Positions 1 through 64,000 of a stretch of 64,000 nucleotides of DNA are shown here, piece after piece. Location of the stretch: the NCBI GenBank assembly GCA_051294375.1, contig CM119266.1:5969431-6033430 (forward strand), read 5' to 3'. Below the pieces are notes generated by a model, which made no database searches, was not told where the DNA came from, and saw only the letters and a program-made list of their open reading frames with translations. Each line of letters opens with the position of its first letter. Position 1 is the first letter of the stretch. Source of the DNA: Paraspadella gotoi. Its lineage: Eukaryota > Animalia > Chaetognatha. A program made the position numbers and the translations under genes.

Positions 1-133
1 TGGGTGTGTCCGACCTCGCCTTCAACGTCCTCGTCGTCGTCGGATTCGCGTGGACGAAATGTGTGGACGTCGGCGAATGCGAGATCGATGACGAGAGAGT
101 TGGGGACTTTGCCGTCTTCGTCTATGTCCTCAC
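1..133 (+). CDS. Class A (rhodopsin-like) GPCR, TM2-ECL1-start of TM3 exon (5' truncated by window edge)
   Basis: Frame from nt 3 reads GVSDLAFNVLVVVGFAWTKCVDVGECEIDDERVGDFAVFVYVLT, containing the TM2 (L)xxxDL motif. GT donor at 134, phase 2, matches the next exon. Confidence 0.8.
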
Positions 134-265
134 GTGAGAATGAAATGAATGTGTAATAAGTGTGATAAGTGTGGAAAGTGTGATAAGTGAAAGGTGTGCT
201 CGGAAGAAATTTAGAAGATAGTAAATTTTTTTTTTTAATCTATTTATCTTTAGTTTTTCTTTGAT

Positions 266-334
<69 letters not shown>
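266..334. repeat. (ATCT)n microsatellite in GPCR intron
   Basis: Perfect tetranucleotide run. Confidence 0.95.
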
Positions 335-479
335 TGTTTCCATCGATCAATTCATTTAGTAGCTATTTATGAAGGTACTTTTTAATTCATCTGTCAATTG
401 ATGTGAAAAGCAATTATTAATCTATAAAATAAATAAACTTAATATTTATAGTATTTAACATACAATCCAATTTCTTTAG

Positions 480-594
480 CTTCACCAACCGCCACCTCAC
501 GGCCTACATCGCCCTTCAACGCGCGCTGATCGTTTCGTTCCCTCTTCGCCGCTTCGGTGCTCCAAGTGGAAGGAATTTGCACGTCCCGCCGAAA
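480..594 (+). CDS. GPCR exon, TM3-ICL2
   Basis: Acceptor TTTAG at 475-479. Reads (T)FTNRHLTAYIALQRALIVSFPLRRFGAPSGRNLHVPPK, with QRA in the DRY position followed by xxVxxPL. GT donor at 595, phase 0. Confidence 0.82.
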
Positions 595-945
595 GTAATA
601 TGGACGTATGGATAAAGGGACCGATACACAAATTCTAGCCATATTCACAGAGATTTACAGACAGACAAATAGACTCCCAAAGTAAGATGGACATACAGAT
701 AAAGGGACTGTTACACAAATTCCCACCACATTCACAGATGGACAAATAGATGCCAAGAGTAAGATGGACATATGGATAAAGGGACTGTCACTCAAATTCC
801 AGCCACATTCACAGAGATTTACAGATGGACAAATAGATGCCGAGAGTAAGATGGACGTACGGATAAAGGGACTGTTACACAAATTCCAGCCACATTCACA
901 GAGATTTACAGAAGGACAAATAGACGCCAAGAGTAAGATGGATGT
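587..945 (+). repeat. Intronic tandem repeat, about 77-87 bp unit, about 4 copies, starting at the exon/donor junction
   Basis: Recurring GCC(G/A)A(A/G)A|GTAA(G/T)ATGGAC...GATAAAGGGAC...CACAAATTC...CACATTCACAGAGATTTACAGA. Confidence 0.9.
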
Positions 946-950
946 TATAG

Positions 951-1200
951 CAACAGCCGAGTTGCCGGTGATGCCCATTGGGATGGGGCATCTCACTGTT
1001 GGCTTTTGGGGCTTCCGACCCTCAGTGATGCCTCCTGTCACTGGCGCGGTTACTCTAGGATGGTCTCGTTTTGCCAACACAGAGGGAAGTTGTTAGTTCT
1101 ATGGATGGAATGCAACGTTTAGAATGGTGCGTTCCCCCTCTGAGCCAATGGGATTGGCTGATCGAAGGTGGATGTGAGGCGGTGTGAATATACCACCACA
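951..1200 (-). mobile_element. About 250 bp structured dispersed repeat carrying a twister motif, copy 1
   Basis: Closely similar to 1949-2193 and 2421-2632. Contains several hairpins: GATGCCC..GGGCATC, GCCAAT-GGG-ATTGGC, GGCGGT..ACC(G/A)CC. Confidence 0.7.
997..1079 (-). ncRNA. Twister ribozyme motif, P5-type permutation (degenerate), copy 1
   Basis: Minus strand: UGUUGGC AAA ACGA G A CCA uccuagag UAA CCGC GC CAGUGA caggaggca UCACUG A GGG UCGG AAGC CCC AAAA GCCAACA. Predicted U^A cut between 1052 and 1051. Confidence 0.72.
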
Positions 1201-1399
1201 ACATATGGATAAAGGGACCAATACACAAACTCTTGCCACATTCACAGAAAAAGATGAAGCTACTACAAACCTACTAACATAAATAATAAATAACAGACGG
1301 AAAAAATGAAGCTGGAAACTATGACTGAAGATTAAAAAGACACAGACTTACAGACAACCATTTCTCAAATTCCCCTCATTCACTCCCAATTTACAAAAG

Positions 1400-1629
1400 G
1401 GCCGTGATCGTCTACGCCATCTTCTCATCTGGGGTGTGGCCCCGATGATCATACTCGGCCTCATTCTTGGGCTGTTACGGCGCCGCCTCATCGTCGGCGA
1501 GGTGCGGCGTCATGAGGACTTTTGGGCGCGCATATTTTTCTTCTTTTCCTTGACGCTGATTCTGTCGTGGACCCTGGTAGTCGCCTGTAGCGCTGCGGTC
1601 GTCGTGTGGAAGACGAGAGGAATGAGCAG
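1400..1629 (+). CDS. GPCR exon, TM4-TM5
   Basis: AG at 1398-1399. Reads GRDRLRHLLIWGVAPMIILGLILG...RIFFFFSLTLILSWTLVVACSAAVVVWKTRGMS, with two hydrophobic helices and the TM4 Trp. Donor at 1630, phase 2. Confidence 0.8.
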
Positions 1630-1948
1630 GTAGTGGTTTTAAAGATTAAGTTTTAAAGTTGGCTTTTAATTCAGGATAATAAATATGTGGGAAAAGGCAT
1701 TGATTTAATGTCTCAAAAAATTAAAAAATATCCAAATGAAACTACCGTTGTTGCAAATAAACCAATATTTACTCTTTCCCTCTAAATATCCAAAATACAC
1801 TTCTTCAAAACTTCCAAGAAGATCTAATCAAAAGATACAAAAAGTAATTAAATGTGCGTCAATATGCAAATGAGATTAAAGAATTCAGTCTGTAACATGC
1901 TAATACAAATCGAATGTTAATTATGCAATGAAATAGGTCACTTTATGG

Positions 1949-2193
1949 CAACAGCCGGGTTGCCTGTTATGCCCATTGAGATGGGGCATCTCAAAGTTGG
2001 CTTTGGGGCTTCCAACCCTCAGTGATGCCTCATGTCACTGGCGCAGTTAACCTAGAACGGTCTCGCTTTGCCAACACAGAGGGAAGTCGTTAGGACTGTG
2101 GATAGAACGCAATGCTTGGGATGGTGCGTTCCCCCTCTGAGCCAATGGGATTGGCTGATGATGGATGTGAGGCGGTGAGAATATACCGCCACA
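1949..2193 (-). mobile_element. Twister-bearing dispersed repeat, copy 2
   Basis: Collinear similarity to copy 1. Confidence 0.7.
1996..2075 (-). ncRNA. Twister ribozyme motif, P5-type, copy 2
   Basis: Minus strand: GUUGGC AAA GCGA G A CCG uucuaggu UAA CUGC GC CAGUGA..UCACUG A GGG UUGG AAGC CCC AAA GCCAAC. Predicted cut between 2049 and 2048. Confidence 0.75.
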
Positions 2194-2420
2194 GGAACCC
2201 CAGGTCAAGACATCACTCAGGTTCTCCAGGCCTGAGAGGTTTCTGACAAGACTGTTACCATAGAGGGAGAGAGAGAGAACGGGAGATGAGGGGGCATAGG
2301 CATTTGCCATAGAGTACCCCAGGGGCATAGGCGTTTGTTGTAGAGTACCTGAAGTTGGCAGGGCATAGGTGTTTGTTGTAGCGTACCCTGAGAAGGTAGT
2401 AGTGCTCACCACTTATGGAA

Positions 2421-2632
2421 ATAGCCGAGTTGCCTGTGATGCTCATTTGGATGGGGCATCTCACATTTGGCTTTGGGGGCTTCTGACCCTCAGTGACGAC
2501 TCCTGTCACTGGCGCGGTTACCCTAGGACGGTCTCGTTTTGCCAACACAGGGAAGTCGTAAGGACTGTGGGATGGTGCCTTCCCCCTCTGAGCCAATGGG
2601 ATTGGCTGAACGATGATGGATGTGGGGCGGTA
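2421..2632 (-). mobile_element. Twister-bearing dispersed repeat, copy 3 (internal deletion)
   Basis: Collinear similarity to copies 1 and 2; lacks the GAACGCAATGCTT segment. Confidence 0.7.
2466..2546 (-). ncRNA. Twister ribozyme motif, P5-type, copy 3
   Basis: Minus strand: UUGGC AAA ACGA G A CCG uccuaggg UAA CCGC GC CAGUGAC aggaguc GUCACUG A GGG UCAG AAGC CCC CAAA GCCAA. Predicted cut between 2520 and 2519. Confidence 0.7.
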
Positions 2633-2738
2633 TTGAAGATATACTATATTATATTCTTAATGGCTGGAGTAAGTTTCTATATTTAGATAATAAAGCACCC
2701 TCCAACCTCCCGCTACCCACGTTACTCCCTCCCTCCAG

Positions 2739-3108
2739 TCGTAAATCCCGCGGCGAAGAAGTCCAACTTATGGTGGCGTCGGTGGCGGTGGAGTTCGTCG
2801 TCTGCCACGCCCCCCTCGTGGCCAAAATGTTGATGCACCTCTTCGTCGACGACCAACTGGAGGCGTTGGAGAAGATCTCCAACTTCTTTGAAGTCTTCAC
2901 CACTTCCGTCAATCTCTTCCTCTACCTTTTGGTCGGGAAGAGATTTCGAGGGGCCTTCGTCGAGATGATGGGGTGCGGACGGTGGAGCGGGGTGGAAGGG
3001 GGGCGGGGTGTTGATGGTGAAAAGTTGAGGAAGGTGTCGGGGAAGATGGAAAAGGCGGGGCTGGAGTTAGAGTTGAAATCTAAAGCGAATAAATCTTTGC
3101 CAGTTTAA
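2739..3108 (+). CDS. GPCR terminal exon, TM6-TM7-helix 8 (FMRFamide/sex-peptide-receptor-like or Srw-like lineage)
   Basis: CAG acceptor at 2736-2738, phase 2. Contains FVVCHAP (FxxCWxP-like), SVNLFLY (NPxxY-like), KRFR helix 8 and a downstream Cys. Stop TAA at 3106-3108. Confidence 0.85.
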
Positions 3109-4389
3109 CCATGTTGTTGTTCTTTTTTTTTTATCGGCTAATGGTTTTTGTAGAAAATTTCATAAAAGTGATATAATAATGATAAAAACTCCATTACTTT
3201 TTCCAAACTGATTCCAAATTTTCTTTTTACTTTAATATCTACCGTACTCTACTGGCAGTCAAAACTTCATCGTTAAACCTTTTCAGCCCCGCTGTTCATT
3301 TCTTAAACTAAAAAATCTCGGAAAACTTTAGAGGAAAGTGACATCTACCGTCCGACGTTAGATAACTAGGTGCGTCACTATAACAAAAACATTTTTTTAC
3401 GTATTTCCCTTTCATAAGCTTAGTGTACGCTTTATATGCTATTATAATATTTTATAGCAAAATACATAAAATCCTGCCTATTAACATCTTAGTGTTAAAA
3501 AAAAAAACGATTTAAAGGACACTAGTTATATTTATTGTAATAAGCACGTTGTACAATACACCGGAAAAAAAAAATTTCAATCATAACAAAAAATATTACA
3601 CATTCGAGCAAAAGATGACAATAATTCCATACAAAAACACGACTGTCATTTACAAAGAGAACAATATTTGTAGAAAATTTTAGAGTGTTAAATCGAAAGA
3701 AAACTGGTTTTAGCTCATTGTAATTAAAATACAGTATTACAAACGGGGGAAATTCATACAAAAACAAAAGATGCAATGTAGATGATATAAGTTAAGACAA
3801 AGACTAAGCGCTGTGAAATTCCGCAAACGTAAGGGGGCAGCAATGGGTGTGGCTTTGGGGTCAGAAAGGTATATAGGTAAGGGGAGGTAAGGCATTTGAA
3901 TTCAAAGTGAGTCACTGAAGGCACTAAATGGTAAGGCATTTTAAATGAATTGGAATACTACCGTTGGACACTAAATGATAAAATATCTTCAGATTAATGG
4001 AAATAATTACAATTAAAAACAGGCATTACAGTTAGGTTACTTTATGATGGAAAAATAAATAAGGCATGTATCGTAAAAGAAAGTTTGTCCGCTGCGGATT
4101 GCGCTCAAGGTAAGTAAGGAAAAAGACCGAAGGGGGCAGGAAAGGAAAATATCCAAAGTATCGTGAAACATGTGAGGTAAAGGGCATTAGGGCATTAGGG
4201 TATTAAGGCAGACAGATAGAAATTTATAAGGAAATAACATTTTTTTTTAAATAAATGCGGCACTGATTGGTGAGAAGTCTTACAGAAAGGCGTTCAAAAG
4301 TTTTGGGGGGTCACAAGGCGCCTGTTTCTTAACCTTTCTCTCTTTCTCGTTCTCCTTTTCTTTTTACATAATGTTTAACCACCTCCTCA

Positions 4390-5069
4390 TCACGTGACCT
4401 TAACCCCTCTCCTCATCCTCCTCCTCCCTCTCCTCCACCTCCTCCTCATCTCTGCCCTCGCTAACGATCTCCTGGTTCCGACGCCGGGAAAAATGTGGAC
4501 GACGTCGCCGGCGTGAATCACGGGATGACGCCGCGGCGCCGCCGCTGCCTCCGACGCTGCCGCTACCGACACCCCGCGCCTTCCGGAGATTCCCGGCGCG
4601 CCGCTCAGCGTAGCGCCGGGAGCGACGCTACGCGTGACGCGATTTCGCGCCATGGTATCGACGGTTGTTGTTGTCGGCTGCGGTTCCCGCGGCAGCTGCG
4701 GCGGCTGCGGCGGTGGCGGCGGGGAATCCATTCCCCACCAATCTTCGTCTGGCCAAACGGTTTCTCTTCTCGTCCTCTTTGTCGTCGTCGTCGTCGTCGA
4801 CTTCGTCGTCCTCGTCGTCTCCCTCGGTTCGTGGTGGCGTCTCGCGCGCCCTCTAGGATCCGGAACGCGAACGTAGGGCACCTCCGGCATTTGCGGGTAA
4901 GAGACGGGCGGGCGTGGACGGGCGGGGCCGCGAACGTAGGGCAAGGGGGCGCGGTTGACGTCGTCGTCGTCTGATGGGCGTGGCTCTGCGCCAATCGGAA
5001 GCGGTTCGAAGAGCCACGCCATGAATTTGGCGTAAGCGTCTTGGTTTTGGTCGAGCGTGACGTTGGCGC
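4390..5069 (-). CDS. CUB/mucin-like secreted protein, terminal exon (Pro/Thr-rich, Arg-rich C-terminus)
   Basis: CAG acceptor at 5070-5072, phase 1. Reads GANVTLDQNQDAYAKFMAWLFEPLP...EMRRRWRRGRRRMRRGVKVT*. GC-rich island within AT-rich flanks. Confidence 0.7.
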
Positions 5070-5306
5070 CTGTTGTGGAGTGGGGGAGTTTGTTTACATT
5101 TAATTCGTTAAAAATAAAAAGAATTAAATAGATAATCGAATAAATAAAAAATATATAAATAAATAAATAAATAAAGGATTTAATAAATAGATGAATAAAT
5201 AAACAAAAATAAAAATAAATAAGTAAATCACAAAAAAAAAAATAAATTAAATTAACATAAATAATTAATATTAGTAAACTAAATAATATATAATAAACAT
5301 TAAATA

Positions 5307-5341
<35 letters not shown>

Positions 5342-5367
5342 ACTAACTTAAATTAAATACTAATCAC

Positions 5368-5418
5368 CGGATATCGTATTAAGTTCCTTGATGAGTTCGT
5401 CGGTGACTTCGATCGATT
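5368..5418 (-). CDS. CUB/mucin-like protein, 51-nt exon
   Basis: AG/GT flanked, phase 1/1, reads ESIEVTDELIKELNTISG. Confidence 0.7.
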
Positions 5419-5649
5419 CTGGATTTTAAAACATATTAATTAATATTTAATTCGTTGTTGATAAATTATTCTTAAATTAATTTACAAAAAATAACAAAAG
5501 AACAACTATTCTTATAATTTATTAACTATTAGAAACAGAAAAGTTAATGATTTATCCATTGGATAAAACAAAACAAAACGAAATACTTAAGAAAAAAGAA
5601 TAATATAGTATAAATTATGAAATACGAAATGTTTACAAACAAAACTGAC

Positions 5650-6105
5650 CTCCGTCGTCCGGCGACGGCGACGGCGTCGTCGTCGTCGTCGTCCGCCGAT
5701 GCAGCGGCTGCCGACGCCGCTCCGGCAAACGACGCCGACTCTCCCGGTCCGGCGGCGGCGGCGTGAAATTCCGCCGTCGCGAGACAATCTCCTGTCGCCG
5801 GTCATCCGCGGCCGCTGCCGACGCCGCACCCGCCGCAGCCCGATCGATCTCTCTCCATCTCGTTCGATTAGGAGCGATGAGGTGAACGACGACGAGCGGC
5901 GGCCGACGAGGTCTTCCGGCCGCTGCCGGAGATTCCGGCTGCTTCAAGTAGCTGTAGCTCGATTGAGGATGGTCGGGCGGGGCTTGAACCGGCGGGGCTT
6001 GTCCGTCTCTGGGCGGCTTTGTCCGGCGGGGCTTGACGAGTCGGCGGCGAGCGGTCGGTCTTTGACCCGGCGGACGGGAATGTCTCGGTGGCGGAGAAGA
6101 TGATC
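5650..6105 (-). CDS. CUB/mucin-like protein, Arg/Pro-rich exon
   Basis: 456 nt, phase 1/1, open throughout (GSSSPPPRHSRPPG...TTTPSPSPDDG). Confidence 0.7.
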
Positions 6106-6889
6106 CTGAGAACGAATTAGTTTATTTATTCATTTATTTATTTATTTTTTTATTTACTTATTTATTTATTTATTTTTTATTCACTTATTTATTTCATTTA
6201 TTACTTATTTATTTATTTATTTTTTTATTTACTTTATTTATTTATTTATTACTTATTTACTTATTTATTTACTTTTTATTTACATCTCTCTCTCTTCTCT
6301 CTCTCTCCTCTCTCTCTCTCTCATTCTTTATCTCATTTTTTGTCAGTTGTGGCAGAAAAATTTAACCACTAAAAAAAATTATTTTTGATTCCCTAAATTC
6401 TTCGGTTGGAGAAAAAAAAAAATATTGATTCTCTCGTTAGGGAATGATTGATGAAGTTTCGTTCACAAGTTGATGAAGTTTCGTTCACAAGTTGGTTTCC
6501 CTCTCGTGTTACACGTTTTGAAAAAAAATAGTCGAATATAAATGATTATTCGGGGTTTTTTTTTAAATTGTTTCTTTTTTCTCTTGATTTTTATCATATC
6601 TAGTTTTGTCGGATGTAAATGAAATTTTATATAGTTAGAATTAAATCTGGTTGTACTTTACTGACATCTAAATATTAAAATGATCTTAATAATTCTCGAA
6701 CTCTTTTAAATAATTACCTTAAATAAAGTTTGATTTTTTTTTTACTTAAAAAATTAACCAAAACACAGTCATTACCTGCGAAAAACTGAACTTAATATAA
6801 AAAAAAGAAGCAGCTGACATCAACCACTGATTACCTTTCAAAATGTCGTCAAATTAAATTTTTTTTGTGAAACATCCTAGATGTCTCTG

Positions 6890-6927
<38 letters not shown>

Positions 6928-7188
6928 ACTTCCCTCTCTCTCTCACGGCGTAAATGAAGCTCAGATCATTAACTTGTCTTTCAGTTGTCGAAAGAATTTG
7001 GCCAAAATAACTTGTTTATTCGTGTTTTTGACGTTTTCCTTTGCAAAAACATACTTTTCACTAAAAAAAAAAGAAAAGAAAAAAAGATTCATCCGGACGA
7101 AATGAAGACTCGAACGGACAGATTGACTGATCGGGAACAATCACATAAAATCGAAATTTGGCAAGTATCTGTCAGAGTAAATCCGGCC

Positions 7189-7229
<41 letters not shown>

Positions 7230-7463
7230 GAGACATAAAATCCATCTTTTTTTCCTTGTTTTTTTTTTATTGTTTTCTTTTTCCTGTTTTTTCTGTTTTC
7301 TTTTTTCTCTCCCCCTCCCGAGACTCCTTTACATCAGATCGATCCCCTCCCTAGCGACCGGTGAGTGGCCTTTCCAAAAAATTCGCAGAAAATTTCAAAA
7401 ATGCAAAACAAAAACATTTTCTTTTTCTTTTAAAAAAAAATGGGAGAAAGAAAAAAAATTAAA

Positions 7464-7507
<44 letters not shown>

Positions 7508-8077
7508 TCTTCTCTCTCTCTCTCTCTCTCGCTCTCTTTCTCAGTTTCTCATGTTTTTTTTTAACTTCCAGTCTTTAGAAAAAAAATATTTTCTTTCTGC
7601 AAAAGAAGCTATAAAATCTATTAAAAGGTTTTTAAGGCTTAAACATCTGAAGTAATAAATCTAATCTCGTACTTCTTAGTTTCCGTTGTTGTTATTTTTA
7701 TTTTCTTTTTTTTTATAGTTGAAACTTTCACAGAATATTTTTTGCTTGTTTTTAGCAGTTTGAATAAGTCGTGATTCCTAACGAATCTTGCCTTCCGAGT
7801 CCTGACTTTTGACAATGATAACATAATGGAACCCTGCAAGCTTTTTTTGAAGACTTTCTCCCAGTCCAAGTTTATTACCTCCCAATTATGAAGTTTTATA
7901 ATGTTTTATTAATGTTTTAGTCGTTGTAGAAATGTTAATTAAGGTCAATATGTTTTTTTTATTACACTCAATACACGTTATATCATTTTACATATCATTT
8001 ACATTACATTAAATATTAATTTGTATTACTTTTTTAAAATATTTCATCTCTTCATCATTATTACACGTACAACTCAC

Positions 8078-9025
8078 CTCTTCCTCTCCCCTCTGTCCGC
8101 ATCGACTCGGACGAAAACTCGGTCGGACTCAGAGTTTCTGTCCGTACGGGGAACAACTCGTACTCCTCCTCCTCCTCCTCCTCCTCCTCCTCCTCCTCTT
8201 CCCCCCAATCCGTTCCCCAGTTCGAATCCCAACCAAATGGATCGTCGGCAGCTTCGTCGTACATGGCCAAGTCTGTCGGTGTTGCCGACGCAGTTGCCGG
8301 TGTAGTGGGCGAAGGGGTTGCCGACGCTGTTGCCGAGGCGGTGGATGACGCAGTTGCCGACGCAGTTGTCGGGACAGAAGCGGTTGCCGACGCAGTTGCC
8401 GACGCAGTTGAGGATTCCATCTTCGATCCTTCGGTCGTCGGATTGGAGGAAGAAGACGAGGAAGAAGTGGAGGGAGTTGGAGACGAGGACGATAGAGAGC
8501 GAGACGTAGCGGAGGAGGAAGTGGAATCGGAGGAAGAGGACGAGGAGAGGGAGTTAGGGAGGGAAGGAGAAGTGGGGGAGGAAGAGAGAGAATGAGTTTC
8601 CGTCGAAAATTCGAGTTTTTTCTGCGACGTCATTGGAATGTGAGGAAGTTGACGAGGAGTCACTTTGAAGGAGGGAGAGGGAGAGGTTGGAGAGGGAGAC
8701 GAAGAGGGAGAGGGAGACGAAGAGGGAGAGGGAGACGAAGAGGGAGAGAGAGACGAAGATGGAGAGGGAGTGGAGGACGAAAGAGAGGAGGTAGAGAAGG
8801 AGGATTGAGTGGCTGAGGTCATAAACGAGTTTGGAATTGTCTCTCTCTCCATTGACGCCGTCTCTGTTTGTATCGGCACCGTCTCTGTCTCTATAGACGC
8901 CGTCTCTGTCTGAATCGGCACCGTCTCTGTCTCTATAGACGCCGTCTCCGTCTCTATCGGCGCCCTCTCCGTCTCTGTCGCATTGGACGTAGCATAGTCT
9001 TCGGAGAGCAGCGTCGTCGTAATAA

Positions 9026-9061
<36 letters not shown>

Positions 9062-10103
9062 TGGAGATGAAATGTTTAAAAATATCTTTAATTATTTCGA
9101 TCGTTGAAGAAGATTTCGTCGTCGTCATCGTCGTCGTCGTCGTTGCCATCGGCGTCTCTTTCGTCGTCATCGTCGTCGTCGATTCCGTTCTATCGCTAGA
9201 TGTCCCTGCTTCGACCGACGCCGTCGATGTTGACGTCATTTTCGGCGTCGCTTTTGACGTCGCTTCCGGCGTCGGCGGCGTCACAGTCCCCAATCTGGCG
9301 AGACCTCTGACGGCGCCTCTCGACGGACGCTGAAAGACGTATCCGTCCGGCGATGGAACGATGGCTCCGCTGCCGCTGACGCCGCCGCCGCTGACGCCGC
9401 CGCTGACGCCGCCGACGCTGCCGTCATCTCCCACGAAATCTCTCTCTTCCGGAATTGAATTCGTCTCTAGCGCCGCCGCTTGTTCCAACGGACGCGGCGC
9501 CGCTGGCGGTAATTCTCCCCCGCCGATCGTCCTAATCGGCGCCGCCGTCGCCGTCAATTCGAAACCGGCGTCGATCGTCGATCTTAACAGCGCCGCTTCG
9601 ATCGAGACGAACTCTTCGAATTCCATCGGCGCCGGAAGTCCGTCGGCGCCGCAAAAAAACGCCGCTGGCGCCGCTCCGCCGGTTCGGCGGTACCGCCCCG
9701 TCGCGCCCGTGGAAATCGTCGGCGCCGTACAGTTGAAGAACCGGAGTCCGTCGCGACATCGTCCTCGAGCGCGCGGCGCCGAAAACGACGCCGATACGAA
9801 TTGAAGACGAATGAGGCGGCGCGGCAGGGCGCGCAGCTGGAAGGAGCAGCGGAGATTGCGGCGTCGGTCGCCGAAGCCGCGTAGCGTGTAATGGACGAAG
9901 TCGCGTAGCGCGATTGTGGAGGAGAAGGAGGAGGTGGAGGAGGAGGAGGAAGAGGATGTGAGGGAGGAACAGGTAAGCGGGGAAGAGTGGGTAAGGAAAG
10001 AGGTGGGGTTAGGGGGAGTGTAGCGAAGGTAAGTCACGCCGTTTCGCGTGACGGCGTCTTCCAGTAAGGAACGCGGCTTGCAGCGAACAGGGACGGCTTT
10101 GAC
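8078..10103 (-). CDS. CUB/mucin-like protein, large exon: second CUB-like domain, Ser/Thr-rich mucin stalk, poly-Asp and poly-Glu
   Basis: Includes the 658-aa ORF. CUB-like pattern CSFQLRALP..IRLQF...C.D.L.F...FCG..LP...GFEL. CCCAG acceptor (phase 0) and GTGAGT donor (phase 1). Confidence 0.8.
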
Positions 10104-10854
10104 CTGGGATGAGAAAGAGGGTTGAGTACAAAAATCTAATTTGCATATTGTAGTTAATTACTAAAAGGAGGATTATTTTGTAAAAAAAACGTATAGAAAA
10201 AACTAATCCGCCTAAACGTAATGATGTTTTAATTTCGCGATTTGATTTCTAGATTCACCGATAGATGGCGATAAAACCAAGTATAACAGAATTTGCAATG
10301 GGTATATAATATTGCAACACAAAAAACTTTTACGTTTCACAGTGCAAATTTAGAAATTGCAACTCCTTTGATAATACTTTTATAACGTTTATAACGTTTC
10401 TGAAACGTTACTAGTTGTTGCTGATATCGTTCCTGTCTTTTTACTTTGTAATTGATAATATCGTTATTGTTTTTAATAAAAAAAATATTAATTGTTATAT
10501 TGTCATTATGTTATTTTAGTCACGTTTAGTCATTACGTCATTACGTCATTTTACGTCATTTATGTCATTTTAGTCAAGTTTGGTCCTTTTCTGTCATTTT
10601 ATTTAATTTATGTCATTTAAAAAAAATATTTTTATATTGTTATTGTTATATTCATATATATTTATATCCATTTTAAACGTTAATGTTTTTTTGATTTTGT
10701 TAAATTTTATGAGTTTAATTTTTACATGTTTATCGTTTTCCAGTCTTTTACTCTGTCACTGTTTTACATTATATGTTAATACTGTTTTTGGTATTAATAA
10801 AATAAAAAAAAAATAAAAAAAAATTGCTTCGCTGCTGATCACGATTTTTAATCT

Positions 10855-11130
10855 CCACGCCACGACCCCAAATCTCTTTATCTCCATAATAAATCCCCTC
10901 ACCTCGATCTTAAATCTCCTCACCTCCGTAATAAATCTCCTCACCTTGCTCTTGAATCCCCTCACCTCGATCTTAAATCTCCTCACCTCGATAATAAATC
11001 CCATCACCTCGATCTTAAATCTCCTCACCTCCGTAATAAATCTCCTCACCTTGATCTAGAATCCCCTCACCTCGATCTTAAATCTCCTCACCTCCATAAT
11101 AAATCCCCTCACCTCGATCTTAAATCCCTT
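10855..11130 (-). repeat. 21-bp tandem repeat built from the exon 3' end plus splice donor
   Basis: About 13 units of (A/G)GATTTA(A/T)(G/T)A..GAG|GTGAGG, beginning inside the exon. Confidence 0.9.
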
Positions 11131-11280
11131 CAGCGCGTCCTGGTGATCAGAGCTGAAGTCCACGGTGATCGTCCGATGTCGATGTCGAACCGGAAGAGGG
11201 CGGAACCGGTCGCAGTGCGCGGAGCTCGGAGACGACGGAACCGTGGCCGCCACAAGGGTCAGCGTGATCGCTGCTGGGCT
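11113..11280 (-). CDS. CUB/mucin-like protein, C-terminal part of first CUB-like domain
   Basis: Reads SPAAITLTLVAATVPSSPSSAHCD...TITVDFSSDHQDALKGFKIE, matching the CUB C-terminal VxFxSD....GF motif. Phase 0 donor joins the exon at 10103. Confidence 0.72.
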
Positions 11281-12958
11281 CTGTTTGGGTTTTTTTTTTT
11301 TTGGAAGGAGGGGGGGCGTTGGGGGGGGAGTGGGGGAAAGAGAGGAGGAGGCAGTAGAGGAGAGAGGGAAAGAGAGGAGAGAGGGGAGAACAGAAAAAGA
11401 AAGGAAAAGGGAAAATAGATGACAAGGAAAAAGAAAAGAAAGAAAAAAAGAAGAAAAGGAAAAGTATGTGAGGTGAGGAAAAGGATAAGAAAAGAAAAAG
11501 AGAGAGAAAGGAAGGTCATTAAAAGAGGGAAGGGATAATAAAAAAGGAAAGGAGAAAGAAAGGAAGGTCATTAAAAGAGGGGAGGGATAATTAAGGTAAG
11601 AGCGGGAAGAAGAAGAGTTATTATTGTGATGTGGATGTTTTGTTTGATTTTTGTATTTGTGTCTTATTTGATGTCTGTTTTTTGTGGGATGAGCTCCCAT
11701 GACAGACGCAGACTGGGGCTGGAGGCGCGGCGCGTAGAACCTCTAATCTTTTTCATCTTGGATTGTAGGAGTGCTACGCAACTCATTCCTTCCCTCCCCT
11801 CCTTTCACCCCTCCCCCTCCCCTTCTCTCTCCGACGCTATCCCCTACTCCCCTATCGCCCTCTTCCTTCCCCTCTCCCCTCTCCCTTCCCCTCTACCCCT
11901 TCTGCTAGCTCCCCTATCCCCTCTCCCCTTCTTCCTTCCCCTCTCCCTTGCCCCTACTCCGCCTTATCCCCTCTCCCTTCCCCTCTCCCCTCTCTTACCC
12001 CTTCTCCCCTTCTCTCTTCCCCGTATCCCTCTCCCCTATCCCCTACTTCCCTCCCCTCTACCCTTTTCCCCTTTCTCCCCTATCCCCTCTCCATTCCCCT
12101 TTTTCCCTCTCCCTTTCTCTCTCCCATCTTCCTTCCCCTCTCCCTTTTTCTCTCTTCCCTATTCCCCTCTCCCATCCCCTTTCCCCCACCCTCTCTCCCT
12201 TCTCCCTTCCCCTCTTCCTTCCCCTCTCCCCTTTATCTCTCCTCCCCTCTTGCATTTCCCCTTTAACCACTCGATCTCTTTCTTANNNNNNNNNNNNNNN
12301 NNNNNNNNNNGGATGAGGCAGAGATGAGTAGAGTACAGGGTGGACAAAAAGAAAAAAAAATAACCTGGTGAAAAAACCTCAAAAATGTCCAGATCAAGGA
12401 AGAGAAAGAAGAGTTAATAAAAAATATAATTTTTCTCTTTTTCTCTTTTTTTTTGTTCATAAGCATGAATATTTTCACAAATTAACTCTGGTTGTGATTG
12501 ANNNNNNNNNNNNNNNNNNNNNNNNNNNNNNNNNNNNNNNNNNNNNNNNNNNNNNNNNNNNNNNNNNNNNNNNNNNNNNNNNNNNNNNNNNNNNNNNNNN
12601 NNNNNNNNNNNNNNNNNNNNNNNNNNNNNNNNNNNNNNNNNNNNNNNNNNNNNNNNNNNNNNNNNNNNNNNNNNNNNNNNNNNNNNNNNNNNNNNNNNNN
12701 NNNNNNNGAGAGAGAGATAATACTAAAAAAGAAATGAGCTCTCGATTTTTCTTTCACAATTTGACGATTAATGAAGAAAGGAGGAGGACAGGTTTATGTG
12801 AAACAATAATCGTCACAAAAACGAACCCAAAATGACATCCAGTGACATCGAAATGACATCTAATGACATTAAAACGTTTAAGTGATGCAACCTTCTCCTC
12901 ATTTACAATTTACGAGAAAGTAATTCCTGATCGTCCCCGAAAAACCGGACATATAGAG

Positions 12959-13005
<47 letters not shown>

Positions 13006-13886
13006 TGGATCCCGAATTCCTTTAAAATGATCTTGACCTTGAAATACAAACTTCGAATTCATCAGATTTAAAATTCGAGAATAACAATAACATCCACATG
13101 TCCCATCAAGACAGATGGCGCTTTAAAAGTCATCGATCACAGAGGGACAAGTTTGTTTTTTGAAACAAAAGGCTACGACATTCTCCTTAGGCCCTGTTAC
13201 CTCATCTTGTTTTAAAAGAAGAAAAAAAAACATTATTTGTAACGTAAATCGGGGATCGTGTAATTTGTTCTTCCCTGTTTTGTTTTTTTCTTTCTTTTTC
13301 ACGTTTTCTCGATTTTGTCTTTTGTTTACATTCAACTTTTTTTTTCTCCGCCAGAAATGTTTTTTCGAAAAAAAAAATACTCGATTCGGCGGAAAAAATC
13401 TGGAATCTATTTTCATAAAATTTAAATATTAATTTAAATAAATTTTTTTTATAAAAATATGATAAAAAGATTTGTTAATTAATAATTTTGAGAATTAAAA
13501 AAACCAACATGAAATATAATTTTCATAATATAACAATTGCAATAACTATTGGTTTTATCATTTGTTGTAAACTAGCTTAATTTCAAACCTTGCATTCTCT
13601 ATCAATAAGATAAAGTACATGAAATATATCAAACTCAACTCAAAAAGAGTAATTTCCTCAAAATATTTATCCGGCCAATCGGGTACATAAAAAAAAAAAN
13701 NNNNNNNNNNNNNNNNNNNNNNNNNNNNNNNNNNNNNNNNNNNNNNNNNNNNNNNNNNNNNNNNNNNNNNNNNNNNNNNNNNNNNNNNNNNNNNNNNNNN
13801 NNNNNNNNNNNNNNNNNNNNNNNNNNNNNNNNNNNNNNNNNNNNNNNNNNNNNNNNNNNNNNNNNNNNNNNNNNNNNNNNNNNNNN

Positions 13887-13948
13887 GGGCGGTGGTAAGA
13901 GGTTCCAGAAAGGCGCGGGTCGGCAGGGGATTCGAGTAAGTCGATATC
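13887..13948 (-). CDS. Probable CUB-gene exon running into an N-gap
   Basis: TTGTCAG acceptor; phase 0 matches the upstream exon. Reads DIDLLESPADPRLSGTSYHR, then the gap. Confidence 0.35.
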
Positions 13949-16688
13949 CTGACAACATAAAAAAAAATAATAATCTTTCAGATTTGTCTCGACTTTTATG
14001 AATATTTACGAACTTTTATGAAACGATTCCCAGTTTTGTTTGAGAGGAAAAACAAAAGACGCACAAGCGAAATTCGATATATTCACGATTTTTCCAATTT
14101 TCCCGCATCAACAGAGAAATCATGTGATAAACATTTTCCTCGATTTAAAAAAACGTCTAATTTTTTTTTTTTTTCAAAATCAAAAACATTATGACATTTC
14201 GTCTCTCTCCGGGACATACGTATTTAATTCGACAGGCCGTAGCACGATCCTTTTTTTTTCAAATACGAAAATTTAAAGTTTTCATTACTCTAAATGTAAT
14301 TACCTCGTTTTAAGATCTGACGAGGGACGACTAATAATATTAATAATATTAATAATCACATTCCGAGACGTTAAAAACATTAATCTGTCAAAATTGTTTT
14401 TCCTTCTCTAATTTTTTCAACCTTCGCAAAAACAGGGGAATCCACCCAAATCGATAGAAATAACACTTCATATTTCCAGTTTGATAAAAAAATGTAAGCT
14501 TGGAGATTGTAGCCTCGGGGCCCCGCGAGATTTGTTGGAGAGAGAGAGAGAGAGAGAACAACCACGTTTCTGTATTTTCTTTCATATTCATTTCATATTT
14601 TTTTCTTTTTTAAACGTCATCGAAGGAAATAAAATATTTTTGCCGGGAATGTAGTATGTAATAACAGAAGTTGAAAAGAAAACATAGAGCGTCATATTTT
14701 CAAGGCCTCTGGTTCCTTCGGTCCACCTGAAACCCTAAAGACTTTTTTGGCTCTAAGATTTCCCTTCCAGATGCCGAGCGACGTCATAAGACGCCCACCC
14801 CCCCCCCCTTTGTCTCTTGGTGGACCCACAGAAGTACAACCCAATGGACTAAAACTCAAATTTATTTATGAAATTGGTACAACCAATATAAAAATTATCC
14901 GTTCATTTAATAAATAAGCTATCAAAATACAAGGAGCTGACTGTTATGTTATATTTATTTATTTTTAAATTCTATTTATTTTGAATCTTTTTTTAAGAAA
15001 CTTTCAGATTAAAACAATAATTATTCCATGAAAGATTTCGTCTAATCTTCCAGACCATCAAAAAATCCCATTGCTCTTTTCTCTCTCGTCCCGAGAGCTC
15101 TGAACCTCAAAAGCCGGGTTTCCCATCCCTTAAAAGAACCAGAGCTCGAGACCTCCCAAGACCCTCGAAGATAAGAGGTTTAACCCCGAGAGTCAATGAC
15201 CTTTTTTTTCTTTCCGCGAGATGATTTAAATGGTTTACGTCGACAAAAATCCCAATTTTCAACGAAAACATTTTTTTTTTGTCAGAAAAATGCCGGGCTT
15301 AAGTCTTCGACAGTTTGAGTATCACGAACGTCAAAAAATTATCCTGAGTTGGTGCTGAGTTTTTTTNNNNNNNNNNNNNNNNNNNNNNNNNNNNNNNNNN
15401 NNNNNNNNNNNNNNNNNNNNNNNNNNNNNNNNNNNNNNNNNNNNNNNNNNNNNNNNNNNNNNNNNNNNNNNNNNNNNNNNNNNNNNNNNNNNNNNNNNNN
15501 NNNNNNNNNNNNNNNNNNNNNNNNNNNNNNNNNNNNGCTCTTTTGTCTGTCAACGAACTCGAGTTTTCCCGCCAAAAAAACCGATTGTTTGTTTACGTTT
15601 TACGTCATTTGTTTACCTCGGGCCGGCGGCGACTTTGAAGTATCGAAAATCGACTTGAAGTTCGTAACCGATCGGAGCGATCACTGTCCACTTGCAGTTG
15701 AGGCTCTGTCAAAAAACGTAATTCGGCTAATTTGTTTATTTTTCTACTCATGAACTCGTTCATTTGTTAGTTTTTTTCTTTTGAACTGATTTTACGGAGC
15801 CTAATTACGCATTCAGGCTTAGTGAAAGTTGCAGATCAAAATTCGAATAGTTAATCATGAACAGTCTTATAATTTCTCAATTTTCGTATACGCCCATATT
15901 TATACATAGTACTTACCATAGATAATGTCAAAATTTTAAAATAATTTTTTTTTTTAATTTGAAAGCAGATTTTGACCCACTTAATGAAATAATTTTCTAA
16001 AAAGAATAATATTTCCTTTTATCAACTTTTCGTGAGGAATTCGAATCNNNNNNNNNNNNNNNNNNNNNNNNNNNNNNNNNNNNNNNNNNNNNNNNNNNNN
16101 NNNNNNNNNNNNNNNNNNNNNNNNNNNNNNNNNNNNNNNNNNNNNNNNNNNNNNNNNNNNNNNNNNNNNNNNNNNNNNNNNNNNNNNNNNNNNNNNNNNN
16201 NNNNNNNNNNNNNNNNNNNNNNNNNNNNNNNNNNNNNNNNNNNNNNNNNNNNNNNNNNNNNNNNNNNNNNNNNNNNNNNNNNNNNNNNNNNNNNNNNTTC
16301 CTCATAATAAATAAAACAAAAGAATGAATCACAGTATCGAATAAATATGAATTATGGATCATTTAGTGATGAGTAATCACTCTATATTTGAGCAATTAAT
16401 ATACTGGTGAGGCGGTTTGATAAAGCCTTTTCAAACTCATCATGAAACGAATTTTTATTCAAAGTTAAACATGCGATGTGATTTAACATAAAGCAAAAAA
16501 ATTGAAAAAAAAATTTTTACCCCGGTTTTTATAAAAATTATAAGTTAACCGCGTTAACTAATTTAAATTGGTTAATGTTCCTTTTTATTGTAAGATTGTA
16601 TATTTTTCTATTTTTATGTGGTAAATTTGTTTTATATCGCCTGATATTGTTTTTATTGAAATTGTAATTTGTTTTTTTCACTACTCAC

Positions 16689-16848
16689 GTGTTGATAAGA
16701 CCTCCTCCCGAAAAAGTAAGGAGAGCAAATGTTGATTTTGAGGTCATCCACTTTTCCGGTGCAGAGATGAGCGTGAGGATGACGTTGATCCCGAAATTCC
16801 GACAAACAATAAACGTGTGAGCAGGATTGGTCGGCCGCGCCGCAGGAG
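16689..16848 (-). CDS. CUB/mucin-like protein exon 2 (Cys-rich, start of CUB-like domain)
   Basis: CCCCAG acceptor (phase 2) and GTGAGT donor. Reads SCGAADQSCSHVYCLSEF...CTGKVDDLKINICSPYFFGRRSYQH, with a CUB-like I.SP.F....Y pattern. Confidence 0.65.
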
Positions 16849-17279
16849 CTGGGGAAATTGTGAATCGAGATTGTGAATCTCACATTGAATCAAATTGTAA
16901 AATGAAAGTTCAATGTTTAAAAAAAAATAGAATGCCATTTATACTTTAGAAACTTGTTATCATAATCATTACGATCAACTGAATTATCATCATATAAAAG
17001 ATAAATTTTACATTCAAGATTATAGTAAATCAGTGACTCTTCTTTTCCTATTAAAGCTGTCGAAACCAATTCAGTTCTCGCTCTCATCGTCAAAAAAAAA
17101 GAAGGGAAAAATCATATTTCTCTCTCTCGCCAACTTGTTTCAATTTTTCGATCTGAGTTTTTATGGCTTTTTTTTCACTTGTTTATCGTTCGACTTAAAA
17201 AAAAAACAAATGACTACCAGGCAACCAGCTATTCTTTTTTTGATTATTATCGTTTTTTAAAAAAATTATTATTCTTTTC

Positions 17280-17343
<64 letters not shown>

Positions 17344-17636
17344 TTTCTTCCCTCGTAAAAATTCTTCGACTCACGAAAAATCCCTCCCCCTTTTTTTATA
17401 CGAGGATGAGTTTAACAACTCCTCTGGTCTTCGGACAAAAAAAAAAGAACAAAAAAGAACAAAAAAGAAGAACAAGAAAAAAGAACAAGTCGAATTAGTT
17501 TGATGAACTATCACTCAGTCAATCCGCAGATATTTCGCCGTCAGCGGGTTAATTATTTTCTTTCTTTTTTTTTGCTTTCTTTTCTAAGTTCTAGCCTTCT
17601 CTCGTACTCCCTCTCTTTCTCCCCCCTCCCCGAAAA

Positions 17637-17760
<124 letters not shown>

Positions 17761-18029
17761 ACTAAGAACTTTTAATAGTTTCGGCCGTTGAACCGTTTAA
17801 ATCGTCGGGACTCGGGAGACAGAAAGAGGAGAGAGAGAGAGATGATGACCCAGTTATGAGTTGTGACATCCTGACATGAGTTATGACATTCCGAGTAATG
17901 AGGCGCCGGAATTTTCACTTTCGCGTCTCAGGTGAAGAAAAAAAAGTTTAAAATGAAATTAACGACAAAAAAAAAAGAATGTGAGGAAAAAATGTGAAAA
18001 ATGCATCGAGAGAAACAAATAAAGAAAGG

Positions 18030-18255
18030 AATTTTGGGCACTGTTTTCCGAGAGTGCCCCATTTGGATTCTTAATCCTTAAACATAATTTTAATGTTGAG
18101 TTAATTTTTTTTTTTTACCTAACTTCCATCCCTAATAACTAACCTGAATTCCTAACCTTATTTTCGAATCATTAATCAAATAATTAAACCTCAGAACAAA
18201 CGTAATTTTTACATTAAGTTGAAATAGGGCGCTCTGGAAAAACGGGGCCCAATTT
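18030..18255. mobile_element. MITE-like element with imperfect TIRs and CCTAAC-like interior, copy A
   Basis: TTTTCCGAGAGTGCCCCATTT ... AAATAGGGCGCTCTGGAAAA form an inverted pair; related to 62745-62946. Confidence 0.5.
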
Positions 18256-19334
18256 TCAAACCGCGCTGCATTCCCGACTTCATTCAAAATTGACAATAAA
18301 ATAATAAAAAATAACAATAGTAATAACAAGTATCACTTCTTTTACTTAACGACCTCTCTTCCATTCGTGACGTTTTCGTTGTTTCCTTCCGCATATATCG
18401 TCTCTCTCCTCTCTCTCTTCTCTCTTTCCTCTCCTCTCTCTCCTCTCTCTCTTCTCTCCCTCTCTCCACTCATTCTCTCCGTCTCCGATCCCTCCCCTCA
18501 CCGTCGCAGGTCACTTCCTGATCCGCCCGACACTCGAACGACACTACTCGCTCTCCCCCCCTCCTACACTGCTCCCTTCCCTGTGGAACCACGGCTACCT
18601 TTGTCGAAGAGATCTGGTTTTCTCCGCCGCCTACTACACACGCCTCTTGCCTGTCCTCCTGCATATCTCCCCTCTCTCCTTCATGCGCTACGCTTCCTCA
18701 CCTACGTGGTCTCTCTCCGCCTCTGCCTCTTCTCTCACATCCCATCTCCGTGTGCTAGTGAACCATCCTGCTTTCATTTTTTTTGGACTTCCAGCCGTGG
18801 CATAATCCTGACCGTCGCCTGTCGAGATCGCATCCTCTGCCCCACCGCTGCGGTCAGCGTACATCTCTCTTCTTCCCCTCTCCGTCCTTCCCGTCCTCGT
18901 TCTCATTCATCCCGCCTCCGGCTCTGCCCTTCTCTCACTCCCGACCTCTCTTCTCTCCCCACTCCCCCTCTTACCACTACCTCTCATCGTCTCTCTCTCT
19001 CTTCCTTCTCTTGGAATTCAAACTCCCTCTTCTTTGATGAGAATTCCGCCGTTTCTCATGTTCCATCGGGTGATATCTTCTGTCCCCCGGTGATTTCCCT
19101 TTTCCCTTTTTTTATGTGTGATCTTTTTAAGTTTTACGTTCGAATCTCGACCTTCGACTTCGGAGACGAAGATTCACTCGTGAAAAGAATCACTCGAGAC
19201 GCCGGCGACGCCGAATCACGTGACTTGTTTCACGTGAGTCACGTAGATTGAATTTACTCACTTTACTCATTTTTGACTAATAACTTTACTTGGATAAATT
19301 AATTTATTGTTGTCCTATCATTTCATATTCAATC

Positions 19335-19493
19335 AATCTATCAATCAATCACTTCACTCACAATCCGATCAATCAAACACTTCACTCACAATTCTATCAA
19401 TCCATCCTTCAATCACTTCACTCACTATCCAATCAATCAATCGATCAATCACTTCACTCACAATCCAATCAATCAATCAATCATTTCACTCAC
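19335..19493 (-). repeat. About 30 bp tandem repeat, each unit beginning GTGAGTGAA (donor consensus)
   Basis: Five units starting exactly at the real donor. Confidence 0.85.
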
Positions 19494-19588
19494 CCGGCCG
19501 GTCGCCTACTTCTTCCTCTTCTCTGTTGATTGGCGTCCGACGCTACAGCGATCAACGCGAAAAGCGACAAAATACAGTCGAGCCTCAT
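19494..19588 (-). CDS. CUB/mucin-like protein, first coding exon with signal peptide
   Basis: Reads MRLDCILSLFALIAVASDANQQRRGRSRRPAG. GTGAGT donor at phase 2 matches the exon at 16848. Confidence 0.7.
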
Positions 19589-19724
19589 TGTTTGTTTTTT
19601 TTTTTTTTTTGATTGTTTTTGTATTTTATTTATAATTAGTCTTGTTTTGGGTTTTGGCGCGAGGATGCGGCGCAGAAAAAAAATGACCCAACAGGCGCGG
19701 GATAAAAACACAAAAGGGACCCAA

Positions 19725-19764
<40 letters not shown>

Positions 19765-20441
19765 CAGGTGGCGCGTGAAAGAGCCAAAGAAATAAACAGG
19801 CGTCGCCTGATGAAAGAAATAAAAAAAGCAGCAGTCGTCAGTGAAATGTAACTTTTTTTCTCTTTTTCTTTGATTTTTATTAGTTGAGGGTTTTTTTATT
19901 GCTCCAGCTTTTTTATTATTTTTTTAAGTAAGAAAATCGTAGAAAATAATAATAAAATCGTTAATTGCGTGAAGAGTTTTGTGAAATCGTGAAATTTCGT
20001 CTGATTTTTTCGACGACGATTTTCGTGATTATTTTTTTTTTTTGACTTTTTTCTTCTATTTTATTTACTTTTTTATGTTTAATTTTTTTCTTTCTCTCGT
20101 TTTTATCACCGAAAAATCGGAGATTTTTTTTATTATTTTTCGTTTTTTCTTTTACTCACGTTTTTTTTCTCTCTTTTTTTTTACGCGGGATGTTTTAAAA
20201 AAATGAGTTTCTGTCGACCAGAGAGAAAACAGTTTCAGTTTTATGTCTTTTGTTTTGTTTTCTTTGTTTTCATTTGTCAAAAAATTTTTTTCGAAAAAAA
20301 AATGTAAAAGGTTCACATTGGAAGTTTTCACCAGTGATGTTCACGAAGAAGATTCACGATTTTACGATCGATTCACGCGTTGGACTCGAGATACGAGAAA
20401 ATCACAAATCTAGAGGAAAAAATCGTAAAAGTCGCGCAAAC

Positions 20442-20476
<35 letters not shown>

Positions 20477-20663
20477 NNNNNNNNNNNNNNNNNNNNNNNN
20501 NNNNNNNNNNNNNNNNNNNNNNNNNNNNNNNNNNNNNNNNNNNNNNNNNNNNNNNNNNNNNNNNNNNNNNNNNNNNNNNNNNNNNNNNNNNNNNNNNNNN
20601 NNNNNNNNNNNNNNNNNNNNNNNNNNNNNNNNNNNNNNNNNNNNNNNNNNNNNNNNNNNNNNN

Positions 20664-20699
<36 letters not shown>

Positions 20700-21179
20700 T
20701 CGAGAAAAGTTACGCCTCTTCAAAAGAAAAGGAAAACTTTGTGAGAGGTCGGTTCGTATAATGTAGATGAGAGTCAGTAATTGAGTTCACTATCATTTAT
20801 CATTTATCTTAAACAATAAATATTGAGATATTCAAACTATTAATATATGTTTATAATTTTTATAAATTTTTTATTTTACTTTTTCTTTTTAATTATTCAA
20901 AGATAAAATTATATATTTTGGGGATTAAATGTAATGAAATTAGAGGGAACGTTTATACATTTATACATATGTTTATACTTATACAATACAAGGTTAAAAT
21001 ACTTTCCGATATAGTTTTCTAAACAGTTATTTTGCATTAAATTGGGTTAAAAAGTCATTACTGAGAAATAATAACATATAACGATAAAATAGGAACGTTT
21101 GCAAATTTGGCGAAGATATAAAATCTGGAGATGTGAAAATGTTATTTTGTGAAAAGGAAGAGGGGTAAGAGAAAATGTG

Positions 21180-21340
21180 ATTAAAGGAGGATGTGATAAA
21201 ATGAGGATGTGATAAAATTAGGTGGTGATAAAACAATGATGTGATAAAACGAGGATGTGATAAACAAGGATGTGATAAAAGGAAAGTATGATAAAGGAGG
21301 ATGTGATGAAATGAGGATGTGATAAAAGGAAGATGTGAGA
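21180..21340. repeat. About 16-17 bp minisatellite (GGATGTGATAAAATGA)
   Basis: About 9 degenerate units. Confidence 0.85.
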
Positions 21341-21423
21341 AGAAGAAAGATATAAATTTCACCGTGAAAGACAAGTCGTTGGACTTTAGACCGAAAAGTG
21401 CTGAATGTGTTCGGATCCGGGTA

Positions 21424-21460
<37 letters not shown>

Positions 21461-21474
21461 NNNNNNNNNNNNNN

Positions 21475-21509
<35 letters not shown>

Positions 21510-21913
21510 TATAAATAATACTTATAATGATTATATTATTAATCATAATCGAGATCATGAAGCTTAGTAAAAAGAAAAGCTACTAAACATGAAGCATTAA
21601 GATTTTTAAAAAAGTTTCATTTTCATTTAGAGTTTGGGAGAAAAAAATAAAACAAACATTTTGGATTTAAATATCAAACTTTTTGCTCATTAAAAGGGTT
21701 AATAAACCTGATAAACTCTCCGGAGGGAAAAGAAGAATTATTAAAAGATATGTGTGAGAGAGANNNNNNNNNNNNNNNNNNNNNNNNNNNNNNNNNNNNN
21801 NNNNNNNNNNNNNNNNNNNNNNNNNNNNNNNNNNNNNNNNNNNNNNNNNNNNNNNNNNNNNNNNNNNNNNNNNNNNNNNNNNNNNNNNNNNNNNNNNNNN
21901 NNNNNNNNNNNNN

Positions 21914-21947
<34 letters not shown>

Positions 21948-22049
21948 TCACTCTCTGGTGGTTCGAGTTTCCACGCGAAACAAAAAATGCCAACAATGAA
22001 AAACAAAAGGAGAAAACAGAAACGAAAAATATTTTTGGAAGATTTAGGG

Positions 22050-22660
22050 AAAAGAAACGAAAAGAAAAGAAAAGTAAAGAAAAGAAAATAAAAGAAGGCA
22101 AAGAAACGAAATGAAAAGAAAAGAAAAGAAGGCAAAGAAAAGAAAAAAGAAAGAAAAGAAAAAAGAAAAGAGAGAAAGAAAAGAAAAAAAAGATAAGAAA
22201 AGAAAAGAAAGAAAAGAAGGCAGAGAAAAAGAAAAGAAAAAAAAGAAAGAAAAAGAAGCAAAGAAAAGAAAGAAGGCAAAGAAAAGAAAAGAACAGAAAG
22301 ATAAGAAATGAAAATTAAAGAAAAGAGAGAAAAGATAGAAAAAGAAAAAAAAGCAAAGAAGGAAAAGAAAAGAAAAAAGTAAAGAAAAGAAAAAAAGAAA
22401 AGAAGACAAATAGAAAAAAGAAAAGAAAAGAAGACAAAAAGAAAGAAAAGAAAGATAAGAAAAGAAAAAAAAGCAAAGAAAGAAAAGATAAAAAAGTAAA
22501 AGAAAGAAGACAAAAAGAAAAGAAAAGAAAGAAAAGAAGACAAAAAAAAGAAGAGAAAGAAAAGAAAAGAAAAGAAAAGAAAAGAAAAGAAAGAAAGAAA
22601 AAAAGAAAGAAAAGAAAAGAAAGAAAAGAAAAGAAAAGAAAAGAAAAGAAAAGAAAAAAG
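22050..22660. repeat. Degenerate (GAAAA)n purine tract
   Basis: Low-complexity A/G sequence. Confidence 0.9.
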
Positions 22661-22711
22661 CTCTATCAAAGAGGAAGAAACTAAATCTCAAAGAAGCGTC
22701 TCAATTTTCTA

Positions 22712-22742
<31 letters not shown>

Positions 22743-25017
22743 GATATATCGTCGTTATCGTCGGCAGAAGTCATAAAAGAAGAATTGTGATTGTGAAACG
22801 TGAATCGTGAAACTGGATTCGACCAGCGGAAGAAAAAAGGGGAAAGACTAAACCTAAAACCATTCGGTTCTTAGAGAAGCTGGGGAGGCGGAGGGTTAGT
22901 TTGGGGTTAAAGGGGGTTTGGGGGGGGTAGTAATTTGGGTTTGGGGGGTAGTAATTTGGGGGGTTAAAGGTGAATGCAGATGAGGATGGTGCCCGTGAAG
23001 GATGGAGGACTTAATCCACCAAAACTTAAGGCGAAATAGCTTATTAAATAATTATTAAAATATTGGAAAACTTTTACATCGGTTGTACCAATTTCATAGC
23101 CTATCCGAAGTCAGTGATAGCTTATTTATTTAATGAATGATTAATTTATGTATTGGTTGTACCAGTTTTATAAACAAAAGAGTGGGCGAATTTTATATGG
23201 GGACTAGTAAAAAATAAAGAAAACAAGCGAATACAAAAAATTATATATATATCTCTGTTTAATTTGTTAAATTAATAACGTCATACTTAGCCCTTAATTC
23301 ATGTATATTACAAAACCTCTCATTTTATTGCAAAAATCCTTTATCTTTTTATTCCAATCCTCTTAAAATATACTTTTAAAATATTTTTATACATTTGACA
23401 TTTTCTGATCGATCTTTTCAGAGATGCTCTTTTGTTAGTGAACGATCGATCTGGAATTCTATATATTCCCTTGTGATCGTATATTTTTTATCAGCAGTAA
23501 ATAACAAAAAGGCGTAGTTTGTAATAACAAACAAAGAATTTACTATTTTCTAATACTATATGTAAAAAAAAAATATAAGCTTAGAAGCTGCGAGGAAATG
23601 AAAAAAAGACCGGATTTTTAAAACTTCATTTGGTAGGAAGTTAAAAGAAAGCGAACCAGATTTTAATTTTATCTGATTGAAAAGGGAAAAAGGTGATTTC
23701 CGAATAAATGTGAGAGAGTGAATGAGAGATACAGNNNNNNNNNNNNNNNNNNNNNNNNNNNNNNNNNNNNNNNNNNNNNNNNNNNNNNNNNNNNNNNNNN
23801 NNNNNNNNNNNNNNNNNNNNNNNNNNNNNNNNNNNNNNNNNNGATTGAAAGAGAAAGTGAGAGTGAGAGAGAGATTGAGAGAGAAAGAAAGAAAGAGAGA
23901 GATAGAGTAAATATTCGCTTTGATCCAAGGCGGAAGTACAAAGTGGGCGTGAGAGGCGCCCAACGCGGTGGCCTATTCTCGTGGGCGAAGTGGCGTGGGG
24001 CCAAGTGTGGTTTACCGTGGGCGGGTGGCCACTGGCCCGCGGTTGTGGGCGTCGCCCCCTTCTGAGATCGATTAAGGCGCGTGGGTGCCGAGGGGGGCGG
24101 TGAGGGGGCGTGGTTCATATGGGGTCTCTCCGCGGGATGNNNNNNNNNNNNNNNNNNNNNNNNNNNNNNNNNNNNNNNNNNNNNNNNNNNNNNNNNNNNN
24201 NNNNNNNNNNNNNNNNNNNNNNNNNNNNNNNNNNNNNNNNNNNNNNNNNNNNNNNNNNNNNNNNNNNNNNNNNNNNNNNNNNNNNNNNNNNNNNNNNNNN
24301 NNNNNNNNNNNNNNNNNNNNNNNNNNNNNNNNNNNNNNNNNNNNNNNNNNNNNNNNNNNNNNNNNNNNNNNNNNNNNNNNNNNNNNNNNNNNNNNTTGTT
24401 GTTGTTGTTGTTGTTGTTGTTATTATTGTTGTTGTTGTTTTGGTGTTGTTGTTGTTGTTTTTTTAGATGTGAAATCAAGATGTGAATTGGTAATCGTTTT
24501 GCTTTCCTTTTTCCTTAGGCTATTATTTTAAGCGTTGCTTTCTTTTAATCCCTTTTGTTTGGCTAATTTTTTTATAAAAAAAGATGGTTTTTACTTTTTG
24601 AGAGTTTTGTCTTTTTAAGATGGTACGAACAATATAACAATTTTACTCTATTTCATACGTAAACAATGTTAATTTGTTTTTTGTTGTCGTCATCTTTGGA
24701 TTCTTTTCATGACGAATTTCCTCTTCGATCTCACATCGATGATCAGTTAAGAGTTTCACTTAAAAAGGTCAGTGATTAATTCAGTGATTCGCTCGTGGTT
24801 TGCTTGTGGTCAGCGTGGGCCAATCACCTTTGGGATCTCTCTCTTTCTCTCTGTCTCTGTCTCTCTCNNNNNNNNNNNNNNNNNNNNNNNNNNNNNNNNN
24901 NNNNNNNNNNNNNNNNNNNNNNNNNNNNNNNNNNNNNNNNNNNNNNNNNNNNNNNNNNNNNNNNNNNNNNNNNNNNNNNNNNNNNNNNNNNNNNNNNNNN
25001 NNNNNNNNNNNNNNNNN

Positions 25018-25054
<37 letters not shown>

Positions 25055-26623
25055 AAGAGAATCGATTCACCTGCGGAAGATTCGAGCCAAAAATCGTGGG
25101 ATTAAAATAAACAATTTTTTTTGCGGAATAAAATTTTTTTAAATTTTTTTTCTGAAAAAGTAAAATGTAAAGATTTAGAGTCAAATGTTTTCTTTCAATT
25201 ATTGAGCGATTCGGAAATATATAAAATCAATACATTGATCTAAACTACCAACATAAGAGCATCAATCATCAACGTAAACTAAGATCGAAATCTAAATATT
25301 TTCCGGAAGTCAAAGAAAAATGAATAAGATTAAGAGGAAAGAGGGAAATTTTGAGAGAAAAANNNNNNNNNNNNNNNNNNNNNNNNNNNNNNNNNNNNNN
25401 NNNNNNNNNNNNNNNNNNNNNNNNNNNNNNNNNNNNNNNNNNNNNNNNNNNNNNNNNNNNNNNNNNNNNNNNNNNNNNNNNNNNNNNNNNNNNNNNNNNN
25501 NNNNNNNNNNNNNNNNNNNNNNNNNNNNNNNNNNNNNNNNNNNNNNNNNNNNNNNNNNNNNNNNNNNNNNNNNNNNNNNNNNNNNNNNNNNNNNNNNNNN
25601 NNNNNNNNNNNNNNNNNNNNNNNNNNNNNNNNNNNNNNNNNNNNNNNNNNNNNNNNNNNNNNNNNNNNNNNNNNNNNNNNNNNNNNNNNNNNNNNNNNNN
25701 NNNNNNNNNNNNNNNNNNNNNNNNNNNNNNNNNNNNNNNNNNNNNNNNNNNNNNNNNNNNNNNNNNNNNNNNNNNNNNNNNNNNNNNNNNNNNNNNNNNN
25801 NNNNNNNNNNNNNNNNNNNNNNNNNNNNNNNNNNNNNNNNNNNNNNNNNNNNNNNNNNNNNNNNNNNNNNNNNNNNNNNNNNNNNNNNNNNNNNNNNNNN
25901 NNNNNNNNNNNNNNNNNNNNNNNNNNNNNNNNNNNNNNNNNNNNNNNNNNNNNNNNNNNNNNNNNNNNNNNNNNNNNNNNNNNNNNNNNNNNNNNNNNNN
26001 NNNNNNNNNNNNNNNNNNNNNNNNNNNNNNNNNNNNNNNNNNNNNNNNNNNNNNNNNNNNNNNNNNNNNNNNNNNNNNNNNNNNNNNNNNNNNNNNNNNN
26101 NNNNNNNNNNNNNNNNNNNNNNNNNNNNNNNNNNNNNNNNNNNNNNNNNNNNNNNNNNNNNNNNNNNNNNNNNNNNNNNNNNNNNNNNNNNNNNNNNNNN
26201 NNNNNNNNNNNNNNNNNNNNNNNNNNNNNNNNNNNNNNNNNNNNNNNNNNAGCCTGTCCCAAGTTGAAGAGAGATTGTTTATTAAATGAAAGGAAAAGTT
26301 TACATTGTTATATAAATTTTATCCGTAAAAGATGTATGTATACATATATGGAGAGAAAAATGTTTAATGTTTTCAACAAAAAAAAATACCTATTTGAAAA
26401 AAGAGCGGTTGAAACAAACAAACGCAAAAAAACTGATAAAAGCGCATTTATTTTTTAGATCGCAATTTTCTAATGAATGACGTAAATTAAATGAGAATAA
26501 AAGACAAAAATTAACAAAAGACTCGAGGAAATTAAATTTTCAAGTCATAAAAAATTTCGGGGAGAAAACGAAAATCAAAAAAAAAAGTTGGAAACAAAAG
26601 GAGAGAAAAAGGAAAGCGGCGAT

Positions 26624-26682
<59 letters not shown>

Positions 26683-27514
26683 CGACGACGACGACGACGA
26701 TGACGACGACGACGATGACGACGACGATTAACCCGAAGCAAATTTTAATTTCATTTAAAAAAGAAAGATAAATTCTCGTCTTTCGCTTTGGACGCGTGGG
26801 AAGATGCAGTGGGACAAGGGTAAGTTACCTTAGGGTAAGTTACCTTAGGGTAAGTGGAGAAGATGATGCATGTCCCAAAATGGCAACGACGACTTTTAAT
26901 GATATGTCACAATGTCACAATGTTTTAACTTTGCGAAAGAGTTCAAAAGAGTTCAAAACCGAATGGTTAAAAGTCAAACCTCCCCCTCGAGGCGAAACAT
27001 CTTTCCACCCACCCACCCACCCCCCCATCCACCCTCCGCTACCCGTCCCCCGTAACAATAAAACCTTAAGAGGCGCCGCCTCGTAAAAAACCACCCGCGA
27101 ATGTTCACCCACCCAAAAATAAAACCACCTAAAGCGTAGTCCGCCCACCAAAAAGAGGAAGATTCCCAACCACGAAAAAAAATCACAACAGAATTTTTTT
27201 TTTCAATTATCACCTTTTTTTCCTTCTCTGCGACGGACGTCGGACGAAATAAGGAGAGCGTGACTGTCGAAGGTCGAAAGGAAAAGAGAAGGAAATAAAT
27301 TCTGGAAATATTAAACTCTAATTTTTTTAAATTTGATGTTTGGTAAGTTTTTATGCTTAAATCGATCGCGAGGTGAGGACATGACGGTGAGGCGAATCCA
27401 TGACAGCTTACCGGAACCTTTGTGGCATGGTATGTTTGTATGTTAGTTTCTTAGTTTCGACTGGTCACTGTAAGTTGAGGCCTTGGAGATGGATCAATTC
27501 GTCTTTTTTTATCT

Positions 27515-27905
27515 TTTGACGTCTCCTTCTTTATCTCCCTTTCTTCGCCTTTAAACTTTCTTTCTCTCCTGACGTCTCCTTCTTTATCTCCCTTTCCTTC
27601 GCTTTAAACTTTTCTTCTCTCCTGACGTCTCCTTCTTTATATCCTTTTCTTTGCTCTTTAAATTCTTTTTTCTGACTCCTTCTTAATCCCTTTTCATCGC
27701 TCGCTTCTTCCCGATCGTCTCCATTCTTATATCCTTTCTTTGCCTTAAACTTTACTTCCTCTCGCTGACGTCTCCTTCTTTATCAGTTCCACTTTTCTAT
27801 TTGCTTTTTAAACTTTATCTTCCTCTTCCTGACCGTCTCCTTCTTTATATCCTTTATCATTTGCTTAAACTTTCTTCCTCTCCTGACGCTCCTTCTTTCT
27901 CCTTA
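27515..27905. repeat. About 52 bp tandem repeat (CCTGACGTCTCCTTCTTTATATCCTTT...TAAACTTT)
   Basis: About 7-8 noisy units. Confidence 0.85.
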
Positions 27906-28046
27906 CTCGATCTCCGCACTCCGGTAATCACAATTTGTTTCCCCTTCGGCGCCAAATAAAATGGTCCACGTGCATGCAAATAAATTTGTTCCACCCACTG
28001 AGCTGGATCGTGGCGGAGAGAGAGAGAGAGAGGAGAGAGAGATGAG

Positions 28047-28088
<42 letters not shown>

Positions 28089-28339
28089 AAGGGGGTTAAG
28101 AAATTTGTGGATTTGGTGAATTTGAGACGGAAATGAAACTGACGAAATAACAATAATAGTACACTATAATTATACTTATGATATTTTATGTGTCATTTCA
28201 ACCTGATTGCGTCATGCAGTGATCACGTGACGACAATAGTATGAAAATATATAATAATCGATTATTAATCAATTATTATCGATTCACTATTTTAAAATCA
28301 AGTAGACATACAGACGGCGGAACAGATGAACCACCGTTC

Positions 28340-31332
28340 GACCCACCGACCAACAGACCGACCGACCGATCAGCGACCTGACCGACCGATCCGACCGACA
28401 CCCGACCGACTCAGGCGAACCCCGACGACTCGAACGACTCACCGACGCGACCAGACCGACTCGACCGACCGACCGATCACCGACCGACCGAACCGACTCA
28501 GTGACCGACCGACCGACTCAGCGGACCGACCGAGCCACTCCGACTTCGACCGACCGACCTCGGTGACCGACCGACTCAGTCGACCGACCGACCGACTCAC
28601 GGACGACCGCCGACACCGACCGCTCGCCGACCAGTGCGACCGAACCCGACTCAGTGAGACCGACCGACCGACTCAGGACCGAACCGACCGACTCAGCGAC
28701 CGACCGACCGACTCAACCGACCGACCGACGCGACTCAGTGACCGACCGGACCGACTAGCACCGCCGACCGACTCAACGCGGACGTCCCGACCGAGCCGAG
28801 CCGACTCAGTGACCGACCCGAGCCGACTCCAAGGCGCCAACCGACCGCTCCGAGCTCCAGACGATGCACCGACCCGCCGACTCATGGACCGATCCGAAAT
28901 CCGAACTCAGCGAGCCGCGCTCAGCACCGCCCTCAGTGACCGACCGACCGACCTACGACCGTGCCGACCGACTTGTCAGCGACCGACCACGTCAGTGAAC
29001 CGACCGACGCGAAACTCAGCGACCGACGCGACCGACTCACACCGACCGATGCACGAACCGGACCCGACTCAGCGACGACCGCCGAGCTCAGCGACCGATC
29101 CGACCGACTTCACACCACGACCGACTCAGTGAGCGAGCACCTCAGTGACCGAACCGACCGACTCCGCACGATCGAGCGAACAGGACCGACGCGACCGACT
29201 CAGACCGACCGAGCCGATCCCGACACTCACCGACCGATCCGACCGACCGCCGACACGACCGAACCGAACTCAGCGACGCGATCCGAACGCGACTCAGTGA
29301 CGCGAGCCGGAACCGACCGAGCGTCAGCGACCGACCGACACGTGCCGCCGACGACCACCGACCACCGACGACCAGACCGACTGACCGACTCAGCGACCGA
29401 CCGACCGACTCAGCGACCGAACCGACCACCAGATCGACCGACGCGACTCGGACTCACGATCGCGACCTGTGAACCGACTCGACGACTCGACCGACCGACT
29501 CCACCGACTCACCGCCGACCGAACGACCGACTCACGACGACCGACGCGACTCAGTGACCGACCCGACCGACTCAGCGACCGACCGACCGACTCAGGACCG
29601 ACCGCACCTGCTCACCGACCAGACCGACCGACTCACTGTGACCGAGGCCGACCGATCTCAACGCGACCCGACCGACCGACTTCAGCTGACGACCGACCGA
29701 CTCACACCGTCCGACCGACTCACCGACCGACCCGACCGACTCAGCGACCGAGGACCGACTCAGCGACCGACCCCGACCGACTCAGTGACCGACGCGCCGA
29801 CTCAGCGACCGATCCACGACCGACTCACGACGACCGACCGACTCACCGACCGACCGACCGACGTCAGTGACCGACCGACCTAACTCAGCGACCGACCGAC
29901 CGACTCACGACCGACCGACTCGCGACCATCCGACCGACGACCGCCGACTCAGTGACGACCGACCGACCGAACTCAGGACCGACCGACCGACGCTGCAGCC
30001 GACGACCCGACCGACTCAAACCGAACCGACTCAGCGACCGACCGATCCGACTCAGTGACCGACCGACCGACTCACCGACCGACCGACCGACTCAGTGACA
30101 ACCGAACCGACCGACTCAGTACGGCGACCGACGCGACTCAGCGACCGAACCGACGACTCACCGACCGAACCGACCGACTCAGCCGACCGACCGACCACGA
30201 CACGTCAGCGACGACGACGCCCGACCGACTCAGTGACCGACCGACCGACTCAGTGACCGACCGACCGACTCAGCGACCGACCCGACCGACTCACCGACCG
30301 ACTCACCGACCGACCGATCGCGACCGACATCAGCGACCGACCGACCGACTCACCGACGACCGACGACCGAGCTCAGTGACCGACCGACCGACCAGTACCG
30401 ACTCAGTGACCGACCGTACCGACTCAGCGACCCGGACTCATGCCGACCGACTCGACCCGATCGCCAGCGACCGACCGAACCGATCACCACGCGACCGACC
30501 GACTCAGCGACCGACGCGACCGACTGCAGCGACCGGACCACCTCTCAGCCGACGCGACGACCGACTCAGGACCGACCGACCGACTCAGCGACCCGCCCCG
30601 CCCCGAACGACCGAAACCGACTCACCGACACGACCGACGACTCAGGACCGACGCGACCTGACTCAGCGAACCGACCGACCGGACCTCGACGACGACCGAC
30701 TCCGACCGATCACCACCGACCGACGTACGTCAGTGAGCCGACCGACCGACTCAGCGACCGACCCGACCGACTCAGACGCGACCGACAGCGACCGACCTCA
30801 CCGACCGACGCGACCGACTCAGTGACGCCGACTCCGACCACCGACCGACCGTCAGCGACCGACCGACCGACTCAGCGACCGACCGACCGGACTCAGGCCG
30901 ACGACCGACCGACCGACCGACTCAGCGCGACCGACCACGACCGACGACTCAGTGACGCGACCGACCGACTCAGGCCGACCCGACCGACCGGAGCTCAGCG
31001 ACCGGACCGACCGCGACCTACCCGAGACCGCGACCGACCGACTCAGTGACCGACCGACCGACCTGACCGACCGAGCCAGACCGACTCACGCGACCGACCG
31101 ACTCACCCGACCGACCGACCGACTCAGCGACCGACCGACCGACTCAACCGACCGACCGACCGACCAGCGACTGCAGACCGACCGACTCAGCCGACCGACC
31201 GACCGACTCAGCGACCGACCGACCGACTCAGTCCCGACCAGACCGACCGACTCAGTGACCGACCGACGCGACCTCAGCGACGCGACCGACCGACCACCGA
31301 CTGCGACCGACCGACTCAGCGACCGACCGACC
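28340..31332. repeat. (GACC)n-based satellite, about 20 bp unit GACCGACCGACCGACTCAG(C/T)
   Basis: About 3 kb array with many indels; mirrored at 43286-45095. Confidence 0.95.
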
Positions 31333-31554
31333 CCAAGTGTCTTTAAAGAATCGTTTTCCGACGACTCTCGGCGCAACTAAAAAACTGAAAATCCTTAAAG
31401 ATGAAGTTTTAGTGAATTAAATATATTGGAGTTTCTGAGTTTGTTTTCTGATTTTGTCACACATTCGTTGAACTATATTTCAACGAATTTGCTGTCGGTA
31501 CAAGCTGATGATTTGCTTAAGTACTGAGCTGATGCGAATTGCGAGTATGACGTT

Positions 31555-32180
31555 TAGGGCAAGGTGATGCAGTTTAGGCGAGGGTGATTAGTGCGAGACG
31601 TGATGAGCGAGGGTGAAGTGCAGGTGATGAGCGAGGGGGGCAGGTGATGAGAGGGGTTGATTGAGCGAGTGGTGTTAGTGCGAAGGGGTGATGAGCGAGG
31701 GGTGATTAGTCGAAAGGGGTGAGGGAGTGGATGCAGGTGCGAGGGGTGATGACGAGTGAAGATAGTGCGAAGGTGTGATGAGCGAGGGGGTGATGAGCGA
31801 GGGTGATTAGTGCGAAGGAGGGTGATGATGCGAGGGGGTGATTAGTGGCGAAAAGGGGCTGATGAGCGAGGGGTGATTAGTGCGAAAAGGGTGTGATGAG
31901 CGAGGGGTGATGGCAGGGTTTAGTCGAAAGCGGGGTGATGAGCGAGGGGGTGAATAGCGAGGGGTGATTAGTGCGTAAAGGGGTGGATGAGCGAGGGGGT
32001 GATTAGTGCGAAAAGGGGGTGGTGAGCGAGGGGTGATTAGTGCGAAAGGCGGTGTGATGAGCGAGGGGGTGATGAGCGAGGGGTGATTTAGTGCGAAAGG
32101 GGTGTGATGAGCGGAGGGGTGATTTAGTGCGAAAAGGGGTGATGAGCGAGGGGTGATTAGTGCGAAAGGGCAGGTGGTGA
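31555..32180. repeat. About 30 bp satellite (GATGAGCGAGGGGTGATTAGTGCGAAAGGGGT)
   Basis: Direct tandem units; a shorter mirror lies at about 42870-43070. Confidence 0.9.
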
Positions 32181-32315
32181 GCGCAAAGTGGTGAGTTGTG
32201 AAGCGAAACGCGAGTCCGTGAATTTCGGTGAATGAGTGAATGAGCAAATCGAAGGCGGAAAGAGAAAATTTAAGAGAGACAAGAGCGAAGAGCGAAGGTT
32301 GCTATCGCTTCCGGG

Positions 32316-32386
<71 letters not shown>

Positions 32387-32468
32387 GAGGGGGAGTTGAT
32401 GTGGGTTAATCCTGGATATTCGAGAGATTTACGCTTAGAAAATGAGTTACGAGTTGAGTAAGTTTCGC

Positions 32469-32509
<41 letters not shown>

Positions 32510-32538
32510 AGAGAGAGAAGAGAGAGAGAGAGAGAGAG

Positions 32539-32574
<36 letters not shown>

Positions 32575-33441
32575 AGATTGTTCGAACAAAATTCGTTTAC
32601 TTCGCGAGAGAAGTCAAGAGAAAATTGGTTTCTAAATATTTTGAAACTTTTTCCGGGTCTTGTCGTCGTCATTGTCGTCGTCGCTGTCGTCGTTGTTGTC
32701 GTCGTCGCTGTCGTCGTTGTTGTCGTCGTCGTTGTCATTCTTATTATTATCTCCACCATAACTTGTTTAAACTTTACATCCGGAAAACTCGAATGATTTA
32801 TTGTCATCAAAAAGAAGAGAAAATCAAAAAACTATTTTTGAATCGAAAATAAATTAATGACAAAAAAAAACATTCTTTTGTTCTTTTGTTCTTTTGATGA
32901 TTTTCACGCACGTCCTGCTTTTCACAATAATCACTAGATCACAAAGTCGTGACTTTTTCGTGATTCTCAAAAGTTAACTTTTTCAACATTTTTTAATATA
33001 ACGAGTCCATTGATTATGAAAAAAAAATGTATAGTACTTTTTTTAGCAAAGACCCCTCACACTATCTCTCACTCTTTTCTTTATATCATTTAGCTAAACT
33101 CGTAATTAATCAATTTATTAATGAGAAAAATAAATGCCGACGCTAATCTCGCGCGAAAAACCCGAGCGATCGATTAATCTTATCTGTCGGTCCTCCATTT
33201 TTTATGGGGAGAAAATATCTGTAAAACGTCCGAAGTAATTCGCATACATCATCGTCGTCGTCGTCGTCGTTATCGTCGTTACGATCGTCGTCGCTGTCGT
33301 CGTAGTTATCGTCGTCGTTGTAATCAGTAATAGTTTATTTCAGTTGTTTTATTAATTTTTTTATATTATTTTTATTATTGCACGTTTCTTTTTTTTTTAA
33401 TCTTCACTGCGATATTTCCGTCGTCATCTTAGTCTTTATCG

Positions 33442-33473
<32 letters not shown>

Positions 33474-35052
33474 ATCGTCGTCTTTTTTTATGAAACTTAC
33501 TTTTTTAAAAAAACTGAGCAAATGACGTCACAGACGATTTTGAAATAAAACGAAATCGACGTCTGAAAACTAAAAAAAATTGAAAAAGGAAAAAACAAAA
33601 AAAACCCGCTGAAGACAAATGATTTTATCGAGAAAGAAAACTTTACTAATTTCTCCGTCGTTATAATTTTCTAATTAACTTTTTTCTTCAAATTTGAGTT
33701 GTTTTAGCATCGAGTTCAGACATTAATTAATTGAAACAAAATTGTCAACTCGGTCGCGAAAAAGGTGAATCAAAATCGAGAGCGAATTGTATTCAAAGCA
33801 AAATTGTAACAATTTTTTTCTACATTAAGTTTCTTCGCATTTTTGTCCGTCGTGATGCTGAGCGGAGATTGTTGTTCACAAGTCCCGTTGATGTTAAAGA
33901 AGTTGCTGCAGAAGTTTGGTGAAAAAAACCCATCGGTGTCGCTGTTGTAGACATGAAGTTTCATAACAGAGAGAGTTAAATGAACAAGAATAAGTAAATA
34001 ATGTTTCTTGAGACTATGAAGATTAGAGATTTGACGTCTCTGATATTCCTCCTCCGGTGGAAATCACCAAGCTTCCTCTTCCTTATGATTTCTGTTTGAG
34101 ACACAAGATAAAAAAACCTCAATGTTATGAAATTTAAAGAAAATCACATCTTTTTAAAGGATTGTTTTGTCCTTTTGCAAAATTAGTTTTTCTTTTTTCC
34201 TTTATAATTTTACGATAAGTTGGCTGAAGATAACTAAATTAGTGTGGGCAGATATGGCAATGTTTTGCTCAAACTTGTTCACCCTCTAACTTGGCACATG
34301 GAAAATGTATTTACTTTAATCAACAAGCTCACAAGCGCGATTTCACACGACGAGTTTCTTTACAAAATTTTATGATGTTTTAGCAGTTTTTTTGACTGCA
34401 ATTATAACAGGGGAACATACATAATGAAAATGTAGGAGAGAGAAGCAGAATATCCCACGCATCCCTTATGGAATTGTCTACTTTCTGATAGCGGTAATAG
34501 TAGTAAGAATGGCAGCTTTCCCAATGTGCGAGGTTGCAAAAGTATGCGCCGCCTACTCTGGACACAGAAGATCATGGTTTTAAATATATTGTATTGTCAT
34601 GACAATTTTTTACATGGGTACCAATTTTAATTATTCTTTTATTTACCCGTAAAAAGGAACTTTTTAATTTCGTTCCAAAAGACCTGGGCCTCCCAGTATT
34701 TAGTCATTACTTTAGACATGGATGAAGAAATCATATCCGCTACTTGTATTTTTGCACAAATGACGTCGCTTTTTTTTTAAATTAATTTTGTTGTAGTCCG
34801 TGTGATACAAAATAAAATTGATGCGAAATTAACTTATAAATATACTTTATTAGTTGAATTTGTGATTCTAATTTGGTTCTTTCTTCCATATTCATTTTAA
34901 TACTTAAAAAGAGAATACAAAAATTTAGATTTTTGAATAGTAAAATTTATAATCATTTTCTTTAACCGTTTTTCCTATTTATCTACAATACATAGCATAT
35001 TCAAATTTTAATTAATACTTGTATTAATTTTTTAAAAACATACTTAAAAAAA

Positions 35053-35503
35053 TCAATATTTTTTAAGAAAATCGGCAAAAACTTTCAAATCTTCGCTCAA
35101 ATAAATAGAAGTGTCGAAGGCGCCGTCGGTAGAAGCAGCATTGGCGTTCGCTGCGGCGTCCCCTGCGTCCGCTGCGGCGTTCCCTGCGTCTTCTGCGGCA
35201 GTGGCGGCGTCCCCGGAGTCCGCAGCAGCAGCGGCGGCGTCCGAGGCTTGGTTCACTTCGTCGGGAGAAGCGGCATCTGTAGTCAGAGTCTTAGAGGACA
35301 TATCTTCGTGGGTTTCGCTGTGGCCTTCGCTGTGGATGTCTTTGTGGATGTCTTTGTGGTCGTCCTTGTTGGCGTCGTCGTCATCGTCGTTGTGGGTGTC
35401 GCTGTGGGTGTCGCTGTGGGCGTGGTCGCGATTGACGTCGTCGTTTTGATCGACGTCGACGGAAATTTCCTTTCGCTTCATGGCCACCAAATCGTCGATG
35501 CGT
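35053..35503 (-). CDS. Terminal exon of an uncharacterised gene (Asp/His-rich and Ala-rich low-complexity protein)
   Basis: TTTAG acceptor. Reads RIDDLVAMKRKEISVDVDQNDD...HSDTHSDTH...DAGNAAADAG...SIYLSEDLKVFADFLKKY*. Upstream exons are visible only in the mirrored arm (38709-38821, 39048-39193). Confidence 0.55.
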
Positions 35504-36199
35504 CTAAATGTGTCAATCAATCAATCAATCTATCAATCAAACCAATCAATAAAACCAATAAATATATCAATTGATCAATAGATCAATCAAATTAAACAAT
35601 CAATCATTCAATTGTTTAAACGCTACATTGAACTTTCAGAATAGTCAAATATGACCAGTCAAAAAAAATTAATTCATTAATAAATAAGTCACTGACTNNN
35701 NNNNNNNNNNNNNNNNNNNNNNNNNNNNNNNNNNNNNNNNNNNNNNNNNNNNNNNNNNNNNNNNNNNNNNNNNNNNNNNNNNNNNNNNNNNNNNNNNNNN
35801 NNNNNNNNNNNNNNNNNNNNNNNNNNNNNNNNNNNNNNNNNNNNNNNNNNNNNNNNNNNNNNNNNNNNNNNNNNNNNNNNNNNNNNNNNNNNNNNNNNNN
35901 NNNNNNNNNNNNNNNNNNNNNNNNNNNNNNNNNNNNNNNNNNNNNNNNNNNNNNNNNNNNNCGTCTCTACCTCCACGCGGTGCTAGCGGGAACATCCTTT
36001 CCGATGGCGAAAGAGACGGGAGGCTCAAGCAAACAAAGAGAAGGAAAAGCCGAAAGGCGGAATGCCGATTTATTTTCTTGAGTATCGGAGTGGACCAGGC
36101 CCAGCCGACCTGGTCACCTCCGCCCTCTTCCTCCCTTCCCAAATCCTTGCCCCTCCCTTCTCTCCCTCTTTCCTCTATCTTTTCCCACCCTTTTTAAAA

Positions 36200-36407
36200 A
36201 CATTTCAGGTGCAGCCTCTCAATGCATTGGTGTCTGCCACCGAAGACAGCTCTGATAGCGACATCGTCCCTCGTTGGACGAATGCCTTTCAATCGAAGAC
36301 GAGGAGGACACCTGGCGGGAGGAAGCGACGTCGATCTTCTTGAAGTCGATTTTTGTCGATTCGACGAAGAAGTCGAAGTTTGATTCGGATCCAAGTCGTT
36401 GATGCAT
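36200..36407 (-). CDS. CCDC102-like gene, probable last coding exon (frame uncertain)
   Basis: TCCAG acceptor at 36408-36412 and a GC-rich island. Reading frame depends on donor choice and on a possible 1-nt error. Confidence 0.45.
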
Positions 36408-36766
36408 CTGGATTTAAAGATAGACAGATTTAAAGATAAAAAAAAATAGGTAAGTTAAGGTGATGATAATGGATAAAAAGTGAAAAGATTTAAAGATAGA
36501 CAGAAAAAATAGGAAGGGAAAAGTGAGTATTCTGGAAAGAAAGATAGAAAGATTTAAAGACAGAAAAAATAGGTAAGTAAAAGTGATTATTCTGGAAAGA
36601 GATGTGGAGAGATTTAAAGATAGACCGAGAGAAAGAAAAGGTCAGTGATGCATCAGGATATAAAGATAGAAAAACAGAAAGATAAAAAGTAAGTTAAAGT
36701 GAAGATTCTTGAAAGAAAGAAAGATAAAAAAGATTTCAAATAAAACAGAAATAATTAGGGTATTAC

Positions 36767-36897
36767 CTGCACCTGCCCTGATTGGCTCTCGCCCTTGCTG
36801 TCACGTGATCGAGCTGCACCTTCATCGCCGACACCTGATCTTCCAAATCTTCGTTGCTTCGCTGAAGACGACGACATTTGTTGTCCTGAGCGTCGGC
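36767..36897 (-). CDS. CCDC102: CCDC102-like coiled-coil exon
   Basis: ADAQDNKCRRLQRSNEDLEDQVSAMKVQLDHVTAR resembles the recalled CCDC102A segment ..ARKLQRSLDEQ..ENLQVQLEHLQSR. The 3' boundary is uncertain. Confidence 0.75.
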
Positions 36898-36992
36898 CTG
36901 GTTGCCAAGCAACGTTTTAGACTTGTTACATTGGAAATACAATTTACGATTAAGTCGACTCAACACTAAATCTAAATTCGTTCATCTCATCC

Positions 36993-37175
36993 TGTGCACT
37001 CTCAGTTGGAACCCGGTGGGTAATTGAGTAAAGCCGTGAGCTCATGATTAGTAGGTACTGAGATCGATACGCGCTGCATAAGGATGGCCGTCAACCACCT
37101 TGGGAGAATGATAAACTCTCAAGCATTGTGCCAAGCGCAGCACCCGTTCCACCGCTGGCAAGGGTTGTCAAAGAA
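36993..37175 (+). mobile_element. Possible tRNA-derived SINE-like insertion in a CCDC102-like intron
   Basis: GC-richer island with tRNA-like segments (GGTGGGTAATTGAGTAAAGC; GCTCATGA; AGGTACTGAGATCGATAC, resembling the initiator-Met T-loop GATCGAAAC). Confidence 0.3.
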
Positions 37176-38959
37176 GAAATCTTCATCCATAATTCTTTAA
37201 ACTTAAGACGTGATTGGCTCACCGGTCACTTAAAACTCGATTATGATTGGTTCTCACCTCATCTTGAACGTGAGATTTGAGAATCGAAGAATTAAAGAAG
37301 GAAATGGATGACGTTCAAGATGAGGTGAGAACCAATCATAATCGAGTTTTAAAGTGACCGGTGAGCCAATCACGTCTTAAGTTTAAAGAATTATGGATGA
37401 AGATTTCTTCTTTGACAACCCTTGCCAGCGGTGAACGGGTGCTGCGCTTGCACAATGCTTGAGAGTTTATTCATTCTCCAAGGTGGTTGACGGCATCCTT
37501 ATGCAGCGCGTATCGATCTCAGTACCTACTTTAATCATGAGCTCACGGCTTTACTCAATTACCCACCGGGTTCCAAAACTGAGAGTGCACAGGATGAGAT
37601 GAACGAATTTAGATTTAGTGTTGAGTCGAACTTAATCGTAATTGTATTTCCAATGTAACAAGTCTAAAAACGTTGCTTGGCAACCAGGCCGACGCTCAAG
37701 GACAACAATGTCGTCGTCTTCAGCGAGCAACGAAGATTTGGAAGATCAGGTGTCGGCGATGAAGGTGCAGCTCGATCACGTGACAGCAAGGGCGAGAGCC
37801 AATCAGGGCAGGGTGCAGGTAATACCCTAATTATTTCTGTTTTATTTGAATCTTTTTTATCTTTCTTTCTTTCAAGAATCTTCACTTTAACTTACTTTTT
37901 ATCTTTCTGTTTTTCTATCTTTATATCCTGATGCATCACTGACTTCTTCTCTTTCTCTCGGTCTATCTTTAAATCTCTCCACATCTCTTTCCAGGAATAA
38001 ATCACTTTTACTTACCTATTTTTTCTGTCTTTAAATCTTTCTATCTTTCTTTCCAGAATACTCACTTTTCCCTTCCTATTTTTTCTGTCTATCTTTAATC
38101 TTTCACTTTTTATCCATTATCATCACCTTAACTTACCTATTTTTTTTTATCTTTAAATCTGTCTATTCTTTAAATCCAGATGCATCAACGACTTGGATCC
38201 GAATCAAAACTTCGACTTCTTCGTCGAATCGACAAAAATCGAACTTCGAAGAAGATCGACGGTCGCTTCACCCCCGCCAGGTGTCCTCCTCGTCTTCGAT
38301 TGAAAGGCATTCGTCCAAACGAGAGGGACATGTCGCTATCAGAGCTGTCTTCGGTGGCAGACACCAATGCATTGAGAGGCTGCAGTCTGAAAGTGTTTAA
38401 AGGGAGTAAGTTAGGAAGGGAAGGGAGGGGGAGGATTTGGAAGGAGGAAGAGGGGAGGGGGGTGGGGAAAGATAGAGGAAGAGAGGGAGAAGGGGAAGGG
38501 GGCGGGTGAGGAGAGGGGAGGTGGTGGAAATAAGGAGAAGGGGAAGGGGAAGAGTGCGAGATTGGAAGGAGAGGAAGAGGGCGGAGTGACCAGGTCGGCT
38601 GGGCCTGGTCCACTCCGATACTCAAGAAAATAAATCGGCATTCCGCCTTTCGGCTTTTCCTTCTCTTTGTGTTGCTTGAGCCTCCCGTCTCTTTCGCCAT
38701 CGGAAAGGATGTTCCCGCTAGAAACCGCCCGTGGAGGTAGAGACGTACTTCAAACATGTGTCCTCGTCGTCGTCGTATTCGTCGTCGTCGTTGTCGTCGT
38801 CTCCTTTTTGCTTTATTTACCGTAACAAAATAAATCTGAAAATGATGCGTCGTTCCAAATAACTGATGGAGCAAATATTGTTTGACATTTTCCACATATG
38901 GAATACAAATAGAAAAATACTATCGGTAGCGTATTTCAATATTTCTCTCTCTCTGCTCT

Positions 38960-38999
<40 letters not shown>

Positions 39000-41549
39000 C
39001 TCTCTCTCTCTCTTCTCATCTCTCTCTCTCTCTCTCTCTTCCTTCAGGCCTTATCGACATCTCGCCGAACGTTTGTTCGGAACACATCGTCGTCATTGGT
39101 CGTCTCGTCGTCGTCGTCGTCTCCCAACGAATCTCCTCGTGACGTTCGAGCAAAAAGTCGCCAACATGGAGAGAGAGGAGTTTTTCAAGTTCAGTGACTG
39201 ACTGATTGATTTATTGATTGGTAAAAGTTTGAAAAATTGAAGTTCGAGTCAGTGACTTATTTATTAATGAATTAATTTTTTTTTGACAGGTCAATATTTG
39301 ACTATTTTGAAAGTTCAATGTAGCGTTATAACAAATTGAATGATTGATTGTTTAATTTGATTGATCTTATTGATCAATTGATATATTATTGGTTTAATTG
39401 ATATAAATGGTTGGTTTTATTGATTGGTTTGTTGATAGATTGATTGATTGAATTGACACATTTAGAACGCATCGACCGATTTGGTGGCCATAGAAGCGAA
39501 AGGAAAATTTCCGTCGACCGCGTCGATCAAACGACGACGTCAATCGCGACCACGCCCGCAGACAGACACACCCACAGCGACGCCCACAAACGACGATGAC
39601 GACGACGCCAACAAGGACGACCACAAAAGACATCCACAAAGACATCAACAGCGAAGGCCACAGCGTAACCCACGAAGATATGTCTCTCTAAGAACTCTGA
39701 CTACAGTATGGCCGCTTCTTCCCGACGGAAGTGAAACAAGCCTCGGACGCGGCCGCTGCTGCTGCGGACTCCGGGGACGCCGCCACTGCCGCCAGAAGAC
39801 GAGGGGAACGCCGCAGCGGACGCAGGGGACGCCGCAGCGAACGCCAATGCTGCTTCTACCGACGGCGCCTTCGACACTTCTATTTATTTTGAGCGAAGAT
39901 TTGAAAGTTTTTGCCGATTTTCTTAAAAAATATTGATTTTTTTTAAGTATGTTTTTAAAAAATTAATACAAGTATTAATTAAAATATTGAATATTGCTAT
40001 GTATTGTAGATAAATAGGAAAAACGGTTTAAAGAAATGATTATAAATTTTACTATTCAAAAATCTAAAATTTTTGTATTCTCTTTTTAAGTATTTAAAAT
40101 GAATATGGAAGAAAGAACCAAAATTAGAATCACAAATTCAACTAATAAAGTATAATTTATAAGTTAATTTCGCATCAATCTTTATTTGTTATCACACGGA
40201 CTACAACAAAATTAATTAAAAAAAAAAGCGACGTCATTTGTGGCAAAAATACAAGTAGCGGATATGATTTCTTCATCCATGTCTAAAGTAATGACTAAAT
40301 ACTGGGAGGCCCAGTCTTTTTGGAACGAAATTAAAAAGTTCCTTTTTACGGGTAAATAAAAGAATAATTAAAATTGGTACCCATGTAAAAAATTGTCATG
40401 ACAATACAATATATTTAAAACCATGATCTTCTGTGTCCAGAGTAGGCGGCGCATACTTTTGCAACCTCGCACAAGTTGGGAAAGCTGCCATTCTTACTAC
40501 TATTACCGCTATCAGAAAGTAGACAATTCCCATAAGGGATGCGTGGGATATTCTGCTTCTCTCTTCCTACATTTTCATTATGTATGTTCCCCTGTTATAA
40601 TTGCAGTCAAAAAAAACTGCTAAAACATCATAAAATTTTTGTAAAGAAACTCGTCGTGTGAAATCGCGGCTTGTGAGCTTGTTGATTAAAGTAAATACAT
40701 TTTCCATGTGCCAAGTTAGAGGGTGAACAAGTTTGAGCAAAACATTGCCATATCTGCCCACACTAATTTAGTTATCTTCAGCCACTTATACGTAAATTTA
40801 TAAAGAAAAAAGAAAAATTAATTTTTGCAAAAGGACCAAACAATACTTTAAAAAGATGTGATTTTCTTTTAAATTTCATAAACATTGAGGTTTTTTTATT
40901 TTGTGTCTCAAACAGAAATCATAAGGAAGAGGAAAGACTTGGTGATTTCCACCCGGAGGAGGAATATCAGAGACGTCAAAATCTCTAAATCTTCATAGTC
41001 CTCAAGAAACATTATTTTACTTATTCTTGTTTCATTTAACTCTCTCTGTTATGAAACTTCATGTTCTACAACAGCAACACCGATGGGTTTTTTTCACCAA
41101 ACTTCTGCAGCAACTTCTTTAACATCAACGGGACTTGTGAACAACAATCTCCGCTCAGCATCACGACGGACAAAAATGCGAAGAAACTTAATGTAGAAAA
41201 AATTGTTACAATTTTGCTCTTGAATACAATTCGCTCTCGATTTTGATTCACCATTTTCGCGACCGAGTTGACAATTTTGTTTCAATTAATTTAATGTCTG
41301 ACTCGATGCTAAAACAACCAAATTTGAAAAAAAAAGTTAATTAGAAAATTATAACGACTGGAGAAATTAGTAAAGTTTTCTTTCTCGATAAAATCATTTG
41401 TCTTCAGCGGGTTTTTTTTTGTTTTTTCCTTTTTCTCAAATTTTTTTTAGTTTTCAGACGTCGATTTTCGTTTTATTTCAAAATCGTCTGTGGACGTCAT
41501 TTGCTCAGTTTTTTTAAAAAAAGTAAGTTTCATAAAAAAAGACGACGAT

Positions 41550-41581
<32 letters not shown>

Positions 41582-42472
41582 TAAAGACTAAGATGACGAC
41601 GGAAATATCGCAGTGAGATTAAAAAAAAGAAAACGTGCAATAATAAAAAATAATATAAAAAAATTAATAAAACAACTGAAATAACTATTACTGATTACAA
41701 CGACGACGATAACTACGACGACAGCGACGACGATCGTAACGACGATAACGACGACGACGACGACGATGATGTTTTGCGAATTACTTCGGACGTTTTTACA
41801 GATATTTTCTCCCCATAAAATGGAGGACCGACAGATAAGATTAATCGATCGCTCGGGTTTTTTCGCGCGAGATATTAGCGTCGGGCATTTATTTTTCTCA
41901 TTAATAAATTGATTAATTACGAGTTTAGCTAAAATGATATAAAAGAAAAGAGTGAGAGATAGTGTGAGGGGGTCTTTGCTACAAAAAAAGTACTATACAT
42001 TTTTTTTTTCATAATCAATGGACTCGTTATATTAAAAAAATGTTGTGAAAAAGTTAACTTTTGAGAATCACGAAAAAGTCACGACTTTGTATCTAGTGAT
42101 AGTATTGTGAAAAGCAGACGTGCGTTGAAAATCATCAAAAGAACAAACAGAACAAAAGAATGTTTTTTTTTTGTCATAAATTTATTTTCGAATTCAAAAA
42201 TATTTTTTTGATTTTCTCTTCTTTTTGATGACAATAAATCATTCGAGTTTTCTCGGATGTAAAGTTAAACAAGTTATGGTGGAGGATAATAATAAGAGAT
42301 GACACGACGACGACAACAACGACGACAGCGACGACGACAACAACGACGACAGCGACGACGACAATGACGACGACAAGACCCGGAAAAAAGTTCTAAAATA
42401 TTTAGAAACCAATTTATCTCTTGACTTCTTCTCGCCCGAAGTAAACGAATTTTTGTTCGACAATCTCTCTCT

Positions 42473-42527
<55 letters not shown>

Positions 42528-45244
42528 CTCTCCTTTTCCTCTCTCTCTTTCTCTCTCTCTCTTCTCGCGAAACTTACTCAACTCGCTAACTCATTTTCTA
42601 AGCGTAAATCTATCTCGAAAATTCCAGGATTAACCCACATCAACCTCTCTCTCATCTCTCTCTCCTCTCTCGTCTCTCTCTCATCCTCTCTCCTCTATCT
42701 CTCTCTTCTCTTCTACTCTCCTCTCTCTCTCTCAACCCGGAAGCGATAGCAACCTTCGCTCTTCGCTCGTTGTCTCTCTTAAATTTTCTCTTTACCGCCT
42801 TCGATTTGCTCATTCACTCATTCACCGAAATTCACGGACTCGCGTTTTCGCCTTCACAACTCACCACGTTTGCGCCTTCACCACCCCCTTTCGGCACTAT
42901 TCACCCCTCGCTCATCCACCCCTTTTCCACTTAATCACCCCTCGCTTCATCACCCCCTTCGCACTAATCCACCCCTCGGCTCATCACTCCCTTTCGCCAC
43001 TAATCACCCCTCGCCTCATCAACTCCCTCGCTTCATCACTCCCTCGCTCATCAGTCCTCAGCAAATCACACCTTAAAGGCAAAATCACTCCAACGGGGTA
43101 TAGTATCACCGACAGCAAAATTTCGTTGAAATATTAGTTTTCACAACGAAATGTGTTGACAAAATCAGAAAAACAAACTCAGAAGACTCCAATATATTTA
43201 ATTACCTAAAAAAACTTCATCTTTAAGGGATTTCAGTTTTTAGGTTGCCGCCGAGAGTCGTCGGAACGATTCCTTTAAGACACTTTGGGGGTCGGTCGGT
43301 CGCCTGCGTCGGTCGGGTCGGTCGGGAGTCGGCTTCGGTCGGTCGCTAAGTCGGTTCGTCGGTCGGTCTGTCGTCGGCTGAGTCGTGTCGGTCGGTCGGT
43401 GAGTCGGGTCGGTCGCGTACTGAGTCGGTCCGGTTCGGTCGGTGAGTCCGGTCTGGTCGGTCGGTGGGATCGGTCGTGTCGGTCGCTGCAGTTCGGTCGG
43501 GCTCGGTCACTGAGTCCGGTCGGTCGGTGAGTCGGTCGTCGGTCGGTGAGTCGGTACGGTCGGTCGGTGAGTCGGTCGGTCGGTTTGCTGAGTCGGCCGG
43601 TCGGTTCACTGAGTCTTGGTCGGTCGGCGGTGTGAGTCGGTCGGTCCGGTCGGTGAGTCGTCGGTCGGTCGGTGAGTCGGTCGGTCAGGTCGATGAGTTC
43701 GGTCGGTCGGTCGGCTGAGTCGGTCGGTCGGCGTCGTCGTTGAGATCGGTCGGTCGGTCACTGAGTCGGTCGGTCGGTCGGTGAGTCGGTCGCGGTCGGT
43801 CGCTGAGTCGGTCGGTCGGTCGCTGAGTCGGTCGGTGTCGTCGGTCACTGAGTCGGTCGGCTCGGTCGCTGAGTCGGATTCGGTTCGGTCGGCGGTCGGT
43901 TCGGTGGAGTCGGTCCGGTCGGTCGCTGAGTCGGTTCGGTCGGTCGCTGAGTCGGTCGGTCGGTCACTGAGTGGCTCGGTTCGGATCGCTGAGTCGGTCG
44001 GTCGGTCGCTGAGATCGGTCAGGTCGGTCGTCTGGTCGGTCCGGCACCTGCTCGGTCGAGGTCGCTTGAGCTCGGTCGGTTTCCGGCCATCGGTCACTGA
44101 GTCGCGTTCGGATCGCGTCGCTGTAGTTCGGTTCGGTCGTGTCGGCTCGCTCGGTCGGTGAGTCGGTCGGTCGGTCGCTGAGTCGGTCGGTCGTCGCTGA
44201 GTCGAGTCGGTACGGCGTCACTGAGTCGCTCGGTCGGTCGTGAGTTTGAGTCGGTCGGTCGCGTCGCTGAGCTCGGTCGGTCGGTCGCTGAGTCGGTCGT
44301 CCGGATTCGGCATCGGTCGGTGTGAGTCGGTCGGTCGGTCGTGAGTTTCGGGACATGTCGGTCGGTCACTGATCGGTTCGGTCGGTCGCCTGACAAGATC
44401 GGTCGGCAATCGGATCAGCCTAGAGTCAGCGCTCGGTCGGTCACTGAGTCGGTCGGTCGGTCGCTGAAGTCGGTCGGCGGTCGCTGACGGTCGGATCTTC
44501 GGATTCGTGTCGCTGGCAGTCGGTCGGGTCGGGGTGCCATCGGTCCTCGCGTCGCTCGTGCAGCGGTCGGTTGGGCGCTGGAGTCGGCTCGGGTCGGTCA
44601 CTGAGTCGGTCCATCGGCCTCGGATCGGTGAGAATCGGTCGGTCGCGTCGGTGAGTCGGTCCGGTCGGGTCGCTGAGTCGGTCCGGTCAGGTCACTGAGC
44701 GCCTTCGGTCGGTCGGTGAGTCGGTCGGTCGGTCGCTGAGTCGGCTCGGTTCGGTCGCTGAGTCGGTCGGTCGGTCTCACTGAGTCGGCGTCGGTCGGTC
44801 ACTGAGTCGGTCGGCGGTCGGTGAGCTCGGTCGGGTCGGTCCGGTGAGGTCGGTCGGTCGGTCGCTGAGTCGGTCGGTCGGTCACCTGAGGTCGCGTCGG
44901 TCGGTCGGTGAGTGGCTCGGTCTGGTCCGCTGAGTCGGTCGGTCGGTCACTGAGTCGGTCGGTCGGTCGGTGAGTCGGTCGGTCGGTGTTGAGTGCGGTT
45001 CGGTCGGTCGGTGAGTCGGTTTTCGGTCCGGGTTCGCTGAGTCGGCGGTCGGTCACTGAGATCGGTCGGTCGGTCTGTTGGTTCGGTGGGTCGAACGGCT
45101 AGGTTCATCTGTTCGCCGTCCTGTATGTCCTACTTGATTATTAAAATAGTGAATCCGATAATAATGATTTAATAATCGATTATTATATATTTCATACTAT
45201 TGTTCGTCACGTGATTCCANNNNNNNNNNNNNNNNNNNNNNNNN

Positions 45245-45279
45245 GTTTCTTTATCTCTGTTTCGTAGGATTCGATTCTC
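45245..45279 (-). CDS. CCDC102: CCDC102-like exon, 5' part (remainder at 37272-37324 on + and 37258-37271 on -)
   Basis: Joined pieces read RRIESYETEIKKLRFGIEELKKELDDVQDE, similar to recalled CCDC102A [30 protein letters not shown]. Confidence 0.75.
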
Positions 45280-45587
45280 CTGTAGAAAAAAAAACAAAAA
45301 ACAAAGATAAATCACAAAAAGATGGAAAAAAACTATTATGCCAAAAACGTTGTAATTGTTAAAAATCTTTTAAAATAGTCCTCGTCGTTACTCATAAATC
45401 TCCTCAGATACCCGACTTATTTTCCATTTCACCTAAGATCTCCAATTATCCCCTCAAAATCCCTTGATCCCCTCACATGTACGCATGCGCGAGTTTGCTC
45501 TTTCTCTCGCTGAGAATCATCTCAAGCAGATCCCCCCTCAAATGATCCCCTCTATGATCCCCTCAAAATCCCTAATGATCCCCTCAC

Positions 45588-45715
45588 CTGTGCGCATGAG
45601 CAAGCTCGCTCGTTCTCTCGCTGAGAATCTTCTTGAGTTTGAGATGCGATGATCGGGATTCCATCAACTCTTTCGCCCGCGATCGAAGATCGGACTCCAG
45701 CGCGGATCGATCGCT
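45588..45715 (-). CDS. CCDC102: CCDC102-like exon
   Basis: Reads SDRSALESDLRSRAKELMESRSSHLKLKKILSERTSELAHAH(R). AG/GT flanked, phase 0/2. Confidence 0.8.
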
Positions 45716-45788
45716 CTGTTCAAAAATATAAAACTTTAATCTCATTTGCATATTGAAGCTTGTATTTTTTTTTTTTTTTTAATTTTAC

Positions 45789-45953
45789 CAGAGCCGAGGC
45801 GGCGTCGGCGGTCTTCTTCGCTTCCAATTGACTCTGCAATTCCTCGATTTGTTGCTTCAATCTTTTGTTTTCTCTCTCCATCACGAGTCTGTGAGTTTCC
45901 AAACGCTCGCAGCGACTCCACTCTTCAGCGTTTTCCTTCTCCAACAACTCGAG
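45789..45953 (-). CDS. CCDC102: CCDC102-like exon
   Basis: LELLEKENAEEWSRCERLETHRLVMERENKRLKQQIEEL matches the recalled family motif ENA.EW..RERLETEKL.LERENKKL. Confidence 0.85.
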
Positions 45954-46271
45954 CTTGAGAGGGACAAAAGAACATCGGAAGAGAGTTGGGGTTTGTTCAA
46001 TATATATTATAGTCTATCGCTAAATAAATTTAAAAAGAAATAGCCAAATATATAAAGGTATAAATAAGCAGTTTAATAGATAAATGAGAAACAGATAAGT
46101 AAATAAATATATAAAAAAGAAAAAAGCTGATAAATAAACAAACAAATACATCAAATGAATAAGTACAAACCATTAGGTAAAATATTGAATAGTTAAATGA
46201 ACAAGTAACTAATGAATAAATAAATAATAAATAAATTAAATAATAGATTAATCCCCCCCTTCCACACCGAC

Positions 46272-46445
46272 CTGTTTCCTCATTTCCGCCATCTTCCCTT
46301 CCACCTCCTCTCGTGCCTCCATCTCCTCCTCCAGATTGAGCGAGGTTCGCCCCAACGCTTCGCTGTGCTCCAACTTCAACTCCCCCAACTCCTCGTCGAC
46401 GGTCGCCTTCGCCGCCGCCAACTCGGAGGCGCGGAGGCGAGAGGC
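46272..46445 (-). CDS. CCDC102: CCDC102-like exon
   Basis: Reads ASRLRASELAAAKATVDEELGELKLEHSEALGRTSLNLEEEMEAREEVEGKMAEMRKQ; 174 nt, phase 0/0. Confidence 0.8.
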
Positions 46446-46848
46446 CTGGATGTATTAACATGTGTAAACGATGATGATTATTAACAGTATGTACTGTACG
46501 AATCTATAATTACAGTATATTGACGGATTTATTGATATCTAAATTAATTAGTAAACTTCAGAAAAAAGTTTTTGTTTTTAAATTTTTTGTAAATGGAAAT
46601 AAAATTTAATTTCTTTAATTTTTAAGTTCTAATAAAGAAACGATGAATTGAAAAAAACTTTTTAATCATTTTTCACGGCCTCAAAATTCTTTCCTGTTTT
46701 GATTGATTAATAAATATATTTTTTCTTTAATTTGTTTTATTTTCTATTACTACATTTTACTATTGCATACGTTTATTCCTTGAATTATCACTCACTCGAT
46801 TCACTCTTTACTCCTCCCCCCTCTCTCACCCCCCCCCCCCCTCGCTAG

Positions 46849-46939
46849 ACTCAAAAAGGCCAGCCGCGCCCTCTCACTCGAACGCGAACGATCCGCCCGC
46901 TTCCTCCACAGACTCGACGCTGTCGCCTCCGAACTCCAA
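46849..46939 (+). CDS. CCDC102: CCDC102-like exon placed in inverted orientation by the assembly
   Basis: Reads (R)LKKASRALSLERERSARFLHRLDAVASELQ. Its phase 2 start matches the donor at 49119, and its phase 0 end matches the exon at 46445. Confidence 0.65.
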
Positions 46940-49119
46940 GTTGAGGCTGGACGCGGGTCTTCGTCAATCATTACTTCTCTATTGTTTAATGATTTAATGT
47001 TATTTCGATAATAATCGCATTTTAAGGCTGTTTTAAAGACGAATATAAATCGGAAATTACAAATTAAAGTACTATCCTTGAGTAAATCTATGAAATTTAA
47101 AAATGCCTTTTTTTTAACAATTTTTAAATTCAAAAGTCAAAGAAAAATTATTATTCAAACTTTTGAGGCCGTGAAAAATGATTAAAAAGTTTTTTTCAAT
47201 TTATCCTTTCTTTATTAGAACTTAAAAATTAAAGAAATTAAATTTGAATTCATTTACAAAAAATTTTAAAAACAAAAAACTTTTTCTGAAAGTTTACTAA
47301 TTAATTTAGATATCATAAATCCGTCATATATACTGTAATTATAATTCGTACAGTACATACTGTTAATAATCATCATGCGTTACCAACATGTTAATACTCC
47401 AGGCCTCTCGCCTCCGCGCCTCCGAGTTGGCGGCGGCGAAGGCGACCGTCGACGAGGAGTTGGGGGAGTTGAAGTTGGAGGCACAGCGAAGCGTTGGGGC
47501 GAACCTCGCTCAATCTGGAGGAGGAGATGGAGGCCGAGAGGAGGTGGAAGGGAAGATGGCGGAAATGAGAAACAGGTCGGTGTGGAAGGGGGGATTAATC
47601 TATTATTTAATTATTTATTATTTATTTATTCATTAGTTACTTGTTCATTTAACTATTCAATATTTTACCTAATGGTTTGTACTTATTTCATTTGATGTAT
47701 TTGTTTGTTTATTTATCAGCTTTTTTCTTTTTATTATTTATTTACTTATCTGTTTTCTCATTTATCTATTAAACTGCTTATTTATACCTTTATATATCTT
47801 GGCTATTTCTTTTTAAATTTATTTAGCGATAGACTATAATATATATTGAACAAACCCCAACTTCTCTTCCGATGTTCTTTTGTCCCTCTCAAGCTCGAGT
47901 TGTTGGAGAAGGAAAACGCTGAGAGTGGAGTCGCTGGCGAGCGTTTGGAAAACTCACAGACTCCGTGATGGAGGAGAAGAAAACAAAAGATTGAAGCAAC
48001 AAATCGAGGAATTGCAGAGTCAATTGGAAGCGAAGAGAAGACCGCCGACGCCGCCTCGGCTCTGGTAAAATTAAAAAAAAAAAAAAATACAAGCTTCAAT
48101 ATGCAAATGAGATTAAAGTTTTATATTTTTGAACAGAGCGATCGATCCGCGGCTGGAGTCCGATCTTCGATCTCGGACAAAAGAGTTGATGGAATCCCGA
48201 TCATCGCATCTCAAACTCAAGAAGATTCTCAGCGAGAGAAACGAGCGAGCTAGCTCATGCGCACAGGTGAGGGGATCATTAGGGATTTTGAGGGGATCAT
48301 AGAGGGGATCATTTGAGGGGGGGATCTGCTTAAGATGATTCTCAGCGAGAGAAAGAGCAAACTCGCGCATGCGTACATGTGAAGGGAATCAAGGGATTTT
48401 GAGGGATAATTGGAGATCTTTAGGTGAAATGGAAAATAAGTCGGGTATCTGAGGAGATTTATGAGTACGACGAGGACTATTTTAAAGATTTTTAACAATT
48501 ACAACGTTTTTGGCATAATAGTTTTTTTTCCATGCTCTTTTGTGATTATCTTTGTTTTTTGTTTTTTTTTTCTACAGGAGAATCGAATCCTACGAAACAG
48601 GAGATAAAGAAACTGAGATTTGGAATCGAAGAATTAAAGAAGGAATTGGNNNNNNNNNNNNNNNNNNNNNNNNNTTTTTTTTTTCTTTTATAAAACAGAC
48701 ACGAAATGTACGAATATAATTAAACTAATAAAGGGATTAAATAATAAGCTGGGCGACCCCTCAAGGGTCATTGAAGTTAATTAAACGAATTGATCAAAGT
48801 GAAAAAATTTTTTCAAGAAAATGTCAAAAAGTACAGTACAGTAATTAAAAATTTTACTTTCAGAATGGAGGTGCAGTGTAGTTGAAACTTTTTCTTTTTT
48901 TTTCTTTTTTTATTTCGACGAAAATTGATACGAAATTGGTACAACCACGTGATCTTCCTTTCGATGCTGCATCGTACTTCAATAGAGAAAGTAAAATTCC
49001 AAATCAAGAAACAAATTAATTTTCCCCTTAAAATTTAAGACGGAAATTTGTAATATTTGAAGATACAATATAATGTATTTTAAGTAAAAAAAAACTAATG
49101 TCACAAATAAATTTCTAAC

Positions 49120-49838
49120 CTGAACTCCAAAGCGGCGACTGTCTCTCTTTCGATCCTTTCATCCAAATTCATTCTTCTATGAGCTTTTCTTGGAGACGTT
49201 GCTTCAGCGAGTGCTGTGGTCGATCCCATTGGAGATGTTGCTGCAGCAACTGCTGTGAAAGACGCAGTTGGAGATGTCGCTGCATCATCTGCCGTGAAAT
49301 AAGGTGTAAATTTTGCTGCAGCGCAGATTGAAGAAGAAACTGAAATATCTCCAAGGGATGTTGAAGATCCTCTTGGAGAAGTCATTGCGGCGAGGGGTGT
49401 GGAAGATCCCCTGGGAGAAATTACTGGAGATAAAACGATCGACGCCGCTTTTTCCGTTTCCGGCGCCGATTCCATTCGAGTTCGTGGCGTCAATTTCTCC
49501 GGCGTCGTCGAAACGGCGACGTCACGATTAGAGGGTCGGATGATGCTGCCGCCGCAGCCGCCGCCGTCGACCCGCATCTCCAGCGCAGCGACTTCGATCT
49601 TCAGCGCCGCGTTCTCCATTTTTCCTTTCTCCAATTCCTCGGTTAACGTCTCCCTCTCTCTCTTTCTTTCGACTCTGTCTCTCTTCGATTCTTCTTTTAA
49701 TCTCTCCGCCTCTCTCCGTCTCTCTTCTCTCTCCCGCCGCCACGCCTCTTCCAACGACGCCGCCGTCTCTTCCGCCGCCGCCCGCGCCGCCGACGCCGCC
49801 GCCAGAGCCGACTGAAGGCGGTCGCGCTCGGAGGTGAC
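49120..49838 (-). CDS. CCDC102: CCDC102-like exon (coiled coil followed by Ser/Thr-Pro-rich insert)
   Basis: Reads VTSERDRLQSALAAA...EWRREREERRRE-like coiled coil ...VAALEF(R); 719 nt, phase 0/2. Confidence 0.75.
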
Positions 49839-50180
49839 CTTGAAAGGTGGAGACTGGAGAATTGGATGTTTTCTACAGGAACTCCAGGCTAAAANNNNNN
49901 NNNNNNNNNNNNNNNNNNNGCAAAATCTCTCTGCTCTCTCTCGTCCTCCTGCTCTCTTCTTCGTCTTTCTCACTCTCTCTCCTCTCTGCATCTCGTACTC
50001 GGCGGTTTGTCGGTAAAGAAAGGCGTTTGACATAGACATCGTCCTCAAAGGGAATTTTTTTAATGGATTCCCTCCGCTGTTGTTCAAGAGGAAGGTGCAA
50101 TATAATGTTCCGCGAAAAACGCCCAAAGACATGTTAAGTTTTAGTTTTTTTTTTTAATTGGCTGCTGGCTGCCAAAGCGC

Positions 50181-51103
50181 TTAAAGGGGACCGAGTGAAC
50201 AGGGGGGGTAAAAAGGTGAAAACATAAACGTTTGACGCCTTTAAACTTAAGCTGGGTCTGACCATATTCATTTTTTTTTTCTATAATCATTTGGGGAAAG
50301 TAGTTAAAAGAATTTTGATAAATCAGCCAGCTTAATTTTCTTTCTTTAAAAAAAAAATTCTGGTAAGATAAAGTAAATCTTTTTTCAAAAGTTTAAAATT
50401 TTTTTTCAAAAAAAGGTAAGATGCTAATTTTTATAAAAAGATTCAGGCTTTATATGACAAAAATTTATAAAGATATAAAACTAGGAATGAATATAAAGTT
50501 TAAGAATATCGACTGATTTTATTTAAACTTTCTTTTCAATGATCTGTTAATTTGATGAAAATAAAACCTGCTTTGAAGTAATTATTAATATAAAAAGAAA
50601 AGAAAAGATTCTTTAACTTTTGTAAATTTTAATTGTTATAATTAGGTAATCAATAGTAGTTTAATATTCATTTATAGGGATGATTATATGAATATTTAAT
50701 TAAATGAAGTTATTAGCAGTTTGTTTCTGGTAAGTAATAAAATTTAGGTTGATTTGTCCTGGCTTTTAATAAATAAAAATATAAAAATTAGTCTTGAAGC
50801 CTTTGTTCAATGATTGGCTTAAACCTATAATTGTAGCTTTTTGTACATGTAAAAATAAAAATTTGAATTTAGTAACAAATACTTTCTCACACAAAAATAA
50901 ATAATAGTTATATATATTTAGTAGGGTTTAACTAATGTTTTTTTCATAATTTTTTATTTGTTGGCTCTATAGAAGAGGATTTATTTTATGCCCTTTCCGC
51001 GTGCAAGAAAATTAAATGACTAATCACATTCAAATTCACTTTGGGATGATAGGACCCTTAAAGACTTATGGGATAATCATTTTATGATCTGGGTCGCCCT
51101 TAA
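50181..51103. mobile_element. Non-autonomous TTAA-targeting DNA transposon (Kolobok-like termini)
   Basis: TTAA-(A)GGGGACCGAG...CTGGGTCGCCC-TTAA; the other copy has a single empty TTAA at 53119-53122. Confidence 0.65.
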
Positions 51104-51991
51104 GCTATTTTCCGTTATATGAGGAAAGGAGGTAAATTTAGAACCGCCTTTTTTGATAAATTTTACCTTCTTTTAGTTCTCTGTTCGGCTTTTTTCAATC
51201 GATTAAAGGTTGCTGTTGACGTGTTGAGTGGACTTTTTCACCGTAATCCATTTGACAAAACTGTGTTTTTTTATTCTCGACTCATAAAAAAATTGCAAAT
51301 AAGGTTTCTAGAGCATTGTTTTATTTTCTTTCCTTTCGTTGCGTGGGTAAAGCACTAAAGGAAAAGTTTTTTTTTTATTTTTGTTTTCTTGACAACGATC
51401 TGTATTTAATATGAAAAACGGACATGTTTCGGCTATATTATTAGCCTTCATCAGCTCTCGTCTCTCTTTCTCTTTCTCTCTCTTTCTCGTCTCTAACCAT
51501 TACTTTTTTAATTAGTAATAAAGTAATAAACTTAATTAATGAACCGAGGTGACAATAAATCGTGATCGCTTATTTTGTAACTAATGTGTCATCACGGTCA
51601 GTCTTTTATAGTGTGTATAAGTCACTTTGCGGTCGGTCTTGTCGTCGTTCCGTCGGGCGGTATGTCTGTCCCACTTACGTTAAAAATGCATGTAATTTGC
51701 TATAGTTTGTTTGCTCATATTTGTTTAAGGAATTCCTAAAACTATAGAAGGAAAAAAAGACGGAATTTTTGATGAAGTGCATGTTATTAAATACATGGGC
51801 TAAAAAAGTTTTTATAGTCTTATCATGCCATGTCTATCATGTCATATCATGTGATCGGAAAGAGAAATCACGTGAAAATAAAGTCATGCGGCGCAACATA
51901 TTGGAATCACCGTTCTTATTTTCATGTTCTTTTGTTTCATTTTCACAGCCTCGTTCTAAACTTTCGATATATAGACTCTGCACTTCCGCCG

Positions 51992-52945
51992 ATGACCCGC
52001 CGACGTTTCAGCCATCGTTTGGGGGCTTCTCTTTCAAGTGCTGTTTCGTTGGCTGCTGCTAAGCGTCTGCAGCAACATCTTCCGCGATCTGCTCCACTGT
52101 CGACGCCCGTCGCTTACGTGCTGCTCTTTAAGCAGGCGAGACTGTGACCATCTCCCACTCGTGCGCATTCGCCTGGCGTCACTGGACTGTAACTGGTCAA
52201 CGTCGATGGTCGGCTTTTATTCATTTTCGCCTCTCATCATGAACATCAATATTATCTTATGGCGCGCCGCCGGCGCGTCATCGCCACTCGGTCGCCTTCT
52301 CCGCCATCACGTTGCTCTGGCATTCTCTTCGCATCCGCTGGTCCAACCGCATTGCGTCGACCGCTGGTGGATGTAAATCGACTTGTGCGGGCGTCGTTGC
52401 GGCCACGATCGGCCTAGCTGCTGCTGACGCATCCCTTCATTCTCTTCCGCCCTGCCGGTCTCAGCGCCGACCTTGGTCTTATTTCTTTGGCCTGGCATCA
52501 ACGATTGGATGCCAATGATGAACCTCCAAATTTTTTTAACGGCGCCGTCGCTGAAGAACATTGGTCGGCATTTTCTCGTCCGTTGCGTTGGCTTTTGTGG
52601 CGGCGCATCGCCGCCGTCTGCTTGCGGCGTCGCCGGCGGCGTTTCGGCATTCTCTAGCGCGCGCTTTGAGCGGCGTTGATGCGAATGGGCGTTTGGTGCG
52701 GTTCGATCTCTATACCATCTACCGACTCTCTCAACAGGCTCGGCTGGCAACGAATTGGAAGGCCTTCGACGAGGGTCTCGCCGGGATGGTTGGGAAATTT
52801 GATTTCACGCGGGTTGCCCATCCCGGTGACGACGTTGTTGGCGGATGGCGTTTGTTTAGAGAGCGCGCGACCACGTTGGAGACGGTGGGCGTTGGTCGTT
52901 CGTCTTCAACTACGATCGTCGTCGTTACGATTTATGAAGGGAAGA
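51992..52945 (+). pseudogene. Frameshifted copy of the SLC35G-like CDS (likely read error rather than a true pseudogene)
   Basis: Collinear with 56335-57245, with many indels. Confidence 0.5.
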
Positions 52946-53691
52946 GGGAAAGAATCTCTCTCTCTCTCTCTCGTACTCGGTTTTCGGTAAAAAAGGCTTT
53001 GACATAACTCGTCCTCAAGAATTTTTTTATGGATTCTCCCTGTTGTTCAAGAGAAGCAATATAATTCCAACGCCCAAAATCATTTAAGTTTATTTTTTTA
53101 ATTGCTCTGCTCAAAGCCTTAAGCCTTTTTCCGATTTAACTTATCTCAAATTAGAAACCACTTTTTTTATAATTTTACTTCTTTAGTTCTCTAGTTAAAG
53201 GCCTTTTTTCATCGATTAAAGGTTGACTGTTGACTCTTCTTCACCGTAATCCATTTGACAAAACTTGTTTTTTTTTATTTCTCGCTCATAAAAAATTGCA
53301 AATAAGGTTTCTAGACATTGTTTTATTTCTTTCCTTTCGTTGCGTGGGAAGCACTAAAGGAAAAGTTTTTTTTTATTTTTGTTTCTGACAACGAATGTAT
53401 TTAATATGAAAAACGGACATGTTTCGGCTATATTATTAGCCTTCATCAGCTCTCTCTCTCTTTCTCTTTCTCTCTCTTTCTCTCTCTAACCATTACTTTT
53501 TTAATTAGTAATAAAGTAATAAACTTAATTATAACCGAGGTGACAATAAATCTGATCGCTTATTTTGTAACTAATGTGTATTACGGTCAGTCTCTTTAGT
53601 GGTATAAGTCACTTATCGGTCGGTCTGTCGGTCGTTCGTCGGTCGGTATGTCTTGTCCCACTTACGTTAAAAATGCATGTAATTTGCCTAT

Positions 53692-56027
53692 GACAGCAAA
53701 TGAAAAATAAGCGGTGGGCGAAACGGTCTCCGGTGCGATTTTGTCCCGTGTTAAATGTTTCTGAGCCAAAGTTAATTGATCATTACTTTTGGTAATAGTG
53801 TGGCGATATACACTACGGACATGATCTGTACTCTGACCATAACCTTGACCATCGAACAAAAAAGCTAACTAGATCAAAAATATAAAAAAGATGAAGCAAT
53901 ATAGCTCGAACACGCTTACAAAATTTTAGACCATTGCTGTTATAAATGCGAAAAAAGAATATTCCCACAATTATTATTAAACGAATCTTCTAACATGTTA
54001 ATTCGAACTACCCACGCTAATAGTAATCCGTAGACCATAGACTGAATATTTATTTACCCATCAGTCTCCTCAATTTATTAGCTGAGCTCTAATCAGTTGT
54101 TTGTAATTAGTGCAAGGGGAATGCTAGAATAACAATATGACAAATTCATCAATTTATTTTATGAATCTGGGAAGTTAATTCTACTGCCTTACTCCCCTTG
54201 GTATCTATTTATTTATTATTTTTAAAGTAATTGCTCAAAAAGTCGCATTGATATAATTACCAGTATTTTTCCACTTTTTTTCAAGTGTCTTGTCAGAACC
54301 AAAAAACAAACATCAGTAAAACATTTTTAAATTAATAAAAAAATTGATGAATCGATTTGTGGAAAAAATATTTTGAAAACTTGAGAAATAATGGGATTAT
54401 GAGTCAGGAAAAAAATTTTGCAATTCTGAAAAAAATCAGCCTCTAGCCTTTCGATTTTCGTAGAGGCTGATTTTTTTATTTTTGTTGATATTTTGAGTTT
54501 ATATGCAAAGACCATTATTCTGCAATTGAGCATAGTCGGACAAAATTTTTTTTCCAACAGATTTTAAAAAAATTTCAACTTGTCTAATTAGGCTTTTTTG
54601 GGGGAAATAAATTAAATAAGATTGATTATATGATGGGTACAGTCTAAAGATGATAGGTGGTATCTCAAGAAGTGACAAAAAATTATTCGTGTCAAGTCTT
54701 TATATTTGAAATTATAAGTATGGTGTACCAATAGAATACGTGAGGATACTCCCCTTTGCCAATTTTTATTTAACAGAGATTGTACTGCGTAATTTTAAAA
54801 AAATATTTTTTTAATAACTTTGAAAGAAGAAGATGGTAGCAAGCGGGTGGATGTGGTACTAAATTAAAGCCCTAATCATGGGACACCTTTCTAAAAGAGT
54901 TTTATTAAATTAAATCCATAACATATTTACACAGCTTTTGTTTTAAATCAATGAGTTAAAGTATAACAGTTTTTTGCTTTAAAAATTTCAACTGAAGACA
55001 TATAAAATTTTCTTTTTCTTTTGTAATTTGAAAAAAGAGAAAGACTTGAATTACATTTTGTTTATTATTAAATTTTTTTTATTCCATAAAATGCTATATT
55101 TTTTCAGTAGTTAAAGTAAAAAACAAAGCCAAAAATTTATGTTGTAGCTGATAAAATGGTTATTTTTAAATATTAAAAATGATAAATACAAAAATGTTTT
55201 TCAGCTTGATATAAACTAGTATGGACATCTACCTTCTTGTCTGTGAAAAAAAAATCGTCATTTTTTCATTATCTTTAACTTGCAAACTTAAAAGCTTGAC
55301 ACACTGCTTGTTTATCATAATAAAGTTCGTAAAACAAATTATATAGCTGGTAACATATTTGACAAAGAAAACATCATTGGTCGTTAAATTGTATTAATAA
55401 TTTTTTTTTTAATATTAGCAAGGAATTAATTCATTATTTATCATCCATTTTAATTAAGAAAAAAATATTTCTCGTAATAGCCCATTGGAAAGGAGTCATT
55501 GACTGACTTAATGATGAAATTTTTTAGATTTCTTTACTGCCCCCATTTCAACAAATATTAAAGGGTCTAATGGTTCATGTCAATAAGTCCAGATATCGTG
55601 TACCCTTCTGCAACCTGCATTCCAAATTTTCTTTTTTTCCCTTTCAAATGTATTAAATAAAAAAGAATTATTTGAGAGAACAATCGCGTGGAGCGGATGC
55701 CATGGTAAGCGCTTAGTTACCCACTTCCCCGATTCGAATTTTTAAATGAGGTTTTTTTCCATCTATTGAGACATAACACTACTATAGTACTTATTATTTT
55801 TTTTAATTTTTTTTTTATTACAGTTCTATGCAATAAATATGAATAAGTAAATTTTAACAAAATTATACATCTTTCACCTATAATCAGTCATATCTAAAAA
55901 CAAAAAAAGATTTTGCTATTGATATTTTGGATATCAACAAATATGAAAACAATAACGTTGTCAAAAATGAAAAAGAAAATATAATATATTGAACAGTGAA
56001 ATTTTTGTTTTATGCACGGGAACAGTA
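53692..56027. mobile_element. 2.3-kb AT-rich insertion flanked by a 28-bp direct repeat
   Basis: ACGTTAAAAATGCATGTAATTTGCCTAT at 53664-53691 and 56028-56055; single copy (empty site) at about 51677-51703. Confidence 0.7.
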
Positions 56028-56334
56028 ACGTTAAAAATGCATGTAATTTGCCTATAGTTTGTTGCTCATTTGTTTAGGAATTCCTAAAACTATAAGGAAA
56101 AAAAAGACGGAATTTTGATGAAGTGCATGTTATAAATACATGGGCTAAAAAAGTTTTTTAGTCTTATCATGCCATGTCATATCATGTCATATCATGTGAT
56201 CAAAGAGAAATACACGGAAAATAAAGTCATTGCGGCGCAACATATTGGAATCACCGTTCTTATTTTCATGTTCTTTTGTTTCATTTTCACAGCCTCGTTC
56301 TAAACTTTCGATATATAGACTCTCACTTCCACCG

Positions 56335-57318
56335 ATGACCCGCGACGTTTCCAGCCTCGTTTGGGGCTTCTTCTTTCAGTGCTGTTTCGTGCTGCTGCTA
56401 AGCGTCTGCAGCAACATCTTCCGCGATTCTGCTCCACTGTCGACGCCCGTCGCTTACGTGCTGCTCTTTACAGGCGAGACTGTGACCACTCTGCCACTCG
56501 TGCCATTCGCCTGGCGTCACTGGACTGTAACTGGTCCACGTCGATGGTCGGCTTTTATCATTTTCGCTCTCATCATGAACATCAATATTATCTTATGGCG
56601 CGCCGCCGCCGCCGTCATGCCACTCGGCGCCTTCTCCGCCATCACGTGCTCTGGCATTCTCTTCGCTCCGCTGGTCACAACCGCATTGCGTCGACGCTGC
56701 GTGGATGTAATCGACTTGTGCGGCGTCGTTGCGGCCACGATCGGCCTGCTGCTGCTGACGCATCCCTCATTTCTCTTCGCCCTGCCGGTCTCAGCGCCGA
56801 CTTGGTCTTATTTCTTTGCCTGCATCAACGGATTGGATGCAATGATGACTCCATTTTTTTACGGCGCCGTCGCTGAAGAACATTGGTCCAATTTTCTCGT
56901 CCTTCGTTGGCTTTGTGGCGGCGCCATCGCCGCCGTCTGCTTCGGCGTCGCCGGCGGCGTTTCGGCATTCTCTACGGCGCCTTTGACGGCGTTGATCGAC
57001 ATGGCGTTGGTCGGTTCGATCTCTACCATCTACCGACTCTCTCAACAGGTCGGCTGCAACGAATTGGAAGCCTTCGACGAGGGTCTCGCCGGGATGTTGG
57101 GAAATTTGATTCACGCGGGTTCCATCCCGGTGACGACGTTGTTGGCGATGGCGTTTTTTAGAGAGACGCCGACCACGTTGGAGACGGTGGGCGTGGTCGT
57201 CGTCTTCACTACGATCGTCGTCGTTACGATTATGAAGGGAAGAGGAAAGAAAGAGGAGGAGGAGGAGGAGGAGGAGGAGGAGGAGCAACTTTATGAAGTA
57301 GAAAAAATAGGAAAATGA
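56335..57318 (+). CDS. SLC35G-like drug/metabolite (EamA) transporter, intronless CDS of about 327 aa
   Basis: About 10 hydrophobic segments. MPLGAFSAI...F.PL...L....D.....GLLLLTHPSFLF resembles the recalled SLC35G signature. Poly-Glu tail; ATG at 56335. Confidence 0.75.
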   Translation: MTRDVSSLVWGFFFQCCFVLLLSVCSNIFRDSAPLSTPVAYVLLFTGETVTTLPLVPFAWRHWTVTGPRRWSAFIIFALIMNINIILWRAAAAVMPLGAFSAITCSGILFAPLVTTALRRRCVDVIDLCGVVAATIGLLLLTHPSFLFALPVSAPTWSYFFACINGLDAMMTPFFYGAVAEEHWSNFLVLRWLCGGAIAAVCFGVAGGVSAFSTAPLTALIDMALVGSISTIYRLSQQVGCNELEAFDEGLAGMLGNLIHAGSIPVTTLLAMAFFRETPTTLETVGVVVVFTTIVVVTIMKGRGKKEEEEEEEEEEEQLYEVEKIGK

Positions 57319-57802
57319 AAGTCTAAGAAGTGATAAGAAGTGATAATTAGTGATGTAATGATGGAATGAGAATAAGGAGAAGAGACCTATAGTCAAAATT
57401 CGGTTGTAATGTGATCATTATGTTACTAAGTTTGATCAGTTTTTGAGCACCATTTTTTCCTCTTGTTGCTATATATGTGTTATAATAGTTTAATAAAAGT
57501 CACGGAGCATGTTTTAAAGCTTGATACTTGTATTAAGAGCGATTTAAACTTCATTTAATGTTGGTTGTTTGAACTTTGATGTCGATTGTTCACAATCGCT
57601 TTCTCACTCTCAAGTTATTAATGTTGTGGTTTTTTTCATTCACCAAACACCATTATTTATGATTATTGTTTCTCGATTAGCTAAACCTGCTTATTTAAAA
57701 TTCGTTGTACTTAGTGACTGATGTTTTGTTAAATACAACATCAATACAGTATACACTGACATGAATAAAAATTACATTTAATGTAATTTTTTNNNNNNNN
57801 NN

Positions 57803-57990
57803 CCAACCCACCTTATTAAACTGGTTCTTCCATTCTCCCACTTTCTAACCCTCACTTTCCAACTCACCTTATTAAACTCGTTCTTCCATTCTCCCACTTT
57901 CCAACCCACCTTATGGAACTCGTTCTTCCATTCTCCCACTTTCTAACCCTGACTTTCCAACCCACCTTATTAAACTTGTTCTTCCACTTG
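57803..57990 (-). repeat. Tandem repeat of exon 3' end plus donor (GGAAGAACxAGTTTAATAAG|GTG(G/A)GTTGG)
   Basis: At least 4 units running into an N-gap. Confidence 0.85.
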
Positions 57991-58372
57991 GCCGTCGCCT
58001 TTTCCCACCACAACATCGCCTCCTCCAACTGCTTCGTCCTTTCCCTCGTCGCCTCGAGACCCGCGATCGCCATTTCCGTCGCCGTCGATCCTTTCGCCGG
58101 AAGCGTCTGGTATTTCGGCGCCGGCGACGCCGGCGAAGCGGAACCGGCGCCGTTTCCGGACGCGACGCCGGAATGAAGAGCGCCGGTGGGCGCGGCGTCG
58201 CCGTTGGGGAGATTAATACCGGAGATGCCGTTCGAATCGGCGATGCTGTTCGACCGGCCGATGGTGTCGATGCTGCCGTTGATGCTGCGAACGATGCCGT
58301 CGATGCTTTGGATGCCGTCCTTTGATGAACCCAAATCGACTCGACCGAAAATGTCCGATTCTTCGTGTGAAC
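57966..58372 (-). CDS. CCDC102: CCDC102-like exon with the family N-terminal motif
   Basis: LEATRERTKQLEEAMLWWEKATAKWKNKFNK resembles recalled [31 protein letters not shown]. The 5' boundary uses an atypical GAG acceptor and is uncertain. Confidence 0.8.
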
Positions 58373-58901
58373 CTCGAATATAAATGGAAATTGTCTTCGA
58401 TTTGTCCAACAAAATGAGAAAAAACAAAAGTCGATTGTTAAACAAATTTTAATTTAATCGGGACCGCGGGATGTAGAAGGTCAGGGAAAAAAACCGGTAA
58501 TTTGCTTATTAAAATGATGTTAAAACATTTACCTAATTATTGAATACGGTTAATTTATTTCCGGTTTGGGATTACGCGACTTGATTTATGACTCGTTAAG
58601 TCGTTGTTATTCTGTATTAAGTTATTTACGCGAATCTTCATGATCGATACAAGACGGATAATGTTTGTTTTTGTTTTTTTTTAAATTATGATATTAGCAG
58701 ATAATTGCACGAAAATATAAATCTTTTTCGTCGAATTAGTATGATAAATTAATAGGCTAAATTTTACTTTCGCCGACCGCGGTTTGTTAGAATTACAATT
58801 AATCGTCTACTAATTGCCTTGGACAGAGGTGAGAAAGTCTAGCAAACATTATATTATATTATATTACATTATATCAAAACTAATCAGTGACCATTATTCA
58901 C

Positions 58902-59208
58902 CTTCTTTGGAATTCTTCTGAAATACCCGCTGGGTCGACGGCTGGTAGCGTTGGGTGGTCGTTTCGTCCACCAAGGTGGTCGGGTGGTGATTCTTGGAAA
59001 AGGTGGGAGACAGTTGGGGAGAAGCGTTTGACGAGTGGTTGGAATCCAAAGAAGTCCATCCACGTCGAGTGGAGTCCGTGTGAAGGTTTGTGGGTCTTGT
59101 GGGGTCCGCGTCGTGGTCTGCGGGTCTTGTGGAGTCAGTGGGGTGGTGCTCCGAGGGTTGGACGTCGCGTGTTGGAGGCGACGGTGGCGCCGCGTCGCTC
59201 GACGGCAT
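58902..59208 (-). CDS. Probable first coding exon of the CCDC102-like gene
   Basis: Reads MPSSDAAPPSPP...QKNSKE(G); the GTGAAT donor at phase 1 fits the next exon. Confidence 0.55.
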
Positions 59209-59527
59209 TTTTAAGAAGTTCTAGTTCTTTGTGTTTTTTTATAGTATTTTGACGTATTCTATGTCATTCTTCGTATTTTTAGTTTTTATAATTGTTTTTC
59301 CTTTTTTATTTTCTTGAAGTAAAAATCTAAGGATCGGATTCTAGTTAAGTAATTTTGTTTTTTAATCTGCAAAACATCAACATAATTTTTTTTTTTTTTG
59401 TTTTTTTTTTTTTTTTGTTTTTTTTTTCGTCGAGGAAAAGTGTTCCCGTTTAGAGGTCCGTTGCCAAGCAGCAATCGGAAAATCGCGATCACAAGGAGAA
59501 GTTTGCTGAAATCTTGTGAGATCTTTA

Positions 59528-59614
<87 letters not shown>

Positions 59615-61378
59615 CTGCCTCCCGCTACGTGAAAATTGATTTTAAAATTAAAACTTATCAGAACCAGAAGATTCCCGATATTGTGAATCTCTCTTGGGAT
59701 GAGATTTGATAAAATGAAATGAAAAAATGATAAAAAATATTCTTTGGTTTAATCATCACATTTTCTCGGTTGGAAAAAACAAAATCTAACTTTACTCATT
59801 AAAAAAAAGTAATTTCTCGGATTATTTTTTTTTTTTCGATGCAGAATCTGGAGCATTGTTTTTCCTCTCTCTCCATGTGGCCATGATCGATTTGATCATG
59901 GGGGCCCCGAATGGACCATGGGGCCAAAAAGGGGAAACATGGGGCCAAGAGGGATCCATAAGCAATTGGAGAATAGGGATCAGCGGGATTTGGATCAAAG
60001 GGCATTCGGCATTTGGTCGTAGCAATCGGTTTAAAATTTAGCTAAAAGCCACCAAAAAAAAATCTTCAGATAAAAACTTGCTTTTTTTTTTCCTCGTAAA
60101 AATAAATCCAAGATTCTGTTTCCCTTTTGTTTTCTTTGAAAATTGTTTTCCGCCAATAAAATCGACGTCTTTTATCCTTAAAATCCTTCCTTCCGAAAGT
60201 TAGGGCTGACATCAAAAGGCGGAAGGGTTAGAAATTAGGGATGATGTTGAGATAGAAAAAAACCAAAAATTTCTGTTTCGTTAAAAATGATATTTTTAAT
60301 TTAAGTAACTTTTTAATCTTTTAATATAAAAATTTTAAAAACCACTTACTTTTTTTTATTTATTCATATTTTGCTCCAAAATGATTAGGGAAACGCCATT
60401 ATTTTATGGTTATTGTTATTGTTATTTTTTTGGATTTATTAAATTATAGCATCAAAAGTTGTAACGTCTTATTTTTTTAATTATGGTATAACTACCGACA
60501 CTAAAATAATTGTAAAATCCTCATCTCCCCAAAGCCTCTTACTGAAATAAAAATGCGCAACTTCCTAATTTGATAAATTAGAACCAGTCAATGTTGCAAG
60601 GAAGGGTTAACTTGGTTGCTTTCAATAAGAACCAGGAATTCGATTATCAGCGAATCCGCCGATTGATTAGGTTTGATGAAAGGATTCAATTCTTATCCTA
60701 AAATTCCTATTTTTTATCTTTTACTGTTTGTGCGTTAAAAGAAATTGTTTTTATCAGTTTTTTTTAATGAAACAACAAAGTTAAATTGTAAGTTCTATGA
60801 TGTTAAATAAATTTTCCTAATAGAGCTCGACCCGCAATGTCAGATCGCTGCCAGCCCCACTGTCAGCGTTGCGTTGCTTTTAAAAATGTCGAAACAAATC
60901 TTTTAACTTCGTCTTTTAAATTCTATCTTCAATCAAAATGAACAATCTAACAATTTAATGGCACTAATACGATCCGAGAGGGGGAGTTCCAAACGTCAAA
61001 ATATTTTCGTGGGTGAAACTTTAAAAAACTTAAAAAACCGAACCTCGATTTCGTTTGATCTTTCGATCTTTTGTTTTGATCGAAAAAAGTTTCGTCGGAC
61101 GTCATTCGAGTTTTTCGATTCTTGGCGCAGATTGATTGAAAAGTAGTTTGCTTACAGAAATTCTGGCTATTATAGCGTAATATTTGTGATATTTCTTCAG
61201 GAGTCAGGGACAGAGAGTATTTTTTAGTTTAACTTTCTGCATAAAATTTTTAATTTCAAAAGTCCCACCAAATTGAAGTTGGTCAAAAACCAGAACCTTT
61301 CCTGGAAATTATGTGGTTTCAATTATGTGAATGATCTTAATTAGTTTAGTTAAAAGTTATGGTAGACTAAAATCCACT

Positions 61379-61538
61379 AACCGTTCATCAGTGGCCATTG
61401 GTGCCGGAGGCAAGTCAAAGGTCCGGGGTTCTAGCCTGGTGGCCGCCTAGCAGTTAAAAGGGACGGGGCGCTTAACCCGCCTGTAACTCGGTGTTACAGC
61501 CTGATCCGAAGCTGAGGGACTGCTTATATTGAACGGTT
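61379..61538 (+). mobile_element. Short SINE-like element: tRNA-like Pol III head followed by a twister motif
   Basis: A-box-like TGGCCATTGG (61392-61401) and B-box-like GGTTCTAGCC (61427-61436) inside a T-arm-like stem. Ends AACCGTTCA and TGAACGGTT are complementary. Confidence 0.55.
61449..61524 (+). ncRNA. Twister ribozyme motif, P5-type (degenerate)
   Basis: AGCAGUU AAA AGG G A CGG ggcgcu UAA CCC GC CUGUAAC ucggu GUUACAG CCUGA UCCG AAGC UGAGG GACUGCU. Predicted cut between 61473 and 61474. Confidence 0.68.
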
Positions 61539-62744
61539 CTGTCAATAACACATAACACTAATTACTGTCTCTTCAAAGTGTTAATTTTAGACCGAATGTC
61601 GTCGCGTACAGAATAAACATAAAATAAGTGATATATGAAATGGAAAACAAAAATCATAAAAAAGAAAGTAATTGTCCGCAGAAGGACATAGATCCCGTTA
61701 TGCACAACTTATTTGTTCCAACTTTTAAGTTATTTTTTGGCCATAAACTCTTAAGGGCTTCGCTGATGAGGTCACTTTTTTATGGAAAACAAATCCAAAC
61801 TCATTCCGATTTTGCCGGCTTAATTGCTTATTACTTCTATGATACATATGAGACAATAAAAACTTCAGTGTGCTGAAAGCTAAATATCACGGCTTTCTAA
61901 TTATTACATATGCGTCAATGTTAGTTCTTTATTTGGTGGAAAATTACTCCCATCAAATCAAAAGCAAGCAACCTTTTTTTTAGGGATGTAAACACAAGTT
62001 CCGTATCTCTGTAAACAAAATGAAAAAACCGCCAAAAAAATTTGTAAAAACCACGAAAAAAAGAAAGAAAACGAAACTAAAAAGATTTAAAGTGAAAAGT
62101 TTTTATGTTCGTCGCAAAAACAAAGATAAAAACTAAATAAGGGGAAAGACTGTGGGATGCGTTATTGCAAAAATAGGGAGGAGGAGGAGGAGGAGGAGGA
62201 GGAAGAGGAGGAGGAGACGAATGGGCGATAATCCAAACATGACTGAAAAGGGATCCTTTGTTCTGGAGTTGAAGTCGGAATTTAGAGAGAAGAATAATTT
62301 GAAAAAGGTGAAATGAGTAAACGAGTTCGAAGATGAAAAGAGGGAAGAGGAGAGAGTGAAACAAGAAAGTGAAAGAGTGAAATAATAAGTGAAAAAAGTG
62401 AAAAGTGAAAAGTGAAAAGTGAGAGAGTGAAACTAGAAAGTGAAAAACAGGTGAAAAAAGTTACAAAAAAACAAATAATTTTTTTTAATAAGATTTTTTT
62501 GTCTTAACTAGGTAATTAAAATCTAAACTATCTCTCTCTCTTTATGGGTAAAAATATTATTTCTTAAAAGATATCATTTTAATGGTACAAGCCAGAGCTT
62601 CGTTTGATTGATTTTTTTAATAAATTTTTCCCGGGACATATCATCATCATCATCATCATCATAATCATAGCTAGTTAGCTATTGAGCACCTATCGTTAAA
62701 AAAGGTATTTTTCGGCATAAAAAAAGAAAAGAAATTCTTGTACT

Positions 62745-62946
62745 GTTTTTTAAAAGCGCCGCATTTCTGTTCCTAATCCCTGAATTTAATAAAACCAATC
62801 CTTTACCTTTATCCTAAAATAAACCTTCATCTCTAACCCCTATCTCTAACTTAACCCCTATCCCTTATCCGTAACCTAACCTTTGAACTTCAAAAAAAAT
62901 TATTGATTTCAAAATCGATCAGAAATAGGGCGCTTTTATAAAATAT
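62745..62946. mobile_element. MITE-like element with TIRs and degenerate (CCTAAC)-like interior, copy B
   Basis: TAAAAGCGCCGCATTTCTG ... CAGAAATAGGGCGCTTTTA, a 19-bp TIR with 2 mismatches. Confidence 0.55.
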
Positions 62947-63539
62947 GGCCGAAATCCTATCCTATATATCTCTCGGTCCGAGAGAAAAGATAATTTCCTA
63001 ATTTCGGTAAACGTTAAAAATTAAAAAAAATTCATTTTTCTTTTGGTGAAAAAAAAAAATTTCTACGAAAAATGAGAAAATGCAAAATCTGAGAAAGAAA
63101 ATTGATCTCAGGTTAAACGGAAGAGGAATTTGATTGTCGGGGGTGACTGGGGGGAGTGGGGGGAGAGGGGGGTAGAGGAGAAGTGGGGGGCTTGAGGGGG
63201 GTAGTGGGGAGAGAAGAGGTTTGGGTTGGGAGTGGAAATCGGGTTATAGGATAGGATTGTGGTAAACCTGTTGTGTTTCAATGAAAATAAAGGTACGTTT
63301 TGAAATAAGCGAACATTGAACAATGAGTTAAGTTAGAGAAGATAACAGTGATATTTTTTTAAAACTAAGGTAATAAAGGGTAAGTTTCGTCACTTTATAA
63401 ACTATGGTATTTTTTGGTTAGATGTATTATCTCAAAATATTATCTTTTTCTCTCCGATATGGTATTTGTACTTTTGATCTTTGGGATTCGAAGACCAGCG
63501 ACAATCGACGTCGTAAAAGGTAATTAGATATGACGTGTG

Positions 63540-63603
<64 letters not shown>

Positions 63604-64000
63604 TTTGATTCCTGTCGAGCGGTCGAGTTCAGTGGTCGGGGTCATATTTGAGGTCATCAGTCATCGTTTTGAGCTGAAATTGTGGTCATTAATTTTCCTT
63701 ATCACTCGTTGACGTTGGACATTTGTGGCCACCAGAGGTCATTACTTTTCTTGAAGGTTTTATGAATGTAATAAGAAAAGATAAGAATTGTGAAGAAACA
63801 ATATCTTTTTGAAATTAAGTGGGAATTTCGACTTGAGTCAAAATATGAATCTCTCGCTGAATCATGAGTGAATTATGAGTTTTAAATTTCACTAAAAAGC
63901 CACAAAAATCTCATAAACTGGGTTTTTTGAGATTTGGGTCTTGTGTTGTTGTTGTACTTACTACAACCCGACGAGAGAAACGTTTATTATTTTCTTTTAG

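Follow-up and report, generated by a model that had tools for sequence, protein, structure and literature searches.

The window analysed here, a 64-kb stretch of microsatellite-rich eukaryotic DNA with 2,940 N bases, contains three copies of a short non-coding repeat whose minus strand resembles a self-cleaving twister ribozyme. This raises two questions: is the twister fold real, and what kind of element brought it there? Twisters are already known from animals and from retroelements (PMC7761336, PMC6765202, PMC10085705, PMC4918200). A literature search of partial coverage found no type-P5 twister in an animal repeat, no twister in a Penelope-like element and no natural dimeric twister.

Three repeat copies in the introns of a GPCR gene

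By blastn, we delimited three repeat copies of 229–256 bp and found no further ones in the 64-kb window, in line with the first-pass annotation, which had listed three copies of about 250 bp. Copy 1 lies at 945–1200 (256 bp), copy 2 at 1943–2193 (251 bp) and copy 3 at 2413–2641 (229 bp, shorter at its 5′ end and missing 18 nt internally), all on the minus strand. Their pairwise identities are 88.8, 84.7 and 84.8%, transitions account for half to two thirds of the differences, and copies 1, 2 and 3 carry 11, 11 and 14 private changes, respectively; the divergence is thus real and of similar age among the copies, not read noise. The flanking sequences of the three copies are mutually unrelated, and the copy ends agree to within about 15 nt. 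No tRNA head was found in the repeat unit. Each copy contains the same perfect 7-bp inverted repeat, AGCCAAT-CCC-ATTGGCT, at 1143–1159, at 2139–2155 and in the matching stretch of copy 3. It would form an RNA hairpin or, at the DNA level, two opposed CCAAT boxes, CCAAT being the consensus of that box, and could be part of an internal promoter.

Copy 1 was inserted into an 87-bp tandem repeat on the plus strand (587–942, 4.2 copies), which resumes past it at 1201–1248. Copies 2 and 3 are separated by a 219-bp spacer (2194–2412) of about 50% G+C, which contains an (AG)n run and a 31-bp tandem repeat. The spacer has no relative elsewhere in the window and no Pfam match, no primer-binding site or polypurine tract was seen in it, and it may or may not be part of the element.

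The host gene encodes a rhodopsin-type GPCR on the plus strand, and the introns are A+T-rich and the exons G+C-rich. Its last exon (2739–3108, TM6–TM7 and tail) has weak Pfam matches to 7TM_GPCR_Srw (E 0.009) and 7tm_1 (E 0.034), and its Atlas look-alikes are of the 7tm_1/Srw kind (0.95); a protein homolog search with this exon found none. Upstream, on the same strand, lie exons for the TM3 region (480–594) and the TM4–TM5 region (1400–1629). All exon borders are inferred, with in-phase GT/AG sites that place copy 1 in one intron and copies 2 and 3 in the next. The earlier placement of the copies in GPCR introns is therefore supported by the weak Pfam matches, the Atlas look-alikes and the in-phase splice sites. 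All three copies are antisense to the gene (one-sided p 0.125), which says little on whether such an orientation spares the host pre-mRNA. The second GPCR exon, by its inferred border, ends where the 87-bp tandem repeat starts. The first unit of that repeat contains the in-phase donor (GT at 595), and a donor-like GTAAGA recurs in later ones.

The twister-like fold and its recognition

The type-P5 twister (Rfam RF02684, clan CL00120) reportedly belongs to the class of Roth et al. 2014. In all three copies the minus strand reads, in order, P5-AAA-P2′-GA-T1′-P1-UAA-P2-GC-P3-A-P4-L4-P4′-AAA-P5′. The twister-like cores occupy 998–1078 in copy 1, 1996–2075 in copy 2, the best preserved, and 2466–2546 in copy 3, all on the minus strand; with the scissile U at 1052, 2049 and 2520, the predicted cuts fall at 1052^1051, 2049^2048 and 2520^2519, respectively. 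Invariant among the three copies are N^AA at the cut, the general-base G and the A that follows it, the T2 GC and U...A-GC in L4. The strand order P2′-GA-T1′-P1-UAA-P2-GC-P4-L4-P4′ and the invariant U^AA, general-base G, T2 and L4 letters are shared with RF02684. In contrast to the 7–8-bp P1 hairpin of the known family, P1 here has 2 bp around a palindromic loop; the repeat also differs in that P3 is present, P5 is closed by 5–7 bp, T1 is CGG/CCG and the first P2 pair is a C-A mismatch.

We scanned both strands of the window with a family-agnostic descriptor made of class-wide twister letters and pairings only. It matched at three sites, which are exactly the three copies. Run on 131.7 Mb of dinucleotide-shuffled units, the descriptor matched 622 times with up to three mismatches allowed; once 5 pairs were required in both P3 and P5, two matches remained at the level of copies 1 and 3, and none reached the level of copy 2. 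These P3 and P5 thresholds were chosen after the candidate had been seen, and the three copies count as one observation. In the alignment, 85% of 81 cells were paired, compared with 20–43% in slid controls. T2 paired in 6 out of 6 cells and P4 in 9 out of 9, neither varying among the copies. T1 paired in 7 out of 9 cells and was complete only in copy 2, through a U-G wobble, and P2 paired in 7 out of 12, with mismatches of a kind tolerated in the rice twister mutant matrix. We conclude that the fold is very probably real, and its layout predicts site-specific self-cleavage at U^A. The type-P5 layout proposed in the first-pass annotation was thus recovered in all three copies by descriptor and shuffles; the full core string written there occurs in no single copy, each having one T1 change.

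Two other readings of these sequences were rejected. A type-P1 twister in copy 3 pairs less well in T1 and is not common to the other copies, and a plus-strand hammerhead suggested by CUGAUGA in copy 2 is lost in copies 1 and 3 and has no GAAA.

Covariance models did not recover the fold. The Rfam scan gave no match in the window at the gathering score; copy 3 had a twister-P1 match of 23.7 bits (E 0.037), below that score, and copy 2 on its own gave no twister match, just unrelated weak ones. As a control, the canonical P5 pattern picked up 57 viral loci, and of 20 viral control loci run through Rfam, 12 scored above the cut-off with Twister-P5 and 4 matched twister-P1. The Rfam Twister-P5 model has a long P1 hairpin, lacks P3 and holds T1 to fixed letters, which explains why it misses the copies and does not remove the missing score. 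Our own model, built from 16 viral P5 twisters and run on positions 1–30,000 of the window, has the same long P1 and canonical T1; its best hit, over copy 2, had an E value of 3.1. Neither model thus supplied the significant score that the first-pass annotation had proposed to look for. Its covariation check came out likewise on the three window copies, with 0 out of 27 pairs changed on both sides, a comparison of low power. Both results are to be expected of a fold that lies outside the models and of three dead copies. If the fold is what it appears to be, there would be a class of animal twisters that current Rfam models cannot see and that the largest activity survey, confined to type P1 (PMC11662667), would also have missed. 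Two phage contigs (L048 and L060) each carry two type-P1 twister-like units back to back, and the junction between the units also reads as type P5.

The missing model score and covariation are what a chance likeness in a hairpin-rich repeat would give. We nevertheless regard chance as scarcely credible, given that no match reached the level of copy 2 in the shuffles, that both pseudoknots pair in register and that an unrelated viral twister, described below, has the T1 swap too.

The T1 swap, decay and the P1 palindrome

T1 in the copies is CGG/CCG, swapped relative to the canonical pairing. A reverse search of viral contigs for type-P1 twisters with a CGG/CCG T1 returned 17 loci, one of which (L083:297–365, minus strand) pairs fully in P1, P2 and P4; it scores 48.3 bits with twister-P1, under the Rfam cut-off of 67.2. 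In the rice twister, the double mutants C26G+G48C and C27G+G47C have relative activities of 0.74 and 0.86, respectively, compared with 0.12 for G48C and 0.17 for G47C alone (PMC5113685). The viral locus and the rice double mutants together indicate that the swap is natural and that each half of it is functional, the four-fold change itself lying outside the rice matrix. This supports the earlier view of T1 as compensated.

We estimated the state of each copy by transfer from the rice matrix, which has another sequence context and covers pairs of changes only. All three copies share a C-A mismatch at the first P2 pair, equivalent to G44A, which keeps a relative activity of 0.97; the first-pass annotation had listed this mismatch and missed a second P2 C-A mismatch in copies 1 and 3, which makes the combination U12C+G44A (0.68) (PMC5113685). 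The private T1 changes are all CG to TG or CA. In copy 1, T1 is broken on the L1 side (G49A, 0.26, or 0.07 with G44A); in copy 2 its pairing is kept through the U-G wobble (C25U, 0.93, or 0.32 with G44A); and in copy 3 it is broken on the L4 side, with A opposite C (C26A+G48C, 0.10). A survey of natural twisters found flaws in P1, P2 and P4 tolerated and pseudoknot mismatches harmful (PMC11662667). By this analogy the shared P2 mismatch would be harmless and copies 1 and 3 would carry damaging T1 breaks, so that copy 2 may keep some activity and copies 1 and 3 probably little. The earlier suggestion that the copies are decayed therefore holds for the private T1 changes and not for the shared C-A mismatch, which had been part of its grounds. 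We regard the copies in the window as dead or dying passengers.

Extra conservation of the core was absent, with 12 variable columns out of 80 in the core and 13 out of 84 and 11 out of 53 in the flanks. This bears on the idea that the host retains the ribozymes for cutting antisense transcripts or for regulating the GPCR gene, which would suit three copies that are all intronic and antisense. However, a core that decays as fast as its flanks, with its own T1 change in each copy, makes such a function very improbable.

In the copies, a segment of 8 nt separates T1′ from the cut; among viral P5-pattern matches with a paired P2, it measures 15–26 nt in 30 out of 32. In copy 3 this segment, UCCUAGGG (2521–2528, minus strand), is an intact self-complementary 8-mer, with −11.0 kcal/mol as a self-duplex and +2.7 kcal/mol as a hairpin, and 1.2% of random 8-mers match its self-duplex strength. 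As a hairpin, P1 reaches 2 bp at most (+2.7 to +7.2 kcal/mol across copies) and is unstable, whereas as an intermolecular duplex P1 of copy 3 forms 6–8 bp. When copy 3 was cofolded, P1 paired between molecules, and the monomer favoured a hairpin masking T1′. Copies 1 (1053–1060, with the palindrome broken) and 2 (2050–2057) have a weaker duplex, of about −4.5 kcal/mol, and the CUAG centre is invariant in all three. The short P1 hairpin of the first-pass annotation is therefore not sustained, and the 8-nt palindrome had gone unnoticed there. We treat the palindrome as suggestive, because a 2-bp P1 would have a palindromic 4-nt loop by chance in about 1 in 16 cases. P1 flaws of twisters are tolerated in vitro (PMC11662667). 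In animal hammerheads, a helix III of 1–2 bp with a palindromic loop is found in ribozymes that are active as dimers (PMC4209133). With P1 reduced to a palindrome, the twister in the repeat likely cuts only as a pair or dimer.

The kind of element

Our preferred reading, to which we give a probability of roughly 0.55, is by analogy with known systems: the copies would be decayed solo ends (pseudo-LTRs or retrozyme-like monomers) of a Penelope-type retroelement, with a ribozyme predicted to cut as a dimer only. Through the P1 palindrome, cleavage would be confined to tandem transcripts, where two units come together, and a unit-length (circular) monomer would stay intact. The template would be rebuilt from both sides of the cut, as a tandem, a terminal repeat or a circle, and inserted copies would then decay neutrally. 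A bolder version, in which the unit is a Penelope-derived, retrozyme-like mobile RNA whose dimer-gated twister, a second ribozyme class, converges on the dimer switch of hammerheads, seems to us possible and rather doubtful. If true, the preferred reading would offer a candidate answer to how RNA is processed in Penelope-like elements without hammerheads, and an instance of a natural twister controlled by dimer formation.

Several known systems resemble the repeat. Like animal non-LTR retrozymes (PMC7229834; bioRxiv 10.64898/2026.07.22.740005) and the hammerhead-bearing pseudo-LTRs in Penelope-like elements (PMC4209133), it is a 200–300-bp non-coding animal repeat with a ribozyme inside, and it shares with dimer-dependent hammerheads a helix of 1–2 bp with a palindromic loop and an occurrence as solitary, decayed copies (PMC4209133). 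Most animal hammerhead copies occur singly, as remnants of truncated Penelope-like elements (PMC4209133), and monomeric retrozyme copies are described as dispersed and related to pLTRs (bioRxiv 10.64898/2026.07.22.740005; PMC7229834). It differs from these systems in that its ribozyme is a twister, no hammerhead, such as the type I hammerhead of animal non-LTR retrozymes, being found by Rfam or by inspection, and from the non-LTR retrozymes in that the window holds no head-to-tail tandem array and only a 6-nt hint of read-through. The Naiad group of Penelope-like elements is likewise from invertebrates, with pLTRs, 5′ truncation and no canonical hammerheads; no Naiad protein or 30–40-bp tail was found in the window, however (PMC8557442).

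Evidence on the unit's movement comes from its ends. About 150 nt are kept before the predicted cut and 107 nt after it (148 and 107 in copy 1), with near-constant ends. Since both sides of the cut are kept in every copy, either the unit had a tandem, circular or terminal-repeat template, or it moved at the DNA level. Copy 3 is followed at its 3′ end by six bases (2407–2412, minus strand) that match the 5′ start of the unit, a start missing from the 5′ end of that copy (post hoc chance of about 0.01); they may come from reading through a circular or tandem template. The window copies include no tandem array and no inverted truncated copy, and unrelated sequence separates them; copy 3, the spacer and copy 2 could be a partial tandem. 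On the ribozyme strand the copies are 50–61% paired, below the 70% quoted for retrozymes (PMC4918200), and only copy 2 folds clearly more stably than shuffles (z −3.1 linear, −3.9 circular).

The retained upstream sequence also bears on whether the unit is the 5′ end of an RTE-type LINE with a processing twister of its own. There is precedent in the twisters at the 5′ end of Perere-3 in Schistosoma (T-variants; PMC8501958) and of RTE elements (PMC7761336), which, like the repeat, put a twister inside an animal retroelement. The Perere-3 twister, however, is of type P1, as are those of the RTE elements, has a canonical T1 and sits at the extreme 5′ end with a target duplication beside the cut (PMC8501958). 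Its copies begin at the cut, whereas here the cut is internal, with 120–150 nt upstream of it in every copy. A linear self-cut RNA cannot template both sides of its cut, which argues against the Perere-3 arrangement, and no ORF, APE-RT or other, follows the copies among the 150 most complex of the window's 434 open frames. We therefore judge an RTE origin most unlikely.

The unit might instead be the LTR of a plant-type LTR retrozyme or TRIM, with copy 3, the spacer and copy 2 as one element and copy 1 as a solo LTR. Plant retrozymes also carry the ribozyme mid-repeat between fixed ends, and solo copies of them occur (PMC4918200). The spacer is G+C-rich in an A+T-rich intron, copy 1 can be read with TGTT...AACA ends, and the star-like divergence would be compatible with an old pair. 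Yet the plant elements have a type III hammerhead, a primer-binding site, a polypurine tract and 4-bp duplications (PMC4918200), none of which was seen here: inspection in either orientation showed no polypurine tract or recognisable primer site, and no duplication surrounds the pair. Copies 2 and 3 are moreover no closer to each other than copies 1 and 2, copy 2 has a candidate duplication of its own (the 6-bp AGGTCA at 1935–1940 and 2202–2207, not significant), and the stability of the 471-nt circle from cut to cut is unremarkable (z −1.52). These points leave the LTR reading improbable.

A further alternative takes the twister as real and as a passenger in a unit that spread at the DNA level, by local duplication, by gene conversion or in a MITE-like way, without ever using the ribozyme to move. 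The whole set of copies falls within 1,697 bp, with no copy outside it in the window, a pattern equally compatible with local duplication; two copies adjoin other repeats, the core shows no selection among the copies, and the unit ends have a weak 5/6 inverted match. On the other hand, the unrelated flanks imply a unit that moved with discrete ends, and neither clear terminal inverted repeats nor a typical target-site duplication was seen, the 6-bp flanking repeats at copies 1 and 2 being matched by 55 out of 300 random position pairs. Since this alternative also leaves the origin of the fold unexplained, we hold it to be unlikely.

For the Penelope-type reading, we looked for a partner element and for relatives. 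No RT or GIY-YIG domain was found in the 150 most complex of the 434 open frames of the window. The earlier proposal of a ribozyme-carrying retroelement thus stays plausible, without an autonomous partner, primer-binding site, polypurine tract, array or firm target-site duplication found in the window, the flanks having been inspected by eye. A pattern scan of viral and metagenome contigs yielded 4 matches in the former and 5 in the latter, with no Rfam match for any of them, and a 23-nt flank motif was absent from the viral contigs. In prokaryotes, pattern scanning gave 120 matches; 20 of these rows had at least 3 pairs in P2 and none more than 3 bp in P1, and we took them as chance. No relative emerged from the viral, metagenome or prokaryote contigs.

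Other features of the window lie away from the repeat. Mirror-image blocks at 32600–42400, 45400–48400 and 28300–31300 with 43300–45100 have arms that are 86–100% complementary, with noisy indels; their appearance suggests fold-back artefacts from long reads or from amplification, not true inverted duplications. Two related, intronless EamA-like transporter frames lie at 52200–53000, which is frameshifted, and at 56200–57318, which has weak Pfam EamA/CRT-like matches. At 10811–11146, on the plus strand, a 21-bp tandem repeat yields an open frame of KSPHLxx heptads.

What the first reader, a model, noticed from the sequence alone, without database searches (positions are those of the whole stretch)
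61379..61538. Second, unrelated twister motif fused behind a tRNA-like Pol III head (SINE plus twister)
Seen: a 160-bp GC island with A/B-box-like motifs followed directly by a P5-type twister layout. P5 (AGCAGUU/GACUGCU) and P3 (CUGUAAC/GUUACAG) each form 7-bp stems. L4 UCCG-AAGC pairs with GA-CGG, a third T1 variant (CCG/CGG). Stem sequences share nothing with the 1-2.6 kb family, only the core. There is one mismatch in P4, one in P2, and a minimal P1. The 9-nt ends are complementary. Established: tRNA-derived SINEs with hammerheads are known in schistosomes. Inference: a Pol III SINE carrying a twister, and at least two independent twister-bearing mobile families within 64 kb, which would imply a ribozyme-rich genome.
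Basis: partly seen in the sequence, partly recalled or inferred. Interest (0 to 1): 0.85.

Follow-up and report, generated by a model that had tools for sequence, protein, structure and literature searches.

The report
tRNA-headed LTR carrying a twister ribozyme
This is one copy of a very abundant 218-base mobile element in an animal genome that joins a tRNA-like piece to a predicted self-cutting 'twister' RNA; its fixed ends and 4-base target duplication make it more likely the terminal repeat of a miniature LTR retrotransposon than a SINE, and its ribozyme would likely cut well only when two copies pair.

Summary
The twister layout is real. Every named stem and both pseudoknots are in the sequence, and the descriptor hit 1 of 20,000 element shuffles. 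The element is larger than reported: 61358-61575, TA...CA, flanked by AAGT twice. One contig shows the empty site with a single copy of that target. It is high-copy (7,191 contigs in one run; same ends in 4 of 4 runs). Most copies have a full tRNA cloverleaf and a perfect P4; this copy is damaged. The SINE reading fits poorly: the element starts 33 bases before the tRNA, has no tail, has a short target duplication, and its ends are not at the cleavage site. Best reading: solo LTR of a Helenus-like TRIM that works like a plant LTR retrozyme, but with a twister. P1 is a palindrome here (GGCGCU) and in the unrelated 1-2.6 kb family, which suggests dimer-dependent cleavage as in newt hammerheads. 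Not shown: primer-binding site, polypurine tract, a paired second LTR, expression, cleavage. Rfam gives no twister hit, and a competing helix dominates the predicted monomer fold.

The parts
61354..61357 (.). Left target-site duplication AAGT (5-bp AAAGT from 61353 fits equally if the element ended one base earlier)
   Evidence: Sequence; empty-site joint 61352->61575 with 5 letters fitting either side, 1 contig, depth 34.6 in X1
61358..61575 (+). Whole element, TA...CA; likely a solo LTR; most copies carry 16 more bases after 61417
   Evidence: Loose ends at 61357/61358 and 61575/61576 in 4 of 4 runs; 7,191, 1,827, 235 and 638 contigs laid
61358..61390 (+). 33-base leader upstream of the tRNA-like part (U3-like, inferred)
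   Evidence: Shared 5' end at 61358; tRNA stem starts at 61391
61379..61387 (+). Left arm of 9-bp subterminal inverted repeat; predicted RNA stem closing the tRNA+twister domain
   Evidence: Pair probability 0.93; 35 of 3,000 shuffles reach 9 bp
61391..61447 (+). tRNA-like unit: 7-bp acceptor stem, D arm, T arm with shifted loop; anticodon arm deleted in this copy but present in most copies
   Evidence: Stems 7 of 7 and 5 of 5; missing 16 bases in loose-end rows at 61416/61417 of all 4 runs; ARAGORN and Rfam negative on this copy
61399..61410 (+). Likely Pol III A box (degenerate)
   Evidence: Position within the cloverleaf; A-box consensus recalled, no call
61427..61436 (+). Pol III B box-like motif with the GGTTC core
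   Evidence: Sequence; GGTTC is the conserved B-box core of Helenus LTRs (PMC10886601)
61449..61524 (+). Predicted type-P5 twister ribozyme with P3
   Evidence: Descriptor and shuffles; helix table; majority letters of other copies give a 5-of-5 P4 and one more P3 pair; no Rfam hit
61467..61472 (+). P1 segment GGCGCU: one G.U pair capped by a palindromic tetraloop, or a 6-bp helix between two copies
   Evidence: 6 of 6 self-pairs, duplex -8.3 kcal/mol
61473..61474 (+). Predicted self-cleavage site U^A
   Evidence: Homology to twister L1 (PMC8501958 section 17); untested
61530..61538 (+). Right arm of the 9-bp inverted repeat
61539..61575 (+). 3' segment ending in CA, no poly(A) or simple-repeat tail (U5-like, inferred); most variable part of the family
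   Evidence: 7 of 37 sites vary at 3% or more against 5 of 76 in the twister, Fisher p 0.057
61576..61579 (.). Right target-site duplication AAGT
946..1200 (-). Comparison family, copy c1: P5 twister on the minus strand, TA...CA ends on the plus strand, inserted at one 4-mer of an 87-bp tandem array
   Evidence: flanks ATGT and ACAT, read as a decayed ACGT duplication (inferred)
1944..2193 (-). Comparison family, copy c2
   Evidence: Descriptor hit; no clean target duplication
2414..2645 (-). Comparison family, copy c3, with a fully self-complementary 8-nt P1 segment at 2521-2528; far end approximate

Best explanation
The 218-base element is a high-copy repeat with fixed TA...CA ends and a 4-base target duplication, and it is likely the solo long terminal repeat of a non-coding miniature LTR retrotransposon whose repeat carries a tRNA-derived Pol III promoter and a predicted twister ribozyme. 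Shown: boundaries, high copy number, the duplication at this locus, tRNA cloverleaf in most copies, twister anatomy, palindromic P1. Inferred mechanism: Pol III starts near the tRNA in the 5' repeat and reads on (no T4 run inside the element). A lone twister has almost no P1 and a competing helix, so it would cut poorly. When a transcript holds two repeats, the two GGCGCU segments would pair into a 6-bp P1 and both would cut at 61473/61474. The unit between the cuts has no terminal redundancy and would be ligated into a circle, whose single twister is again weak, so the circle is stable. A Gypsy-type reverse transcriptase and integrase supplied in trans would copy the circle and insert it with a 4-bp staggered cut. 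Solo repeats like this one arise by LTR-LTR recombination or directly from the circular template.
For: Fixed ends in 4 of 4 runs from 3 studies. Exact AAGT duplication in the window plus an empty-site contig. A comparison-family copy also has TA...CA ends and an apparent 4-bp duplication. Flank consensus 4-mers lean to R-T-A-Y: 7 of 15 end rows match exactly, at low agreement 0.40-0.58; fixed-length palindromic targets mark integrase/transposase insertion and ATAT marks several Gypsy clades (PMC3276498 passages). Animal Helenus TRIMs have tRNA-like LTRs, 4-bp duplications and solo LTRs (PMC10886601), and at least two Helenus LTR consensus entries begin with TA. Plant LTR retrozymes put a ribozyme in each LTR, have 4-bp duplications and solo LTRs (PMC4918200 passages). 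Majority letters improve the twister: 61514 C in about 99% (P4 5 of 5), 61458 G in about 99% (extra P2 pair), 61488 A in 86% of X1 depth. T1 differs yet pairs across three sets: CCG/CGG here, CGG or UGG/CCG in the comparison family, CCC/GGG in Schistosoma. [quoted passage not shown]
Against: No primer-binding site, polypurine tract or paired second repeat was seen; only 1 contig in 1 of 4 runs joins a 3' end back to a 5' end, at single-locus depth. Rfam has no twister hit at E up to 10. In a nested-only model a rival helix 61464-67/61476-79 has probability 0.94 and the MFE is 11.6 kcal/mol below the twister scaffold; that model cannot score pseudoknots, and pairing in trans does not by itself remove the rival. 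G61508 of T1 is A in 13% of X1 depth while its partner changes in 3% (0.03% in X8), so a subfamily breaks T1. No compensatory pair was found within the family. Shown loose-end rows hold more 3' than 5' ends (169 against 48 in X1) and depth is higher over the 3' half, as 5' truncation would give. This copy's own target AAGT fits only R-N-N-Y. Only 1 of 3 comparison-family copies has a fully intact P1 palindrome or a readable duplication. In an ordinary hairpin P1 the outer pairs are expected anyway, so the palindrome adds only the central pairs as evidence.
Confidence: 0.55

Rival explanations
1. Same LTR-type element, but the twister is weak or dead cargo captured from another ribozyme-bearing repeat; the element moves as an ordinary Helenus-type TRIM.
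For: Rival helix dominates the monomer fold; near-absent P1; a T1-breaking subfamily at 3-13%; no Rfam score; the family looks young (minor variants mostly C>T and G>A at 1-3%), so an intact motif need not reflect selection.
Against: Two unrelated families with the same kind of ends both carry a P5 twister with a palindromic P1; frequent variants avoid the catalytic letters and fall more in loops and tail (p 0.057).
Confidence: 0.15
2. A non-autonomous cut-and-paste DNA transposon with imperfect ends and a 4-bp duplication, carrying tRNA and twister as passengers.
For: Fixed ends, short palindromic-leaning target and mostly solitary copies fit any DDE element; both families share a TAT(G/A)G end but in opposite orientation to their twisters.
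Against: No terminal inverted repeat; the only inverted repeat is subterminal, asymmetric and 9 bp. RNA-level features would have no role.
Confidence: 0.13
3. One reading: a Pol III tRNA-SINE with a twister, copied by target-primed reverse transcription, perhaps from tandem arrays like the schistosome hammerhead SINEs.
For: tRNA head plus body; excess of 3' ends and 3' depth; one head-to-tail joint; precedent in Schistosoma (PMC6765202 passage).
Against: 33-base leader outside an internal-promoter transcript; fixed tail-less 3' end; 4-bp duplication; ends do not coincide with the cut site, as they should if cleaved monomers were inserted; an internal cut would remove the promoter from the template. 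The 3' excess is confounded by this copy's 16-base deletion near the 5' end, by unitig overlap, and by seeing only 24 of 490 loose-end rows.
Confidence: 0.12
4. The twister layout is a chance pattern in a G+C-rich repeat.
For: No Rfam support; folding z only -1.22; descriptor written after seeing the element.
Against: 1 of 20,000 shuffles; majority letters improve two stems; the same descriptor finds an unrelated family with covarying T1; none of 64 loci matching only the core letters was similar to the element, and P4 reached at most 4 pairs in them.
Confidence: 0.03

Closest known systems
Helenus / TRIMp3 (Kojima 2024, PMC10886601; read main-text parts 1-4 of 6, supplement part 1 of 11 and motif searches)
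   Same: tRNA-like unit inside a short LTR with leader before it, GGTTC B-box core, 4-bp duplications in animals, solo LTRs, thousands of LTR copies possible, some LTRs starting TA.
   Different: No ribozyme is reported ('twister' 0 hits in the main text; the three supplement matches to six twister-L4-like octamers lie in internal parts). Helenus is defined by two LTRs, PBS and PPT, none seen here.
Plant LTR retrozymes (Cervera 2016, PMC4918200; passages)
   Same: Non-coding, ribozyme embedded in the LTR, 4-bp duplication, solo LTRs, proposed circular RNA intermediate and Gypsy helper.
   Different: Type III hammerhead, plants, no tRNA-derived promoter in the passages seen; here twister, animal, tRNA head; circular RNA untested.
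Metazoan non-LTR retrozymes with type I hammerheads (PMC7229834, PMC7761336; passages)
   Same: Weak helix capped by a palindromic tetraloop, cleavage as dimer, 170-400 nt units.
   Different: Hammerhead, tandem arrays, larger duplications, no LTR traits; this element is mostly dispersed with a 4-bp duplication.
Schistosome hammerhead SINEs (review passage PMC6765202)
   Same: Pol III promoter plus internal self-cleaving ribozyme.
   Different: Hammerhead, propagate from tandem repeats; here fixed TA...CA ends away from the cut site.
Twister variants at the 5' end of Perere-3 (RTE) LINEs (PMC8501958; abstract, sections 3 and 17)
   Same: Twister linked to a retroelement, weak P1 tolerated.
   Different: Type-P1 ribozyme at the 5' terminus of a coding non-LTR element; here type-P5, internal, non-coding.
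CryptonS (PMC3212892, PMC13565253; passages)
   Same: TATGG at a terminus.
   Different: CryptonS has TATGG at both termini, one being the target; here it is at one end only and the duplicated target is a different, variable 4-mer.

Membership tests
Twister ribozyme (type P5) | Conserved core letters: UAA at the cut site, catalytic G with following A, L4 U-NNN-AAGC | tested here: met
   no other letter at 1% or more at G61462, A61463, 61473-75 in X1
Twister ribozyme (type P5) | Pseudoknots T1 and T2 | tested here: met
   3 of 3 and 2 of 2 pairs; T1 covaries across families; a 3-13% subfamily breaks one T1 pair
Twister ribozyme (type P5) | Stems P2 and P4 | tested here: met
   P4 4 of 5 here, 5 of 5 with the majority letter; P2 2 pairs here, 3 with a bulge in most copies
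Twister ribozyme (type P5) | P1 stem of typically two or more pairs | tested here: inconclusive
   One G.U pair in cis, 6 pairs possible in trans; weak cleavage without P1 is reported
Twister ribozyme (type P5) | Scores against Rfam twister models | tested here: not met
   No hit at gathering or E up to 10
Twister ribozyme (type P5) | Site-specific self-cleavage | not testable with these tools
   Needs a bench assay; no raw RNA reads offered
Helenus / TRIMp3 | tRNA-like sequence with A and B boxes inside the repeat | tested here: met
   Cloverleaf stems, anticodon arm in other copies, GGTTC core; A box degenerate
Helenus / TRIMp3 | 4-bp target duplication and LTR-type termini (animals) | tested here: met
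   AAGT twice and empty site; shown directly at one locus only
Helenus / TRIMp3 | Two LTRs around an internal part with PBS and PPT | tested here: inconclusive
   Not in the window; flank consensus agreement about 0.4; one 3'-to-5' joint with unknown letters between; no genome held
LTR retrozyme | Self-cleaving ribozyme within the LTR | tested here: inconclusive
   Predicted twister, not hammerhead; activity untested
LTR retrozyme | Circular RNA between the two cut sites | not testable with these tools
   Only contigs were available
tRNA-derived SINE | 5' end at the tRNA head | tested here: not met
   Shared 5' end 33 bases upstream of the acceptor stem
tRNA-derived SINE | A-rich or simple-repeat 3' tail and variable-length duplication | tested here: not met
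   Fixed end at 61575/61576 in 4 of 4 runs, 4-bp duplication
CryptonS | TATGG at both termini | tested here: not met
   One end only
MITE | Terminal inverted repeats | tested here: not met
   Longest inverted match between the end regions is 9 bp and subterminal

The most novel reading that the evidence does not exclude
An animal LTR retrozyme of a new make: a Pol III-driven miniature LTR element whose repeats carry an obligate-dimer twister ribozyme, so that only two-repeat transcripts are cut and the resulting RNA circle is stable; the design arose at least twice in this genome, and the repeat may even spread as a single unit copied from the circle.
Probability: 0.3. Interest if true: 0.85.

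Novelty: new variant of a known kind. Interest (0 to 1): 0.7.

Why it matters
Twister ribozymes have few assigned biological roles; the one in the papers read is 5' processing of an RTE LINE (PMC8501958). LTR retrozymes are described from plants with hammerheads, and animal retrozymes as non-LTR (PMC7229834). A twister inside an animal LTR-type repeat with a tRNA promoter would join Helenus and retrozymes in one element and give type-P5 twisters (about 1% of twisters carry P5, PMC6154101 passage) a function. A palindromic P1 in two unrelated families makes a sharp, cheap prediction: cleavage should depend on a second copy. Nine literature searches listed no paper whose title or abstract opening describes a twister in an LTR/TRIM, a tRNA-SINE with a twister, or a dimeric natural twister; subscription papers, Repbase and Dfam were not searchable, so the family may already be catalogued without the ribozyme noted.

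Tried and rejected
Rfam, whole window and three sub-stretches: no twister or tRNA hit. ARAGORN: 0 genes. Whole genome not held. No second copy in the window by blastn. Gapped core patterns in metagenome and viral contigs gave 46 and 18 loci; none resembles the element and none forms the full scaffold by the P4 check. An exact 28-base pattern in prokaryote genomes gave 0. Expression: no RNA holder listed; X9 is only guessed to be RNA and shows the same heterogeneous flanks as the DNA runs, so it is not used. Summed contig depth (about 2.4 million against about 80 in the flanks) is not a copy number; only contig and flank counts are quoted. A scan for TATGG...CA units with 4-bp repeats gave 7 hits, about what chance would give by my rough estimate, so the 5 others outside the two families and one inside the tandem array were dropped. 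Homodimer co-folding cannot score a kissing P1 and was uninformative. CryptonS, MITE and Helentron-type readings were rejected (one-sided TATGG; no terminal inverted repeat; a duplication is present and I saw no 3' hairpin; Helentron traits recalled). c2 plus c3 as one two-LTR element: no matching duplication and no purine tract seen. Earlier scan findings: nothing by sequence or place, nothing for two word searches. tRNA isotype: body looks Val-like and the anticodon position Gly-like; this is recalled, no call.

Full report
What was checked. A type-P5 twister descriptor found 2 places in the 64 kb: this one and one copy of the 1-2.6 kb family. It gave 3 loose and 0 strict hits in 100 locally shuffled windows and 1 loose hit in 20,000 shuffles of the 160-mer. 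The descriptor was written with this element in view, so it overstates rarity. Rfam gave no twister or tRNA hit at any threshold tried and ARAGORN no tRNA. Folding energy is ordinary (z -1.22). The host is an animal by a rhodopsin-family GPCR-like frame at 2770-3105 (atlas look-alikes 0.93-0.95); the lineage was not determined.

It is a high-copy element with fixed ends. No genome is held and the window has no second copy, so I laid public contigs on the locus. Of 9 runs listed I laid 4, from 3 studies, and one of them again. They gave 7,191, 1,827, 235 and 638 contigs, nearly all on 61358-61575. Loose ends with unrelated A+T-rich flanks sit at 61357/61358 and 61575/61576 in all four runs. In X1 the shown rows hold 48 left and 169 right flanks; only 24 of 490 loose-end rows were shown. 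The element therefore runs TA...CA over 218 bases. It is flanked by AAGT on both sides, and one X1 contig (depth 34.6, about half the flank depth) joins the flanks with a single copy of the target. X1 may be the sample the window came from, so that contig is an empty allele, not independent support.

This copy is damaged; the family is better formed. Most copies carry 16 more bases after 61417, which supply the anticodon arm, so the family head is a full tRNA-like cloverleaf from 61391. At 61514 about 99% of depth in all four runs reads C, giving a 5-of-5 P4. At 61458 about 99% reads G, adding a P2 pair. At 61488 86% of X1 depth reads A, extending P3. No other letter reaches 1% at the catalytic G, the following A or UAA in X1. 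Against strict selection: G61508 of T1 is A in 3-13% of depth without a matching partner change, no compensatory pair appears within the family, and minor variants are mostly 1-3% transitions, as in a young family. Frequent variants are 5 of 76 sites in the twister and 7 of 37 in the tail (p 0.057).

Why not a SINE. The shared 5' end lies 33 bases upstream of the tRNA, outside what an internal Pol III promoter transcribes (established knowledge). The 3' end is fixed and has no tail. The duplication is 4 bp. If cleaved monomers were inserted by target priming, as described for schistosome hammerhead SINEs (PMC6765202 passage), ends would lie at the cut site; they do not. Flank consensus 4-mers match R-T-A-Y in 7 of 15 end rows, at low agreement. 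Fixed-length, palindromic targets mark LTR and TIR elements, and ATAT marks several Gypsy clades (PMC3276498 passages). One result favours the SINE view: more 3' than 5' ends and higher 3' depth. It is confounded by this copy's deletion near the 5' end and by unitig overlap, but it is not explained away.

The second family. Three copies at 946-1200, 1944-2193 and 2414-about 2645 carry a P5 twister on the minus strand and share no sequence with this element beyond chance. Copy c1 has TA...CA ends and sits in an 87-bp tandem array exactly at one 4-mer, with ATGT on the left and ACAT on the right; array units carry ACGT or ACAT there in 4 of 6 matches, so I read a decayed 4-bp duplication (inferred). 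Copies c2 and c3 show no clean duplication. T1 is CCG/CGG here, CGG or UGG against CCG there, and CCC/GGG in Schistosoma twisters (PMC8501958 table), which is covariation between families.

The P1 palindrome. Between T1 and the cut site this element has GGCGCU: one G.U pair with a palindromic tetraloop in cis, or a 6-bp helix between two molecules (-8.3 kcal/mol). The other family has an 8-nt segment there that is fully self-complementary in c3 and 6 of 8 in c1 and c2. Fully self-complementary 6-mers and 8-mers are 5.3% and 2.0% of all, though the outer pairs are expected in any hairpin. [quoted passage not shown] In a nested-only model the monomer prefers a rival helix that buries the catalytic G, T1, P2 and T2 (probability 0.94). 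This fits a monomer that is kept quiet, but it equally fits a poor ribozyme.

Most likely mechanism (0.55). A solo LTR of a Helenus-like TRIM that works like a plant LTR retrozyme. Shown: ends, abundance, duplication at this locus, tRNA-like unit, twister anatomy, palindrome, no T4 run inside the element. Inferred: Pol III transcription, dimer-dependent cleavage, circularisation, Gypsy-type copying and integration. Not seen: PBS, PPT or a paired repeat; one contig in one run joins a 3' end back to a 5' end with unknown letters between. Rivals: LTR-type with dead twister 0.15, DNA transposon with passengers 0.13, SINE 0.12, chance 0.03.

Comparison with what is known. It meets the Helenus traits that could be tested (tRNA inside the repeat, 4-bp duplication) but the two-LTR/PBS/PPT test is open, so it is filed as Helenus-like, not as a member (PMC10886601: main-text parts 1-4 of 6, supplement part 1 of 11 and motif searches; 'twister' occurs 0 times in its main text). 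It resembles plant LTR retrozymes in design (PMC4918200 passages) with a different ribozyme and kingdom. CryptonS shares TATGG but at both ends (passages). Also seen as passages: PMC7761336, PMC6154101, PMC10085705. The original twister paper, Repbase and Dfam were not seen. Nine searches listed no paper describing a twister in an LTR, a tRNA-SINE with a twister or a dimeric natural twister; most listed papers were seen only as listings. The unread ten parts of the Helenus supplement could hold a related LTR that my short motifs missed.

Verdict. Observation confirmed; interpretation partly supported; new variant of a known kind; interest 0.7. The boldest reading not excluded, an animal LTR retrozyme with an obligate-dimer twister evolved twice in one genome, has probability 0.3 and would deserve 0.85.

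Noticed in passing
window 946-2645: Three copies of a second P5-twister family with a TAT(G/A)G end, CCAAT/ATTGG motifs instead of a tRNA head, a palindromic P1 and, for c1, an apparent 4-bp duplication; may be a Pol II-driven element of the same design.
   Followed up: partly
window 2252-2264: An inverted copy of the family's TATGG end lies 60 bases after copy c2, between c2 and c3 (seen by eye).
   Followed up: no
window 61763-61770: Hammerhead-core-like CTGATGAG about 190 bases downstream of the element, without an obvious stem II or GAAA partner.
   Followed up: no
window 35962-36018: Weak Rfam match to the HDV-like drz-agam-1 ribozyme (25.1 bits, gathering 37, E 0.98); near a run of N.
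   Followed up: no
window 32600-42400 and 45400-48400: Long inverted duplications with 86-99% complementary arms, and a 20-21 bp CGAC-rich satellite at 28339-31332 with its reverse complement at about 43300-45000; could be real or fold-back assembly artefacts.
   Followed up: no
window 56335-57315 and about 52555-53007: Intronless EamA-like transporter frame (Pfam below cut-off; atlas 0.97) with a degraded second copy upstream.
   Followed up: partly
window 2770-3105: C-terminal part of a rhodopsin-family GPCR-like frame next to the twister family copies.
   Followed up: partly
window 61470-61481: An 11-base stretch around the cut site also occurs in both Ajax LTR consensus entries of the Helenus supplement, without the rest of a twister; probably chance.
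   Followed up: no
window 37195-37386: Near-perfect inverted repeat of about 40 bp per arm around 110 bases, at the centre of the large inversion (alignment); MITE-like.
   Followed up: no
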